A stretch of 64,000 bases of DNA from an uncultured bacterium (GCA_964588795.1 CAZPQN010000003.1:18639-82638), one strand, 5' to 3'; numbered from the stretch's first letter, positions 1-64,000 are shown. Made by a program: numbers and translations. The notes: a model not told the origin generated them from the letters alone.

Positions 1-110
1 TCGACGCCACAGAAAAAAAAACAGACTTCCTGCGTTGTAAGTTACACTGGCGCCGCAGATTACTGTTTCATCTTAGTTTAGGATTCCTTTTTAGCATTAA
101 TGCGGGGCAA

Positions 111-482
111 ATGCTACAAACCCCTGAACAATCCGCGCTGATTTCGCTGGATTCTTTGCTAAACATCTGCATCAGCACGGCTGCCAAGAATGAGCAACTA
201 CCAAAAGAAGCCTCCGCTTCGATCACGAGCATCACGGCGGAAGAAATTAAACAGTTTGGTTATCATACGTTCGCGGATGCTCGGGCCGTGGTACGCGGTT
301 TTGCATGTACACAACCTCCTCTGACGATGACCGGTGGGCCTGAATGTGTCAGAGCGGGCGTTACGCGGGGGGTTGAAATCCTCGGCGACCGACCCCTTTT
401 GCTGATCAAGGACAAGACTGCCCATTGGGAGGGTGTGAATTTCAGTACTCGTCTATTAAGTCTCGTAAAAATTATCGAGTAA
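111..482 (+). CDS. hypothetical protein (123 aa), no recognisable domain; ends 1 nt before the sensor gene
   Basis: Open frame only; tight spacing (482/484) to the downstream sensor ORF suggests co-transcription; no motif recognised. Confidence 0.3.
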   Translation: MLQTPEQSALISLDSLLNICISTAAKNEQLPKEASASITSITAEEIKQFGYHTFADARAVVRGFACTQPPLTMTGGPECVRAGVTRGVEILGDRPLLLIKDKTAHWEGVNFSTRLLSLVKIIE

Positions 483-483
483 T

Positions 484-1689
484 ATGAAACCTGTTGCATC
501 TCTGACTGACTTTTTGCAAAAGATCTCGATCCGCTCCAAGCTGATTTTGGTCATTGCGGCGGTGATCGGTCTGATTGCCGCATTTCTTTTTCTCTATTAT
601 CCCGTGCGTCTGAAGGGCAAATCGGTGGCCAGCCTCGTGGATAAAAGCCAGACCTACGCCAGCTTTCTGGCATATAGTCTCAGCCCGGCTTTAAATTTCA
701 ACGATAGAAACACCGCCGAAGAAATCATCTCTGCCGCCAAGCTGAACCCCGACCTGGTTTATTTAGTCGTTATGGATAACTCTCAGAAAGTATTTATGAG
801 CCATAACCTAGCCCAAGCCTTTCAGCTGGACTTCAAAGAAAAAAGCACTCTGGCCGAGCTTGATTTTTATCGCCCTGCCTACCAGTTTGTAGTTCCGGTC
901 ATTTTTAACAGAGAGACCATCGGAAAACTATACCTCGGTATCTCGCTTACCCACTTACAGAAAGAGGTCGCCTTGATCCGTTGGGATGGCGTTTTGCTGA
1001 GTCTGACCATCTTTGTCGTCGGCGTACTGTTAGTGATCGTGGTCGCTTCGCTAATTACCGAACCGCTCAGCCAGATTGTTAAAACGGTCAACAGTATTAG
1101 TTCAACCGATCTTAAGCAACGTGTCACAGTGCGCGGTAGTGATGAAATTGCGCTTCTCGCGAGCGCTTTCAATGCCATGCTCGAAAAACTAGAGAAAGCT
1201 TACGCCGAGCTGGACGGATTCAATAAAGACCTTGAAATCAAAGTCGAATCCCGCACCGCCGCTCTTTCCCTAGCCAATGCGCAATTGCAATCGGAGCTTA
1301 AGGCTCGGCAAAAAGCCGAAAAGGATTTAGCAGGTGAAAAAGAATTAGTGATGATCACCCTGAGCGCGATTGACGACGGTGTCATCACCACCGACACTAA
1401 TGGCAAAGTTCTGCTGCTGAATAAAGCCGCTGAAGCTTTGACCGGCTGGGCTGAAGTGGACGTTCATGGACAATCAATTGAGCGGGTTTTTTCACTCAAG
1501 GATGCCGAACCGAGCAATCGGACCATTGCCCGCATACTGCAAAACCAGGGTCCTTCCGTATCACTCGAGAAGGCGACTCTGGTCGATAAGTATAACCAGA
1601 AACGTGTCATAATCTATACTATTTCTAGCATTAAAGATTCGTATGGTGAAATCATCGGAACAGTGCTAATCTTTCGCCCGGCGGCCTGA
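484..1689 (+). CDS. membrane sensor protein with two TM segments, periplasmic domain, HAMP linker and a single PAS domain; no kinase/GGDEF/MCP output domain
   Basis: TM1 LILVIAAVIGLIAAFLFLYY; TM2 LLSLTIFVVGVLLVIVVASLI followed by HAMP-like ITEPLSQIVKTVNSISSTDLKQRV...AFNAMLEKL, coiled-coil, PAS-like ITLSAIDDGVITTDTNGKVLLLNKAAEALTGW; ORF stops right after PAS. Confidence 0.6.
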   Translation: MKPVASLTDFLQKISIRSKLILVIAAVIGLIAAFLFLYYPVRLKGKSVASLVDKSQTYASFLAYSLSPALNFNDRNTAEEIISAAKLNPDLVYLVVMDNSQKVFMSHNLAQAFQLDFKEKSTLAELDFYRPAYQFVVPVIFNRETIGKLYLGISLTHLQKEVALIRWDGVLLSLTIFVVGVLLVIVVASLITEPLSQIVKTVNSISSTDLKQRVTVRGSDEIALLASAFNAMLEKLEKAYAELDGFNKDLEIKVESRTAALSLANAQLQSELKARQKAEKDLAGEKELVMITLSAIDDGVITTDTNGKVLLLNKAAEALTGWAEVDVHGQSIERVFSLKDAEPSNRTIARILQNQGPSVSLEKATLVDKYNQKRVIIYTISSIKDSYGEIIGTVLIFRPAA

Positions 1690-1739
1690 ATCTTTCCCCG
1701 CGATCTAGACCAAGAAACGTCAATCACAGATCAAATTCG

Positions 1740-1812
1740 TGAGTGCAGCAGGATTCGAACCTGCGACCCACGGCTTAAAAGGCCGTTGCTCTACCAACTG
1801 AGCTATGCACCC
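1740..1812 (-). tRNA. tRNA-Lys (anticodon UUU), CCA not encoded
   Basis: Minus-strand read GGGTGCATAGCTCAGTTGGTAGAGCAACGGCCTTTTAAGCCGTGGGTCGCAGGTTCGAATCCTGCTGCACTCA: D-loop AGCTCAGTTGGTAGAGC, anticodon loop cTTTTaa, T-loop GGTTCGAATCC, 7-bp acceptor stem GGGTGCA/TGCACTC. Confidence 0.9.
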
Positions 1813-1884
1813 TGAAAAAAAGCCCGCAAAATTAGGATTTATCCTGTAATTATCCAAGAAAAAATCCCTGCTAAACTACAGATC

Positions 1885-2862
1885 TCAGGATGAGAGAATA
1901 CGATAAATCCTGAGTAATTCTTCATCCAATTTTTTCTTTTTCTGCCAAGTCTCCGGTAATGGCACATAACTGACGGAATTATTCAACCAGCCTACCATTA
2001 TGTCTGTCTGACCGTCTTCCAGAGCCTTGACTGCATGATAACCAAGCCGGCTGGCTAACAGACGGTCGGTGGCCGTCGGACTGCCGCCGCGTTGTGTGTG
2101 GCCTAGTACACAGACATGGCAGGTAGTATGATAAGCCGCTTTCAACTTGGCGGCGATTTCGTTGGCGTTGCCCAATTCATCACCCTCAGCCACGACAATG
2201 ACGCTGCTCGTTTTGCCTGCTTTTGCCCAGTTATTGATCAACACCCCCAGGTCTTCCAGGCTTAGCTGTGATTCCGGCACGAGGATTTCTTCGGCGCCGC
2301 CGCAGATACCCACCTGCATGGCGATAAAACCGGAGTGACGCCCCATAACCTCCAATATGAAAAGCCGATCGTGCGAAGCAGCCGTGTCCCGGATTTTATC
2401 CAACGAATCAAGCGCGGTGGCAACAGCGGTGTCGTAGCCGATAGTCAAATCCGTACCCCAGATATCATTATCAATCGTTCCGGGTATTCCGACCAGGCGC
2501 ACTTTCTGTTCTTCGTAGAGGGCCTGGGCGCCGCGGAAACTACCATCGCCGCCAATGACAACTAAACCTCCAATCTCCCATTCCCGGAGTACCTCAGCGG
2601 CGCGTTTACGTCCTGAAGGATGCAGGAAAGCCTCACAGCGCGACGTTTTCAAAAAGGTGCCGCCCTTTTGAATAATATTACTGACCGACCGACGATTAAG
2701 TGGCATTATTTCACCCTGAATCAGACCTTCGTAACCGCCGTATACTCCAAATACCGCCAGGCCATCGTAAATAGCGGTGCGTACCACGGCACGCACACAG
2801 GCGTTCATCCCCGGCGCATCTCCGCCACTGGTCAGCACTGCAATTTTCTTCAAGTCTACCAT
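1885..2862 (-). CDS. pfkA: ATP-dependent 6-phosphofructokinase
   Basis: N-terminal IAVLTSGGDAPGMNA, GGDGS and MGR motifs typical of PFK-A family; probable ATG at 2862 with GAGGAAAG RBS (track ORF extends to TTG at 2889). Confidence 0.9.
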   Translation of the reverse strand: MVDLKKIAVLTSGGDAPGMNACVRAVVRTAIYDGLAVFGVYGGYEGLIQGEIMPLNRRSVSNIIQKGGTFLKTSRCEAFLHPSGRKRAAEVLREWEIGGLVVIGGDGSFRGAQALYEEQKVRLVGIPGTIDNDIWGTDLTIGYDTAVATALDSLDKIRDTAASHDRLFILEVMGRHSGFIAMQVGICGGAEEILVPESQLSLEDLGVLINNWAKAGKTSSVIVVAEGDELGNANEIAAKLKAAYHTTCHVCVLGHTQRGGSPTATDRLLASRLGYHAVKALEDGQTDIMVGWLNNSVSYVPLPETWQKKKKLDEELLRIYRILSS

Positions 2863-2929
2863 ATATCTTTCCTCATTAATGATAAGCAATTTACATAAAT
2901 CTGCCGATAAACAGACACCCCCAACAGCG

Positions 2930-4969
2930 TTAATCCCGAAGCTTCTGAATTAATTGTTCCAGCGGAGCGACTACCGCAAGCTCGACTTGTCCGGCTGGTT
3001 GTTTGGCGCGTCTGAGTATCTCGGCGACGTCTTCGTACCATTTTGCAGAAGGTTGGGTCTCGGTTTTCAGATATTCGACGGTTTCAATTCCGTACTGAAA
3101 TAATTCATCTGCGGCGAGAGTCAGCGGCTCGATCTCCTTCAAGACCGGCGCGGAGGCGATTACACTCTGCAGTGGCGGGTAGTTATCATGCCAGATTGTG
3201 AGCATCTGCTGAATTCGATCCAGTTCGAGTCGGTTGTCTGTCCGACAATATCCTTCGACCAGATGGCGCAATTTTCTGGCGGTCATGGATTCCGGACGCG
3301 CCGCATCCACAATCCGTGTGTAGGGTGAGTAGGAAGTGTACGTGACTCCCTGAAAATGGCGGTCATATTGCTTGACCGGTTCGACGAGATCGACGAAACT
3401 ACGCAGGGCAGTGACATCTTCACGGCCGGTCAGGCGCCTGAGCATCATCTCGTAGTTTTTAATATGGGTCAGCTCCAGCTCCTCTAATTGCAGGCTGATG
3501 GTTTCCAGGCGGTCGTACATGCTTTCCACATCGCGTACACAGGCCGGTGACCACAAGCGCTCGGCGATCGCCGCCGTGCGTGGCCAAATGCGCGAGTCAA
3601 TGGTCTCATTAGTGACGATTTCGCCCCAGCTGGCGGCCTCGCCTCCTAGGATTAATTTTTTTTGCGCATCCGTCAGTTTTGAATCAGCTGGTATCGGATC
3701 AACCAAATAATGATATTCGGCAGGTTGTATCAAATCAATATAGTAGCCGTTCGACAGGATGCCCATATAGCCTTTTTGGGCCGCCTCCGCCAAGAAGTTA
3801 TATCCGCGCCATGAATGGATCACAATATTCTGTGGTAAACCCGGCTGAAATATTTCATCCCAGCCGATCATCTTCTTACCGTATTTAGTAAGAATTTTCA
3901 ACACCTGTTGGTTGAAATAACGCTGAAGTTCATGGTTATCCTTGAGCTTTTTGGCTTTGAGAAAAGCCTGGATTTCCTGGTTAGCATTCCAATGCCGCCC
4001 GTTATTTTCGTCACCACCGATATGCAGATACTCATCCGGAAACAGCATGGCCATTTCCTGGAAAAATTTATCGAGGAATTCGTAAGTGAATTCCCTGACT
4101 GGATTCATGGTCGGATCTTTGATACCCCAGTATCTCTCAATTGCATAAGACCCCGGGGCGCTGGCCAACTCCGGATAACCGACCAGCCAGCTCGTGGCAT
4201 GCGCCGGGACATCAAACTCCGGTACGATGCGGATGCCCCGCTCAGCGGCATATTCAATGATCTCGCGGATTTGGACCTGGGTATAGAACATGTCGTCCGA
4301 CCCCAATGCATGTAATTTGGGCCAGACTTTGGACTGGACGCGGAAGCCCTGATCGTCGCTAAGATGCCAGTGTAAAACATTCAGTTTGACAGCCGCCATA
4401 CCGTCAAGATTGCGCTTAATGACTTCGACCGGTTCAAAGTGCCGGCTGACATCAATCAGCAGACCGCGCCAGGGGAAGCGGGGCGCGTCTTTTATTTTAC
4501 ACCCCGGAAAAAAATAACTTCCTGCATCCGCCGCCAATAGTTGTAACAGCGTCTCAAGACCGCGCATGGCTCCTACATCTGTCGGAGCGAGCAACTCGAT
4601 TTTGTCCTTACCGACGGTCAAACGGTACGATTCATCCTCGGTAAGGATAATTTGGCCCAATCGCTCGTACTTTATGATGAATTGAGCGGAATCACTCACC
4701 TTGGCCGGAGTAATGAAGTCCTGCGGAAAAAACAAGCCCGTTCGCCCACTCAGGCGCCGCAAAAAGCGCGTGGCATAGCGACCTAATCGCGACGATGGCG
4801 GCCCCTGAACAGTCAGAGTAAATTTTGCGTCAAGTAGGTATCGGTCGCCGGTCAGTGTAACCTCTGCCGGTACCGGCATTAAATTCAATGGAGGCAATTC
4901 TCCGGCGCAAATTCCGGTTATAATCAGCAGTATGCCCGCAATGATGCGGATGATTGGTATTTGTTTCAT
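2930..4969 (-). CDS. secreted beta-N-acetylhexosaminidase, glycoside hydrolase family 20
   Basis: Signal peptide MKQIPIIRIIAGILLIITGICAG; GH20 catalytic region ...FDVPAHATSW... and HIGGDE motif. Confidence 0.85.
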   Translation of the reverse strand: MKQIPIIRIIAGILLIITGICAGELPPLNLMPVPAEVTLTGDRYLLDAKFTLTVQGPPSSRLGRYATRFLRRLSGRTGLFFPQDFITPAKVSDSAQFIIKYERLGQIILTEDESYRLTVGKDKIELLAPTDVGAMRGLETLLQLLAADAGSYFFPGCKIKDAPRFPWRGLLIDVSRHFEPVEVIKRNLDGMAAVKLNVLHWHLSDDQGFRVQSKVWPKLHALGSDDMFYTQVQIREIIEYAAERGIRIVPEFDVPAHATSWLVGYPELASAPGSYAIERYWGIKDPTMNPVREFTYEFLDKFFQEMAMLFPDEYLHIGGDENNGRHWNANQEIQAFLKAKKLKDNHELQRYFNQQVLKILTKYGKKMIGWDEIFQPGLPQNIVIHSWRGYNFLAEAAQKGYMGILSNGYYIDLIQPAEYHYLVDPIPADSKLTDAQKKLILGGEAASWGEIVTNETIDSRIWPRTAAIAERLWSPACVRDVESMYDRLETISLQLEELELTHIKNYEMMLRRLTGREDVTALRSFVDLVEPVKQYDRHFQGVTYTSYSPYTRIVDAARPESMTARKLRHLVEGYCRTDNRLELDRIQQMLTIWHDNYPPLQSVIASAPVLKEIEPLTLAADELFQYGIETVEYLKTETQPSAKWYEDVAEILRRAKQPAGQVELAVVAPLEQLIQKLRD

Positions 4970-4996
4970 AGGCTTCTTTCTACATCTTTATATCTT

Positions 4997-6382
4997 TTAA
5001 AACATACGGTCCCAGGGTGGTAGTTTGACTGGTTTCTGCTGGCGTACCGCCAACACCTTTTCCGGTAAAAATTGCTTGAGAATCACCAGACGGAACATAT
5101 ACTCTCCAAACCATTCATCAGTCATGGTCAGAAAACCTTCGTTGCCGTCGTCCTTGCCCCAGCTGTTCTCCAACAGCCATTTGGCCGGAATCCCGTTTGC
5201 CGTGGTATCCAAGCCAATCAGCGCCATACCATGCGAGGAGGAGGATTCATAGCTGAGGATGCGCTCTTTTTTATTCATGGTAAAAGGCACACCAAAGAGG
5301 GCTTCGTAATCATAGATGTTGACCGCTAAATAACCTTTTTCCCGCTCAAGGAACTTACCGACATCGCAGGAAAAGTACATTGGTTCGTCCGCTAATAATG
5401 AGGCTTTGGCAAATTTTTTAATTTCGGCAACCGGTACGTTGATAAAGGTCCAGTTGGGCCCCTCCCAGCAGTTGCGATCGTATTCAATTTCATAATGCTG
5501 GTAATAATCTTTCGAAGGATCGTCCATGAGCATAACATAGTCATTGAGGTTGACATTCAGGATCTCTTGATAGAAACGCTGAGGGGTGTAGCGGCCCTTG
5601 ACGATCAGGCTGTCGTTTTTATCAAGATAACGCCAGCTAAATTCCTGGGGTGGTGTTCCGAGAGTGACGACCAAAATCCGATAGATTTCAGTCAGTTGTT
5701 CGGCTTTTTTCGTGCGCAGAAATATAAGGTCTTTGCCGGCGTTGTGCGCTTGCCGCAATCGCAAACCGTGTTCACGCAGCTTACGCTGGAGCAGACGGCT
5801 CATCAGGGCTGTGTTTTCACTGTGGTAACTCTCGGGCATGACTTCCTTGGGGACAATGCCATATTTCTGGATCAATCCCGGCATCATCGTCCAGACCCCG
5901 CCGTCCTGCAGAGGATGCTGGAAAAGCCATTGCACTTCACGGTCATCAATATCCCGGGTGCGAGTCTGAATGATTGCCTCGAGGAACAGGTTAGCTTTTT
6001 CGAGCTGGTCATAGAAAAAGAGATAATTCTCCGAAAATTCAAAATTCTTCATTCCATACTTTTGCATTACCCTGGGACGGATAACGTTCAAGGCGGTGAA
6101 TAACCAACAGCGCCCTGATGATTTCTGATCGGTAATAGCTGGCACAGAGAGGCGGTGCGCAAAATAATGATCGAGGGTGCCCAGCATTTGACGGTTTAGT
6201 GCGATGTTCTTTATATCGTTATTCGAAACGGCATTCTGGCGGGTGAGGAGATTGGCGTCCGATGCCGCCACTTTGACACAGCCGGCAAGTATTTCAGGGG
6301 TCAGGGCGCCTTCCTGGGCCTGACCGTCAGCAATAATTAGAAGAATCACAACCGCCACCGAAATTTTTCTCCATGCGTTCAT
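4997..6382 (-). CDS. secreted papain-family (C1B) cysteine peptidase, aminopeptidase C / bleomycin hydrolase-like
   Basis: Signal peptide; active-site Cys motif QKSSGRCWLFTALN; C-terminal His/Asn region; length 461 aa. Confidence 0.8.
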   Translation of the reverse strand: MNAWRKISVAVVILLIIADGQAQEGALTPEILAGCVKVAASDANLLTRQNAVSNNDIKNIALNRQMLGTLDHYFAHRLSVPAITDQKSSGRCWLFTALNVIRPRVMQKYGMKNFEFSENYLFFYDQLEKANLFLEAIIQTRTRDIDDREVQWLFQHPLQDGGVWTMMPGLIQKYGIVPKEVMPESYHSENTALMSRLLQRKLREHGLRLRQAHNAGKDLIFLRTKKAEQLTEIYRILVVTLGTPPQEFSWRYLDKNDSLIVKGRYTPQRFYQEILNVNLNDYVMLMDDPSKDYYQHYEIEYDRNCWEGPNWTFINVPVAEIKKFAKASLLADEPMYFSCDVGKFLEREKGYLAVNIYDYEALFGVPFTMNKKERILSYESSSSHGMALIGLDTTANGIPAKWLLENSWGKDDGNEGFLTMTDEWFGEYMFRLVILKQFLPEKVLAVRQQKPVKLPPWDRMF

Positions 6383-6421
6383 AAAAGCACCTTTTAGTTT
6401 TTCATTTCCTATTCGATAGAC

Positions 6422-7780
6422 TCATTTCATACTGGCATATCGTTGCCAGAGTTGCACGGCAGCTTTCTGACTTTCTTCAATGATCAATTCTTCATCCAGA
6501 GTCAGGAAGGCGCCATCATCGTAAATGCGCTGTCCGTTCGTCATGACCAATGCTGCCCGGCAACCAGCCATGCCAAAAATCAGATGCCCGAAAAGATTAT
6601 CGCGGTGAAAAGGTGTCACGGGAACATAATCAAACACGACGATATCGGCGGCAGCGCCCGGCACAAGGCGTCCCGGGTGATAATCGAAGAAACGCGCCGC
6701 GATCTCGGCATTATTCTGCAATAAAACCGGCGGCAAAAGCGCGAACAATTCTTCCTCCGCAACACCTGCCTGACGGTGCCAAAGATAACCGGCTCTCAAG
6801 GTTGCCAGCATATCGGAATTCATGCCGTCGGTGCCCAGTCCGAGTTTGACTTTTTCCACCATTGGGAGCGACAAACGCCCCACATTGTTGTTCATATTCG
6901 ACTCAGGATTGTGAATCAGCGGCGCGCCGTGTTGCGCCAATAATTCCCGCTCAGCGGCAGTGAGGTGAATGCCATGGGCGCAGAGAGTTCTGGGCGTCAG
7001 CAAACCGAAGTGCTGCAGGCGATCCCCCGCCCCGTGGTAACCGAGCTGGCGGCACGTCTGACTATCAACCGGGTCTTCGGCACAATGAATATGCAAACCT
7101 GTTTCCGGGTCAAAGTTACGTGCGATTTCCTGCAGGGATTTTTCCGAAAGCGTGAAATTGGCGTGCAGACCGAGTGTGCCTTTTATTGACGCATCGTTCT
7201 GATGGGCGGCTATAAAGCGCAGGTTTTCATCGAGACCCTGTTTAAAAACATTGGCACCATCCCGGTCGGAAATCTCATAGCAAAGACAGGCTTTCAACCC
7301 GGCGCGTCTAACTACCACGGCGATGTTTTCTAAGCTGTCATGTACACAATTCGGTGAGGCGTGATGGTCAAAAATCAGCGTCACCCCGTGACGAATACAG
7401 TCGAGCAATGCCACCAGAGCGGAGAGTTGTACCGTTTCTAACGCCAAGGCTTTGTCCAGTCGCCACCAGAAATATTGCAGGCGTTCGCTGAAGTTATCCG
7501 GCGGTTTGAAGGGCGCAAGTCCTTTGGCAAAAGCAGAGTAGAAGTGATGATGCAGATTGATCAGTCCTGGAAAAATGACTTTGCCCTGGGTATCATAGAT
7601 CTCAATATTCTGGTCCCGTGGGACATGTTCGAAGACCGTTTCTTCCTCTCCCACATATTCAACCTTGCCATCCTTAACGAAAATAGCGCCGTTTTGAAAG
7701 ACGTGCTTCTCTCCGTCGAATAGTGGGCCACCGTAAATGATCATCGCTTTGTACGACTCATCCATTCTGTGTCCTTTCAA
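6422..7780 (-). CDS. amidohydrolase of the chlorohydrolase/deaminase (TRZ/ATZ) family, SsnA-like
   Basis: Metal-binding HHHFYSAF motif near N-terminus, size about 450 aa, adjacent to a hydantoinase-like gene as in ssnA loci. Confidence 0.6.
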   Translation of the reverse strand: MKGHRMDESYKAMIIYGGPLFDGEKHVFQNGAIFVKDGKVEYVGEEETVFEHVPRDQNIEIYDTQGKVIFPGLINLHHHFYSAFAKGLAPFKPPDNFSERLQYFWWRLDKALALETVQLSALVALLDCIRHGVTLIFDHHASPNCVHDSLENIAVVVRRAGLKACLCYEISDRDGANVFKQGLDENLRFIAAHQNDASIKGTLGLHANFTLSEKSLQEIARNFDPETGLHIHCAEDPVDSQTCRQLGYHGAGDRLQHFGLLTPRTLCAHGIHLTAAERELLAQHGAPLIHNPESNMNNNVGRLSLPMVEKVKLGLGTDGMNSDMLATLRAGYLWHRQAGVAEEELFALLPPVLLQNNAEIAARFFDYHPGRLVPGAAADIVVFDYVPVTPFHRDNLFGHLIFGMAGCRAALVMTNGQRIYDDGAFLTLDEELIIEESQKAAVQLWQRYASMK

Positions 7781-9193
7781 TTAATTCATTCCACGCGGGA
7801 TAAATTGCCCTTGCTTTGTATCGCTTAGTCCTTTCTGAAAATCGTAAATCTTGTTACCTCGTAAGTACACCTGCTCAATCCGCCCCTCAAAGACATGACC
7901 TTCGAAGGGAGTCAGCTTCCCTTTGGAGGGAAAATCAGCACCCTGGATGCGGGTTTGAGCATCTTCGTTAAAGACAACAAAATCGGCATCGCTGTCGAGT
8001 GCCAGCGTTCCCTTGCGTGGAAAAAGCCCAAAGCGACGCGCCGCCGCCGTGGCAGTAATTTCCACCAAACGCGCCAAAGTCAATCGTCCCTGCCGATATC
8101 CTGCCGAATACAGGTAAGGTAAAAGAGTTCCGACACCACTGATTCCGCCATAGTCCGTCCAGATGGAGCCGGTCTGTTTCTGAGCCGGCGGACAGGGTGC
8201 ATGGTCACTGGCCACCAATGCCAGCTTGTTTGATAATAACGCCTGCCAGAGCTGCTCGCGATGCTCTGGCGATTTAAGTACCGGAGCACATTTCAGGATA
8301 CTGCCCCGCGTTAAAAAATCCAGGGCGCTAAAAGCGAGGTAGTGCGGACAGGTCTCGCCACTGATGTCCGTTCCCAACGACCGATAATCATCGATCAGTT
8401 GGGCGCCTGCTCCAGTCGAAACATGCACGATATGCAGCCGCGCCCGGGTAGCCCGGGTGATTTTGGCGGCCCGCTCGATTGCCTGGGTTTCCGCTTTCAC
8501 CGGCCTCGAAAGATAATACGCTTCCGTATCCGTACGACCGCCTCTGACTAATTCATCAGTCAAATTCTGCACCAAGTCGGCATCTTCGGCGTGATGCCCG
8601 ACCAGAGCCCCGATTTCCGCCGCATACCCGACAACCTCTAGTAGTTCAGTCGGGGTCAGTTGCGGGAAAGTCGGCATCCCCGACAGAGCGTAGGTCTTGA
8701 ATCCAACCACTCCTGCATCCCAGAGCGTCCGCATTGCCGCGCGCCAGTCAAAGGTGGTTAACGGCCCTGCAACCCCTCCCCAGAGGGCGAAATCCACATA
8801 CGATTGGTGCTCAATAAAATGTAGTTTATTTTCCAGATGAGGAACCGAGGTCACCGGCGGCAAAGAAGTGCAGGGCATGTCAATTACCGTCGTGATGCCA
8901 CCCATCGCGGCAAAAGCCGAACCGGTCGCAAAACTTTCCCGTTCTTCGAATCCCGGTGTATTGAAATGCACATGCGGATCAATGCCTCCCGGCAAGACTA
9001 ACCGGCCCTCCAATTCGACGATTGCACAGTTTTCCGGTGCGATAAGTCCATGACCGCGGCCGGCTATTTTGCCATTTAGTACGAGAAAGTCGGAGATAAC
9101 GGCCGCATCTGCTTCTGCAGTCGCCATTTTTGCATTCCGGAAAAGAATCTTTGTTGCCGGCCAACTGCTCTGAGGCAAAAAGTTCACCCTCAA
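7781..9193 (-). CDS. cyclic amidohydrolase (D-hydantoinase/dihydropyrimidinase/allantoinase-like)
   Basis: GGIDPHVHF metal-binding motif, about 450 aa; true start may be the internal Met at 9127 (MATAEADAAVISDFLVLNG). Confidence 0.7.
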   Translation of the reverse strand: MRVNFLPQSSWPATKILFRNAKMATAEADAAVISDFLVLNGKIAGRGHGLIAPENCAIVELEGRLVLPGGIDPHVHFNTPGFEERESFATGSAFAAMGGITTVIDMPCTSLPPVTSVPHLENKLHFIEHQSYVDFALWGGVAGPLTTFDWRAAMRTLWDAGVVGFKTYALSGMPTFPQLTPTELLEVVGYAAEIGALVGHHAEDADLVQNLTDELVRGGRTDTEAYYLSRPVKAETQAIERAAKITRATRARLHIVHVSTGAGAQLIDDYRSLGTDISGETCPHYLAFSALDFLTRGSILKCAPVLKSPEHREQLWQALLSNKLALVASDHAPCPPAQKQTGSIWTDYGGISGVGTLLPYLYSAGYRQGRLTLARLVEITATAAARRFGLFPRKGTLALDSDADFVVFNEDAQTRIQGADFPSKGKLTPFEGHVFEGRIEQVYLRGNKIYDFQKGLSDTKQGQFIPRGMN

Positions 9194-9202
9194 CCTAGCT
9201 TT

Positions 9203-10669
9203 TCACTCTGATTCTGTGAGGAGTGCATTAAATTGCTCGATCAGGACATCAATTTTCTGTGCCAAACCATGCACCTGTCGCCAATAATTTCCGGCGTCGT
9301 ACCATTGGGCATTTAATTCCTCAACATTTTTACCCTGCTGTTCCACCCAGGTAAAATACTTCAAATTGTGGATACGCTTCCGATCGTAGTAATTCAGTTC
9401 CTGCATGTGGTCGGTCCTCTGACCAAGCAGGCAGCTGTGAAAGTCACGTTCGGCTCTTGCGGATGTATACTGCCCGTTTACTTTGAGATATTCCTGCAAG
9501 CGCGACTGGTACATTTCCATGGAATCGGTTGCGACGGTCAGCACGATATCCCCGCTGGTCAATTCATAATATTTCGCAAACTTGATGGCGCTGAGCAGAT
9601 TGGCAATTCCGGAAATTCCCAGCAAATCCAATTGACCTGCGATTGCCGAATCCACGCCGGTTCGTGTCAGGTAATTCCTGCCCGCTTCGGTATTGAAAAG
9701 AGCCAGCAGTTGCATCGGATCATCATCATCAATAGCAATAGCACAGTCCGTGTTACGGATATTATGAATCCACGGCACATGTTTGTCGCCAATGCCTTCG
9801 ATCCGGTGACCACCGTACCCGTTCAAGAGCAGTGTTGGGCACTGCCAGGCTTCTGCCGCCGCGATCCGCACACCGGGAAATTTTTCCTTCAGGTAATCTC
9901 CGCAGGCGATCGTACCCGCTGATCCAGTCGTTAAAACCACACCCGCCAGGTTGTCATCCGGTCTGGCAATCTGGTGCACGACTTCCTCCATTGCCGCCCC
10001 GGTAACCTCATAATGCCAGAGATAATTCCCAAACTCATCAAACTGATTGAAAATAACCACATCCGAACGGGTCTGCCGTAACTCCCAGCATTTATCATAA
10101 ATTTCCTTCACGTTGCTCTCACACCCGGGAGTCGCAATGATTTCACCGGCCACCGATTTCAACCACTCGAAGCGCTCCTGGCTCATGCCTTCCGGTAAGA
10201 TGGCGATCGACTGGCAACCAAGTAGAGCGGAATTATAAGCCCCGCCCCGACAGTAGTTGCCCGTGGACGGCCAGACGGCTTTCTGGCTCGTTGGATCAAA
10301 TTGACCGGTGATAAGCCGCGGCACCAGACAACCAAAGGTGGCCCCGACTTTGTGAGCTCCGGTCGGGAACCATTTGCCAATCAACATAATGATGCGCGCC
10401 GCTACACCGGTCAGTGCTGTAGGCAGTTCGATATAATTCACTTTGCCAAACAGGCCGCCATTTTTCTGCGGTGCATTTTTCCAGGTGATGCGGAACAGAT
10501 TGCGTGGATTGACTTCCCAGAGACCGACATTGCGCAATTCCGCGGTAATCTGCGGAGGAATTTGCTCCGGATGTTTTTGTTCCTTAAAAGTCGGAATGAT
10601 AATGTTACGCTCGCGACACTGCCGGGCGTTGCGCCGCACCTGCTTCTCGTTAATAGTCAGATCAATCAT
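9203..10669 (-). CDS. PLP-dependent enzyme, fold type II (tryptophan synthase beta / threonine synthase-like superfamily), subfamily unresolved
   Basis: Putative PLP-lysine motif FPTGAHKVGATFG and STGNYCRGGAYNSALLGCQSIAILPE block characteristic of PALP enzymes; 488 aa. Confidence 0.6.
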   Translation of the reverse strand: MIDLTINEKQVRRNARQCRERNIIIPTFKEQKHPEQIPPQITAELRNVGLWEVNPRNLFRITWKNAPQKNGGLFGKVNYIELPTALTGVAARIIMLIGKWFPTGAHKVGATFGCLVPRLITGQFDPTSQKAVWPSTGNYCRGGAYNSALLGCQSIAILPEGMSQERFEWLKSVAGEIIATPGCESNVKEIYDKCWELRQTRSDVVIFNQFDEFGNYLWHYEVTGAAMEEVVHQIARPDDNLAGVVLTTGSAGTIACGDYLKEKFPGVRIAAAEAWQCPTLLLNGYGGHRIEGIGDKHVPWIHNIRNTDCAIAIDDDDPMQLLALFNTEAGRNYLTRTGVDSAIAGQLDLLGISGIANLLSAIKFAKYYELTSGDIVLTVATDSMEMYQSRLQEYLKVNGQYTSARAERDFHSCLLGQRTDHMQELNYYDRKRIHNLKYFTWVEQQGKNVEELNAQWYDAGNYWRQVHGLAQKIDVLIEQFNALLTESE

Positions 10670-10925
10670 GGTGTTTTCCCTTCATAAGCACTTTGGCCGC
10701 ACTGGCGGACTGGATAAATTCACGGTATAAAATAGCGCAAAGTGCAAAACATTCAAAGGGTGAGTTAAAGAAATTCACGGCTGGCAATCCGTACCCATAA
10801 TCGGGAGCGCAAAGCATTCACCAATTATTCCGGAAACCAGCGCCGGTGATACCGCCATCTTTTACTGCTGATTCAATTTCATCTCTGGATAATTTTGCTT
10901 AAGTTTCACCCTGAAATGTATACGA

Positions 10926-12167
10926 ATGTTAGCGGGAATATTGATGAAAAATAACCTGTTTAATGGCTCGCTGTTAGTCCTTGGCCTCCTCATCCCGATG
11001 TTGAGTCTTGCTCAACAAGTCAAGCCCGGTATCGAGGTTCTGCTCGAAGAGCGGCTCGACCTTATCATGAACAAGGGGGTCGGACTGATCACTAATCCGA
11101 CCGGCGTTGATTCACGTTTGGAATCTACCGTTAATCTTCTGCATCGTACGCCCGGTGTGCGACTTGTGGCATTGTTTGGTCCGGAGCACGGAGTACGTGG
11201 CGATGCCTATGCCGGAGAAAAAGTCGAAACCGTCTATGATAAAGCCACCGGTATCCCGGTCTTCAGTCTTTACGGCAAGACCCGCCAACCGACTGCCGAA
11301 ATGCTCAAAAACGTGGATGTTCTGCTCTATGACATTCAGGATATCGGCAATCGGACCTATACCTACATTTACACCATGGCCTTAGCGATGACCGCCGCAA
11401 AGGAAAAAGGCATTCCGTTTATAGTGTTAGATCGTCCCAATCCGTTAGGTGGCAAACTGGTCGAAGGCCCCATACTCGATCCACAATTCAGTTCCTTCAT
11501 CGGCCTGTATCCGATTCCTTATATCTACGGATTGACGACGGGCGAGCTGGCGCGTTACTTCAACGTCGAACTCGATATCAAATGCAATCTGACCGTCGTC
11601 CCGATGAAAGGCTGGAAGCGCACGATGTTATACACCGAAACCGGATTGGCCTGGATTCCGACCTCACCCCATATTCCGCATGCCGAGACTCCTCTGTACT
11701 GCGCCGCCACCGGTGCATTGGGCGAGCTGAATACGATCAACGTCGGCGTCGGTTATACGGCACCGTTCGAATTTGTCGGCGAAGAGTGGATCAACGCCGA
11801 TAGTTTAGCCCGCGAGTTGAACCAGCGTAAACTCCCTGGAGTTATTTTTCGCCCGCTTCATTACCGACCTTACTATGGCGATCGGCAGAAAGTAGCTTTG
11901 CATGGGGTCCAGTTGCATGTGACCGATCCAAAAAAATTCCAGCCGGTGCGCACTCAGATACATATCCTCCATGCTCTTCATAAACTTTACCCTGAGCGCG
12001 AGCTCTTTGCCACACCCAGAACGGATATGTGTGACAAGGCTTTCGGCACCGATAAAATCAGGCGGGCGATCTGGGACGGTAGGCGACCCGACGATTTAAT
12101 CGCCGCCTGGTATACCGAATTGCAAAACTTTATCACCCGTAGTAAACAATATTATTTATATCAATAG
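10926..12167 (+). CDS. secreted DUF1343 family protein (exo-beta-N-acetylmuramidase NamZ-like)
   Basis: Signal peptide; LLYDIQDIGNRTYTYIYTMALAMTAAKEKGIPFIVLDRPNP block resembles DUF1343/YbbC-NamZ core. Confidence 0.55.
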   Translation: MLAGILMKNNLFNGSLLVLGLLIPMLSLAQQVKPGIEVLLEERLDLIMNKGVGLITNPTGVDSRLESTVNLLHRTPGVRLVALFGPEHGVRGDAYAGEKVETVYDKATGIPVFSLYGKTRQPTAEMLKNVDVLLYDIQDIGNRTYTYIYTMALAMTAAKEKGIPFIVLDRPNPLGGKLVEGPILDPQFSSFIGLYPIPYIYGLTTGELARYFNVELDIKCNLTVVPMKGWKRTMLYTETGLAWIPTSPHIPHAETPLYCAATGALGELNTINVGVGYTAPFEFVGEEWINADSLARELNQRKLPGVIFRPLHYRPYYGDRQKVALHGVQLHVTDPKKFQPVRTQIHILHALHKLYPERELFATPRTDMCDKAFGTDKIRRAIWDGRRPDDLIAAWYTELQNFITRSKQYYLYQ

Positions 12168-12210
12168 GCAGACAAATCATCGTTCCGATTTTCTTAATTT
12201 TCGATTATAT

Positions 12211-12876
12211 TTGTATGAGGTGAACATGGTAGCAAAAAGTGATAAAATCTGGTTCATGATCGCAATCGGTACTGTCTGGGGACTGATGGAGACATTATTG
12301 GGTATGGCATTGCGCCAGACAAGTATTTATTTCCTGACCGGTTCGATTATGACGGGGCTGGTCGGATTTCTACTGATTTTCGGTCAGACTGTCAGCCGGC
12401 GACTCCCATACCTCGCAATTCCGCTGACGATTGTCATCATTTTCAAAGCACTTGATGCCTGGATGTTGCACCTGCCGGCTATGCACGGCTCGATCGGCAA
12501 TCCCGTTTTTGCCATGCTCCTGGAAGTATGCGCCCTGGCGGGAGTCGTCGCGGTATCAAAGCCGTATGAGAAACAGCGTTATGTATACCAAATTGGCGCC
12601 GGGGCCCTGTATGCGATTCTGGCCGTGATATTTTTCCCAATGGTTAAATACTTCACCGGCGTGCCTGCCTGCGTCGTCAGCGGTACTAGTATTCCGCTCT
12701 GCCTCTACTATGCTCCGTTGGCGATATTGATCGCTGGTGGTGCATTTCCGCTTGGTATCGCACTCGGTTTGCACACCAGCTTAAAACTGGAAAATTCCTT
12801 CCGACCTGCAATAAAATATGCGTTGCAGGGACTTAGCCTGACCGCTATTATAATCGCTGTTCTGGTCCGGCTCTGA
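12211..12876 (+). CDS. integral membrane protein, about 6 TM helices, function unknown
   Basis: Hydrophobic segments throughout, no soluble domain. Confidence 0.45.
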   Translation: MYEVNMVAKSDKIWFMIAIGTVWGLMETLLGMALRQTSIYFLTGSIMTGLVGFLLIFGQTVSRRLPYLAIPLTIVIIFKALDAWMLHLPAMHGSIGNPVFAMLLEVCALAGVVAVSKPYEKQRYVYQIGAGALYAILAVIFFPMVKYFTGVPACVVSGTSIPLCLYYAPLAILIAGGAFPLGIALGLHTSLKLENSFRPAIKYALQGLSLTAIIIAVLVRL

Positions 12877-12907
12877 ACCGGTCATTTATTCAACCATATC
12901 GCCTGAT

Positions 12908-13411
12908 TTGAAAATCATTCTGACGGGTGCGAAGGGTAGCGGGAAAAGTACCCTGGTGCGTGAACTCCTGCGTCGATCGGCATGGCCGGCGGTTGGTTTT
13001 TTTACCGAAAAAGTCAGTGCCCAGAACCGGATTGTGGGGTATAAAATTCACGAGATCGGGGGAAGGAGCCGCACTTTCGCCCACATCGCATTTAAGACTC
13101 AGGTACGCTTCGAGCAATTTGGGGTCAAACCCGCAGTATTCGACACTTTCGGCATTGAATTGCTGACTCGCTGCGCCGCTACCGGTAAGCCGTTTCTGAT
13201 TGACGAAATGGGAGTGATGGAACAAAGTGCTGGTCGGTTCTGCGACTACGCGACGGAGATATTGAATCGATCAACCTGCTGGTTGGTCGTTGTTCAGCAA
13301 CGAGCGCTGGATTTTTGGCGACCGCGTTTAGCCCCTCCTCAGGTCTTGACAGTTACGACTGCCAATCACGACGCACTGCTCCAGACTATCTCGGCGAAAA
13401 TCGAGAACTGA
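12908..13411 (+). CDS. P-loop nucleoside-triphosphatase, THEP1/NTPase_1 family
   Basis: MKIILTGAKGSGKSTLV Walker A at extreme N-terminus, FLIDEMGVME Walker-B-like, 167 aa. Confidence 0.65.
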   Translation: MKIILTGAKGSGKSTLVRELLRRSAWPAVGFFTEKVSAQNRIVGYKIHEIGGRSRTFAHIAFKTQVRFEQFGVKPAVFDTFGIELLTRCAATGKPFLIDEMGVMEQSAGRFCDYATEILNRSTCWLVVVQQRALDFWRPRLAPPQVLTVTTANHDALLQTISAKIEN

Positions 13412-13415
13412 CTAC

Positions 13416-15635
13416 TTAACTACGCAGGACGGGTGGTGTATAGCGTTTCAGTAGCAGGGCGAGTGAAATCACCGTGACCGAGCTTAAGGCCATTGCCAGT
13501 CCTCCCAGCTCCGGTCGGAAGGTGATCCCGAATAGCGGCTTGAGCAGACCAGCGGCGACCGGTATCAGCGCAATATTATAAGCAAAGGCCCAGAACAGAT
13601 TCTGCCGAATTTTTCGCATCACCTGCCGACTCAACTGCAATGCCGCGACGACGCCGCGCAGGTCTTCACGCATCAGTACAATCGCTCCACTTTCCAGCGC
13701 GACGTCGGTGCCAGAACCGATCACGATGCCGATATCCGCCTGGGCTAAGGCGGGCGCATCATTGATACCATCGCCTACAAAAGCCACTTTTACACCTTGC
13801 TTCTGCAGGTCGACGACTTTCTCCGCTTTGCGGGCAGGCATAACTTCTGCCAGTACTTCTTTGATCCCTGCCCGGGCCGCTATCGCCTGTGCCGTCTGCA
13901 TATTATCCCCGCTTATTAAAGCCACTTGGTAGCCTTCGGTCTGTAGAGCGGCAACAGCCTCCCGGGCTGTGTTTTTCAAGCGGTCTGCGATGGCAATCAG
14001 TCCTACCGTTTGATCGTCGAGAGCGACGCTAACGACGGTCCGACCTGCGTCCGAAAATTGTTGCATACGTAAGCGTAAATCTTCCGGTATCATTACTCGG
14101 CGTTCATCGCAAAAGCGTCGGTTGCCAATGACAACCGAATGACCTTCGATTATCGCACTCACCCCCTGACCGCCGGAGGCAGAAAAGTCTGTCGCTTCAG
14201 GTAATTCAATATGGCGTTCCTCCGCCATGTGGACAATTGCTTTGCCCAAGGGATGCTCTGAGTTGCGCTCCACGGCGGCGGCGTATCGAAGCAGAGCATC
14301 AGTAGATAACTGCGGACTGTAAATTTCGACAACTTCCGGCTTTCCCGTCGTCAAAGTGCCGGTTTTATCAAATATGACCGTGCCGACGCGGGAAGCTACC
14401 TCCAGCGCCGCACCATCTTTGATGAGAATTCCCAACTCAGCACCGCGCCCGACGCCAACGGTGATAACCGTCGGAGTAGCCAGTCCTAGGGCACAGGGAC
14501 AGGCGATAACCAGTACTGCAATCAGCGCCGATAGCGCGAACAAGAGCGTCTCTCCGGCAATAAAGTACCAAAACAAAAAAGTCAGGAGCGCGATCACGAG
14601 TACCACTGGAATAAAATAAGTCACCACGGCGTCAGCTAACCTCTGTATCGGAGGTTTACTGCTCTGCGCGGATTCCACGAGTCGAATAATGCTGGCCAAA
14701 ACCGTTGCCTGTCCGATTTGCTCCGCCCGTACTTGTAAAACACCGTTTTTGTTCAGCGTTCCGCCAATCACTTTGTCATTAACCTCTTTAAAAACCGGGA
14801 GCGATTCTCCGGTCAGCAAGGCTTCGTCCAACCAGCTGGAGCCGGCGACGATAGTTCCGTCAACCGGTACCTGACTGCCCGGTTTGATCAGCACAAGATC
14901 ACCGACAATAACATCGGCCACCGGAATTTCTTCGGTCTTATCGTCGCGCACAACCCAGGCGGTTTTCGGTTGCAGATCTAAAAGACGTTGCAAAGCTGCC
15001 GAAGTTTTGCCCTTCGCCCGGGCTTCCAAATAGCGCCCGAGGCTTAGAAAGGTCGCCAAGAAAATCGCCGTCTCGTAGAACATGAATTCATGCGTCAGGA
15101 CGATTTCAAAAGTGCCCAGCAGGCTGGCAAGGTATGCGACCCCGATGCCCAAAGCATACATCACGTCCATATTCAGCTGACGATGCATTAGGGCGATGCC
15201 CGCAGAACGGAATATCGGCCAACCTAAAAATATAAAAACCGGAGTGGCAATCAGTAATTGCACAAGATGCAGATTCACGCGGAGCGCGTTTCCGACCAGC
15301 ATGGCTGACATCAGCAAGGCACCGGTGACGAAACCGACAACAATCCGCCAGAATTGCTTGCGCAGACTGCGCCGTAGCATTTCAGCCCCGGCAAATTCCG
15401 GCTCGCCTTCGACTCCGATCAGCTCATACCCGGCGCCGCTGAGAGCTTTCCGTATCAGGGCAAAGTCAGGCAGGCGATTTACGGTCAACCACGCCTTTTC
15501 CGTTGCCAGATTAACTGTGGCGCTGATAACGTCCGGCACCGCGCTGAGCGTCTTCTCAACCGTCCTGACGCATGCCGCACAATGCATTCCGCCAATTTTG
15601 ACAGCGACATTTATTTTAGCCATTGGAGATTCCAT
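13416..15635 (-). CDS. copA: copper-translocating P1B-type ATPase
   Basis: N-terminal HMA domain GMHCAACV, CPC motif (ACPCALGLATP), DKTGTLT phosphorylation site, GDGINDAP. Confidence 0.9.
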   Translation of the reverse strand: MESPMAKINVAVKIGGMHCAACVRTVEKTLSAVPDVISATVNLATEKAWLTVNRLPDFALIRKALSGAGYELIGVEGEPEFAGAEMLRRSLRKQFWRIVVGFVTGALLMSAMLVGNALRVNLHLVQLLIATPVFIFLGWPIFRSAGIALMHRQLNMDVMYALGIGVAYLASLLGTFEIVLTHEFMFYETAIFLATFLSLGRYLEARAKGKTSAALQRLLDLQPKTAWVVRDDKTEEIPVADVIVGDLVLIKPGSQVPVDGTIVAGSSWLDEALLTGESLPVFKEVNDKVIGGTLNKNGVLQVRAEQIGQATVLASIIRLVESAQSSKPPIQRLADAVVTYFIPVVLVIALLTFLFWYFIAGETLLFALSALIAVLVIACPCALGLATPTVITVGVGRGAELGILIKDGAALEVASRVGTVIFDKTGTLTTGKPEVVEIYSPQLSTDALLRYAAAVERNSEHPLGKAIVHMAEERHIELPEATDFSASGGQGVSAIIEGHSVVIGNRRFCDERRVMIPEDLRLRMQQFSDAGRTVVSVALDDQTVGLIAIADRLKNTAREAVAALQTEGYQVALISGDNMQTAQAIAARAGIKEVLAEVMPARKAEKVVDLQKQGVKVAFVGDGINDAPALAQADIGIVIGSGTDVALESGAIVLMREDLRGVVAALQLSRQVMRKIRQNLFWAFAYNIALIPVAAGLLKPLFGITFRPELGGLAMALSSVTVISLALLLKRYTPPVLRS

Positions 15636-15727
15636 TTATTTTCATTTACTCGTTGGAGTCTACGTCGGGCAATAGGTTACCGGATCTTTGTTTCTGGTCA
15701 AGGAATATCAGAACCGCAACCGCTTCC

Positions 15728-18571
15728 TCACAAGGCAATTCCGGCCAAAACCAGCTCCATTCGGGTGTCGCGTTCATGTACACGGTAGGTGTAGCGTACT
15801 CCACCGGTCAAATCAACCGGCATGGTAAAAAGATTAAAATCGCACTGCAATTCAATACCGAACGCGTCGTAAAGCACAGACCGTGATCCTGTTTTCCCAG
15901 ATGCCCGGTCGCCGAACAGATTGCTCCAGATACGTTTACAATTAAACAGGGCACCCAGGGCGAAATCCGGATAAAACAGCGGAAAGGCATAATCCAACGA
16001 AGCGCGTCGGAAATGATCGTAGTAGGTATAGGCATAACCGCGAACAAACGATACCGGACTTACAAAACGATAATTGGTTGGATCCTGAATCTCGACCGCG
16101 CCTCCGATCACCAGGCTATGATGGCGCGCTAGCCCCGGGAAATAGAGATTACCCTCGCCGACTAACTGCCGACCCTGATAATCCATCTTAAACGGCGTAT
16201 GCCGCAATGTTAATTGCCCATCAATACCGGCAACCGGTCGTAAATCGCGCAGGGCTTTACTCCGATACTTCTGGTAGACGACCTGGTAATGGAACGGGCA
16301 GAAACTGCCGTCATTATTCACGTAGCTTTTAGGTTGTTCTTTTCCTTTCAGCGAGGTAATGCCAAAACCGGCGTTGAGCTCCAGCCGTCGCGAATAGACT
16401 CCGCTCGAAAGATCACAGGGAAGCCGCAGATTCAATGCCAGGTTACGCTCTGTCCAGACATCGGTCACCGTTCGCCTCCCATTATTGATCAGGGCAAATC
16501 TTCTTCCGCAACCACTGCTGACGTCAACAATCGGACGGATACCGGCATAACTGCAGGTGGCATTGACGAACAGCGCTTTCTCGCTGGCGTAATAGAGCAG
16601 GGCTGGACTGAATTGAAAGGTATTTAAAAGATCAGTAGAAAAACAACCGGCCGCTAAAAATCCCGAGACCGGAATGAAGTACCAGCTGTGAATATTGATC
16701 AGGTGGGCGCGGGGACTGTATTCTGTCGAGGGATAAATTATATCAGGTATTTTCTCCGGCATTAGCGGATTTTGCGGATTTTCTTGCTCCATAATAGGTG
16801 CAAAATAATCAATCGGACGCCGGGCAACCGTTTCCAACGCTCGCCAGTTGACCGTATCCAACGTCGTGCATTTGATGTCCAATCCTTTAACCGCGTAATC
16901 GCTGTAAACCAACTGGTTCCCTTTTACCATCGGCGAAAATGCCCCAAAACGACTGGAAATTACCTGATACCGACGACCGTTCATCAGGTCGAGGGCATAG
17001 ATATTGTCAATCCCGGAGTACGAAGAGCTGTAGAAAATATAGTCGCCTGCCTGGATAGGATTGGATACATTTTCGTCACTTTCCGGCAGGAGGTCGCGGA
17101 ACTCTCCGCTGTGACAATCGAGCCTAGTCAGTGTCTTACCATTAAATTGCTGGCGGGTCATAATTAAAAACTTCCCGTCCGGAGACCATGACGGTTCCTT
17201 AAGAAAAGAATTGGCAGGTGCCGGAAAGCGCTTGATTGTTGCCCCGGTTCGAGGATCAAGTAAAACTATCGCACAACGACGTTCCGGTGTGAATTCAATC
17301 GCGGCGATATTTTTCCCGTCTGGCGCGGGTGCCGGGGCAAAGTACCGTCCGCCGCTGGTAATTTCCTGCACACGTCCGGTCTGCAGGTCACAGACCGCGA
17401 CATCCGAGGCTATTTGACTTCCCCAAAACCTGTCGGTGTTGTAGACACTCCAGGTCGCTAACTGTCCATTGATGGCGACCCGCCCCGGTCCTGATACAAA
17501 AGTCAGGGGTTTTTCCCGCCCGTCAGCCTGAATTCGAACCAGCGTCGGAATATCGGCCATCCCGGAAATGGTGACCCAGAGTGCACCGTCCGCAGACCAT
17601 TGTGGCCAGCGGTACTGGGTCCAGACTTTTTTCGGTTTCTTATTCAGCGGCGTAACTTCTTCGAAGATCAAATTAGCCGATTGCCATTGCCAAAGAGAGT
17701 CCAGCTCATTCATCGTCGCCTGATAGATCTGGCGTGAATTTTTCCCGATAATACGCTTTGCCATCCGGCTGAAAGCAAAAGGACTGTAACTACGCTGGGC
17801 AGAGCGAGTTATGATCCGCGCCCAGGCATCAGCACCATAGCATCGCCGGACATGCGTCGTCATCAAGTATCCTAAGGTATAATGATTCGGGTAATAGTCG
17901 CGATAAGAGTTTAAGAAAGCCTTGTAATACGAATAACGGAATCCCGAAAGCTCTACCGCTCTTACGCCAATATCAAATTCCGGTAAACGGCCACGACCAC
18001 TGCGAGAGAGCGCGGTTTCGATTCCCACCGCGTCACCTTCCCAGAACCAGGCCGGAGTCTGCCAGAAACTGAGCACGCGTCCGACGTCGCCAAATAAAAA
18101 ACTCGCCAGGCGAGTGAAACCCCGCTCATGATAATCGAACTGTGCCATGTGCCGCCCTTCATGCACCGCGAGCAGGTTGTACCATTCTTCCGTGCCGGAG
18201 AAATTATCCTGCGGAGGCGTGGCAAACCACTCACTTTTCCGCGGCGCCAGACTGACATAGCCATTGGCGACGGCGCTCCGATTAGAAAGCACGACCGGCC
18301 ACCGGCGACTTTCGACTCGCAGGGTCTTGCGCAAAGGTTGATGCAAATATTCGAGAGTGTTGGCGACCCGCTGGGCTTCGGATTCGATTTCAGCCGGAAA
18401 AACTATTGCATAATGCTGAGTTTGCAGTTGACGCCAGTGAATGCCCGGCGGTGGCTGATTCGAGTCGAGCATCTGCGCGTATACCAGAGCAGAAAGATAG
18501 TGCATAGCGAAAATGGTATAGCCGATGTTCTTAAAAAAGACGTTGGCCGGCGGTTTCCAGGAATTTTTCAT
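15728..18571 (-). CDS. large secreted protein (947 aa): N-terminal HExxH zincin-like domain, central TolB/PD40-like beta-propeller repeats, beta-strand-rich C-terminal region
   Basis: Signal-like MHYLSALVYAQ; AVHEGRHMAQFDY (HExxH); repeated ...SPDGK.../...APDGKNIA... propeller-like blades; Tyr/Gly-rich C-terminus. Confidence 0.5.
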   Translation of the reverse strand: MKNSWKPPANVFFKNIGYTIFAMHYLSALVYAQMLDSNQPPPGIHWRQLQTQHYAIVFPAEIESEAQRVANTLEYLHQPLRKTLRVESRRWPVVLSNRSAVANGYVSLAPRKSEWFATPPQDNFSGTEEWYNLLAVHEGRHMAQFDYHERGFTRLASFLFGDVGRVLSFWQTPAWFWEGDAVGIETALSRSGRGRLPEFDIGVRAVELSGFRYSYYKAFLNSYRDYYPNHYTLGYLMTTHVRRCYGADAWARIITRSAQRSYSPFAFSRMAKRIIGKNSRQIYQATMNELDSLWQWQSANLIFEEVTPLNKKPKKVWTQYRWPQWSADGALWVTISGMADIPTLVRIQADGREKPLTFVSGPGRVAINGQLATWSVYNTDRFWGSQIASDVAVCDLQTGRVQEITSGGRYFAPAPAPDGKNIAAIEFTPERRCAIVLLDPRTGATIKRFPAPANSFLKEPSWSPDGKFLIMTRQQFNGKTLTRLDCHSGEFRDLLPESDENVSNPIQAGDYIFYSSSYSGIDNIYALDLMNGRRYQVISSRFGAFSPMVKGNQLVYSDYAVKGLDIKCTTLDTVNWRALETVARRPIDYFAPIMEQENPQNPLMPEKIPDIIYPSTEYSPRAHLINIHSWYFIPVSGFLAAGCFSTDLLNTFQFSPALLYYASEKALFVNATCSYAGIRPIVDVSSGCGRRFALINNGRRTVTDVWTERNLALNLRLPCDLSSGVYSRRLELNAGFGITSLKGKEQPKSYVNNDGSFCPFHYQVVYQKYRSKALRDLRPVAGIDGQLTLRHTPFKMDYQGRQLVGEGNLYFPGLARHHSLVIGGAVEIQDPTNYRFVSPVSFVRGYAYTYYDHFRRASLDYAFPLFYPDFALGALFNCKRIWSNLFGDRASGKTGSRSVLYDAFGIELQCDFNLFTMPVDLTGGVRYTYRVHERDTRMELVLAGIAL

Positions 18572-18580
18572 ATAATGATC

Positions 18581-18612
18581 GTCAAGTGCAAATTTAACAG
18601 GAGTAAATTACT
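18581..18612. promoter_or_regulatory. possible weak operator-like half sites (GTAATTTAC / AAATTTGCAC) upstream of the 947-aa gene
   Basis: Partial resemblance to the arms of the TetR palindrome GTAAATTTGACTGA; 10-40 nt upstream of the 947-aa gene start (18571), within the 157-nt gap after the OMP gene. Confidence 0.2.
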
Positions 18613-18728
18613 GGATGAACCAGGAAAATCAAAAATGGGTCGCGTACCCTCTGGTGACATCTCATGGAGATTTAACGATTTCAGCGTCCCCTGTGGTCAA
18701 TTCTGCAAAAGTGGCTCGGCGGCGGAGC

Positions 18729-20207
18729 CTAAAAGCTGATTTTCAAACGCAGGTACGGCCAGAGATTCTCCATCAGGTCAATTTCCTTGACTCCGTACAG
18801 CGTGTAGCGGCCGTCGAACTCGGAACCGCGTGAGCCTCCTAAAATGAAAGCCCCTACGGTGATGTCAAAATTGTTATAGGGCGAGTAACTGTAACCCGGC
18901 AGGACCGCAAAACTGCCGTCGTCCAGATTAGTAAAGAAAGCCAGGTTGAATTTATGGAAATCCTTAACCGTTTTTTCCAACATCAGGAACGAATAATTGC
19001 GGGCGTTGACCAGTTTCTCACCGGACAGGATTGTCATAAGATTGTAGTCTTTTTTATTTTTAGCACCGGAACCCTGATAGTAGTACTCCATCCGCGTGTC
19101 GACCTCAACCGCCGAGATCCGGTAGTCGAAACCCAGACACATTTCCAAATTATCGGCGGTACGATAATTTTTCAGGACGAATTTTTTATCCCGGTTATCG
19201 CGGGGCAAGCGGAGGACAAACTCACCATATACCCCGCAATCCCCGATTGCTCCGGCAAAATCAAAACCCGCGAAATAACTGCGCTTATAATAAGGATGAC
19301 GCGGCAGGTCAGCCAGCAGCTGGGCCAAGGCTCCCTGCTTGAACATTTCGAGAACCGTGACAGTGTCGCCCGCCGCCAACAGCTCCGCCATTGCCTGGTT
19401 GGCGACTATTCCCTGAATATAAGCCATGCCAGCCTGGGTCAGGACTGCGTCCAGCGGGCGAGTATCCAAATCATTATAGAGCACTTCTCTGATCCAGCTC
19501 AGTGAAATGTCGAACGCGCCGGCGATGCCATTCAGTTTAATGCCATAGGGCAGGTTTTTAATGTCGCTGTCCTCCTGATAGGCGGTCTTTTTCTGGGTCT
19601 TATCCTGGAAAGCGAGGTAGGCTTCGATGGAGAAACGGTTGGAAAGAGCATAACTGGGCAATAGTGCCATGGTACCCGGCGTATCCTCCGTCACCATATC
19701 CAGAAACGGTGGAAAAGCCACCCGCGCCGTGGGATTGAAAACATATCCTGTGCCCCAGGCGACCGGGAACTTCCCAAACTGCAAATCAAAATCACCAAAA
19801 CTGGCCATCCCCCAGACATGATCGAAAAACAGGCGCTGATTAAAATCCTCCAGTGGAAAATCGCTCTGCGAAAATCCGGCAATACCCAACCTTTCATAAA
19901 GCAGATAGGGATTTTGATTGCCTACGTTGGACTGGTAGGAAAATTCCATATGAAAGCGCAGGTTCTGCTCCGGTCGCCAGTCACCCTTCAAGCGTAGTAA
20001 AAGAGCATCCCCGAACGTGGGCCGGGAAAACTGCTGATTTCTAAAATTCAGACTGGATTGAAAATAGTTTATGAGGTAGCCGTAAAGACCGGTCGATTCA
20101 TCGGAACCGCCCATACTCGAATCCTCATTCGGCGCACTTGCTACTGTCAGATCAGCACCCAGCCCGCTGATTAAAAAAACCATCGAAAGATAGATTATTT
20201 TTGGCAT
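18729..20207 (-). CDS. putative outer-membrane beta-barrel protein
   Basis: Signal peptide MPKIIYLSMVFLISGLGADLTVASA; alternating amphipathic pattern; C-terminal ...YLRLKISF ending in Phe typical of OM barrels. Confidence 0.5.
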   Translation of the reverse strand: MPKIIYLSMVFLISGLGADLTVASAPNEDSSMGGSDESTGLYGYLINYFQSSLNFRNQQFSRPTFGDALLLRLKGDWRPEQNLRFHMEFSYQSNVGNQNPYLLYERLGIAGFSQSDFPLEDFNQRLFFDHVWGMASFGDFDLQFGKFPVAWGTGYVFNPTARVAFPPFLDMVTEDTPGTMALLPSYALSNRFSIEAYLAFQDKTQKKTAYQEDSDIKNLPYGIKLNGIAGAFDISLSWIREVLYNDLDTRPLDAVLTQAGMAYIQGIVANQAMAELLAAGDTVTVLEMFKQGALAQLLADLPRHPYYKRSYFAGFDFAGAIGDCGVYGEFVLRLPRDNRDKKFVLKNYRTADNLEMCLGFDYRISAVEVDTRMEYYYQGSGAKNKKDYNLMTILSGEKLVNARNYSFLMLEKTVKDFHKFNLAFFTNLDDGSFAVLPGYSYSPYNNFDITVGAFILGGSRGSEFDGRYTLYGVKEIDLMENLWPYLRLKISF

Positions 20208-20218
20208 CGTGCTTTTCC

Positions 20219-20962
20219 CTATTTGTAAAACCGCATTGGATTAAAATATTTATCATCAAGCGGCACGTCGTATTCAGCATCGTGCATTATGACGACGGTT
20301 TTGCTCTGCTTAATCAGGTTCAGCATCGTCATGCGCGTGGGCATCTGGCGCCCGGAAATCATTTTGTACTCTTCGATCAAGAGATCCTTTTTATGACCAT
20401 CAGCAGCGGTATAATATTCAATTTTAGGCGTCTGATAGTTTTCTTTTAAAATGGTGATGACCACTTTGGAATAGGATGATTCCTTTTTCGGAGTTCCCTC
20501 CAGCGTCCAGCTTTTGGCGTCCGATTTGAGAATTTTAAAGGAATAACTCTCTTCCATATTGCCGCCACCGAGATCTTCATAAGTGAAATCCCCACCGACG
20601 CCCTGTACTGTCTGATCCTTCGATTTGGCGGCGATTTTACGCACCCGCCCTGTGGACGGAAAGTAGACCCACTGATCGCCGGAAAGAGACAGAATCCGCA
20701 ATCCTTGAATGGACTTTGGGGTAATGAACTCCATGTAGCTGTTATCTTCGCCTTTACCGTAAGCCAAGACCTTCATTTCCCGAAAATTACTATTATCACC
20801 GACATAAGGATAGGTCAACATGCTCATTTTGGCGCTACTACTGCTGGTCTTGCCCATTTCATCCACTTTGCGAATGATAGTCAGCGCCTCATCCTCGGCT
20901 GAGGCTGAAATCGCCACAAGCACAATCATCAATCCCCTTAAAAATCGTCCCGTATATTGCAT
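20219..20962 (-). CDS. LolA-like periplasmic protein (outer-membrane lipoprotein-sorting-like, non-canonical LolA fold family)
   Basis: Signal peptide; about 220-aa mature domain; paralogous to ORF 52187..52930 (shared ...GGDFTYEDL... / ...GSDLSYEDM... block); immediately downstream of MMPL exporter. Confidence 0.55.
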   Translation of the reverse strand: MQYTGRFLRGLMIVLVAISASAEDEALTIIRKVDEMGKTSSSSAKMSMLTYPYVGDNSNFREMKVLAYGKGEDNSYMEFITPKSIQGLRILSLSGDQWVYFPSTGRVRKIAAKSKDQTVQGVGGDFTYEDLGGGNMEESYSFKILKSDAKSWTLEGTPKKESSYSKVVITILKENYQTPKIEYYTAADGHKKDLLIEEYKMISGRQMPTRMTMLNLIKQSKTVVIMHDAEYDVPLDDKYFNPMRFYK

Positions 20963-20976
20963 GGTTTCCTCCTTGG

Positions 20977-23697
20977 TTATTTTTGCTTCTGGTCAAAAGT
21001 CAACAGGGCGGGTAAAATGAATATGGCGGTCAACAGGCAGGTCGTTATACCCACGAAGAGAATCCGCCCCATGGAATTTACTGATCCAAATCGTCCGATC
21101 AACCCCAACGAACCAAATCCGATCATCGTCGTCAAGGCTGACAGTAAAACGCCTTTACCGGTGTAGCGATAGACGGTTTTGATGTCTTGTTCAACCCGGA
21201 AACGGTGCGCGATATGAATACCGAAGTCGATACCCATGCCGATGACGAGAGGTATCATGGCGATGTTAATGAAATTTAGTCGCTGCCCCAATAATGGATA
21301 CAAACCACCCATCCAGAGCATGCCGATAATTAGCGGCGCCGACGCGAAAACCACATATTTCAGGTTCCGGAAATTCAGAATCAGGAAAAAGAGCACTGCC
21401 GCAAAAATATATATGCCTGCCCTCCCGGAAGCATTAATAACCTCGTCTAACCAGGCTGTCAGGATTTGGGTTACCCCGGTGATTCTCGGCGATACCCGCG
21501 CAAGGGAATTGTTAAAATGGCGAATTATGTCAATTTTATCCAGAATACCTCCTTCCGGATAGATCATGATCAGATTCCGGGTTCCCGTTTGATCGAACAT
21601 GCCATTCCGGACGGATTCCGGCAGGTCGTCAATGGTCATCGGGCGGCGGGCCTGACACATCCGGGTAACGATCGCATCCATTTCCTTAGCAAAATAATAA
21701 TCCAGCTGGGTCAGACGCCGGGCGTATAGTTGCGGATCGCTGGCGATAAGCCCAATCAAATTTTTAAAAATTTCCCGCCCCGACTGACCCACCTCCGCTC
21801 CAAAAATCTCGCGAATCATGGCATTGCGCCTTTTGACGATCTTATTGTTCTCGCCCAATCCGGCGACTGAGAGATCGCTCATCTCAATAATATTCCATTC
21901 CAGGCGCTGAATTTCCTGCACAAATCTTTCAATATCGGCACTAGAATAGTGTATCTGACGGTAGCGGGTGGGCATTTTACGCAGCTTGGCGATGGCCGCC
22001 AGCCGAGCCTGCTGTTCCTCTTCCGGGGGAAAGAAGTAGGACACCGAACTGATCTCGGCGATCATCGGAGTTTTTTCCAGTTTTTCGGTAATCGTGCGAG
22101 CTTCCTCAATGCTATTGGTTATCACCATCGAGGCAAAGGGGGTCATCTCGAATTTTTCCATGACTTTCTGATATTGGATCATCGCGGGCATATCCTGCGG
22201 CTCGAGCTTCATGATATCATATTCAAGTCGGTTCAGGAATATCGCCCCAGACAGTCCGACGGTGATCAGCCCGCTCAATATCAGGGATAGCTTTCGATGT
22301 CTGTAAAGCGTCTGGCTGATGTCGGCTAAAAACTGATAATTGATGTTGGGCAGGTGGGTTTTGCTGACATCCTTTTTTCCCCACCAGAGTAAGAGGGATG
22401 GTAATATGAAAAACATCGCTAAAAAACAATTAATGATGCCGGTCCCCATAATCAGCCCGAATTGCTCAAAAGCCTGGACGCCGGCAGCGGACATGACAAA
22501 AAAAGCGATCGCCGTCGTTATTGCGGCTAAAAATGTACCCATCCCGGCTTTTTGATAGGTAAGACGCAGGGCTTCGGGCGGTTCATAACCGTCCTCACGG
22601 TAAGTGGTAAAATTGGTTATGATCTGAATCCCGTAATCCACTCCTAACCCGATGAGCAGGATGCCCATAATGCTGGTCATCATGTTGATCTCTTTAATTG
22701 TCACGCCAACGAATCCGTAATTAAATACAACCCCCATAATCAGGACCAGCAAAACGAAAATTATTGAACGCAACTGGCTGAAGGAAAAAATAAACAGCAA
22801 TAAAATCAGAACAATAGCCACTATTGACGGAACCGCCATATCGAAGCTGAGTGCGTCCTGTTCATCGCTCTGAGTTGGTAAATCGCCGGTATACCCGACA
22901 TGTAAATCAGGATACTTGGCATTCATAGCACTCTGTACTACTTTTATCTCATGCATGAACTCGATCACTTTTTCTACTTCGATCGCGTTAATTGCGGGGG
23001 TGATAGTGAATAAAAGCATGCTGTTATCATGGTTAAACCGGTACGGATCGCCGTAGAGAAATGTCTCCGCTAGGACCTGGCCCTGCTCTGCAACCGGCAA
23101 CGTGTCCGGATTGGATAGAAAAACCCGCAAACTGGTAAAGAAGTTCTCTATTTGCGAAAGCATGGCAACCGCATCGTTTTCCTGCTTGTTGGTCTCCAGC
23201 TCCTCTTCGGCTTCGTCGCCTGTGTAAGTCTCCTCAAAAGAATTATTCAGCGCGGTGACGAATGGTAAAAGATTCAGTTGCGACAAGGTTTGGCTGGTCT
23301 TTTCAATGTCCTTGGCCTTGGACAGCATCAAACCCCAATCATCAATGAACTGGCGATCGGTTTTCAGGTTGATGGCTTTGATACTCTGCACCAGCTTCTC
23401 ATTGGCGCGGACCATGGCAACGAAATCCTCGGCACACTGGCCCATGCGTATTTTATCCTGACCCTCGATGGTGATCATGGCGGTAGCTCCACCGGAAAAA
23501 ACCGAATCAACTTCGAGATAGCTGGCAATTTTGGGATCTTCTGCTGATAGGAGGTCCTTGATCTCGGTTTTCGTTTCAATATTTTGCGCCGCGATCAGAC
23601 TAAGCACAAAAAGCACTACCGCCACAAACGGTATCCATTTGTAAAAACGAACTACGAAATTAGCGACGATTTGCATGATTTTTCCCTCTGATTTCAT
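20977..23697 (-). CDS. MMPL/RND-superfamily exporter (predicted 12-TM, two large periplasmic loops)
   Basis: 906 aa, two repeated 6-TM bundles each preceded by a large hydrophilic loop; characteristic of COG1033 exporters. Confidence 0.8.
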   Translation of the reverse strand: MKSEGKIMQIVANFVVRFYKWIPFVAVVLFVLSLIAAQNIETKTEIKDLLSAEDPKIASYLEVDSVFSGGATAMITIEGQDKIRMGQCAEDFVAMVRANEKLVQSIKAINLKTDRQFIDDWGLMLSKAKDIEKTSQTLSQLNLLPFVTALNNSFEETYTGDEAEEELETNKQENDAVAMLSQIENFFTSLRVFLSNPDTLPVAEQGQVLAETFLYGDPYRFNHDNSMLLFTITPAINAIEVEKVIEFMHEIKVVQSAMNAKYPDLHVGYTGDLPTQSDEQDALSFDMAVPSIVAIVLILLLFIFSFSQLRSIIFVLLVLIMGVVFNYGFVGVTIKEINMMTSIMGILLIGLGVDYGIQIITNFTTYREDGYEPPEALRLTYQKAGMGTFLAAITTAIAFFVMSAAGVQAFEQFGLIMGTGIINCFLAMFFILPSLLLWWGKKDVSKTHLPNINYQFLADISQTLYRHRKLSLILSGLITVGLSGAIFLNRLEYDIMKLEPQDMPAMIQYQKVMEKFEMTPFASMVITNSIEEARTITEKLEKTPMIAEISSVSYFFPPEEEQQARLAAIAKLRKMPTRYRQIHYSSADIERFVQEIQRLEWNIIEMSDLSVAGLGENNKIVKRRNAMIREIFGAEVGQSGREIFKNLIGLIASDPQLYARRLTQLDYYFAKEMDAIVTRMCQARRPMTIDDLPESVRNGMFDQTGTRNLIMIYPEGGILDKIDIIRHFNNSLARVSPRITGVTQILTAWLDEVINASGRAGIYIFAAVLFFLILNFRNLKYVVFASAPLIIGMLWMGGLYPLLGQRLNFINIAMIPLVIGMGIDFGIHIAHRFRVEQDIKTVYRYTGKGVLLSALTTMIGFGSLGLIGRFGSVNSMGRILFVGITTCLLTAIFILPALLTFDQKQK

Positions 23698-23721
23698 AAT
23701 GCCCCCATCAGTAAGTCTATT

Positions 23722-24405
23722 TCATTTTCTGGGATCTTTAAAACGTGATGCAGACATGCTTTTCATAATTTCATTAAGATTAAGCATTTCGATTTGATCC
23801 CGGGTCAGCGCTGAATAAAGCTTGCCAAAAGAATTGGCGAAAATGGTTGAAATGGTCTTCAAATCGGTATGATAGTACTCGCACCATTCATCACTAAATA
23901 TTACAAAGGAAAACAAGGGCGCAAAAAAGCAAAAGAAACCACTTAACAGCTGGGCCTGATTCTTTTCCAGTCTAATGCCTAATCGAGCCGAAATAGCATA
24001 ACCGGCATCGAAATTCTGATCGAAATAGCGGAAAATATTCAGGTGGGGGGTCAATTCTACATCTTTGATGGACTCGGCAAATGCAATTTTAATCGCGTTT
24101 TTATTGGCCATCAAAAAAGGTAGCGTGTTGTTCAAAATGATCGTGTCGATACCAAGCGTCGGTTCTGCAAGCCAGGCTTCGGTGATGGATTGTTTGATGA
24201 CCACCGACTTTTTCACGAAGTCATCCATGAGCGAGGCCAGGATTTCTTCCTTGCTCTTGAAATAATAGTAGATGAGTGACTTGGTTATTCCCGCCGTTTT
24301 GGCGATCTGATCAATACCGGTGGCGTCGAAACCGCGCTGAGCAAAAAGGGCTTCAGCCGTCTGCAGGATCTTCCGGCGGATGTTTTTTCTTGGTTGCTTG
24401 ACCAT
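23722..24405 (-). CDS. TetR/AcrR family transcriptional regulator
   Basis: N-terminal HTH AEALFAQRGFDATGIDQIAKTAGITKSLIYYYFKSKEEIL. Confidence 0.85.
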   Translation of the reverse strand: MVKQPRKNIRRKILQTAEALFAQRGFDATGIDQIAKTAGITKSLIYYYFKSKEEILASLMDDFVKKSVVIKQSITEAWLAEPTLGIDTIILNNTLPFLMANKNAIKIAFAESIKDVELTPHLNIFRYFDQNFDAGYAISARLGIRLEKNQAQLLSGFFCFFAPLFSFVIFSDEWCEYYHTDLKTISTIFANSFGKLYSALTRDQIEMLNLNEIMKSMSASRFKDPRK

Positions 24406-24420
24406 AGCGGTACTCTTTCC

Positions 24421-24452
24421 GTAAATTTGACTGACCGTTCAGTCAAATTTAC
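24421..24452. promoter_or_regulatory. perfect palindromic operator GTAAATTTGACTGA-ccgt-TCAGTCAAATTTAC (14+4+14), plus a third half-site-like copy at about 24469-24480
   Basis: Directly read; located 16-47 nt upstream of the tetR start codon (24405) on the leading edge of the TetR-MMPL-LolA-like-OMP operon. Confidence 0.6.
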
Positions 24453-24565
24453 GAAGAACGCCCTTGTCTGTCAAGTCAATTTTTCACCCTTTAATTATTC
24501 CCCGCGCCTTTTCTTAAGCGAAAGTAGGCCACCAACAATTAGCGTGATGGATGAAATGCCAGGAT

Positions 24566-25987
24566 TCAGCTTCGGAAAAACGCGGCACCTTTCCGGACTG
24601 CCTGCTGATTGAGCTCGATCAGGTTTTTACGCTTTAATACATCCCCTAAGGTGTCGAGTACAATTTCCATGTGCATGATTTTTTGGTGTTCGATCAGAGC
24701 ACCGGCGATGATCATATTCGCGGCTTTGGAATTGCCGAGTTCATCCGCCATCTGGGTAGCAGGAATCGCCAGAACCGTCACATCAGTTCGTACCGGTTGA
24801 CGGTCAATGATGGAATCGTCATAAATGATCAGACCTCCGGGTACGACATCATTTTCGAATTTGTCCAGCGAGGGACGATTCATGGCAATCAGCACGGTGG
24901 GATTGGCGATCAGCGGAGTACCAATCTTGCGGGTGGCGATTTTGACGCTGCAATTGGCCGTACCTCCGCGCATTTCCGGCCCGTAAGAAGGGAGCCAGCT
25001 GACATGATAGTCATGACGCATCGCCATCTCGGCTAACACTTTGCCCAAACTCAGCACACCCTGTCCTCCGAACCCGGCGATCTTGATTTCCTCGGTGAGG
25101 TCGTCTTTGCGGATCGTGGCGATTTTATGCTGGTCGATTTTGGAACCTTCAATATTGAGAATTTTCGGCAGCTCTTCAAACTGGACTACGGTTCGTTTGA
25201 AATCTCTACCGGGAAATTGTTCTGAGATGTCCTTTTTAACTCCTAAGGGAAATTGTTTCTGGAACACTTCGCGCACCCATTCGCGGGCTTTAACTGACGA
25301 CAATTTGAGGTTCGAAGGACAGGATGACAGAGCTTCGATGAAACAAAAGGCGTTTTTTTCCGCCTGGAGTTTCAAGGCTTTCCGAACCGCTGTGCGGGCT
25401 TGCATGATGCTTTTTGTATCGCCCAGCATCACACGCTCGACGTACACCGGGGCTTCCAATTGAGCAATGAGTTCCGCCATCCGAATTGGATAACCCTCAT
25501 TGTCGCTCGTGCGTCCGCGGGGGCTGGTGAGAGTTTTCTGGCCGATCAGCGTCGTGGGAGCCATCTGTCCGCCCGTCATACCGTAAACGGCATTGTTCAC
25601 GAAGAAGACTGTGATCCCTTCTCCGCGATTGGCGGCGTGGATAATCTCGGCGGTGCCGATCGCGGCTAAATCACCGTCACCCTGGTAGGAAATAACGATT
25701 GATTCGGGATGCGCGCGTTTGATGCCCGTTGCGACTGCCGGAGCCCGCCCATGAGCTACCTGGACATTGCCGGTATGAAAATAATAATAAGCAAAGACAC
25801 TGCAACCGACTGGACTGATAAAAATCGTCCGATCGCGCAGACCGAAATCGTCCAGCGCTTCAGCAATCAACTTATGCAGATTGCCATGACCGCATCCCGG
25901 ACAGTAGGTCGTCGTCAATTTATCACTGCCGGGTTTACGCTCATAGACTTCATAGAAAGAACTGGATTTCTGCAGGACCGTGTTCAT
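24566..25987 (-). CDS. 2-oxoacid:ferredoxin oxidoreductase, fused beta (TPP-binding) and gamma subunits
   Basis: N-terminal [10 protein letters not shown] and GDG TPP motifs (beta); C-terminal [20 protein letters not shown]...GPEMRGG (gamma). Confidence 0.8.
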
Positions 25988-27048
25988 ACCGACCTCATGA
26001 GTTTGATGACTTCATCGTGAATTTCGCGAATCGACGGTACATTGCCGCCCACCCGACCGTAAAAGTAAACTGGCTTGCGGCCATCTACCGCGAGGCGCAC
26101 ATCGTCGACCATCTGACCGTTACTCATTTCGGAGACCAGGAAGAAACGTGCCTGTTTAGTCAATTCGCGCATGATCGCTTTGGGAAACGGGAAAAGCGTT
26201 ATCGGGCGCACCAGACCGACCGGAATGCCTTCCTGGCGTAGATTATCAACCACCGTTTGCAGGATGCGGGAAATGATTCCGAATCCCACCAGGATAATTT
26301 CCGCATCCCTGGTCTGATAGGTCTCGTAGCGGACTTCTTCCTCTTCCATAATCCGGTACTTCTGCTGGAGTTTGTTGATATGTTTTTCCAAATCATCGGG
26401 ATCAAGGTCAATCGAGGTTAGCAAATTATCGGCGGTTTCGGGCGTACCTTTTACTGCCCAGCTTTTTTCCGGGAACTTCGTGACCGGTTCCGGAAATTCC
26501 ACCGGTTCCATCATCTGACCGATAAAGCCATCGGTTAAAATGTAAACCGGATTACGGTATTTGTCCGCTAATTCAAATGCCAATTTGCCCAAATCGCACA
26601 TTTCCTGCACCGAATTGGGGGCGAGGACAATGACTTTGTAATTTCCATGGCCCCCGCCTTTGACTACCTGATTGTAATCACTTTGCTCCGGAGCGATGTT
26701 GCCCAGTCCCGGTCCACCGCGCATGACGTCAACGATGACGCAGGGCAATTCGGCCCCGGCACAATACGAAACTCCCTCCTGCTTCAGGCTGATTCCCGGA
26801 CTGGAGGAAGCGGTCATGACGCGCTCGCCAGCCGCCGCGGCGCCGTAGACCATGTTAATGGCGGCAATTTCGCTCTCTGCCTGGATGAAAGTCCCCCCGG
26901 CCACCGGTAAATAGAGGGCGGCGGCATGCGCGATTTCACTCGCGGGAGTTATTGGATAGCCATAGTAGGCCCGGCAACCCGCCAGTATGGCTCCCTTGAC
27001 TACTGCTTCATTTCCATATAACAATTGTTTTGCCATAGCAGACCTCAT
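25984..27048 (-). CDS. 2-oxoacid:ferredoxin oxidoreductase alpha subunit
   Basis: N-terminal [31 protein letters not shown] typical of KorA/VorA/PorA; 4-nt overlap with beta-gamma gene. Confidence 0.8.
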
Positions 27049-27416
27049 TACTTATCAGAAATATTTACGGTTTCGGGTATCGTCGTAAGGCAGTTGGTAC
27101 AGCGGACCTTGTTCGGGGTGCTCGCCTCACTAAAAACCTTATATTCGCCCCGGCAATGTGGACAATACCGGGTCTCCGTCATTAAATCCCACCTTTTAAA
27201 AACCGTAATTGCTCCCGGTTCGGGACAATTGTAGAAGCACACGCCACATCCGGTACAGCCTTCGCCTTTGTAGGTGGATGGATGATAGCTGTGCGTATTA
27301 AAGCGTTCGGTCAGGTACAGCACCTTGACCGGACAGGACTCGATGCAGAGTTCACAGCCTTTGCATTCTTCGGCATTGATAACGACATGTCCTCTGGTTT
27401 TCACATCACTCATATT
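27048..27416 (-). CDS. 2-oxoacid:ferredoxin oxidoreductase delta subunit (2x[4Fe-4S] ferredoxin)
   Basis: [12 protein letters not shown] and [12 protein letters not shown] motifs; likely start at internal Met MSDVKTRG (track ORF to 27506 overlaps the upstream aminotransferase by 70 nt). Confidence 0.75.
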
Positions 27417-27435
27417 GTGCTCCGTCACTAACTTA

Positions 27436-28635
27436 TCATTTGAATTGTTTAAACACTTTAGCAAAACCCGGTAAGGCGCCGATAATTTCCCGTTCCGGAA
27501 CCGCAAATGAAATCCGGAAGTAGCCGGGACGGTGAAAAGCCACGCCGGGAGTCGCCAGGATCAGGTTTTCCTGCAAGGCATTGATAAAAACCACATCATC
27601 GGGAATCGGACTTTTCGGAAAAATGTAAAAAGCGCCCTCGGGTTTGATCACCTCATAACCAATCTCGACCAACCCGTTATAAATCAGGTCCCGCCGACGC
27701 TGGTAAAGTGCCACATCCACGCGTTCATTTAAAACGTGGCTGATGACACGTTGCATCAGCGCGGGAGCATTGATGAAACCCAGCACCCGGTTGCAGAAGG
27801 CGGCGGCGGCGATGATTGTCGCGTTGTCTTCGATTAACGGGCTGACAGCCAGGTAACCGATCCGTTCTCCCGCCAATGATAAATCCTTGGAAAAAGAGGT
27901 CGCCATGATCGTATGCCGGTAAAACCGGAATGCGGTGTCACAGCGCTTACCGTCAAAGACAATTTTTTTATAGGGCTCGTCAGTTAAGAGATAGATGGGC
28001 GACTGGCGCGTTTGATTGCTACGAGTCAGCAGCTTGCCGATTTCCGTCAGCAGGTGGGCGCTGTAGATTCGCCCGGTGGGATTATTGGGGGAATTGATGA
28101 CCAGGATTTTTGTTCGGGTGGTGATTTTGGCGGCCAGGTCATCCAGATCGGGCAGTAAATCAGCGGTGGTCTGCACCATTACCTTGCGCCCCTGATGGTT
28201 ATCGATATAAAAATCGTACTCTGTAAAATAAGGGGCGATCACCATGACCTCGTCTCCGGGATCGAGCAAAGTCTTGAAAATGACATTGATTGCTCCCGCC
28301 GTACCACAGGTCATCAGCACCTGCTCCGCAGTAAAAGGCAAACCGCTTTCTTTCTCTAACACCTCAGCGATAGCCGTACAGGTTTCGGTATATCCCTTAT
28401 TTGGCATGTAGCCATGCCTGTGCGCTCCGGTTTTTTGGGCTTCAGCGACCAACGCCTGATCAAATGCCGCCGGACTGGGTACATCTGGATTGCCTAATGA
28501 GAAGTCAAAGACCCGGTCGGCACCGTATCGCTTTTTCAGAACAATGCCGGCATCGAACATTTTGCGGATCCAGGAACTGTGTCGCATGGATTCGGTGATT
28601 TTAGTGGCGATTGGCATTCCTGTTCCTCCTCTCAC
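27436..28635 (-). CDS. class I/II PLP-dependent aminotransferase (aspartate/aromatic aminotransferase-like)
   Basis: [18 protein letters not shown]-lysine motif; 399 aa. Confidence 0.8.
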
Positions 28636-28640
28636 GGTGT

Positions 28641-30083
28641 TTAAATGTCAAAGGACCACTGACCGGTTTGTAAATATTCGTCAATGGCTTGGGCGGCAGA
28701 GCGGCCCGCGCCCATAGCCAGAATTACCGTCGCCCCACCGGTAACAATGTCTCCGCCCGCAAATACTCCCGGTTTGGAAGTGCGTCCACTTTCCGGTTCG
28801 GCGAGGATATTGCCCCACTTATTGCACCGCAAATCCGGAGTGGTCTGCGAAATCAACGGATTGGAACCATTTCCAATCGCCATGATCACCAAATCGGTCT
28901 CTATTTCAAATTCTGAACCAGCTATAGGTACAGGGCGGCGTCGGCCGGAAGCGTCCGGCTCTCCGAGCTCCATTCGCAGACAGCGGGCTTTGTGCACCCA
29001 GCCGGTGCCGTCAGCAACAAATTCAATCGGGTTGGTGAGCGTCCGAAAAATGATGCCTTCTTCACGGGCATGGTGCACTTCCTCGATCCGGGCTGGCATT
29101 TCAACTTCCGATCGACGGTAAACGATGGTTGCGGTTTCGGCCCCTAAACGCTTGGCGGTGCGGACAGCGTCCATGGCAGTATTGCCACCGCCAACGACCA
29201 CGACGTTTTTTCCGTGCCTGACGGGCGTATCGGTAGACGGAAACTCATAAGCGCGCATCAGATTGACGCGAGTCAGATACTCATTGGCCGAGTAAACCCC
29301 CATCAGGTTTTCCCCGGGAATATTCATAAACCAGGGCAAACCCGCCCCAACTCCCAAAAATACCGCCTGATAGCCACCTGTGGTAAGCAATTCGTCAATC
29401 GTCATGGTCTTGCCTACGATAAAATTGGCGACGAATTCCACCCCCATCTGCCGCAGGTTATTGATTTCGAAGCGCAGGATCTTCTTCGGCAGGCGAAATT
29501 CCGGAATGCCATAAACCAGCACTCCCCCGAACTCATGTAAAGCCTCAAAAACCGTGACCGCATGTCCTCGTTGCACCAAATCGCTGGCACAAGCCAAACC
29601 CGCCGGACCGCTACCCACGACAGCAACCTTTTTTCCCGTCAGTTTGGCATTCTTGGGAAATGCAGTAGCTGAATTTTGCTGGCGTTCATAGTCTGCGACA
29701 AAGCGCTCTAATCGACCGATGGCCACCGGTTCGAACTTACCTTTCAGGATACAGGTTTTCTCACACTGTTCCTCCTGTGGGCATACGCGCCCGCAGACAG
29801 CTGGCAGCAGGTTATCCTCCTTGATTTTACGGGCGGCACCTAAGAAATCACGCACGGCAATCAGCTGGATAAATGCGGGTATTTTAATGCGCACGGGACA
29901 GCCATCAATACAAGTCGATTTGGGACAATTCAGGCACCGCTGCGCTTCCCGGACGGCGGTCTCAACGTCAAATCCAAGATTCACTTCCTCGAAATTGCGA
30001 TTGCGGATCTGCGGCGGCTGTTCCGGCATTTTTTGACGGGGGATTGCGAGACGCTCTTTTTTACTCAAAATCTGGTTCGCCAC
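28641..30083 (-). CDS. nfnB: NfnB/SudA-type glutamate-synthase-small-subunit-like oxidoreductase (2x[4Fe-4S], FAD, NAD(P)H)
   Basis: Cys clusters CLNCPKSTCIDGCP / CGRVCPQEEQCEKTC, dinucleotide fold VAVVGSGPAGLACA and VVVVGGGNTAMD. Confidence 0.7.
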   Translation of the reverse strand: MANQILSKKERLAIPRQKMPEQPPQIRNRNFEEVNLGFDVETAVREAQRCLNCPKSTCIDGCPVRIKIPAFIQLIAVRDFLGAARKIKEDNLLPAVCGRVCPQEEQCEKTCILKGKFEPVAIGRLERFVADYERQQNSATAFPKNAKLTGKKVAVVGSGPAGLACASDLVQRGHAVTVFEALHEFGGVLVYGIPEFRLPKKILRFEINNLRQMGVEFVANFIVGKTMTIDELLTTGGYQAVFLGVGAGLPWFMNIPGENLMGVYSANEYLTRVNLMRAYEFPSTDTPVRHGKNVVVVGGGNTAMDAVRTAKRLGAETATIVYRRSEVEMPARIEEVHHAREEGIIFRTLTNPIEFVADGTGWVHKARCLRMELGEPDASGRRRPVPIAGSEFEIETDLVIMAIGNGSNPLISQTTPDLRCNKWGNILAEPESGRTSKPGVFAGGDIVTGGATVILAMGAGRSAAQAIDEYLQTGQWSFDI

Positions 30084-30091
30084 GATTGCCT

Positions 30092-30970
30092 CTATTCTTC
30101 TGCCTGCGGATTAAGCTGTTCACTCAGGCGACAATGATGTACTGGTGGAGGAGTCTGCTCAAACTCCTGCAAGGCCTGGGCTTCAAATTCCACAAACTGA
30201 CGCTGGCGCCGACCAATTTCCGCAAAGTCGACCTGATGACCGTCGAACTCCGGTCCATCAACACAAACGAACACCGTTTTATCGGCTACCGTCGCGCGGC
30301 AGCCCCCGCACATACCCGTTCCATCCACCATAATGCTGTTAAGCGAAACCATAGTCTTAATCCCGAAGGGACGGGTCTGCTCCGCTACCGCCGCCATCAT
30401 CGGCAAGGGACCGACAGCCAGAATAAAATCCGGCCTGTGTCGTTGGAGCAAATCCTGCAACACTTGTGTGACAAAACCTTTGATCCCGTAACTGCCGTCG
30501 TCGGTTGAGATGAGCACCTCGTCACAGACAGCCCGCATCTCGGATTCACAAATAATCAGTTCTCTCTGCCGGGCACCGACAATGGCGATGACCTGATTCC
30601 CGGCCTGTTTCAGTGCTTTAGCGATGGGTAAAGCTTCCGCGGTGCCCACCCCCCCGCTCACGCAGACTGTCAACCCAAATTTATCAATATGCGTCGGTCG
30701 TCCCAGTGGGCCGACTAAATCGTGTATGTAATCGCCGGCTGATAATAAATTTAAATGCCGCGTAGTTTTCCCGATCCCCTGGACAATCAGTGTTATGGTA
30801 CCCTGCGCGGGATCGCCATCCACAATCGTCAGGGGAATGCGTTCCCCTTTTTCCCAGACACGCAGAATGACAAATTGCCCGGGCTGGCGTTTGCGGGCAA
30901 TCAGCGGCGCCTCAACGATAAATTTTTTAATCTGCGGTGCGATAAATTCAGCCGTGATAATTTGATGCAA
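30092..30970 (-). CDS. nfnA: NfnA/SudB-type FAD- and [2Fe-2S]-containing electron-transfer subunit (PyrK-like)
   Basis: Ferredoxin-NADP-reductase-like fold with C-terminal CGGCRATVADKTVFVCVDGPEF cluster; adjacent to GltD-like partner. Confidence 0.65.
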   Translation of the reverse strand: MHQIITAEFIAPQIKKFIVEAPLIARKRQPGQFVILRVWEKGERIPLTIVDGDPAQGTITLIVQGIGKTTRHLNLLSAGDYIHDLVGPLGRPTHIDKFGLTVCVSGGVGTAEALPIAKALKQAGNQVIAIVGARQRELIICESEMRAVCDEVLISTDDGSYGIKGFVTQVLQDLLQRHRPDFILAVGPLPMMAAVAEQTRPFGIKTMVSLNSIMVDGTGMCGGCRATVADKTVFVCVDGPEFDGHQVDFAEIGRRQRQFVEFEAQALQEFEQTPPPVHHCRLSEQLNPQAEE

Positions 30971-30989
30971 CCTCTGCGACCTTTCTTTT

Positions 30990-31346
30990 TTACACGAGAA
31001 CCTGGTAGGCTTTTTCCAGGGACTCCAGTTCTTTCAGCACGAAGGGCAACATCTTAAGGACCGTGGATAAGCCAACGATGGGTATTGTCAATATGAGCGT
31101 GTCAATGATTTCATCGCGCGTCGCACCCGCCCGCAGTGCTTTGGGAATGATGATTTTTATGGCGTCCGGAGAAGGGCTATTGACCTGAATAGCTAACATG
31201 ATCAGTTCCCGGGTCTTTTCGTCGAGATGATTGCCAAGGACATTGACCATTTTCTGATAGCTTTTAAAAACTTCCTTGCGGTTTTCCATAAGGAAGGTCA
31301 ATCCATCTTTATCGAGGTCCTCCCAACGGAAATTGTCGGTTACCAT
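30990..31346 (-). CDS. carboxymuconolactone decarboxylase / AhpD-like family protein
   Basis: 118 aa; ...TRELIMLAIQVNSPSPDAIKIIIPKALRAGATRDEIIDTLIL... matches AhpD-like CMD domain layout. Confidence 0.55.
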   Translation of the reverse strand: MVTDNFRWEDLDKDGLTFLMENRKEVFKSYQKMVNVLGNHLDEKTRELIMLAIQVNSPSPDAIKIIIPKALRAGATRDEIIDTLILTIPIVGLSTVLKMLPFVLKELESLEKAYQVLV

Positions 31347-31360
31347 ATAATCCCTCCTTT

Positions 31361-32389
31361 TTATTTGACCTCTTCTATCCAGCCAAACCGGTCTTCTATG
31401 TCACCCAGCTGGTAAGCGGTCAGATACTTGTACAGTTTTACCGTCAGCGGGCCCGGTTCCAAACCATCGGCATAAAACTTATATTGCCGGTTTTGATACC
31501 CCAAACAACCAACGGGGGTGATGACCGCCGCGGTGCCGCAGGCTCCAACTTCGACAAAATCTTCGATCTCATCAACACTAACCCGCCGCTCGATAAAAGT
31601 CAGTCCCAGGGCTTCCTGGGCGACCGTGATCAGCGATTTGCGCGTTATACTGACCAAAATAGAGTCCGACCGCGGTGTCGCCAGAGTCCCATCCTTGAAT
31701 ACAAAATAAATATTAGCTGCGCCCATCTCCTCGAAATATTTATGCTCGATCGAGTCCAAGTATACGACTTCCTGATAACCCTCCTCTTTGGCAATCTTGA
31801 GCGGTACCAGCGAGGCGGAATAATTGCCGCCGGCCTTGGCGCGCCCGATCCCGTGGAGAGCGGCACGATCGTAGTAGTCGTCGACTTTCAACTTGATGGT
31901 CTTAAATCCAGTCTTGAAATAGGGGCCTACCGGACAGACAAAAACGACAAACATGTATTCATAGGCCGCGCGGACACCCAAATTTTCGCCCACTCCCAGT
32001 TCAAAGGGGCGCAGGTAAAGCGCCGCCCCGGAACCATAGGGTGGTACGTAATCAATATTGGCCTTAATTGCCTCCAGAATACCCTTCATAAAGAGCTCTT
32101 CCGGCACTTCCGCCATCAGGATGCGGCTGGCAGATTCACGGAATCGCCGCGCATTATCGCGGGGACGAAAAAGCAGAATCCGACCATCCTTTGCCCGTTG
32201 CGCTTTCATCCCCTCAAAAATCTGCTGACCATAATGCAGACAGGTGGCCCCTTCATCAATACTCAGTTTGTTTTCGGTGACCAGGCGTCCATTATCCCAT
32301 TGCCCATCTTTCCAGTGCGCAATAAAGCGGTAGGGAGTATAACTGTAGCGAAAATCGAGTTTGCTCCACTCAATAGTTTTGGGGTCCAT
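31361..32389 (-). CDS. ilvE: branched-chain amino acid aminotransferase (class IV)
   Basis: EVVYLDSIEHKYFEEMGAANIYFVFKDGTLATP and C-terminal ...GACGTAAVITPV... blocks typical of BCAT. Confidence 0.85.
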   Translation of the reverse strand: MDPKTIEWSKLDFRYSYTPYRFIAHWKDGQWDNGRLVTENKLSIDEGATCLHYGQQIFEGMKAQRAKDGRILLFRPRDNARRFRESASRILMAEVPEELFMKGILEAIKANIDYVPPYGSGAALYLRPFELGVGENLGVRAAYEYMFVVFVCPVGPYFKTGFKTIKLKVDDYYDRAALHGIGRAKAGGNYSASLVPLKIAKEEGYQEVVYLDSIEHKYFEEMGAANIYFVFKDGTLATPRSDSILVSITRKSLITVAQEALGLTFIERRVSVDEIEDFVEVGACGTAAVITPVGCLGYQNRQYKFYADGLEPGPLTVKLYKYLTAYQLGDIEDRFGWIEEVK

Positions 32390-32774
32390 GACCTGCCTCT
32401 CTCTTTAAAATAGTTGTTGGATTGGATTTCTGCATACTCTGTTTCAAGCACCATGTAGCGTATTTGAGTCAAACAAAAGTAATGCCACACAGCCCTGACC
32501 GCCGCGAAAGCCGGACAGTTTATAAAAAGATCGCAAGTACCGACACTTTGGGAAAAAAGATTTGGATCAAGCTTTTTTTCCTAATTCTGAAAATCCAGCG
32601 GAAATCTTTTTATTGGAAATAGGAAATTGCACGCCCCTAGGGAAAGTTTTTACCTTTATTATCATCGAATAAGGATCATGACCCGGATTTTTGGTAAAGA
32701 GTTTGCATGGTAGCGGGAGAGTACCTGGTAGGTTTTTTACAATGCTTAACCACTTTAATCAACGGAGGTGAGAA

Positions 32775-33851
32775 ATGTCCAAAAAGTTATTCATACCCGG
32801 GCCGGTCGATGTTCGCCCCGCGGTTTTACAGGCCATGAGCACACCGATGATCGGCCACCGCAGTAAAGATGCCTCCGCGCTTCAGCGACGCATCTCCGAC
32901 AAACTCCGCAAAGTTTTTTTCACCGCAAATCCCATCTTGTTATCTACTTCTTCCGGCACGGGATTGATGGAAGGTTCCATCCGTTCCTGCACCGCCAAAC
33001 GCGCGGTCGTTTTCTCGGTCGGTGCCTTCGGCGATCGATGGGCGGGACTGGCGAAATCCAACAACGTTCCGCATGACTTGGTCCGCGCTGAAAATGGTCA
33101 ACCCACTCTGCCGGATATAGTTGATCAGTACCTTTCTTCCGGAAAATACGACGTCTTTACTATTACCCATAACGAGACTTCGACGGGCATTATGAATCCG
33201 GTCGCGGCGATCGCGGAAATTCGTCAGAAATATCCCGACATCCTCTGGTTGGTGGATACGGTTTCATCTATGGGTGGAACACGCATCGAGGTGGACGAAC
33301 TCGGCATTGACGTTTGTATCACTTCGACCCAGAAATGCCTTGGCCTGCCACCCGGGTTGTCCATCGCTTCTGTCAGTCAACGCGCACTCGAACATGCCCG
33401 TACCGTCTCCTTCCGCGGTTCCTATTTAGACATCGTCGAGCTCTATGACTACCTGGTTAAAAAGGATTACCAATATCCCTCCACTCCATCGCTGGCCCAC
33501 ATGTTCGCGCTCGATCAGCAGCTCGATTACATTCTCGAGGTCGAGGGACTTGAAAATCGGTTTGCGCGTCACCTTGAAATGGCACTGCTGACTCGTCAGT
33601 GGGCTAAGGAAAACTTCGCTCTTTTCGCCGCTCCCGGTTATGAATCCGTCACCCTCACGACCATAAAAAACACCAAAGGTATTTCGATCGCCGATCTCAA
33701 CAAGAAAATCGGCGAGCAGGGCTATCAGATTTCCAACGGCTACGGTGACCTGAAAGAAAAAACCTTCCGCATCGCGCATATGGCCGACCGGACGATCGAG
33801 GAAATGCAGGCGCTATTTAAAGTGCTCAATGAGACCATCGCTAAAATGTAA
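32775..33851 (+). CDS. class V aminotransferase (serine-pyruvate / archaeal-type phosphoserine aminotransferase-like)
   Basis: N-terminal LFIPGPVDVRPAVLQAM, SGAT-family layout, 358 aa; adjacent serA. Confidence 0.7.
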   Translation: MSKKLFIPGPVDVRPAVLQAMSTPMIGHRSKDASALQRRISDKLRKVFFTANPILLSTSSGTGLMEGSIRSCTAKRAVVFSVGAFGDRWAGLAKSNNVPHDLVRAENGQPTLPDIVDQYLSSGKYDVFTITHNETSTGIMNPVAAIAEIRQKYPDILWLVDTVSSMGGTRIEVDELGIDVCITSTQKCLGLPPGLSIASVSQRALEHARTVSFRGSYLDIVELYDYLVKKDYQYPSTPSLAHMFALDQQLDYILEVEGLENRFARHLEMALLTRQWAKENFALFAAPGYESVTLTTIKNTKGISIADLNKKIGEQGYQISNGYGDLKEKTFRIAHMADRTIEEMQALFKVLNETIAKM

Positions 33852-33866
33852 CCGCGAGAGGAACCT

Positions 33867-34763
33867 ATGAAAATCCTGATTACTGACGGACTGAGCAAAG
33901 AAGGCCAGGCAATCCTGCGCCAAGCTGGAATCGAGTTTGACATCCAATTTTATGAACCTGCCGAATTACTGAAGGTCATTCCCGAATATGACGGTATTTT
34001 AGTCCGTTCCGCCACTAACGTCCCGCGGGAAGTCATTGACGCCGGTAAAAAACTCAAGGTCATTGCGCGCGGCGGAGCCGGTATTGACAACATCGATCAT
34101 AAATACGCCAAATCCATCGGAATTCCGGTTTTGAACACGCCGGCGGCTAATTCGCACTCCGTCGCCGAGCTGGTTTTCGCCCACCTGTTCGCCTTGGCGC
34201 GGTTCATACCCCAGGCCAATATTACCATGCGCGAGGGCAAGTGGGAGAAAAAAGCCTATGCCAAAGGCCTCGAGCTCGCCGGGAAGATCCTGGGCATTGT
34301 CGGTTTTGGCAAAATCGGTCAGATCGTCGCCAGGCTTGCCCATGGACTGGGAATGCAGGTAATCGTCTATGACATTGCCGAAACTAAAACTGATTTACCT
34401 ATCCGGATGGTCAGTTTCCCGGACCTGCTGAAAAATTCCGACTTCATCACCCTGCACGTTCCCAAGCAGGCCCAGCCGCTGATTGGAGTCAGCGAAATCG
34501 AAATGATGAAACCCGGCGTTTTCATCATCAACTGCGCCCGCGGCAATGTCGTCGACGAAAAAGCTTTACTGAAAGGATTAAAATCCGGAAAGATCGGCGG
34601 CGCGGGATTGGACGTATATGCCGAGGAACCTACCCAAAACCTCGAACTGGTACGTCATCCCCGGGTTTCGGTCACGCCCCATACCGGAGCCAGCACGATT
34701 GAAGCGCAGGAGCGCGTCGGGGTAGAAATCGCGACCAAAATAGTCACAACTTTGACCGCGTGA
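33867..34763 (+). CDS. serA: D-3-phosphoglycerate dehydrogenase (short form, no ACT domain)
   Basis: 2-hydroxyacid dehydrogenase family; NAD-binding GIVGFGKIGQIVARLA; catalytic ...CARG...H... Confidence 0.8.
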   Translation: MKILITDGLSKEGQAILRQAGIEFDIQFYEPAELLKVIPEYDGILVRSATNVPREVIDAGKKLKVIARGGAGIDNIDHKYAKSIGIPVLNTPAANSHSVAELVFAHLFALARFIPQANITMREGKWEKKAYAKGLELAGKILGIVGFGKIGQIVARLAHGLGMQVIVYDIAETKTDLPIRMVSFPDLLKNSDFITLHVPKQAQPLIGVSEIEMMKPGVFIINCARGNVVDEKALLKGLKSGKIGGAGLDVYAEEPTQNLELVRHPRVSVTPHTGASTIEAQERVGVEIATKIVTTLTA

Positions 34764-34828
34764 TAAACGGCGCGGCTGACTCATCTCTGTAGAAATAATT
34801 TACATGGCAAGTTTACGTAGGGTTACGC

Positions 34829-36079
34829 ATGGTAAAAATAAAAGCCTTTAAAGGGCTCCGGCCCCGGCCAGAGTTGGCGGTCAGGATCGCCTCACTGCCG
34901 TATGATGTAATTGACTCCGACGAAGCTCGACAGGCAGCGGTGGGGAATCCTTATTCCTATCTGCACGTGGTAAAATCCGAAATCGATCTGGCTCCCGAAG
35001 TCGATCATTACGCTGAAAAAGTCTACCTAAAAGCCGCTGAAAATCTGCAACAGATGTGGGCCCGGGGCTGGTTACTCCAAGACGGTCAACCGTCATTCTA
35101 CATCTACCGCCAGCGGATGGATCAGCACGTCCAGACCGGTCTGGTAGTGACTGCCCACATTCAAGATTATCTGGATCAGAAAATCCGCATCCATGAATTA
35201 ACGCGTGCCAAAAAAGAGCAGGACCGTATCAACCACGTCCGTTATACTCAGGCCAACACGGAGCCAGTGTTTCTAACCTATCCCGCCCGCAAAGAAATTG
35301 ATACGATCATCAACGACTTTTGTACAAGCCAGCCGCCGGTCTACCATTTCCTTGCTGATGATAAAATTCAGCATACCGTCTGGATCATCGATAATCAGGC
35401 GTTAATTCTTGAACTAATCGCATTATTTGAACAGATTCCCTATGCTTACGTTGCGGATGGACATCATCGCACGAAATCGGCGGTCATGGTCGGCGAACAA
35501 CTGCGGCAGGAAAATGTCAAACATACCGGTTCCGAGGAGTACAACTGGTTTTTAGCCGTGTATTTCCCGCATGACCAGCTCCAAATCCTGCCCTATAATC
35601 GGGTAGTCAAAGACCTGCATGGTTTAACTTCAGCGGAGTTCCTGCATAAGGTCGCGGAGAAATTCAAAATCCAACCCGCCGCTGACCGCAAACAGGCTGA
35701 ACCACAACGGAAACATCAATTCGGTCTGTATCTGGACCACAAATGGTATGCAATGGAAGCCCGAACCGGGACTTTCAACACCGACAATCCGGAAGCCGCA
35801 CTGGACGTGGCTATTCTGCAAGCCAATCTGCTCGCCCCGGTTTTGAACATTGGCGATCCGCGTACCGATGAAAGAATTGACTTTGTGGGGGGAATACGCG
35901 GTCTGGCCGAACTGGAACGGCGGGTCAATTCCGGTGAAATGGCAATCGCTTTTGCCCTTTATCCTACGCAAATTGACCAGTTATTCGCGATTGCCGACGC
36001 GGGTAAGATCATGCCGCCCAAATCCACCTGGTTCGAACCTAAACTCCGGAGTGGATTGATCATTCATCTGCTGAAATAA
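34829..36079 (+). CDS. DUF1015 family protein
   Basis: N-terminal IKAFKGLRPRPELAVRIASLPYDVIDSDEAR matches the DUF1015 signature; 416 aa; serA/serC neighbourhood. Confidence 0.55.
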   Translation: MVKIKAFKGLRPRPELAVRIASLPYDVIDSDEARQAAVGNPYSYLHVVKSEIDLAPEVDHYAEKVYLKAAENLQQMWARGWLLQDGQPSFYIYRQRMDQHVQTGLVVTAHIQDYLDQKIRIHELTRAKKEQDRINHVRYTQANTEPVFLTYPARKEIDTIINDFCTSQPPVYHFLADDKIQHTVWIIDNQALILELIALFEQIPYAYVADGHHRTKSAVMVGEQLRQENVKHTGSEEYNWFLAVYFPHDQLQILPYNRVVKDLHGLTSAEFLHKVAEKFKIQPAADRKQAEPQRKHQFGLYLDHKWYAMEARTGTFNTDNPEAALDVAILQANLLAPVLNIGDPRTDERIDFVGGIRGLAELERRVNSGEMAIAFALYPTQIDQLFAIADAGKIMPPKSTWFEPKLRSGLIIHLLK

Positions 36080-36134
36080 ACTTCCCACGGGTGAGATAGT
36101 ACCCTGATAACGCGTTTTTTCGTATATTAACAAC

Positions 36135-37799
36135 ATGAAAAGACGTGATTTCCTCAAATCAGCGACGCTTGCGGGGGCGGGCTTGCTAATAGGTTGTTAT
36201 TCCCGCAACCGGTTCGATATAATCATCCGCAACGGGCAGGTATTCGATGGGCTCGGACATCCTGCCCGGCGACTTGATCTCGGGCTCAGAGGCAATCAGA
36301 TCGTCGCCCTGGCTGACCTCAGCCAGGCCTCGGCTGATTTGACGATCGATGCCTCCGGTTTAGTGGTCGCTCCCGGCTTTATTGATTGCCACTCGCACAC
36401 CGACATCGAATTGCTAGTCAATCCCCGTGCCGAAAGTAAAATCCATCAGGGTATCACGACCGAAATATCGGGAAATTGTGGCGATTCACCTTTCCCATTG
36501 AACGAAAATGATTTCCGCGAATACCAGCGCCGGATACGTGAACAATACGGAATCGAAGTCGGTTGGCGGGATGCACGGGCTTTTTTCAGAGCGATTCAGC
36601 GCGCCCGTCCGGCCTTCAATTACGCCTCATTTACCGGGCACGGTGCCCTACGCGCCATGGTTGTCGGCAAAAACGATGTCCCCCCTGCATCAGTCCAGAT
36701 CCGGCAGATGCAACAAATCCTGGCGGAGACTTTGGAAATGGGCAGTCTGGGACTATCTACGGGCCTGGAATATGCCCCGGGCAGTTACGCCAAAACCGAC
36801 GAACTTATCGCCCTGTGTCAGACGGTTGCGCGGTACAACGGGGTTTACGCCACGCATATGCGCAATGAAGATGACCGCGTCGAAGAAGCAGTCGCCGAAG
36901 CCCTGCAGATCTGTCGGGCAGCCAGCGTATCCCTGGAAATTTCACACCTGAAAGCCTGCAACCAATCCAACTGGTACAAGGAACCACGCCTGTTAGATAT
37001 GCTAACCAAGGCCGCCGAGAGTGGCTTACCAGTCCAGGCTGACCGCTATCCCTACAACGCCTGGAGCACCGGATTGACCGCCTTTTTACCGCTCTGGGCG
37101 CGGCAGGGCGAACGCGAAGAGGTTTTAGCCCGCCTGAAAGACCGGACGCTGGAGGCAGAAATCCGTCAGTATATCGAAGCCCGCGGCCAACGCATCGGCG
37201 GCTGGGATAAAGTCGTAATCAGCGATTGCTTTACTGCTAAAAACAGCCATTATGAAGGTCAGTCCATCGCCCAGGCTTGCAGACAGAGTGGTCAATCACC
37301 CTTTACATTCATCCGTGATTTATTGCTCGTGGAAGAAAACCGGGTGGGAGTCATTGGCTTTGCCATGAGCGAAGAAAACCTGAAGCAGACACTTGCCCAT
37401 CCGCTGGTGACTATTGGTTCCGATGGTAGTGCCGTCGCACCTTACGGCAAATTATCCGAAGGCAAACCACATCCGCGTCACTATGGAACGTTTCCCCGGG
37501 TACTCGGTAAATACTGTCGGGAAGAACAGATCTTCGATTTAGCGACGGCCATTCACAAGATGACGGCGCAACCAGCTCAAAAACTGGGTCTGAAGCAGCG
37601 CGGCTGTCTGGAAGTTGGCTATTACGCTGACGTCGTCATATTCAATCCGCAGACCATAATTGATCGGGCGACTTTTGCCGATCCTCATCAATATCCAGCG
37701 GGCATCGAATATGTCTTCGTTAATGGTCAGCTGGTCATCGAACACGGTCAGCACACCGGACGGTGCCCAGGCGAGATTTTAAGATCACAGCGATCTTAA
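36135..37799 (+). CDS. Tat-secreted N-acyl-D-amino-acid deacylase (D-aminoacylase) family amidohydrolase
   Basis: Twin-arginine signal MKRRDFLKSATLAGAGLLIGC; metal-binding GFIDCHSHTD; 554 aa. Confidence 0.75.
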   Translation: MKRRDFLKSATLAGAGLLIGCYSRNRFDIIIRNGQVFDGLGHPARRLDLGLRGNQIVALADLSQASADLTIDASGLVVAPGFIDCHSHTDIELLVNPRAESKIHQGITTEISGNCGDSPFPLNENDFREYQRRIREQYGIEVGWRDARAFFRAIQRARPAFNYASFTGHGALRAMVVGKNDVPPASVQIRQMQQILAETLEMGSLGLSTGLEYAPGSYAKTDELIALCQTVARYNGVYATHMRNEDDRVEEAVAEALQICRAASVSLEISHLKACNQSNWYKEPRLLDMLTKAAESGLPVQADRYPYNAWSTGLTAFLPLWARQGEREEVLARLKDRTLEAEIRQYIEARGQRIGGWDKVVISDCFTAKNSHYEGQSIAQACRQSGQSPFTFIRDLLLVEENRVGVIGFAMSEENLKQTLAHPLVTIGSDGSAVAPYGKLSEGKPHPRHYGTFPRVLGKYCREEQIFDLATAIHKMTAQPAQKLGLKQRGCLEVGYYADVVIFNPQTIIDRATFADPHQYPAGIEYVFVNGQLVIEHGQHTGRCPGEILRSQRS

Positions 37800-37820
37800 T
37801 CTTGAATAAAGGAAACCCAA

Positions 37821-38690
37821 TTGCATAAAATATTCCTGCGAATTTTTCAAGTAGTCGTAATTCTGCTGATCCTGGGCTTGGCAAGCAGTACGTTTCTGCC
37901 GCCAAGTTCCCACTGCCCGGATTGCCCGCCGGCGCTTCGTTTGCTACTGCCTGATCGTTTTTATGATTCTCCTCTGCATGCCAGCCTGTGGCTTGTGCTT
38001 GCGGTAAGCATGATCATAGCGGTGATTTTCCGGGGCCTCCGCACTGCTTCCCAGAAGATTCTGCACCTTTTGTTGGCGCTGATTTTTTTAACGATTTTCT
38101 TCGAAAAAAGCACGAACCGCCGGTTTTTTATGACCATCAAAGAGGGACAGGCTGTGAACTTATCCGATGTTATCCATTCCAGCACGCCAGAATATAATTT
38201 GCAGTTGCGGCTCCTGCGTTTTGAGCTCGAACGCCACCCCGACGGCCTGCGTCCCAAAGCCTTCAACAGTCATCTGCTAATCGAAGGACACAAGCCCGCA
38301 ACCGTTTCGATCAACCGCCCACTGGCAATCGGACGTTACCGGCTCTATCAAAATGCCTATCATGAAGTTCCGACCTTCAAATTCCTGGTTGCAGAAGATA
38401 CCCTGATTGCCGCAGTAGGTGATACTGTCAAGTGGAATGAACACCGGATTTGGTTCGATAATTACGACCTCCATGAGCCGAGTCTGCGGGTGTATTGGGA
38501 TGGCATTCCCAACCATGTTTCACTCAGTGGGGAATTTACGGCAGACCGAATGCGCATCCGCGTAACGCCGGGGCCATTTATTTATGCCAGTATCATTGAG
38601 GTTGTCGAAGTCGCCGGGACTGCTTTTCTACTCTTTGTCAGCTTGTTGTATCTGGTTGCACTGGTCAATGTATTCTGGTGGAATCGCTGA
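37821..38690 (+). CDS. short ResB/CcsB-like cytochrome c biogenesis membrane protein
   Basis: N-terminal TM, hydrophilic middle, C-terminal TM; directly upstream of ccsA; only 289 aa (canonical ResB is larger). Confidence 0.4.
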   Translation: MHKIFLRIFQVVVILLILGLASSTFLPPSSHCPDCPPALRLLLPDRFYDSPLHASLWLVLAVSMIIAVIFRGLRTASQKILHLLLALIFLTIFFEKSTNRRFFMTIKEGQAVNLSDVIHSSTPEYNLQLRLLRFELERHPDGLRPKAFNSHLLIEGHKPATVSINRPLAIGRYRLYQNAYHEVPTFKFLVAEDTLIAAVGDTVKWNEHRIWFDNYDLHEPSLRVYWDGIPNHVSLSGEFTADRMRIRVTPGPFIYASIIEVVEVAGTAFLLFVSLLYLVALVNVFWWNR

Positions 38691-38705
38691 AGTAAGGTTA
38701 TTGTT

Positions 38706-39470
38706 ATGGAAAAAATCGGTTTATATACCGCTCTTATTCTATACCTAATCGCGTTCGTGTTGCTAATTACTCAGAGCCGATGGCGCAGTTGGGGTATAGC
38801 GATTTCTCTATCCGTGCTTACTCATATGGGGGCCTTGGTTGTGCGCTCTCTCTCCGCCAACCATCCTCCCTTCACCAACCTTTACGAAACCTTACTTTTA
38901 CTCTCGTTGCTGATTGCTCTGCGGCTTCTTTTCTGGCAGAAGCAAATTGAATCACGATACCGGTGGCTGGTACTGCTGACAGGCATTATCTGTCTGGGAA
39001 CTGCATTATTACTACCTGCCCACTTCAGCGTCAGCAGACCGCTCATGCCTGCACTGAATAGTTTCTGGATGTATATCCATGTACCGGCATATTTTTTCGG
39101 ATATATGGCATTGATTCTGGCTTTTCTATTTGCGCTGATTTTCCTCGGCACTGGAAAAAACGAAAGCGCCCCGGAAATCGCCAGTCTGCTGCGCAAACTC
39201 CACAACGAGGTCAAAATTGCCTTCCTGTTCCTGAATATCGGTCTGGTGACTGGCGCCTTCTGGGCTTACTTCAGCTGGGGCAATTACTGGTCCTGGGATC
39301 CTAAAGAAGTCTGGGCCTTGATCGATGTCCTCGTTCTGGGAATTTATTTTCATCTGCTCAAGCCGCGGGGCACCAAAAAGGTGTGGATCGTTTTACTGGC
39401 TTTTCTATGTATGCTGTTCACCTACTTTGGCGTCTCCTTCATTCTAAGCGGACTACATTCTTATGCTTGA
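38706..39470 (+). CDS. ccsA: cytochrome c biogenesis heme-handling protein CcsA/ResC (system II)
   Basis: WWD domain FWAYFSWGNYWSWDPKEVWALID, conserved His-containing TM helices, 254 aa. Confidence 0.8.
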   Translation: MEKIGLYTALILYLIAFVLLITQSRWRSWGIAISLSVLTHMGALVVRSLSANHPPFTNLYETLLLLSLLIALRLLFWQKQIESRYRWLVLLTGIICLGTALLLPAHFSVSRPLMPALNSFWMYIHVPAYFFGYMALILAFLFALIFLGTGKNESAPEIASLLRKLHNEVKIAFLFLNIGLVTGAFWAYFSWGNYWSWDPKEVWALIDVLVLGIYFHLLKPRGTKKVWIVLLAFLCMLFTYFGVSFILSGLHSYA

Positions 39471-40350
39471 AATGGCTGATTTTTTTCGCGGTCAACCAAT
39501 TGACGCTATCATCCGGAACCGGACTTCATGGCGTCGGTTCAACGGTCAACCGTTGGCTCCGGAAATGCGAACCCAGGTTGAAACCTTATTAGCCCCGGAA
39601 GCCGGACCATTTGGCAATACCGTGGATATACGATTGGTCACCCGAAAAGCCACCACGGGGTCCCGACCCGAAAAACTGGGGACTTACGGTTTTATCAGCG
39701 GAGCGCGGGAATTTTTAGTCGGCATTGTCCAGCCCACCCGGCCCAATATTTTCGAGGATTTCGGTTACCTGATGGAAAAAATAATCCTGCAGGCCACGGC
39801 TCTCGGGCTGGGCACCTGTTGGTTGGGAGGATCTTTTAATAAATCCGCCTTCGCTCGTGCCGTTGCATTAAAACCCGATGAATTGATCCCTGCGGTGGTG
39901 CCGCTGGGTTACCCGACGCCCAAGCGTGGTCTGAGGGATCGGTTTATCCGCGCGTTGGCCGGTTCGAAAAACCGCAAACCGTGGGACGAATTATTTTTCG
40001 ATCACAATCCTCTGAAGCCCTTGAAAAAACACCAGGCGGGTGCGTTTACCCTGCCGATTGAAATGGTGCGTCTGGCGCCTTCCGCATCCAATCGTCAACC
40101 CTGGCGGATTATATTGTCTGATCATTCCTTTCATTTTTATCTTCAGCGCACTCCGGGGTACACGATGCCCTTTAAATCCGATCTACAGAAAGTCGACCTC
40201 GGTATCGCGATGTGTCATTTCGAACTGACTGTCCGGAGGCACCACCTGCCCGGAGGCTGGATCGTGCAGAAACCTGACCTCACTCTGCCCGATGACTGGA
40301 TTTATATCGCCACCTGGCGATCTGTTGCTGACAGCCCTACCCGGGATTAA
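39463..40350 (+). CDS. nitroreductase-superfamily protein, atypical domain order (putative TM-nitroreductase-like)
   Basis: IRNRTSWRRF, GLGTCWLGG, APSASNRQPWRIIL and DLGIAMCHFELT blocks; overlaps ccsA by 8 nt. Confidence 0.6.
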   Translation: MLEMADFFRGQPIDAIIRNRTSWRRFNGQPLAPEMRTQVETLLAPEAGPFGNTVDIRLVTRKATTGSRPEKLGTYGFISGAREFLVGIVQPTRPNIFEDFGYLMEKIILQATALGLGTCWLGGSFNKSAFARAVALKPDELIPAVVPLGYPTPKRGLRDRFIRALAGSKNRKPWDELFFDHNPLKPLKKHQAGAFTLPIEMVRLAPSASNRQPWRIILSDHSFHFYLQRTPGYTMPFKSDLQKVDLGIAMCHFELTVRRHHLPGGWIVQKPDLTLPDDWIYIATWRSVADSPTRD

Positions 40351-40439
40351 TGGTCAACCGAACTGCCCGATACAGGAGAATCACAACCGGATAACATACT
40401 CATGGTTTCAGCTTGCATGACAGATGACCATGACCTAAA

Positions 40440-40934
40440 TTGCATTATTCTATTTGTATAAAGGGTTACACCGGGAATTCTATGAATCAGAAAAAGATCA
40501 CCGCCATTCTGGATTTCGCGATCGAGAAAGAATGGGAAGCCGTTAAATTTTACAACCGTCTGATCCAGCGCGCCGGCTCATTTGAGATGATGGAAGCTAT
40601 TCGAGAAATCGAAATGTTCGAGCGGCGGCATGTCGAAAAATTGGAGGTTTTAAAAAAAACTGGTAAGGAACAACTCGCTATTTCTGCACCTGAGAACCTG
40701 CAAATCAGCGAATATCTGACCGCCCCTGCCACCGATGAACTAGCGAGTTACCGTGACATTCTCCTAACGGCGATGAAGCGGGAAGAAGCGTCGTGGCAGC
40801 TTTATGTGCAAATCGCCACCGCATCCGCAGATCCGCAGGTCCAGAAAGTTTTTAAAAAACTTGCCACTGAAGAGGCCAATCATAAAACTTTCTTCGAGAA
40901 AATCTATGATACAGAAGCCCTAAAAGAAAATTAG
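40440..40934 (+). CDS. ferritin-like/rubrerythrin-like diiron-type domain protein (no rubredoxin domain)
   Basis: Paired E...E..H-like helices (EKEWEAVKFY... EIEMFERRH... EEANHKTFFEK); likely true start MNQKK at 40482. Confidence 0.5.
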   Translation: MHYSICIKGYTGNSMNQKKITAILDFAIEKEWEAVKFYNRLIQRAGSFEMMEAIREIEMFERRHVEKLEVLKKTGKEQLAISAPENLQISEYLTAPATDELASYRDILLTAMKREEASWQLYVQIATASADPQVQKVFKKLATEEANHKTFFEKIYDTEALKEN

Positions 40935-40970
40935 GCCGAAGGAAACGCAACACACCCAAACCGGTTAATT

Positions 40971-41882
40971 ATGGCATCGCTCTCCTCACTATTAGAAAAA
41001 TCGCTGGGCATTGCCCCGGCGGTGCAAATTAAAATCATCAATTCTGCAATTGTCGTTCTTCTGCTAATTCTTCTGCGGATTTTCGTCATTAAAATCGTCT
41101 GGCGCAAAACCGAAGATGTCCGTCTGCGGTACATCTGGGGCAAAACACTTTCCTATACCGTCTCGATTCTCGGTTTGCTTTTATTGAGCAATATCTGGTT
41201 TCAGGGTTTGCATAATTTAGGCACTTTTTTCGGATTGCTGTCCGCCGGTCTGGCTCTCACGCTCAAAGATCCGGTCGTCAACATGGCGGGCTGGCTCTTT
41301 ATCATCATCAGGCGCCCGTTCACGATCGGCGATCGCGTGCAAGTCGGCAATTTCGCCGGAGACGTTATTGACATTCGCGTTTTCCAGTTCACTTTGCTTG
41401 AAATCGGCAATTGGGTAAATGCTGAACAGAGCACCGGCAGGATTATTCATATCCCTAATGGGCAGGTTTTTACTCTCCCGCTGGCGAACTACACGAAGGG
41501 TTTTGAGTATATCTGGAGTGAAATTCCGGTGGTCATAACTTTTGAAAGTGATTGGCACAAGGCTAAAGACATCCTCTTGAATATCGCCAGCATCCATTCG
41601 GAACATCTGACCGGTCGGGTCGAAAATAAAGTCCGCGAAGCTAGTAAAAAATTCATGATCGCTTACACCAAGCTTACTCCGGTCGTCTATACCGCCGTCA
41701 AGGAAAATGGCATTCAGCTCACTATCCGGTATATATGTGAGCCACGTAACCGCCGCCCGACCGACGAATTGATCTGGGAGGATATTCTCGAACAATTTGC
41801 CAAGGAAAAGGACATTGATTTTGCCTACCCCACCACCCGATTCTATGATAATCGGACCGAAGGAAAAAAGGTAACCCGTTAA
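40971..41882 (+). CDS. small-conductance mechanosensitive channel, MscS family
   Basis: 3 TM then beta-domain DPVVNMAGWLFIIIRRPFTIGDRVQVGNFAGDVIDIRVFQFTLLEIGNW. Confidence 0.8.
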   Translation: MASLSSLLEKSLGIAPAVQIKIINSAIVVLLLILLRIFVIKIVWRKTEDVRLRYIWGKTLSYTVSILGLLLLSNIWFQGLHNLGTFFGLLSAGLALTLKDPVVNMAGWLFIIIRRPFTIGDRVQVGNFAGDVIDIRVFQFTLLEIGNWVNAEQSTGRIIHIPNGQVFTLPLANYTKGFEYIWSEIPVVITFESDWHKAKDILLNIASIHSEHLTGRVENKVREASKKFMIAYTKLTPVVYTAVKENGIQLTIRYICEPRNRRPTDELIWEDILEQFAKEKDIDFAYPTTRFYDNRTEGKKVTR

Positions 41883-41906
41883 ATTAATTTTAGGCGAGGA
41901 TCGAAT

Positions 41907-43031
41907 ATGGCAGTTGAAATTATTGAAGTCACCACTCCTCAGCAACTGAAAGCCTTCGTACGCTTTCCCCATTCGCTTTACAATAAAAATCCGTTCTACG
42001 TGCCATTATTGGATTTTGACGAACTCAATACGCTCCGGCGCGATAAAAACCCGGCTTTCGAATTCTGTGAAGCACGTTACTGGCTGGCGTTTAAAAATGG
42101 AAAGATTGCCGGCCGAATCGCCGGAATACTAAATCGTCGTGCCAATGAAGCCTGGGGGAAAAAACAACTCCGGTTCGGATGGATTGATTTTATTGACGAT
42201 GAAGAGGTGGTAAAGGGATTGTTTACAGCCGTCGAAGGCTGGGCCCGGCAGCTGGGCATGGAAGAAATCCACGGACCTCTCGGATTCACCGACCTTGACC
42301 GGGAAGGCATGCTGATCGCAGGTTTCGATGAAGTCGGCACGCTGGCGGCGATATATAATTATCCGTACTATCCCCAGCGCCTGGAACAATTGGGTTTCCG
42401 CAAGGACGTGGACTGGATTGAATATCAAATCCAGGTTCCGGAGCAATTGCCGGAAAAAGTTGGCGAGATTACCCGCATTGTCAAGGAACGGCATAATCTG
42501 CATACGCTGAAAGTGAAAAAAAGTCGAGACCTATTACCATACGCGCAGCAGATGTTTACCGTATTCAATCAGGCTTACAAGGTCTTATATGGCATGGTGC
42601 CTTTGACGCCTCGACAGATTGATGCTTATGTCAAACAGTATATCGGATTAATCAATCCGCGGTACATTGCGGTAGTTTTGGACAAGGATGACCAGGTCGT
42701 CGGTTTCGGGATTACGATGCCGTCCCTGGTGCGCGCCCTCCAGAAAGCCCGCGGGCGACTTTTCCCCTGCGGCTTTCTGCACATCCTGTGGGCTTTGCAT
42801 CATGTCCGAACGGTTGAACTGCTACTCGTCAGTGTCTTGCCCGAGCTCCAGGGCCAGGGCGTTCCGGCATTAATGATCGCCGAATTGGCGCAGAATTTCA
42901 CCCGGATGGGGGTACGGTATGCCGAGTCCAACCCGGAATTGGAGCACAACGCCAAAGTGCAGGCGCTCTGGAAAGGTTACAGTCTGCGGCAACATAAACG
43001 CCGGCGCTGTTTTGTCAAATCTTTGATCTGA
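41907..43031 (+). CDS. GNAT-like acyltransferase-fold protein (374 aa, two-domain)
   Basis: Resembles the conserved about 370-aa family with N-terminal ...FVRFPHSLYNKNPFYVPLL... and C-terminal acyl-CoA N-acyltransferase-like half; assignment by recall only. Confidence 0.4.
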   Translation: MAVEIIEVTTPQQLKAFVRFPHSLYNKNPFYVPLLDFDELNTLRRDKNPAFEFCEARYWLAFKNGKIAGRIAGILNRRANEAWGKKQLRFGWIDFIDDEEVVKGLFTAVEGWARQLGMEEIHGPLGFTDLDREGMLIAGFDEVGTLAAIYNYPYYPQRLEQLGFRKDVDWIEYQIQVPEQLPEKVGEITRIVKERHNLHTLKVKKSRDLLPYAQQMFTVFNQAYKVLYGMVPLTPRQIDAYVKQYIGLINPRYIAVVLDKDDQVVGFGITMPSLVRALQKARGRLFPCGFLHILWALHHVRTVELLLVSVLPELQGQGVPALMIAELAQNFTRMGVRYAESNPELEHNAKVQALWKGYSLRQHKRRRCFVKSLI

Positions 43032-43172
43032 TCTACACGTCGGTACACCTCACTAAAATTGGGTCGTCTACCTTCGGGGTAGTTAGACGGCTTACTTGCC
43101 GCGTCATCATAGAAACCCTAAATTTGCGCGATTTTTTACACAGCCAGAAACACTCCATATTCTAATACCTCA

Positions 43173-44576
43173 ATGAACAATAACCACATTTTAGCCGATT
43201 CGCATATCGGTCGCCTGCTCATAAAGCTCTCGCTTCCCGCTACGATCGGTATGCTCGTCATGGCGCTTTATAATATTGTTGACACAATATTCGTGGGACA
43301 CGGCGTTGGTTCCCTGGCGATTGCCGGTTTGACGATTGTCTTTCCGATTCAAATGATTGTAATGGCGGTTGCTATGATGGTTGGTATGGGCGCCGCCTCC
43401 ATTATTTCCCGCGCCCTGGGAGCGAATGATATAGCACGCGCAAACCAAACTTTGGGCAATGTTCTGCTGATCGTCGTGAGTTTAGGAATCGTCGTGGCAG
43501 TGGGTGGAAATTTGTGCATCGATGTCCTCCTGAAAATTTTCGGCGCTACTCCGGCGATTCTGCCCTATGCCCGGGATTATGCTCGCATCATCTTAGCAGG
43601 CACCATGCTTTTTGCTTTCGCGATGACGGCCAATGCCGTGGTCAGAGCCGAAGGACGGGCGACTATCGCCATGACTACAATGATAGTCTCTTCCGTGCTG
43701 AATATCATTCTCGATGCGGTTTTTATTTTCGGCTTTGGCTGGGGTATCCGGGGCGCGGCAGTGGCGACTGTCGTTTCGCAGCTGACTACCGATCTGTATT
43801 TGCTTGGTTTTTTTGTGCGCGGCAAAGGTTCCTTAAAAATCTGTCGTGTCGGATTCCGGCCGAATTTCAAAATAATCCGGGAGATGGTGGCAGTCGGTTC
43901 CTCGGCTTTCGTGCGCCAGATATCCGGCAGTTTGATTGCTGTGATCGTCAATAATACCCTCAAGTTTTACGGCGGAGAATTGTCAATAGCCGTCTACGGC
44001 ATCGTCAATCGGATTCTTATGTTTGTTTTCATGCCCATCTTTGGCATCGCCCAGGGCGTTCAGCCGATCGTCGGCTATAACTATGGTGCCCGCCGCTATG
44101 CTCAAGCTCTGCGCGTATTGCATCTCGGGATGGTCTGCACCACGCTGATCGCGGTAGCCGGAGCGTTTTATCTGGAAATCTTCCCAGCGCAGATCTTCTC
44201 CTTTTTTACCAATGATCAACAGCTCATCAAATTGGGAGTGCGGGCCATCCGCATCATCAACATCGGCACTGCTTTGATTGGATTCCAGGTCATTGCCACC
44301 ACATTATTCCAATCGCTGGGCATGGCTCGTAAGGCCCTCTACCTGACTGTCGCCCGACAATTGGTCCTAATCCCCCTGGTAATCTTTCTGCCAATCCCTT
44401 TCCAGCTGAATGGCGTCTGGTGCGCCTTCCCCCTGAGCGATCTGCTCTTCTTCTTCGTCAGCTGGGGTATGTACCGACCGCAAGTCCACAACCTGAAAAA
44501 GATGCACCTGCACCCGGAACTATCGGTCATCGCCGCGCATGAAGTAACGCCATCGGCGCATTTTAATAGGATCTGA
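43173..44576 (+). CDS. MATE family efflux transporter
   Basis: 12 TM, 467 aa, twin 6-TM repeats with MATE-typical loops. Confidence 0.85.
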   Translation: MNNNHILADSHIGRLLIKLSLPATIGMLVMALYNIVDTIFVGHGVGSLAIAGLTIVFPIQMIVMAVAMMVGMGAASIISRALGANDIARANQTLGNVLLIVVSLGIVVAVGGNLCIDVLLKIFGATPAILPYARDYARIILAGTMLFAFAMTANAVVRAEGRATIAMTTMIVSSVLNIILDAVFIFGFGWGIRGAAVATVVSQLTTDLYLLGFFVRGKGSLKICRVGFRPNFKIIREMVAVGSSAFVRQISGSLIAVIVNNTLKFYGGELSIAVYGIVNRILMFVFMPIFGIAQGVQPIVGYNYGARRYAQALRVLHLGMVCTTLIAVAGAFYLEIFPAQIFSFFTNDQQLIKLGVRAIRIINIGTALIGFQVIATTLFQSLGMARKALYLTVARQLVLIPLVIFLPIPFQLNGVWCAFPLSDLLFFFVSWGMYRPQVHNLKKMHLHPELSVIAAHEVTPSAHFNRI

Positions 44577-44630
44577 AAGGCACTTTTCGGAAATTTTCAC
44601 CACGTTTAGAAAATTCATTAGGAGGAAAAT

Positions 44631-45107
44631 TTGAATACCCTGATTGTTTATACCACGCATCATGGTTGCGCCGCCTTCTGTGCTGAAAAATTAGCCCAAC
44701 GACTGAATCCGCCCGTCACAACGCTCGACCTTAAAAAACAGCGTGTCCCGGACCTCGCCGGTTTTGAGGCAATCATCATCGGTGGGTCAATCCACGCCGG
44801 ACGCCTACAAAAAATCGTGCGCCGTTTCTGCGAGCAGAACCAGGCCATCCTGACCCAGAAAAAAATCGGCTTGTTTCTGTGTTGCATGGAGGAAGGCGAT
44901 AAAGCCCGCCTGCAATTTGAAACAGCGTTTCCGTCTCAGCTGCGGCAACAGGCCGTCGCTACGGGACTATTCGGCGGCGCCTTTGATTTCCAGAAGATGA
45001 ACTGGCTGGAACGCGCCATAATTAAAAAAATCTCCGGGCTCACTGACAGCGTCACCAAGATTAACGAGAGTGCCATCAGCGAGTTCGCCCGGACATTCAA
45101 TCAATAA
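44631..45107 (+). CDS. flavodoxin-like fold protein (Flavodoxin_5/HemG-like)
   Basis: TTG start after AGGAGG; N-terminal LIVYTTHHGCAAFCAEKLAQRL typical flavodoxin beta1-loop; 158 aa. Confidence 0.55.
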   Translation: MNTLIVYTTHHGCAAFCAEKLAQRLNPPVTTLDLKKQRVPDLAGFEAIIIGGSIHAGRLQKIVRRFCEQNQAILTQKKIGLFLCCMEEGDKARLQFETAFPSQLRQQAVATGLFGGAFDFQKMNWLERAIIKKISGLTDSVTKINESAISEFARTFNQ

Positions 45108-45122
45108 ACCAAGGACGGCTTT

Positions 45123-45506
45123 ATGCGTTTCAATTTTCTATTTGGCTGGTTGTTCCTGATTTGCCTGAGCCTTATTCAATGTAAACCAATCCAGGAATAC
45201 CAGCGACGAATGGCCGCTATCGAGATTACCGAGATTGACTTAAACAAAGTCAAAGACGGTGAATATACGGGTGAATATGACGCGGTAGCTGTTCATGCGG
45301 TCGTTTCGGTTACCGTCAAAAACCACACGATTACCGACATTCGGCTCCTTAAGCACGAAAACGGACGGGGTTCCGCGGCGGAGGTAATACCTAATCGCGT
45401 CATTGAAAAACAATCCCTGCTGGTAGACACCGTGACCAAAGCCACTTCCAGCAGTAAGGTCATCCTTGAAGCAATCGAACAAGCCCTGCGCAAAGGACTG
45501 GATTAA
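45123..45506 (+). CDS. secreted/lipoprotein FMN-binding (FMN_bind) domain protein
   Basis: Signal peptide MRFNFLFGWLFLICLSLIQC; C-terminal VDTVTKATSSSKVILEAIEQAL resembles the flavinylation motif region of FMN_bind domains. Confidence 0.55.
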   Translation: MRFNFLFGWLFLICLSLIQCKPIQEYQRRMAAIEITEIDLNKVKDGEYTGEYDAVAVHAVVSVTVKNHTITDIRLLKHENGRGSAAEVIPNRVIEKQSLLVDTVTKATSSSKVILEAIEQALRKGLD

Positions 45507-45547
45507 CAGCAGATTGCCTGCCCGGGAGAAAAATCCGGGGCCTCGCC

Positions 45548-46660
45548 TTGGTTCATAACGAACTATTTACCTCCCTACTGATCTATTACCAGAGCGGAAC
45601 GGGCAACTCTTACCGCGCCGCAGTCTGGATGGCCAGAACAGCCCAGGAAAAAGGCTTACCTGCCACCCTGATCCCACTCGAACTGAGTGAGCCCGGAAAG
45701 GAATTAAAAAATGACCGGCGAGCGTTAATCGGCTTTGTCATGCCGACTCACGGCTTTACTGCTCCCTGGAGCATGATCAAATTTATCCTGCGCCTGCCAA
45801 AAGGGCGCCACCTCCCGGCCTTCTGTCTGGCTACGCAGGGACAATTGAAATGCGGTCCGGTTCTTATCCCGGGACTAAGCGCCACGGCAACTTTCCTCTC
45901 CGCTTTCCTGCTATATGTTAAAGGTTTTCACGTACGCGGCGTCGAGAGCATCAACATGCCTTCCAACTGGATGAGCCTGCATCCCGCGCAAAAACCGCAT
46001 TCCATTCGCACGATCGTCAATCGCGGCCAGCCCCGTGCGGAATATTTTATTACCCGCCTGCTCAATGGCAAAATCAATTGGCTCACTGCAAGTAATTTGG
46101 TGGAGTTCATCGGTGGTTTGATCTTGCTACCGGTCGCCTGTGGCTACCTGCTTTTCGGCAAAACCGGCATGGCCAAAATCTATTTTGCGAATAACGCCTG
46201 CAATGGTTGCGGTCGATGTGCCGAAATTTGCGCACAAAAGGCTATCATCATGAAAAACTCCCTTCATCCCCGTCCTTTCTGGACTTACCGCTGTGAAAGC
46301 TGTATGCGCTGTATGGCTTTTTGCCCTCAAACCGCGATCGAAGTAAATCAACCGTGGGTGATCGGGCTTTTTTTCTATATCGTCATGCCGTTGAGTACCT
46401 GGTTGGCGATCCGGGTTGTGAATTTCGCCCAGCTTCCGTACTGGTGGAACATTTTTATTTATGGTGTTGTTTATCTTGTTACTTACCTGAGCTCGGTCGC
46501 GGTATCGTACCTAATCCTTTTTGGGCTTACCCAATTTAAAAGGCTGAATGCTATGCTGACCCACACGACTTTTTCACATTACTATCGCCGGTACCGGGAA
46601 CCTGCTACACAGGTAAACGACCTCACCCGTAAGCAGGTTTTTCAGGCGCCGCGGAAGTAA
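45548..46660 (+). CDS. membrane-anchored flavodoxin-like + 2x[4Fe-4S] ferredoxin protein (EFR1-family-like)
   Basis: N-terminal LIYYQSGTGNSYRAA flavodoxin-like; CNGCGRCAEICAQKAI and CESCMRCMAFCPQTAI clusters; C-terminal TM helices. Confidence 0.6.
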   Translation: MVHNELFTSLLIYYQSGTGNSYRAAVWMARTAQEKGLPATLIPLELSEPGKELKNDRRALIGFVMPTHGFTAPWSMIKFILRLPKGRHLPAFCLATQGQLKCGPVLIPGLSATATFLSAFLLYVKGFHVRGVESINMPSNWMSLHPAQKPHSIRTIVNRGQPRAEYFITRLLNGKINWLTASNLVEFIGGLILLPVACGYLLFGKTGMAKIYFANNACNGCGRCAEICAQKAIIMKNSLHPRPFWTYRCESCMRCMAFCPQTAIEVNQPWVIGLFFYIVMPLSTWLAIRVVNFAQLPYWWNIFIYGVVYLVTYLSSVAVSYLILFGLTQFKRLNAMLTHTTFSHYYRRYREPATQVNDLTRKQVFQAPRK

Positions 46661-47647
46661 CTATTTGCCAGCGGTAAGCACCCTCAATTGTTGCTGATTA
46701 ACGTTCAGCAGTCCCACCGCCTGGATGCGTTCGGTCAGGATGCGCCAGTTGTTGTCCCGCTGAAACACTTCCTGGAAAATGCGCTGGGCTTCGTCCAGTT
46801 TACCAATGTTGGCCAATGAAACGGCATGCCAGTAGCGCATTTCCAAGTTTTCCGGAAAAAGTTGCTCGGCCAACCCGTATTCCCGCAGGGCGGTGATTTC
46901 GTCCCGGCGCTCAATCGCCAAATCCCCGGCGTTCATATGTTTATAAGCCTGGTCAACCCGCAAAAGACGTCGCAATTCTTTGACCGGGTCTGGATGATCT
47001 TCGATGCGCAGGTCAATCAGCCGGTCTTCCCAGATGCGGCCCGTAGGCTGAGCACGAACAACCAACAACGCCGCTGATTGCCGACCGCGAATATCGCCGC
47101 CCGCCGCTTCCGCGGCTTCGAGTGCGGTCAGCATTCTTTCTGCCAGTGAACCCCTGGCGGATTGGAAAGCCGCGTGCATCGCCGGCCAGACTGTCGCCTG
47201 CAACATCATATTCGCCTGAACGGAAAAACCTTCCCCAGTGTTGTGCCCGGCACAGGCAATGCACTGGGCACCGGTCCAGGCGGCTACTCGACCACCCGCA
47301 TCCACGATTGCCAACTGCCGATAGTCACGCCCGTCATCGCCTGCGATCAATAATTGCAGAACTTCATCAGCTTTCTTGCCGGCTTTGAGATACTGCAACC
47401 CTTCCGGCCCGAAGGCGGGATTGACCAATGACTGAGTCGCGATGACCCCGACGCCGGCCTCCGCCCAGGAAACAATAGTACCCACCGAAAACCAATGACT
47501 CTGCACCGCCACTCCCATTTCACCTGTTTCCGTATCTCTTGCTACGACAGAATAAGTATGCATCAGGGGGCCCGGCCGGGACTGAGCCGCCGCATTGATG
47601 AGCGACATAGCAATCACGCTCCAGATTACAAACATTGGTTTGGTCAT
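46661..47647 (-). CDS. secreted DUF1028 family (Ntn-hydrolase-like) protein with C-terminal TPR-like region
   Basis: Signal peptide then HTYSVVARDTETGEMGVAVQSHWFSVG matching the DUF1028 T(F/Y)SIVARD N-terminus; C-terminal helical repeats. Confidence 0.65.
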   Translation of the reverse strand: MTKPMFVIWSVIAMSLINAAAQSRPGPLMHTYSVVARDTETGEMGVAVQSHWFSVGTIVSWAEAGVGVIATQSLVNPAFGPEGLQYLKAGKKADEVLQLLIAGDDGRDYRQLAIVDAGGRVAAWTGAQCIACAGHNTGEGFSVQANMMLQATVWPAMHAAFQSARGSLAERMLTALEAAEAAGGDIRGRQSAALLVVRAQPTGRIWEDRLIDLRIEDHPDPVKELRRLLRVDQAYKHMNAGDLAIERRDEITALREYGLAEQLFPENLEMRYWHAVSLANIGKLDEAQRIFQEVFQRDNNWRILTERIQAVGLLNVNQQQLRVLTAGK

Positions 47648-47775
47648 ATTAATGCTCCTTAAAAGATCTTAAATATCCACTACAACTCAAACTTTTCTCC
47701 TTTTGGAATTTGGATTTGGATTAAGCTCGTCAATCATAGGCGTATCTGCAATAGCTCAAGCCCGAGAAGGCGCAT

Positions 47776-47789
47776 GGATAAATTTACCC
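47776..47789. promoter_or_regulatory. possible weak operator-like site ATAAATTTAC upstream of the putative OMP/ABC operon
   Basis: Shares the AAATTTAC arm of the TetR palindrome at 24421-24452; about 32 nt upstream of the OMP gene start (47821). Confidence 0.2.
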
Positions 47790-47820
47790 GAATGCCTAAT
47801 TAAGGTGAGTAACCCCGGAT

Positions 47821-49005
47821 TTGTATATTTGGCGATTTTTTTCTAATCTGTCAGCAGACATGCAGACGACTAGGACACATTATCAGAGGTACCGATTAAT
47901 TGGCTCGTTGTTATTCCAGATGGGAATCGCCGGTAGCGTGATTGGTCAGGGTCAGACCAACCCGGCAAGTACCTGGGATTTTCGCGGACAGTTGGAACTG
48001 AGTGGCAGTCTGAGCCGTTATCAGCAGATCTGGTCGAGACGGGGAACCGCCCGGTATCTGCCATCAATCGAATACCAGCACCAATTGTCAGAGGCCAGGA
48101 CTCTCGGCGCGGATTTCTCTGTCATCCTGTTCGCGGATAGTATAAAAAAACCTGCCCCCGAAAACGTTGATCTCTACCGTCTGAGCTTCCGCTATGCGAC
48201 TCCCCAAAGTGAATGGCAGTTCGGTTTGCAGAAAATCAATTTTGGACCGGCTCAGATTCTGCGTTCCTTGATGTGGTTCGACCGCCTTGATATTCGGGAT
48301 CCGCTGAAAGCTACCACCGGCGTCTGGGGACTACGCTGGCGCTATAATTACCTGAATAATGCCAACGCCTGGCTATGGGTGCTCTATGGCAACGACGGTA
48401 CCAAAGGGATGGAAACGGTGCCGACAGCGCAAGGTCGCCCGGAACTCGGCGGTCGTTTTCAAATTCCAGTACGCTCCGGCGAAGTGGCGATGACAATACA
48501 TCAACGGGCGCTTGCCCAGCCCTTCGATAAGGATGAAACCCGGGTGGCCTTCGACGGACGCTGGGATTTCATCTTGGGCTGGTGGCTCGAAGCAGTCTGG
48601 CATAATAATAGCCCGGACCTCAAATATGCGGTCACCGGGGGAGTGGATTACACCTTCGGAATTGGCAATGGCCTTTATACCATACTCGAGCATAAAACCA
48701 ATTTTTTCCCAACCAGCAATCGCTTTCCTGAAATGAATCTGACCGGGCTGACCCATTGGCACGGCTACGATCTGCTTAAGGTCTCTGCATTGATGCTCAC
48801 TTACCCTCTGACGCTGTTCGATAACCTGGTGGCGGTAGGTTATTATTCATGGGCTACGAATGAGTTTTTCGAATATTTGGGCTGGCAGAGAACCTTCGAC
48901 AGAGTGATTATTAACCTGAGCTTTTTTAATTACCCTGGACCGACACTGGCTACGGGAAAAATGGCTGGTTCTGGCGCCCAGCTTATGTTAATTTACAATC
49001 ATTGA
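47821..49005 (+). CDS. putative outer-membrane beta-barrel protein (start uncertain)
   Basis: No cytoplasmic motif; alternating aromatic/hydrophilic pattern; loosely resembles ORF 18729..20207; upstream of Lol-like ABC operon. Confidence 0.35.
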   Translation: MYIWRFFSNLSADMQTTRTHYQRYRLIGSLLFQMGIAGSVIGQGQTNPASTWDFRGQLELSGSLSRYQQIWSRRGTARYLPSIEYQHQLSEARTLGADFSVILFADSIKKPAPENVDLYRLSFRYATPQSEWQFGLQKINFGPAQILRSLMWFDRLDIRDPLKATTGVWGLRWRYNYLNNANAWLWVLYGNDGTKGMETVPTAQGRPELGGRFQIPVRSGEVAMTIHQRALAQPFDKDETRVAFDGRWDFILGWWLEAVWHNNSPDLKYAVTGGVDYTFGIGNGLYTILEHKTNFFPTSNRFPEMNLTGLTHWHGYDLLKVSALMLTYPLTLFDNLVAVGYYSWATNEFFEYLGWQRTFDRVIINLSFFNYPGPTLATGKMAGSGAQLMLIYNH

Positions 49006-49031
49006 CAGTGGTTTGATAAAGGGGACAATTC

Positions 49032-49733
49032 ATGCACAACTCGGCAATTATCACAATCCAGAATCTGGTTAAAGACTATCCCATAGGTGGCGGTTCATTC
49101 CGGGCGTTGAGCGACATCAGTCTGCAAATCGGTCAAGGTGAATTTATCGGTTTGGTCGGCCCGAGTGGCAGCGGCAAAACAACTTTGCTGAATATCATTG
49201 GTGCACTTGATAATCCCACCGCGGGACATACCGAAGTCCTGGGACATACCATCGAGAACCTCAGCCACCGGCAGGCCGCACGGTTGCGCAACTCCTATCT
49301 CGGATTTATTTTCCAGACCTATAACCTGTTGCCCGTGTACAATGTTTACGAAAACGTGGAATTTCCGTTGCTATTATTGAAAAAGAGTCAAAATGAACGT
49401 CGGGAACTGACTCTGCGCGCTCTGGAATGGGTGGGCTTGACCGATAAAATCAAGTCCCGTCCGGCTCAACTCTCCGGTGGGGAGTGCCAGCGCGTCGCCA
49501 TTGCCCGGGCTATGGTCAAGCAACCCCAGGTCGTGTTGGCCGATGAACCGACCGCCAACTTGGACGCCGCCAATTCCCACCACATCTTGCAGACCATGGC
49601 GAAGCTCAACACCGAGCTCAAAACGACCTTTATCTTCGCGACCCATGATGACAAGGTCATCGGCTACCTGCGCCGCAAAGTCAGTCTGGCGGATGGTCAC
49701 GTGATAAAAGACGAAAACATCGTACAATCCTGA
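49032..49733 (+). CDS. ABC transporter ATP-binding protein, LolD/MacB-type
   Basis: Walker A GPSGSGKTT, signature LSGGECQRVAIARA, Walker B VVLADEPT, 233 aa. Confidence 0.85.
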   Translation: MHNSAIITIQNLVKDYPIGGGSFRALSDISLQIGQGEFIGLVGPSGSGKTTLLNIIGALDNPTAGHTEVLGHTIENLSHRQAARLRNSYLGFIFQTYNLLPVYNVYENVEFPLLLLKKSQNERRELTLRALEWVGLTDKIKSRPAQLSGGECQRVAIARAMVKQPQVVLADEPTANLDAANSHHILQTMAKLNTELKTTFIFATHDDKVIGYLRRKVSLADGHVIKDENIVQS

Positions 49734-49746
49734 ACAGGAGAGTAGC

Positions 49747-50919
49747 ATGTTAGCATTAAAACTTGCTTTCCGCAACCTGATGGGCGCCCGTTTGCGCACC
49801 TGGTTGAATGTATTTGTACTATCCCTGGCTTTCGTCTTAGTTATCTGGTTCAAAGGAGTACTGAACGGCTGGGACCGCCAGGCGCGCCGTGAAACGATTA
49901 ACTGGCAAATCGGTGGCGGGCAGTACTGGCAAGAGAATTACGACCCTTACGACCCTTTCACAATTGAAGATAGCCACGCGCTTTTGACCGATTCGATCCA
50001 AAAAGAAATCGGACAGGGACATCTGACCCCCATGCTGATCAGTCAGGCGACGATCTACCCGCAGGGACGCATCCAGAATGTCAAATTGCAGGGCGTTGAT
50101 CCAAATCAGAAAATCCTCGCCCTGCCTTCCGAGTATCTGAACACGACGGACGGTGGCATTCCGGCGATGATTGGCGAACGCACCGCCCGCAACAGTAAAT
50201 TGTCCATTGGGGACTTTGTCACCATCCGCTGGCGGGACGCCAATGGAACTTTCGACGCCGATGAAATCCGTATCGTGCACATCTTCAAAACTGACGTGGG
50301 TACGATGGATATGGGGGTCGTATGGATTCCCTTGAAAAAGCATCAGGAAATGATGCGCCTGTCCAACTCCGCGACTATCCTTACCACCGCTCAGGAAGCC
50401 GGTTTTCGGGGGCCATTCACCGGCTGGGATTTTAAGGATCATGCCTATCTGTTAAAAGAAATTGAAGCTATGATCGAGACCAAGTCAATCGGTGGTATAG
50501 TCATGTTCCTGTTTCTGATGTCGCTGGCGATGCTGGCGATTTTTGATACTCAGGTATTATCTATTTTCCGACGCCAGAAAGAAATCGGCACGCAAATCGC
50601 CCTGGGTATGACCCGCCCTCAGGTCGTGACCCTGTTTACCATTGAAGGAGCGATGCATTCCGTTTTTGCCGCAATCTTAGCCGCAATTTACGGTGCGCCG
50701 CTACTGGCTCTGCAAGCCAAAGTCGGTTGGAAGATGCCCGCCGGAACCGACGATTTCGGTCTGACCATTTCCGAAACGATCTACCCGGCTTACTCGGTAG
50801 GATTGGTGCTGGGCACAACCCTTTTGGTGATGATCACCACGACTATTGTCAGTTATCTTCCCGCCCGCCGGATTGCGAAGATGAATCCGACCGATGCCAT
50901 CAGAGGAAAAATCCAATGA
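49747..50919 (+). CDS. ABC transporter permease, FtsX/LolC/LolE family
   Basis: N-terminal LALKLAFRNLMGARLRTWLN; TM1, large periplasmic domain, 3 C-terminal TMs. Confidence 0.75.
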   Translation: MLALKLAFRNLMGARLRTWLNVFVLSLAFVLVIWFKGVLNGWDRQARRETINWQIGGGQYWQENYDPYDPFTIEDSHALLTDSIQKEIGQGHLTPMLISQATIYPQGRIQNVKLQGVDPNQKILALPSEYLNTTDGGIPAMIGERTARNSKLSIGDFVTIRWRDANGTFDADEIRIVHIFKTDVGTMDMGVVWIPLKKHQEMMRLSNSATILTTAQEAGFRGPFTGWDFKDHAYLLKEIEAMIETKSIGGIVMFLFLMSLAMLAIFDTQVLSIFRRQKEIGTQIALGMTRPQVVTLFTIEGAMHSVFAAILAAIYGAPLLALQAKVGWKMPAGTDDFGLTISETIYPAYSVGLVLGTTLLVMITTTIVSYLPARRIAKMNPTDAIRGKIQ

Positions 50920-52190
50920 TCAAGTTTATCTTACGCGGTTTGTTACGCGATCGGCACCGTAGTTTGTTTCCATTCCTGATTGTGACGTTGGGAGTCTGGA
51001 TTGCGGTCTTCATGCAAGCCTATATGAATGGCGTCCTGTCAGATATGGTTGATTATAACGCCCGTTATGCCACCGGACATGTCAAGGTCATGAGCCGGGC
51101 TTATGCTGAAAATGTCGATCAACTCCCCAATGACTTAGCCTTGACCGGCGTCTCGAATCTCATGCAAAGACTCCAGCAGGAATACCCCGATATGACCTGG
51201 GTCAGACGTATCCAGTTCGGTGGATTACTGGACATTCCCGATGATAATGGAGAAACCCGGGCACAATGCATGGTCATCGGGATGGGCGTGGATTTACTGA
51301 GTCCCGCAAGTTCGGAAATCAACACCCTCAATATCGGCAATTCGCTCGTGTCCGGACGCATGCCACGCGAAGCGGGCGAAATTCTGGTCAGCGTGGACAT
51401 GGCGGAAAAACTGGGCGTTCAGCCCGGCGAAGTCGCCACGCTTTTGTCCTCCAGTATGTACGGCAGTATGGTTATTTACAATTTTAGCGTGGTCGGCACT
51501 CTTCGATTTGGGGTGCAGATGATGGATCGGGGTGCAATGATCGCGGATGTGACTGACGTGCAGGCAGCACTCGACATGCAGGACGCCGCCGGTGAAATTA
51601 TCGGTTATCTGCCGAATCGTGTCTATGATGATTTGGCCTGTCAGGACATCGTCCGCAAATTCAACGCGGGATATGAGCGGGATACGAGTGAGTTTGCACC
51701 GGTCATGGGCACTCTGAAGGAAATAAGCAATTTGGGTGGCTACCTCGATATGGCTTCCAGCTTCTCAAGTATCATCGTGGCGGTCTTCATGATGGTAATG
51801 TCGGTGGTGCTCTGGAACGCCGGACTTTTAGGCGGCTTGCGACGCTATGGCGAAGTCGGCGTGCGCTTAGCCATTGGTGAGAACAAGAGCCATATTTTCC
51901 GCACGATGATTTACGAGTCAATGGCTATCGGGCTATTTGGTTCGATTACTGGAACAGTCTTTGGTCTGGGCTGCGCTTACTGGATGCAGGTCAAGGGATT
52001 GGACATCAGCAATCTGATGAAAAATGTCAATATGATGATCCCTACTATTTTTCGCGCCCGAATCACCCCGACGACCTACTACATCGGCTTTTTCCCTGGC
52101 CTGCTGGCCACGGTGTTGGGTACGGCTCTGGCTGGCATCGGCATTTACCGGCGGCAGACAGCCTCATTATTCAAGGAGTTGGAAGCATGA
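50916..52190 (+). CDS. ABC transporter permease, FtsX/LolC/LolE family (second copy)
   Basis: ATGA overlap with upstream permease stop; MIKFILRGLLRDRHRSLFPFLIVTLGVWIAVF; same topology. Confidence 0.75.
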   Translation: MIKFILRGLLRDRHRSLFPFLIVTLGVWIAVFMQAYMNGVLSDMVDYNARYATGHVKVMSRAYAENVDQLPNDLALTGVSNLMQRLQQEYPDMTWVRRIQFGGLLDIPDDNGETRAQCMVIGMGVDLLSPASSEINTLNIGNSLVSGRMPREAGEILVSVDMAEKLGVQPGEVATLLSSSMYGSMVIYNFSVVGTLRFGVQMMDRGAMIADVTDVQAALDMQDAAGEIIGYLPNRVYDDLACQDIVRKFNAGYERDTSEFAPVMGTLKEISNLGGYLDMASSFSSIIVAVFMMVMSVVLWNAGLLGGLRRYGEVGVRLAIGENKSHIFRTMIYESMAIGLFGSITGTVFGLGCAYWMQVKGLDISNLMKNVNMMIPTIFRARITPTTYYIGFFPGLLATVLGTALAGIGIYRRQTASLFKELEA

Positions 52191-52930
52191 AAATCGTAAC
52201 GGGTGGTTTAGTACTTTGCCTTTTAGTACAGTTCCCCACCGCTCAGACTCTTAGCGGGCGGGAAATCCTGGACCGGGTCGATCAAAACCGCATCGTGGGA
52301 CAGGCCATCAGCGTGACCACGATGATCATTCACGGACGCAGTGGTACCAGAACCATCCAGGCGCGTGCCTGGAGCGATGGCACCGAAAAAGCCTTCGTGG
52401 AGTACCTTTCGCCCGCTCGTGAAAAAGGCAAAAAAATGCTGAAACTGGCCAAACAGCTCTGGATTTACACTCCGGAACCAAATGACCGGATCATCGCCAT
52501 CTCCGGTCACCTTTTGCGGCAATCCGTGATGGGCTCTGACCTATCTTACGAAGATATGCTTGAAAATGACATCTTACAGGATCAGTACGAAGCCCGTGTG
52601 TTGGGACAGGAAACACTGCATGATCGGCAATGCTATTTACTCGAGTTGACAGCACGCATGGACAACATCGCCTACCATTCCCGCAAAATCTGGGTCGACA
52701 GCGAACGCTATTTGCCATTGAAAGAAAATCGCTATGCCCGCGGGGGTAAACTGCTGAAAACTACCACCGTGCATTCCGTATTTCAGGTTGACGGGCACTG
52801 GTTGCCGAAGAAGATGACATTCCGCGATATGCTGTCGAGCGGCGGCGGCACGGAATATATCATTGACTCGCTTGATTTCAAGGTTAACATCCCCGATTAC
52901 CAGTTTACCAAAGCCGCTCTGCGCAAATAG
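52187..52930 (+). CDS. LolA-like periplasmic protein (paralog of 20219..20962)
   Basis: ATGA overlap with permease stop (translational coupling); signal peptide; shares ...SDLSYEDM... block with the other copy. Confidence 0.55.
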   Translation: MKIVTGGLVLCLLVQFPTAQTLSGREILDRVDQNRIVGQAISVTTMIIHGRSGTRTIQARAWSDGTEKAFVEYLSPAREKGKKMLKLAKQLWIYTPEPNDRIIAISGHLLRQSVMGSDLSYEDMLENDILQDQYEARVLGQETLHDRQCYLLELTARMDNIAYHSRKIWVDSERYLPLKENRYARGGKLLKTTTVHSVFQVDGHWLPKKMTFRDMLSSGGGTEYIIDSLDFKVNIPDYQFTKAALRK

Positions 52931-52939
52931 GCGCACGAA

Positions 52940-53830
52940 TCAGTTTTTCTTACGGTCTTTATCGGCGAAATACTTGCTGACCAGATAGAGCGTGTTTTTT
53001 TCCGCAGTCGTCAGGTTATCGTAACCATCGCGACTGACTTTGTCGAGGATGCGGTCCAGTTCCTCGCGCATGGTTTCTTCAGTTTGATAGGATGGGGGTC
53101 GATCGGGACGGCGGGTTTTCGTCCGGAATAACCGGTGCAGGGGATTTTTCCAGTTCCAATGTAACCGGGGTAAGTGGCAACGTGGCAGACGGATGCGGGG
53201 AAAGTGCCAGAAACGGTCGCGGCGCAGATAAATATAACCGACCAGCAACCCGCCTAAATGCGTCAGATGCGAGATGTTGCTAGCGGAGCTGCTGAAGGTC
53301 GAAAAAAATGTCACTGCGCCCATGATCAGGACGAAATATTTGGCTTTGACGGGTATCAGAAAATAGACATTGATATAGCGCTCCGGAAAGAGCAGGGCGA
53401 AGGCTAAGAGAATGCCGTAAATTGCCCCGCTGGCACCCACTACGGGAATCGGTGAATTCCAACTGAACAGCAGAGTCAGCAAACCTGAACCTACTCCTGT
53501 CAGAAAATAATATTTATAGAACTCGCGTTTGCCCCAGTTGTATTCAATCTCCTGCCCAAACATCCAGAGCACGAACATATTGACAAACAGATGTCCGAAC
53601 CCTCCATGGATGAATAAATAAGTGCACAGTTGCCAGAGATAACCGCGATTGATGATCGCCTGCGGCACAAGACCGAAATAGACGACGAAATAACGTTCCG
53701 CCCGCAGTAGAACCATGACCAGAAAAACAACCCCATTGGCGATGATCAGATTCTTTACCGCACCCCGGAAAATGCGCGGCCGGATATAAGAATAACCCGA
53801 CGGGGGACGATAGTTGGAGTAATAGTTCAT
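52940..53830 (-). CDS. rhomboid family intramembrane serine protease with basic C-terminal tail
   Basis: GASGAIYGILLAF (GxSG) and HLGGLLVGY (His) motifs in TM helices. Confidence 0.8.
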   Translation of the reverse strand: MNYYSNYRPPSGYSYIRPRIFRGAVKNLIIANGVVFLVMVLLRAERYFVVYFGLVPQAIINRGYLWQLCTYLFIHGGFGHLFVNMFVLWMFGQEIEYNWGKREFYKYYFLTGVGSGLLTLLFSWNSPIPVVGASGAIYGILLAFALLFPERYINVYFLIPVKAKYFVLIMGAVTFFSTFSSSASNISHLTHLGGLLVGYIYLRRDRFWHFPRIRLPRCHLPRLHWNWKNPLHRLFRTKTRRPDRPPSYQTEETMREELDRILDKVSRDGYDNLTTAEKNTLYLVSKYFADKDRKKN

Positions 53831-54585
53831 CGGTTTCCCATTCCGATCAGCATTTCGAGACTTTTGAGCTTCGGCGTCACATCAAGATGCCAGGCGATAT
53901 ATTGGACTATCAGACGCGCAAGGTCTTCGTGACTCACGGAAGAATTGGTGCAAGCAATGTCGTCGGCAGAAGCGCCGGCGGTTATCTGGCGTAAAAAGGT
54001 GAGGCTCGCACGGTTCAGCTTAGGCGGGGCGATTAGGTTTTGTCCGCACTTTTCGCAGACAAAGCCACCGGACGTAGAATCGTAAAATGCCTCCCCGAGC
54101 AACCGGTGACATTGCCCGCAGGTGTCAAATGCCGGTTGGTAGCCGAGGGCGGTCGCCAATTGTAACAGAAAAGCGATAAAAACCACCGCCCGATTCGAAG
54201 ACCGGTCTTGCAGACGATCCAGGATTTCGGTCGCCAGTCGGAAAAGATTTTCGTCGGGATGATGTTCGGGGATGAATTTTTCGAGACATTCGATCACTGC
54301 GGTGCCATAAATAGGCGCGCTCAGCTCAACCTCGCCATAAAAGTAATTTTTCAGCGGGGTAACCTTGCTGAGAGTTTGAATTTCACGAGTGGCCTTGTAA
54401 TAAAAGATGACCTCCGCCAGATTCAATGGCTCCAGATACCCTCGGAAGGTGCTTTTCAAACGGCGGGCACCCTTGGCAATCACCGCCACCTTGCCCTGCG
54501 ATTCGGTGAACAGGCGCACGATTAGACTACTTTCCTGAAAAGGGATATGCCTCAGGATCAAAGCGCGAGTAGTTATGATAGCCAT
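53827..54585 (-). CDS. recO: DNA repair protein RecO
   Basis: N-terminal OB-fold region ALILRHIPFQESSLIVRLFTESQGKVAVIAKGARR; C4 zinc finger CGQCH...CEKCG. Confidence 0.8.
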   Translation of the reverse strand: MAIITTRALILRHIPFQESSLIVRLFTESQGKVAVIAKGARRLKSTFRGYLEPLNLAEVIFYYKATREIQTLSKVTPLKNYFYGEVELSAPIYGTAVIECLEKFIPEHHPDENLFRLATEILDRLQDRSSNRAVVFIAFLLQLATALGYQPAFDTCGQCHRLLGEAFYDSTSGGFVCEKCGQNLIAPPKLNRASLTFLRQITAGASADDIACTNSSVSHEDLARLIVQYIAWHLDVTPKLKSLEMLIGMGNR

Positions 54586-54643
54586 GTCAGGATCATTCTA
54601 AGTGTTCAACTATCACACGCGCGTCGTCATCAGTCTCCAGGCA

Positions 54644-56071
54644 TTAGTAAGCCTTGGCGAGAATGACGGTCTGCTGTGCCGGTTGGCCGGTATAGAAGCA
54701 CTTACCCTTAGCCGCCTGATCGAAGGGAATAACCCGGATGGTAGCTTTGGTCTCTTCCTGGATGCGCGCTTCATCTTCTCTCCCGCCTGCCCATAGCGCC
54801 CGCACAAAGCCGCCTTTTTCGATGATGTCTTTGAATTGCGTGTAATTCTCTGCCGGGAATGTATTTTGCTCGCGGAAATCACGAGCACGCTGGAATAATT
54901 CCTGCTGGATCCGGTCGAGGATCTCCGGAATTACCGCGGCGACATTGACCACCGGAATGCGCAGTTTTTCACGCGTATCGCGACGTGCCAAAATTACTGC
55001 CTGCCCCGCGACGTCTTTCGGGCCGACCTCGATCCGCAGCGGCACGCCCTTCATCTCATAATGATTGAATTTCCAGCCCGGCGTTTCCTGCTCATTCGTG
55101 TCATAAAGGAATCGCACTTTTAAAGCTTCCAGCGCCTGGATCAGGGGACTGACAAAAGCCTTGATCAGGTCTTTATCCTCGGCGCTTTTCCAGATGGGAA
55201 CGATGACCACCTGCAAGGGAGCTATGCGCGGTGGCAGGATCAATCCTTTGTCATCGCCATGGGTCATGACTACGCCACCCACCAGACGCGTGCTGACGCC
55301 CCAGCTGGTAGCGTAGACATACTCCAACTGATTAGCATGGTTCAAAAACTGGACATCGAAGGCTTTGGCAAAGTTCTGTCCTAAAAAATGAGAGGTGCCA
55401 GCCTGCAGCGCTTTCTTGTCACCCATCATGGCTTCGATGGCATAAGTGTCCACGGCACCAGCAAATTTCTGGGCGTCGGTTTTACGACCGACGAACACTG
55501 GCATCGCCAAATAATCTTCCGCCAGCTGCCGATAGAGTTCCAGAATACGGAGAGTCTCTTCCTCGGCTTCGACGGCGGTGGCGTGTGCAGTGTGTCCTTC
55601 CTGCCAGAGAAATTCGGTCGTCCGCAGGAACAGGCGGGTGCGCAATTCCCAGCGTACGACATTCGCCCATTGATTAATAAGAATCGGCAGGTCGCGGTAG
55701 GATTTGATCCACTTTTTATACATGGCCCAGATGATTGTTTCTGAAGTGGGACGAATGTAGAGTGGTTCATCCAGAGGTTTACCGCCGCCGATGGTTACTA
55801 CGGCGCATTCCGGAGCAAAGCCTTCGACATGCTCGGCTTCTCTTTTCAGATAGCTTTCCGGAATGAACAGCGGAAAGTAGGCATTGACATGCCCGGAGGC
55901 TTTGAACATCCGGTCGGCAATATCCCGAATATTCTCCCAGAGTGCATAACCGTAGGGGCGAATGACCATGGTGCCTTTGACCGGTCCATAGTCAGCCAGT
56001 TCAGCTTTCTGAACAACATCGGTATACCATTTGGCATAATCTTCACTGCGTTTGGTGACACTGATCGACAC
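54644..56071 (-). CDS. proS: prolyl-tRNA synthetase, archaeal/eukaryotic-type class II
   Basis: N-terminal [35 protein letters not shown] and class II motifs; 475 aa without bacterial-type INS domain. Confidence 0.9.
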
Positions 56072-56080
56072 GATAAATTC

Positions 56081-56758
56081 CTATATTAAATCCTTGGTTT
56101 TTTCCTTAAATCCGATGCGATGGTAGGGGTTGACGATGCTGGTGCAGACATTGAACAGATGCGCGGCGACCCGTTTCAGAAAACGGCTGTAGAGTGCTAA
56201 GGTCACGGCATCGGAAACACTGCACTGGCATTCCCCTTTCACTAACGTATTGGTCAGAATGGCGCTGTCACGCGATACATCTTTGTAGCCGTTGAGAACC
56301 TGGCGGGCTAAATCTGCATCCGACTCCGGAAAGGCTTTGACCGTCAAATCAAAAAACTCCTTAACCTTCTGCTCGATACCGGTGATGGTGGCTTCAAACT
56401 CGCCCCCGCTGAGGAGTGCTTTGTGCAAGGTTGCCAGGTCGGCGATATTTTTTGTATAATCCCCAATCCGCTCAATATCCGTGACGACATTAGCCAGCGT
56501 CAGACCGGAAACAATCTCACTTTTCTCGGTAATTAAAAGATGCGTAAGCACTTTTTTACGGACATCCCGTTCGAGTTTGTTAATGGTTTTGTCATGCTGA
56601 TAGATATCAATACGCAACTGACCGGTGTCGCTCTCGCGTAGCGACCATACCGCCTCGAAAAACATCTCACGTGTCAGGGAAAGCATTTTTTCCGCCAATT
56701 CCAACGTTTCCGCTGTCAGCGTCTTTTTTCTCCACAACCTGATAAATTCGCCAAACAT
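56081..56758 (-). CDS. PhoU-domain protein (likely split C-terminal regulatory part of Na/Pi cotransporter)
   Basis: Two helical PhoU-like repeats; immediately downstream (2-nt gap) of Na/Pi cotransporter gene. Confidence 0.55.
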   Translation of the reverse strand: MFGEFIRLWRKKTLTAETLELAEKMLSLTREMFFEAVWSLRESDTGQLRIDIYQHDKTINKLERDVRKKVLTHLLITEKSEIVSGLTLANVVTDIERIGDYTKNIADLATLHKALLSGGEFEATITGIEQKVKEFFDLTVKAFPESDADLARQVLNGYKDVSRDSAILTNTLVKGECQCSVSDAVTLALYSRFLKRVAAHLFNVCTSIVNPYHRIGFKEKTKDLI

Positions 56759-56760
56759 AT

Positions 56761-57855
56761 TTACCTCGATATGAAAATTAGAATTATTGGAATAATAAAA
56801 AACAGCGTCGCCACATAGACGATTGCATAAACCCGGTTACGGCGCGTCAAACTAGCCAGACCACGGGCTAAAGCGATCGGCAGCCTCTGCAAAGGCAGAA
56901 ATATACACGTGCCGAAAATATTGAATATTGTATGCGAGAAAGCGATCGTAATCGCATTGATATTGCCGGTAGCCATTGCCGCTAAAAAAGCCGTGATAGT
57001 GGTGCCGATGTTGGCTCCCAGGTCATACGGATAAATTTTCTTCAGCGTCAGGATCCCCGCCGCCGCCAACGGCACAACCAGAGATGTGGTAATCGAACTA
57101 CTCTGGACGATGGTGGTCAAAACTAATCCTAAAAGAAAAGCCCGCACAGTATTTTTAAAAATGTACTGATCAAAGAACACTTCGACCTTGGCCAGCACCA
57201 AGGATTTAATCACTCTGACCAGAAAAGTCAGCGCCACAAACAACAGTACGAAAGCAAGAATGATATTGAGCCAAAGATGTCCGGGAAAAAGTCCGCAAAT
57301 CCTCATTGCCACCGGATCGAGAATCTTACCCAATGGATTGATGAGCCTTAAACCGCCCACGTTCTCGAACAATTCGGCGATAAAATGCGCGCTACGCCCG
57401 ATAATATTGAAAAAATATTGCAGTGGGAAAAGTAATAGTACGGCAAGAATGTTAAAGAAATCATGCACCGTCGCTGCGGCGAATGCGCGTTCAAATTCAT
57501 CTTTTTTCCCGATATGCCCGATTGAAACCAACACATTGGTAATGGTGGTCCCAATATTGGCGCCCATGATAATGGGTATGGCCAGCCCAATAGTCAGCAC
57601 TTCTCCCGCGACCATGCTCACCACCAACGAAGAAGTCAGGGAAGAGCTTTGGACGATAGCGGTGGTCAGTACGCCAACAATCAAACCCACAAACGGATTG
57701 GAAACGCCCTGCATTACTTTGGTGGCAAAGTCCGCCCCCATCAGTTTCAGCGAACTGCCGATGATGGTAATGCTCAGTAAAAACAGGTATACTAACACCA
57801 AGATGGCGCTGCCTTTGAGAAGAGTGCGTAATCGGTGTATGCTTTTCAGCTCCAT
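56761..57855 (-). CDS. Na+/phosphate cotransporter family (NptA-like) membrane protein
   Basis: Duplicated SSLTSSLVVSMVA / SSSITTSLVVPLA re-entrant loop motifs. Confidence 0.8.
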   Translation of the reverse strand: MELKSIHRLRTLLKGSAILVLVYLFLLSITIIGSSLKLMGADFATKVMQGVSNPFVGLIVGVLTTAIVQSSSLTSSLVVSMVAGEVLTIGLAIPIIMGANIGTTITNVLVSIGHIGKKDEFERAFAAATVHDFFNILAVLLLFPLQYFFNIIGRSAHFIAELFENVGGLRLINPLGKILDPVAMRICGLFPGHLWLNIILAFVLLFVALTFLVRVIKSLVLAKVEVFFDQYIFKNTVRAFLLGLVLTTIVQSSSITTSLVVPLAAAGILTLKKIYPYDLGANIGTTITAFLAAMATGNINAITIAFSHTIFNIFGTCIFLPLQRLPIALARGLASLTRRNRVYAIVYVATLFFIIPIILIFISR

Positions 57856-57954
57856 TATTTTCCTGATTTAAGGTTAAAAAAGTGGTGCAAAGTTACACAA
57901 AATTTACGATTTTCACCGCATGTAATGTTCAAATGCCCAGGCTGTAGGCGCGGC

Positions 57955-58920
57955 CTATTTTGAAGGAAAATGACAATGAAAACACCGGCCGCCGGCAGAA
58001 ACTGTCATTGGCGGTGATTCTTCCAAACACACCTTCCGGCGGTTCGGACAGCGGGTCACGAAACGGCAACCGCGTCCGGGAACATTTTGGGTAAATTCCG
58101 GCGCGTTCGGGCTGAAGGGTTGATTGTTCAACAAGGCGCGCCAGGCGGCAGTCAGCAACTGCGTATATGGATGATGGGGAGCCTCAATCAGGTTTGCGGC
58201 TGGTCCGGATTCGATCGCTTCCCCGGCGTACATGACCAATAAATGATCGGCAAATTTGTGCACGTTTAATAGATCGTGCGTGACGATGATAACCGACAAA
58301 CCGGTTTCCTGACACCGACGATTTAGCAGGTCAATTAAATCGCGCCGCGCTATTGCATCTAAGGCGGTGGAAGGTTCGTCCACGATCAGGATTTCCGGTT
58401 TTCCGGCCAGCGCCATGGCCAGTGCGACGCGTTGTTGCATGCCACCGGATAATTCAAAAGGAAACGCATCCATAATCCGCCGGGGATTTTCGAATCCAAC
58501 CGAGACCAGCAGGTCTTCAAGCGCGGTGGCCAGCTCTGTCCGTGAAAGGGTCTGAGTCGTCGCAATTACATCGCTAAGCTGACGTCCGCATTTCAGTACC
58601 GGATTCAGTGAAGCAGGTGTGTCCTGAAAGACAAACCCGATAATCCGGCCGCGTATGAATTCCAGCACCTGCTGATCGGCATGGTCTATTTTTCCCGAGA
58701 ACCGGCCGGATTCGAGGCGGATTTCACCGGTAAGTCTAAATCCGCGAGGCAATAATCTGACCAATGCCCTGCAAAGCATCGTTTTACCACTGCCGGATTC
58801 ACCGCAAATCGCAAGCTTGGCGCCGGGCGGCAGGTGCAAGGAAATAGCACTGACCAGCGTTTTTTGCCCCGTCTCTGATTCACGCAGGACAGTCAGGTTT
58901 TTTATTTCCAATAAAGCCAT
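57955..58920 (-). CDS. peptide ABC transporter ATP-binding protein (OppF/DppF-like, with C-terminal oligopeptide domain)
   Basis: Walker A GESGSGKT, LSGGMQQRVALAMA, IVDEPSTALD. Confidence 0.85.
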   Translation of the reverse strand: MALLEIKNLTVLRESETGQKTLVSAISLHLPPGAKLAICGESGSGKTMLCRALVRLLPRGFRLTGEIRLESGRFSGKIDHADQQVLEFIRGRIIGFVFQDTPASLNPVLKCGRQLSDVIATTQTLSRTELATALEDLLVSVGFENPRRIMDAFPFELSGGMQQRVALAMALAGKPEILIVDEPSTALDAIARRDLIDLLNRRCQETGLSVIIVTHDLLNVHKFADHLLVMYAGEAIESGPAANLIEAPHHPYTQLLTAAWRALLNNQPFSPNAPEFTQNVPGRGCRFVTRCPNRRKVCLEESPPMTVSAGGRCFHCHFPSK

Positions 58921-58921
58921 C

Positions 58922-59704
58922 TCAAACGTCCAATTCAGCCGCTTCCAGCAGTGCGCGGGTCAAAGCTGTGCGTGGTTGGCTAAACAGCACGGCAGTCGGT
59001 TCGTATTCAATCAGGTGGCCCCGCGCAATTATCCCAACCCTATCCGCAAGGGAGCGGACGGTCAACAGGTCGTGGGCAATCAGGATTAGCGTGAGCTTTT
59101 GCGTGCTCTTCAGGTGTCGGAGCAGGTCAGTCAATTGCACTTGAATTAACAGATCCTGAGCGGAAAAAGGTTCATCTAATATCAACAGCTCCGGCTTGGC
59201 GGCCAGCGCCCGGGCTATACACACGCGCTGTTTCTGTCCCCCGCTTAGCTGGGCGGGATAGCGTTCGATTAGCTCTGCGCTAAGTTCGACCATCTGTAAA
59301 AAATGCATTACCTGGTCAAGACACTCGCGTTTTGAGAGGTTTTTAGCACACGCCTCCGCTATCGCCGCTCCGATATTCAGATGGGGATTGAGGGCGCCTC
59401 CGGCATCCTGAAAAATGAGTTGTATTTTTCGTGGCGCGCCTCGAGCCTGATCATCTAATTTTTCGCCTCTAAACCGGATGATACCGCTTTCCGGTTTTAA
59501 AAAACCGGCCAGCGCCATGGCCAGCGAGGTCTTGCCACCTCCGGAAGGCCCGACGAAAGCGACGGTCTCTCCGGGATTAATCGCAAAAGAAATTCCGGAA
59601 ATGACAGGCCGATAGTTTTGTCGTTTCCCGATCAGCCCGGGAGTGCAAGGATAACCTGCAGTTAAGTTTTCGACGGATAGGAGCGATTCTACCATACGTT
59701 TCAC
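58922..59704 (-). CDS. peptide ABC transporter ATP-binding protein (OppD/DppD-like, short)
   Basis: GPSGGGKTS, LSGGQKQRVCIARA, LILDEPFSAQD. Confidence 0.85.
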   Translation of the reverse strand: MKRMVESLLSVENLTAGYPCTPGLIGKRQNYRPVISGISFAINPGETVAFVGPSGGGKTSLAMALAGFLKPESGIIRFRGEKLDDQARGAPRKIQLIFQDAGGALNPHLNIGAAIAEACAKNLSKRECLDQVMHFLQMVELSAELIERYPAQLSGGQKQRVCIARALAAKPELLILDEPFSAQDLLIQVQLTDLLRHLKSTQKLTLILIAHDLLTVRSLADRVGIIARGHLIEYEPTAVLFSQPRTALTRALLEAAELDV

Positions 59705-60531
59705 ATCCGTCGTTCTTCGAATAATTGCTTCAATCCGTCGCCGATCAGATTAAGGCCGGTAACGGTCAATACGATACAAGCTCCGGCAAACGCTGACAAC
59801 CACCAGGCACCAACGGGATCCTGGCGCCCCTGGTTCAATAGCGTCCCCCAACTGGCAGTCGGTTCCTGCACGCCTAAACCGAGAAAACTCAATCCGGATT
59901 CGACAATGATCACTGTGCCGATGAGAAGCGTAAAGCTCGTCACCACCACGCCGGCAATATTTGGTAAAATATAAGCCGTAAGAATCCTGAAACGGGAAAC
60001 CCCGAGCCCCTGCGCGGCTTTGACGTACAACGCCTGATTAACCAGCATGCTTTCCGCGTGCACCACGCGCGCCGTTTCCATCCAGGAAAAGGCTACAATG
60101 ATCTGCAGTGTAAGCCAGGGCGAGTTGTGCCAGATACTGGCACACAACAGGATTGCAAACAAGCGCGGAAAGCCTAAAAAGACATCGGTCAATCTCATCA
60201 GTACCCGGTCAATCAAACCCCCAGTCGTTCCGGCTATCATGCCGATTAGGGTGCCAATGAGAGTCGCCAGTACGGCCGCGCCAAAAGCCATGGCAAGCGT
60301 AAGCCGCGTACCGAAAATAAGGCGGGCGAATACATCGCGACCGAAATAATCCGTACCGCATAAATGCCGGGCAGACGGCGCGGCCAGAGTCATTGATAAA
60401 TTCTGCGTATCCGGTGCATGTCTGGTCAGAGCACCCTGCATAATCGCGATAATTAAAAAAGGTAGGATAATGACCAGGCCGGTACGGCAATTTTTATTTC
60501 TGAAGAATGGGTGCCAGAAAACTGATTTCAT
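59701..60531 (-). CDS. peptide ABC transporter permease (OppC/DppC-like)
   Basis: 6 TM, EAA-like loop region, overlaps neighbours by 4 nt. Confidence 0.85.
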   Translation of the reverse strand: MKSVFWHPFFRNKNCRTGLVIILPFLIIAIMQGALTRHAPDTQNLSMTLAAPSARHLCGTDYFGRDVFARLIFGTRLTLAMAFGAAVLATLIGTLIGMIAGTTGGLIDRVLMRLTDVFLGFPRLFAILLCASIWHNSPWLTLQIIVAFSWMETARVVHAESMLVNQALYVKAAQGLGVSRFRILTAYILPNIAGVVVTSFTLLIGTVIIVESGLSFLGLGVQEPTASWGTLLNQGRQDPVGAWWLSAFAGACIVLTVTGLNLIGDGLKQLFEERRM

Positions 60532-61490
60532 CGGGCAGGCCTCAGCCGCGGATCGGCAAAACGATAAAGCAGATCTGCCATTAAATTGCCCCCTACGACC
60601 GCCATCAGGGCGATGACGCTGGTAGCCAAAATGACCGGGTAATCACGCGCCTGGGCGGCTTCCAACATCAATCTGCCCATTCCGGGAATGGTAAAAATCA
60701 CCTCCACTAACACAGCTCCACTGAACAGCAGCGGCCAACTTGTTCCGATCAGGGTGATCTGCGGCAGGAGGCAATTCCGAAAAGCATAGTCGTAGACGAT
60801 ACGGCGGTTTGTTATACCATGCGCACGGGCAGCGATAATATAGTCGGCGTTCAGGGCGTTCACCATGCTCGTACGCATGTAACGGTAAAAAACCGCACTC
60901 ATCGGTAATCCCAGGGTGATTACCGGCAGAACCAGATGACGAATATAATCAACCACTCGCGCTCCGCAATCCAGTTGATCATGGAAGGGAGATTCCAAAA
61001 GCGCCGCCGGAAACCAGTGCAACCTGATCGCTCCGATACTGAGGACGAGCAACCCTAACCAATAAACCGGCAAAGCATTAAAAAAAAACATTACCCCGGT
61101 CGTCAACCGATCAAAAACACTGCCCGCACGCACCGCCGCCTGAATACCAAGGAAAATCCCACTGACCAGCGCCAGGATTAACGCCGATCCAACGACCAAT
61201 ATCGAAGCGGGCAACGCTGCCCGCACCAAATGCATGGCGGGTATGCCGGACTGTACTGAATAACCAAAATCTCCGTGCAAAACCAGACGATTCAGCCATT
61301 TCAGGTATTGGATAAACAGCGGCTGATCCAGACCAAAACGCTGCTGGAGAACGGTCTGGGTTTCCGCATCGATTCCCGGGCGAAAATAACGGTCAGCTGG
61401 ACTGCCGGGCGCCAGGTGAACGATAAAGAAAGCCAGCGAAATCCCTAAGAAAATAACCAAAAGGGATTCGAGCAGGCGCCTTAAAATCAT
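60528..61490 (-). CDS. peptide ABC transporter permease (OppB/DppB-like)
   Basis: N-terminal MILRRLLESLLVIFLGISLAFFIVHLAPGSP classic OppB/DppB start. Confidence 0.85.
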   Translation of the reverse strand: MILRRLLESLLVIFLGISLAFFIVHLAPGSPADRYFRPGIDAETQTVLQQRFGLDQPLFIQYLKWLNRLVLHGDFGYSVQSGIPAMHLVRAALPASILVVGSALILALVSGIFLGIQAAVRAGSVFDRLTTGVMFFFNALPVYWLGLLVLSIGAIRLHWFPAALLESPFHDQLDCGARVVDYIRHLVLPVITLGLPMSAVFYRYMRTSMVNALNADYIIAARAHGITNRRIVYDYAFRNCLLPQITLIGTSWPLLFSGAVLVEVIFTIPGMGRLMLEAAQARDYPVILATSVIALMAVVGGNLMADLLYRFADPRLRPAR

Positions 61491-61501
61491 TACAGTTACT
61501 T

Positions 61502-63247
61502 CTAATTAAAAGCCTGATCCGCTGGAATGCGTTCTTCCAGAGGAATCCACCAGTCTTCGAGATTATTGTACATCCCGCGCTTGTCGATTATGACCGACTT
61601 AAATCGCCGGTGGAGGGCGCTACACTCCAGCTTATAGTACAGCCAGGTGTAGGGCAAATCTTCCGACAGTAAAGCGGCAATCTTGTCCCATTCTTTCTGG
61701 GCAATATGCGGATCGAGCGTCGCTCGCGCATTGTCTTCCAGCACATCAAAAACCGGCGAATAGTAACCCGTAAAATGAAAGGGAATAAAAAAACTCTGAC
61801 TATGAAAAAGGGGGGTCAACTCCATTTTCAAGCCGACGTTCCAACCGAATAACACGGCATCAAATGTGCGACCGGTCAGGATTCGCGTCGTTAACAGACC
61901 CGGATCCACACTGCGGGTAGTGATTTTCACTCCGATGCTTTTCCACTGCTCCTGGAGCATCGTCATTACGGTTTGCCGGCGGATATTCCCGGTGTTGGTC
62001 ACGAGTTCAAAGGTAAAGGGATTTCCATCTTTATCCAATATCCCATCGCCATCGGTGTCGCGCCAGCCTTCCTCTGCTAACCACTGTCGGGCCAGTTTGG
62101 GATTATAGTCGTATTGGTGATTCGCATCGGGATTATATGCCCAGATGATCAACGGGATTGGACCATGCATGGGTATCGCCTGACCGGCATTGACTACCTC
62201 GGTTATTTTCTGACGATCCACGGCTATCGTCAGAGCCGCCCGCACTTTTTGCTTACCAAATAGGGGGTGCGGTTTCAGATACCTGGCGAAATCCTTGCGA
62301 GCCGCAGGCGGCAATTTGGCAATTGCCTGGTAACTGTCGCCGTCCAACAGATTCCAGCCGATGAAATCGTACTGCCGTCCCAGGTAACTGATCGGCCGGA
62401 TGGGAATGTCTCCGGCGTTCCAAGCCTTCTGAAGGCGCAGGAAATCCTGAGGTAGCAGACCTTCGGCTAAGTCAATTTCGCCACTCCTTAATTGCTGGAA
62501 CAGACTGACGTTATCCGGCACAAAACGAAAGACAATCCTTTCAAGATGGGGTTTGCCTGCCAAATAAAAATCCGCATGCTTGGCTAAAACTAAATATTGC
62601 TGGTTTTTCCATTCAACTAAATGGTAAGGTCCGCAACCGACTGGCTGACGATTGAAAACATGGGTGAACAGCTCGGCTGGCTTTACGGATTCCAACACAT
62701 GGCGGGGAACAATATAGCCTTCGACTGCATCCATCACCATCGTCGGAGTCGGCTTTTTAAAACAAAAGATTACTGTAGAATCATCCTCGGCGCGGACGTC
62801 CAGAATATCGTCTTTATAGGAGGCACCGTCCCAGCTGATCGTCGGATCGATTTGCAGATGATAAGTAAAGACTATATCCGCGGCCGTAAGGGGTTGTCCG
62901 TCATGCCATTTTGCATCAGTTCGCAAGTGAAAACGCACCGTTCTGCCATCCGATGCGATGTCCCAGGACCTGGCTAATGCTGGTTGTAGACTTACCAAAT
63001 CACTGTCAAGATTAGCCAGACGAGAAAAAATCAAACCCATCACGTTTTGGGCCGGCTGGGACAAAGCGATCAGTGGATTCAAACCTTCCGGTTCGGCATT
63101 GAGTCCAGCCACCAACACTCCTCCGTCAACGACAACTGCGGAAGCTGCCCCCGAGCGATCAGTGGCTTTTGGGCGTTCTACGCGCTGACAACTGACCAAG
63201 AGGATGACGATACTTGTGAGGATCAACCCCGAGTAACGGCGGCTCAA
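61502..63247 (-). CDS. ABC transporter substrate-binding protein, family 5 (peptide/nickel/opine)
   Basis: Lipoprotein-like signal (VSCQ), 581 aa, SBP_bac_5 layout. Confidence 0.8.
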   Translation of the reverse strand: MSRRYSGLILTSIVILLVSCQRVERPKATDRSGAASAVVVDGGVLVAGLNAEPEGLNPLIALSQPAQNVMGLIFSRLANLDSDLVSLQPALARSWDIASDGRTVRFHLRTDAKWHDGQPLTAADIVFTYHLQIDPTISWDGASYKDDILDVRAEDDSTVIFCFKKPTPTMVMDAVEGYIVPRHVLESVKPAELFTHVFNRQPVGCGPYHLVEWKNQQYLVLAKHADFYLAGKPHLERIVFRFVPDNVSLFQQLRSGEIDLAEGLLPQDFLRLQKAWNAGDIPIRPISYLGRQYDFIGWNLLDGDSYQAIAKLPPAARKDFARYLKPHPLFGKQKVRAALTIAVDRQKITEVVNAGQAIPMHGPIPLIIWAYNPDANHQYDYNPKLARQWLAEEGWRDTDGDGILDKDGNPFTFELVTNTGNIRRQTVMTMLQEQWKSIGVKITTRSVDPGLLTTRILTGRTFDAVLFGWNVGLKMELTPLFHSQSFFIPFHFTGYYSPVFDVLEDNARATLDPHIAQKEWDKIAALLSEDLPYTWLYYKLECSALHRRFKSVIIDKRGMYNNLEDWWIPLEERIPADQAFN

Positions 63248-64000
63248 CTGACAACCGGAGCTTTTTTAATTCTGGCAGTCGATTCTGAGATAGTGTAAAT
63301 GATTTTTTCGATTGAGAACGGTTTACTGATAATAAAATCTACGATGTTGGCGGTATCCCGTTCATCGAGATTCAACCCCCATCCCGACATCAGAATTATC
63401 TGGGTGCTGGGATTGATGTTTTTTAGCCGGGACGCCAGTTCAAGTCCGTTCATTTCGGGCATACCCAAGTCGGTGATTACGATTTCGTAGTTGTTTTTCT
63501 GGAACCGTTCAACGGCACTGAGGGGAGAACTGCTGATGGTGACGGCATGTCCCAATTCAGTTAGCAGTTCCGACATGATATCGAGAATATACTCCTCATC
63601 GTCCACCACCAGAATTCTGCAGGGCGCGATTTCTGGTTCCTGGGAAGAGACCGGAACTTCACTCGGTTTTTCGGCCTTGTTAAACCAGAGCCGAATCGTG
63701 GTTCCGCGCCCGACATGACTATAAATCGAGATGCGAGCGTTATGGCGACGGATGATGCCCCAGACCTCGCTCATTCCCAAACCGGTTCCGAAAACACCTT
63801 TGGTTGAAAAGAAGGGATCAAAGATTTTCTCCCGAACCTCCTCGGTCATTCCGATGCCGGTATCAATAAAATCGCAGACCACATGCCCGTCATTCTGGTA
63901 GGTTTTAATGGTCAGCACCCCACCTTCCGGCATGGCATCTACCGCATTGAAGATGATATTGGTAAAGGCATTGCGAAGATCAGAGGTATCACCGTTGATA
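63244..64000 (-). CDS. hybrid sensor histidine kinase/response regulator (partial; 5' end beyond window)
   Basis: HATPase_c region (GTGLGMSEV) followed by receiver domain ILVVDDEEYILDIMSELL...VITDLGMPEMNGLEL; frame remains open to position 64000. Confidence 0.7.
   Translation of the reverse strand, partial: INGDTSDLRNAFTNIIFNAVDAMPEGGVLTIKTYQNDGHVVCDFIDTGIGMTEEVREKIFDPFFSTKGVFGTGLGMSEVWGIIRRHNARISIYSHVGRGTTIRLWFNKAEKPSEVPVSSQEPEIAPCRILVVDDEEYILDIMSELLTELGHAVTISSSPLSAVERFQKNNYEIVITDLGMPEMNGLELASRLKNINPSTQIILMSGWGLNLDERDTANIVDFIISKPFSIEKIIYTISESTARIKKAPVVS

Follow-up and report, generated by a model that had tools for sequence, protein, structure and literature searches.

Five co-directional genes at 47860-52930 (plus strand) of a 64,000-nucleotide stretch of DNA from an uncultured bacterium, referred to here as the window, encode an outer-membrane barrel, an ABC ATPase, two FtsX-type permeases and a LolA-superfamily carrier. 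On balance, analogy with known envelope systems and the synteny of related loci favour the view that this module serves as an accessory three-compartment export route for hydrophobic or amphiphilic cargo; the module is widespread and, judged from sequence comparison, probably inducible. The genes are the following:

47860..49005, plus strand: outer-membrane beta-barrel protein, 381 aa from ATG (the mechanical ORF runs from TTG 47821)
49032..49733, plus strand: ABC ATPase of the LolD/FtsE/MacB type, 233 aa (ABC_tran 4.4e-34)
49747..50919, plus strand: FtsX-type (type VII ABC) permease 1, 390 aa (FtsX 1.7e-13)
50916..52190, plus strand: FtsX-type permease 2, 424 aa (FtsX 4.7e-14, MacB_PCD 2.5e-06)
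52187..52930, plus strand: periplasmic PF17131 carrier (LolA_like / TP_0789-like, 'LolA3-type'), 247 aa (2.1e-51)

Gene coupling and protein families

The stop codon of permease 1 and the start codon of permease 2 share four nucleotides (ATGA at 50916-50919), as do the stop of permease 2 and the start of the carrier (ATGA at 52187-52190); both overlaps, reported in the initial annotation, are read directly in the window sequence. The remaining junctions consist of short gaps, of 26 nt between barrel and ATPase and 13 nt between ATPase and permease 1. For the barrel gene, ATG 47860 is a more likely start than TTG 47821; a 100%-identical database protein has 381 aa and is called so on two other contigs. 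No sigma-70-like site was found in the intergenic stretch 47648-47859, where counts were about those expected from shuffling, and the lineage may use other promoter types.

The ATPase has intact motifs (Walker A GPSGSGKT, signature LSGGE, Walker B VVLADE, H-loop THD). Its best NCBIfam match is LolD TIGR02211, at 243 bits and thus below the cut-off of 307.75, and it is also below that of LolD NF008639 (208 bits, cut-off 360), with the FtsE, DarD, MacB and DevA models close behind LolD. According to hydropathy, permease 1 consists of TM1 (~14-42), a periplasmic domain of ~200 aa and three C-terminal TM helices, and permease 2 of TM1 (~14-40), a MacB_PCD-type periplasmic domain of ~235 aa and three TM helices, the two proteins being distant kin only (phmmer E ~7e-4). 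Both score far under the lolCE cut-off (TIGR02212, 362.45), with 54.2 and 24.4 bits, respectively. When ortholog profiles were compared with the PDB, permease 1 matched LolF (1.1e-11) and LolE (3.2e-10), in alignments spanning the periplasmic and TM regions, and MacB only at 0.0095, while permease 2 matched LolF (5e-12), MacB (7e-09) and LolE (4e-06). The alignments of both permeases take in the periplasmic domain, and FtsX structures are absent among the PDB matches listed for either profile. At this level of comparison, no solved structures are closer to the two permeases than LolF/LolE. The LolCDE-like architecture initially proposed is borne out: one ATPase is combined with two different four-TM FtsX permeases with a large periplasmic domain.

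The carrier matches PF17131 over the whole profile (positions 1-184 of 184; 174.6 bits, gathering threshold 30; E 2.1e-51). At E <= 0.1, only PF17131, MucB_RseB and DUF1571 were found in Pfam, the canonical LolA family PF03548 not being among them. Its predicted structure has the open beta-barrel fold of the LolA superfamily and matches the solved PF17131 members 3BUU, 3BK5, 4Z48 and 9TP6. The family match, the modelled fold and the missing PF03548 match together uphold the earlier suggestion of a carrier with a LolA fold which is yet not canonical LolA. A predicted SPase-I signal peptide ends in ..AQ before T (by eye, from the alignment), the N-termini of the relatives reading ..AQ followed by T or P, and no lipobox cysteine is conserved in the alignment, the cysteine of the window copy not being shared. 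The carrier is, as predicted from these features, a soluble periplasmic protein. The NCBIfam model LolA3_fam NF053579 (cut-off 83 bits) did not match it at E <= 0.1.

As regards the barrel, the N-terminus has a signal-peptide-like helix, and the predicted structure is a porin-type barrel closest, in structural comparison, to the OprD/AlgE class, with the scores of AlgE and Wzi almost equal to that of OprD. The model thus agrees with the previous assignment of the upstream gene to a beta-barrel outer-membrane protein. The accompanying idea that it stands in the place of LolB was a functional guess only; the protein is porin-like, of the OprD/AlgE class, and not a LolB-type lipoprotein. The barrel, integral in the model, is neither LolB-like nor Omp85-like, and a LolB-like gene (an outer-membrane lipoprotein with the LolA/LolB fold) is absent from the module. 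No Pfam family, DUF1302 included, matched the window barrel, and 42 members of its family gave single chance-level matches only, the sole porin family appearing at E 0.17; on these searches, the barrel family is one without a Pfam model. Its best-kept stretch is a non-strand loop at ~122-148 (GLQKINFGPAQ..R.L.WFD....DP), modelled with moderate confidence only (pLDDT 65-83), and the C-terminus (...IYNH) is also conserved. Three barrel-family proteins of 620-640 aa were considered as carrier-barrel (Rosetta-stone) fusions and rejected as apparent merged gene calls, their N-terminal parts being SPOR, PlsY or unannotated.

Related loci and a second carrier operon

The five-gene block is kept in all seven related loci (the barrel gene in six of six, locus L002 being cut), which come from Fidelibacterota/Marinimicrobia, an unclassified bacterium MAG, a deltaproteobacterium and KSB3 'Vecturithrix'; several Marinimicrobia MAGs contain the module. 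Since the gene order is maintained in every related locus complete on that side, the five genes do not stand together by chance. Moreover, ORF end coordinates place 4-nt overlaps at most junctions of these loci. For ten further carrier/barrel pairs, co-location is indirect, the longest contig being of identical length for both members.

The window genes flanking the module have no match in any of the seven related loci. The carrier is 58-68% identical to those of loci from other phyla and the ATPase 65-76% identical to its counterparts, values which across phyla fit the horizontal spread of an accessory module. The carrier is unusually conserved for a generic binder of hydrophobic ligands, and a specific protein partner might be the cause instead. 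In five of the six complete loci (L001, L003, L004, L005 and L009), the gene immediately upstream of the barrel gene encodes a TetR protein; no TetR gene adjoins the module in the window copy or in L008. The TetR-family repressor of most relatives suggests that a small ligand induces the operon and that its role is conditional. Taken together, the TetR genes of the orthologous loci, the unrelated flanks and the carrier identity point to an accessory, mobile and inducible module, not to housekeeping lipoprotein sorting.

Apart from the five module genes, only TetR and scattered alpha/beta hydrolases recur as gene families across the seven loci. A MacA/HlyD adaptor and a TolC-type factor are absent from the window module and not recurrent in the related loci, where neither a sigma/anti-sigma factor nor a hydrolase gene is conserved near the module; likewise, no TesA-like hydrolase is conserved with it. 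A link with alpha/beta hydrolases, by analogy with YbbAP-TesA, was considered: lipoprotein hydrolases occur near the module in four loci and not in the window, and they form two barely related pairs of variable distance and orientation, so that they were treated as chance neighbours.

A second set of genes in the same window is composed of TetR, a pump of the MMPL/RND type, another LolA_like (PF17131) gene and a putative porin. This combination of inner-membrane pump, PF17131 carrier, putative porin and TetR is non-homologous to the main module, and neither BLASTP nor profile comparison revealed homology between the two barrels of the window. The second carrier reaches 19.8 bits against LolA3_fam NF053579 (cut-off 83). 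The theme of pump, carrier and barrel recurs in Porphyromonas gingivalis PG1175-81 (PMC10434189, PMC13096392) and Borrelia BBJ25-28 (PMC13078400), as well as among the DUF1302/DUF1329/BNR/RND genes, which are cofit (bioRxiv 10.1101/072470). It was originally suggested that the route could be uncharacterised, which is not wholly the case, as analogous clusters of LolA-like protein, transporter and barrel are already present in the literature.

Proposed function and alternative readings

The closest likeness in the literature can be compared part by part. E. coli LolCDE-LolA-LolB, of which LolDF is a homodimeric variant, resembles the module in its LolD-like ATPase and its two different four-TM FtsX-fold permeases with large periplasmic domains, and E. 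coli LolA is, like the carrier of the module, soluble, of LolA-superfamily fold and provided with an SPase-I signal peptide; nevertheless, the ATPase and permeases remain under all LolD and LolC/LolE equivalog cut-offs. MacAB-TolC and YbbAP-TesA have in common with the module the FtsX/MacB permease fold and the MacB_PCD periplasmic domain, and mechanotransmission on periplasmic or outer-leaflet substrates is a further likeness. The differences are that neither a MacA/HlyD adaptor nor a TolC-type duct nor a TesA-like hydrolase is conserved with the module, and that its permeases, of two different kinds, are proteins distinct from the ATPase. The cluster of P. gingivalis LolA3 (PGN0947 / PG1179, PDB 9TP6) combines an MMPL/RND pump and two ABC ATPases with no FtsX heterodimer, and the main-module carrier does not attain the NCBIfam model for LolA3. 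A related arrangement, the BBJ23-BBJ29 cluster of Borrelia burgdorferi, is a computational proposal (PMC13078400). The Shewanella/Pseudomonas set of DUF1302 barrel, DUF1329 LolA-like protein, BNR propeller and COG1033 relies on an RND pump instead of an ABC transporter, and the module has neither a DUF1302 match in its barrel nor a propeller gene.

By analogy with these systems, an ATPase dimer would power a heterodimer of the two permeases. Nothing would be pumped across the inner membrane, as in LolCDE and other type VII ABC systems; rather, ATP-driven motion of the large periplasmic domains would pull a greasy molecule from the outer leaflet of that membrane. That type VII ABC transporters can extract hydrophobic substrates is established for LolCDE and YbbAP (PMC8333309, PMC12646458), and in the case of YbbAP hydrophobic compounds are drawn out of the inner membrane (PMC12646458). 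The cargo would then pass to the soluble LolA3-type carrier, whose hydrophobic groove may shield it across the periplasm, and the co-encoded porin-type barrel would act as a dedicated outer-membrane acceptor, either as exit channel or as insertion site. The role would be a conditional one, for instance the export of a lipid, a pigment or a toxic hydrophobic compound, as opposed to bulk lipoprotein sorting.

A more far-reaching version is possible and is put forward tentatively: the module may belong to a fourth soluble-carrier envelope route beside Lol, Lpt and Mla, in which a LolCDE-like extractor would load a non-lipoprotein lipid or metabolite on a LolA3-type carrier, the carrier would dock on its own barrel, and the conserved inner loop of the barrel would gate the passage of the released cargo into the outer membrane or through it. 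Such a route would be mobile and TetR-switched, and PF17131 carriers would be interchangeable adaptors connecting ABC or MMPL pumps to private barrels.

Alternatively, the module might be a specialised Lol paralogue, in which the ABC transporter extracts a subset of lipoproteins, the carrier ferries them and the barrel inserts them or flips them to the surface. The best solved matches of both permeases are genuine lipoprotein extractors, the best family match of the ATPase is LolD and the carrier has the LolA-superfamily fold; moreover, lipoproteins are regarded as possible cargo by the authors of the Borrelia BBJ23-29 work (PMC13078400), and surface lipoproteins of Flavobacterium johnsoniae are localised without any LolA/LolB, so that further lipoprotein routes exist (PMC11885536). 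Nevertheless, all Lol equivalog scores are far under cut-off, P. gingivalis LolA3 has neither the arginine of LolA nor the leucine of LolB and does not bind LolB (PMC13103446), and in F. johnsoniae the deletion of lolA3 caused no gliding or T9SS defect, a surface reporter being still localised in a quintuple mutant including lolA3 (PMC11885536). As TetR control, found in the relatives, is also unusual for lipoprotein biogenesis, this alternative is considered unlikely. That the module is a divergent form of the organism's sole housekeeping LolCDE-LolA, as implied when a lineage lacking classic Lol was initially suggested, is decidedly improbable. No canonical Lol gene was found among the ~50 ORFs scanned in the 64-kb window, and the module is kept in several Marinimicrobia MAGs; however, 64 kb is a small fraction of a genome, where absence says little, the flanks are not conserved, TetR accompanies the module in relatives, close copies also occur in Deltaproteobacteria and KSB3, and a second PF17131 paralogue is already present in the window. 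In addition, the organisms in which PF17131-type carriers have been studied, P. gingivalis, F. johnsoniae and Borrelia, have canonical LolA alongside (PMC13103446, PMC11885536, PMC13078400).

The direction of transport deserves separate consideration, since barrels of the OprD class are classically uptake channels and, on this count, import fits as well as export. The barrel would in that case admit a hydrophobic nutrient, to be bound by the LolA-like protein and delivered by the ABC transporter to the inner membrane. Apart from the structural matches of the barrel to substrate-specific uptake channels, such salvage is favoured by the strong induction of the P. gingivalis LolA3 cluster under iron or haem limitation (PMC10434189, PMC13096392) and by the need for DUF1302/DUF1329 genes in the growth of Pseudomonas putida on fatty esters and Tween 20 (bioRxiv 10.1101/2020.07.04.188060). 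It is nonetheless improbable: type VII (FtsX/MacB/LolC-fold) ABC transporters have no transmembrane substrate path and include no known importer (PMC5985334, PMC12646458), PF17131 carriers are otherwise partnered by an MMPL/RND pump, which belongs to an exporting class, and AlgE and Wzi, both linked to polysaccharide export or capsule assembly, come close to OprD in score. Very improbable, finally, is an FtsEX-like mechanotransmission switch in which the ABC transporter regulates a periplasmic partner and the LolA_like protein works as a lipid sensor like RseB. The matches of the permease profiles are to LolF/LolE, with FtsX not among the PDB matches listed, no sigma/anti-sigma factor or hydrolase gene is conserved nearby, and a dedicated barrel has no role in such a switch.

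Significance for PF17131 carriers

Outside Proteobacteria, little is understood of how hydrophobic molecules are delivered to the outer membrane, LPS, phospholipids and lipoproteins excepted. Carriers of the PF17131 family are abundant (>7300 matches), occurring in Treponema, Borrelia and Porphyromonas, and are automatically annotated as 'lipoprotein-sorting proteins', a label which is probably misleading. In this context, the sole biochemical test of such carriers showed LolB to be no working partner of P. gingivalis LolA3 (PMC13103446). The module described here is a compact, conserved operon in which a PF17131 carrier is tied to both a Lol-like extractor and a private family of barrels without a Pfam model, and the second operon of the window ties a paralogous carrier to an MMPL pump. 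Both operons together provide a testable case for PF17131 carriers serving dedicated export routes.

Composition of the module and its ABC machine

On the plus strand, five consecutive ORFs occupy 47821-52930:

47860-49005, plus, outer-membrane barrel, 381 aa from the ATG at 47860
49032-49733, plus, ATPase (ABC_tran, E 4.4e-34)
49747-50919, plus, permease 1 (FtsX, E 1.7e-13)
50916-52190, plus, permease 2 (FtsX plus MacB_PCD periplasmic domain)
52187-52930, plus, carrier, 247 aa (Pfam PF17131 LolA_like, end-to-end match, E 2.1e-51)

ORFs, domain content and junction sequence confirmed this gene set, with ATGA at both stop/start overlaps exactly where the initial annotation had placed them and gaps of 26 and 13 nt at the remaining two junctions. 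Database sequences favour the ATG at 47860 over 47821 as the start of the barrel gene, since an identical protein has 381 aa and was called so on two other contigs. Walker A, signature motif and H-loop are all retained in the ATPase, and Walker B reads VVLADE in translation. Both permeases have one N-terminal TM segment, a periplasmic domain of 200-235 aa and three C-terminal TM segments, which is the type VII ABC topology.

Single-sequence searches with the permeases gave only weak matches to LolC, LolF and MacB. Clearer matches to solved proteins came from profiles built on eight orthologs each, namely to LolF (1.1e-11 for permease 1, 5e-12 for permease 2), LolE (3.2e-10 and 4e-06) and MacB (0.0095 and 7e-09). 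The LolF and LolE alignments span the periplasmic domain through the last TM helix, and so the machine resembles Lol by descent as well as layout. The Lol-like architecture first proposed held, with two FtsX permeases, profiles closest to LolF/LolE and type VII topology. By sequence score the machine is, nevertheless, not a canonical Lol member, since its equivalog scores fall below the cut-offs (LolD 243 bits against 308; LolC 54 and LolE 24 bits against 362).

The carrier and the outer-membrane barrel

The 247-aa carrier had been described as LolA-like but non-canonical, and both parts of that description were borne out. The Pfam search returned PF17131 and no match to canonical LolA, and the sequence matches four solved proteins over nearly its full length, namely 3BUU ('LolA superfamily protein NE2245', 7.9e-19), 9TP6 ('LolA3 from Porphyromonas gingivalis', 4e-15), 3BK5 and 4Z48. 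Together with a confident AlphaFold2 model (31 sequences; pLDDT 87.6, pTM 0.80), these support the LolA fold; the carrier belongs to the LolA superfamily, where it represents a distinct and larger subtype. It is a soluble periplasmic protein, since the signal peptide of the carrier and 29 homologs ends ..AQ|T/P, without a conserved cysteine. Its conservation is striking, with 60-69% identity to close homologs named Latescibacteria, Marinimicrobia, KSB3 and Deltaproteobacteria.

The barrel gave no sequence matches in Pfam, NCBIfam or the PDB, and 42 family members scanned one by one against Pfam gave nothing consistent. Its AlphaFold2 model (pLDDT 82.6, pTM 0.77) places an all-beta barrel after a signal-peptide helix; its top structural matches are 18-stranded monomeric barrels. 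The proposed architecture, carrier fold and barrel stood, but the analogy with LolB was unsupported and a LolB-like protein was rejected, the model being an all-beta barrel.

A family profile search of 1.84 billion representatives recovered 897 clusters at E <= 1e-3, 500 of them at E <= 1e-30, and in sequence space the family is sharply bounded; it has no Pfam model. Residues ~122-148 (GLQKINFGPAQ..R.L.WFD....DP), modelled as a non-strand loop, stand out as the candidate gate or docking site, since this is the most conserved stretch (13 of the 45 invariant columns) and not a strand. The C-terminus, ...YNH, is nearly invariant; an aromatic final residue is usual in outer-membrane barrels. Three database homologs of 620-640 aa (P0361, P0459, P0504) were rejected as real fusions and are most likely merged gene calls, their N-terminal parts being unrelated (SPOR domains; PlsY acyltransferase; none identified).

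Conservation and genomic neighbourhood

A scan of genome contigs with the carrier as query found five loci, one of them in an unclassified bacterium MAG and the others in four Fidelibacterota/Marinimicrobia MAGs. ATPase, permease 1, permease 2 and carrier keep identical order in all five, and the barrel gene adjoins upstream wherever the contig extends that far. A deltaproteobacterial contig and 'Candidatus Vecturithrix' (KSB3) carry the five-gene set too. Identity of related loci to the window proteins is 38-44% for the barrel, 46-73% for the permeases, 58-68% for the carrier and 65-76% for the ATPase. Moreover, ten further carrier/barrel pairs from two homolog tables agree in longest-contig size (e.g. 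336,959, 339,692 and 176,816 bp), which is indirect evidence of co-location.

Apart from the module itself, an all-against-all ORF comparison turned up one recurrent neighbour, a TetR-family gene. Of the six loci complete on the barrel side, five carry it directly before the barrel gene (related loci L001, 4949-5623; L003, 5028-5639; L004, 4410-5006; L005, 708-1304; L009, 2659-3252). It is absent beside the barrel in the window module, where a divergent DUF1028 gene (46661-47647) occupies the slot, and in related locus L008. The window genes flanking the module had no match in related loci. Alpha/beta-hydrolase genes lie 0.3-6 kb downstream in four relatives (L001, 17010-18059; L002, 8437-9051; L004, 10999-12027; L005, 7379-8398), three of the four with a lipoprotein-type signal peptide; the four genes make up two pairs that are hardly related, the window has none, and the link is probably coincidental.

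Immediately ahead of the module region is a small redox gene set (44631-46660), preceded by a transporter:

43173-44576, MATE transporter
44631-45107, flavodoxin-like protein
45123-45506, FMN_bind protein
45548-46660, 4Fe-4S membrane protein, 370 aa

These genes recur on both other contigs bearing the identical barrel gene, with no evident link to the module. The window also holds a second carrier module:

23722-24405, minus, TetR regulator
20977-23697, minus, 906-aa MMPL/HpnN-like RND transporter
20219-20962, minus, PF17131 protein, 247 aa (E 4.8e-43)
18729-20207, minus, 492-aa putative porin, signal-peptide-like N-terminus, C-terminal ...KISF

The two PF17131 proteins share 22% identity. No homology was detected between the putative porin and the main barrel; homologs of the former are 'hypothetical' wherever named, two with a Porin_4 match. 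On the same strand, 157 nt downstream of the putative porin, is a 947-aa protein with PD40/WD40-like beta-propeller repeats (15728-18571, minus).

Comparison with known systems and proposed role

A literature search found no description of the exact five-gene module, although related systems have been reported. The P. gingivalis LolA3 cluster PG1175-81, whose layout is that of the second module, is induced 13- to 136-fold under iron limitation and is also up in a hemH mutant (PMC10434189, PMC13096392). LolA3 itself folds as a 13-stranded sheet carrying a hydrophobic groove. Neither the LolA arginine nor the LolB leucine is present in it, and it binds LolB-PG very weakly compared with canonical LolA-PG (Kd ~10 uM); the study's authors conclude that its function is a different one (PMC13103446). 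Deleting lolA3 in F. johnsoniae left gliding and type IX secretion unaffected, and LolA3 occurs patchily whereas, in Bacteroidota, LolA1/LolB1 are universal (PMC11885536). For Borrelia BBJ25-28, where a barrel of Omp85 type accompanies a MacB-like ABC transporter and a LolA-like protein, a 2026 computational study proposed non-polar ligand export; the organism has a canonical LolA, BB0346, as well (PMC13078400). The main-module barrel is not of Omp85 type. In Shewanella and Pseudomonas, cofitness links a DUF1302 outer-membrane protein, LolA/LolB-like DUF1329, a BNR propeller and a COG1033 RND exporter, with envelope-component export proposed (bioRxiv 10.1101/072470), and P. putida requires this set on fatty esters and Tween 20 (bioRxiv 10.1101/2020.07.04.188060). 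The 947-aa protein beside the second module is reminiscent of this BNR propeller.

The best-supported reading, favoured by a modest degree, is an accessory relay for hydrophobic cargo. A LolCDE-like type VII ABC extractor built from two different permeases would load a soluble LolA3-type carrier, which would deliver to a private porin-type outer-membrane barrel; transport direction, hand-over, barrel role and cargo are all put forward by inference. The cargo would be hydrophobic, and probably not bulk lipoprotein. A specialised lipoprotein route, Lol-like as the machine is, seems unlikely. Uptake, the reverse direction through the same components, is less probable again.

A divergent housekeeping Lol system is more doubtful still, and the first proposal's lineage without classic Lol was unsupported. 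Several observations argue for an add-on and not the sole Lol pathway: flanks are unrelated, identity is high between loci of different phyla, two paralogous carrier modules lie within 35 kb, and this carrier type coexists with canonical LolA wherever studied. An FtsEX-like regulatory switch is very improbable beside a dedicated barrel. As for the accessory relay, its TetR control in relatives suggests that it is used conditionally. The window operon is one case of a widespread, probably mis-annotated module, and offers a compact, conserved handle on what PF17131/LolA3 carriers do.
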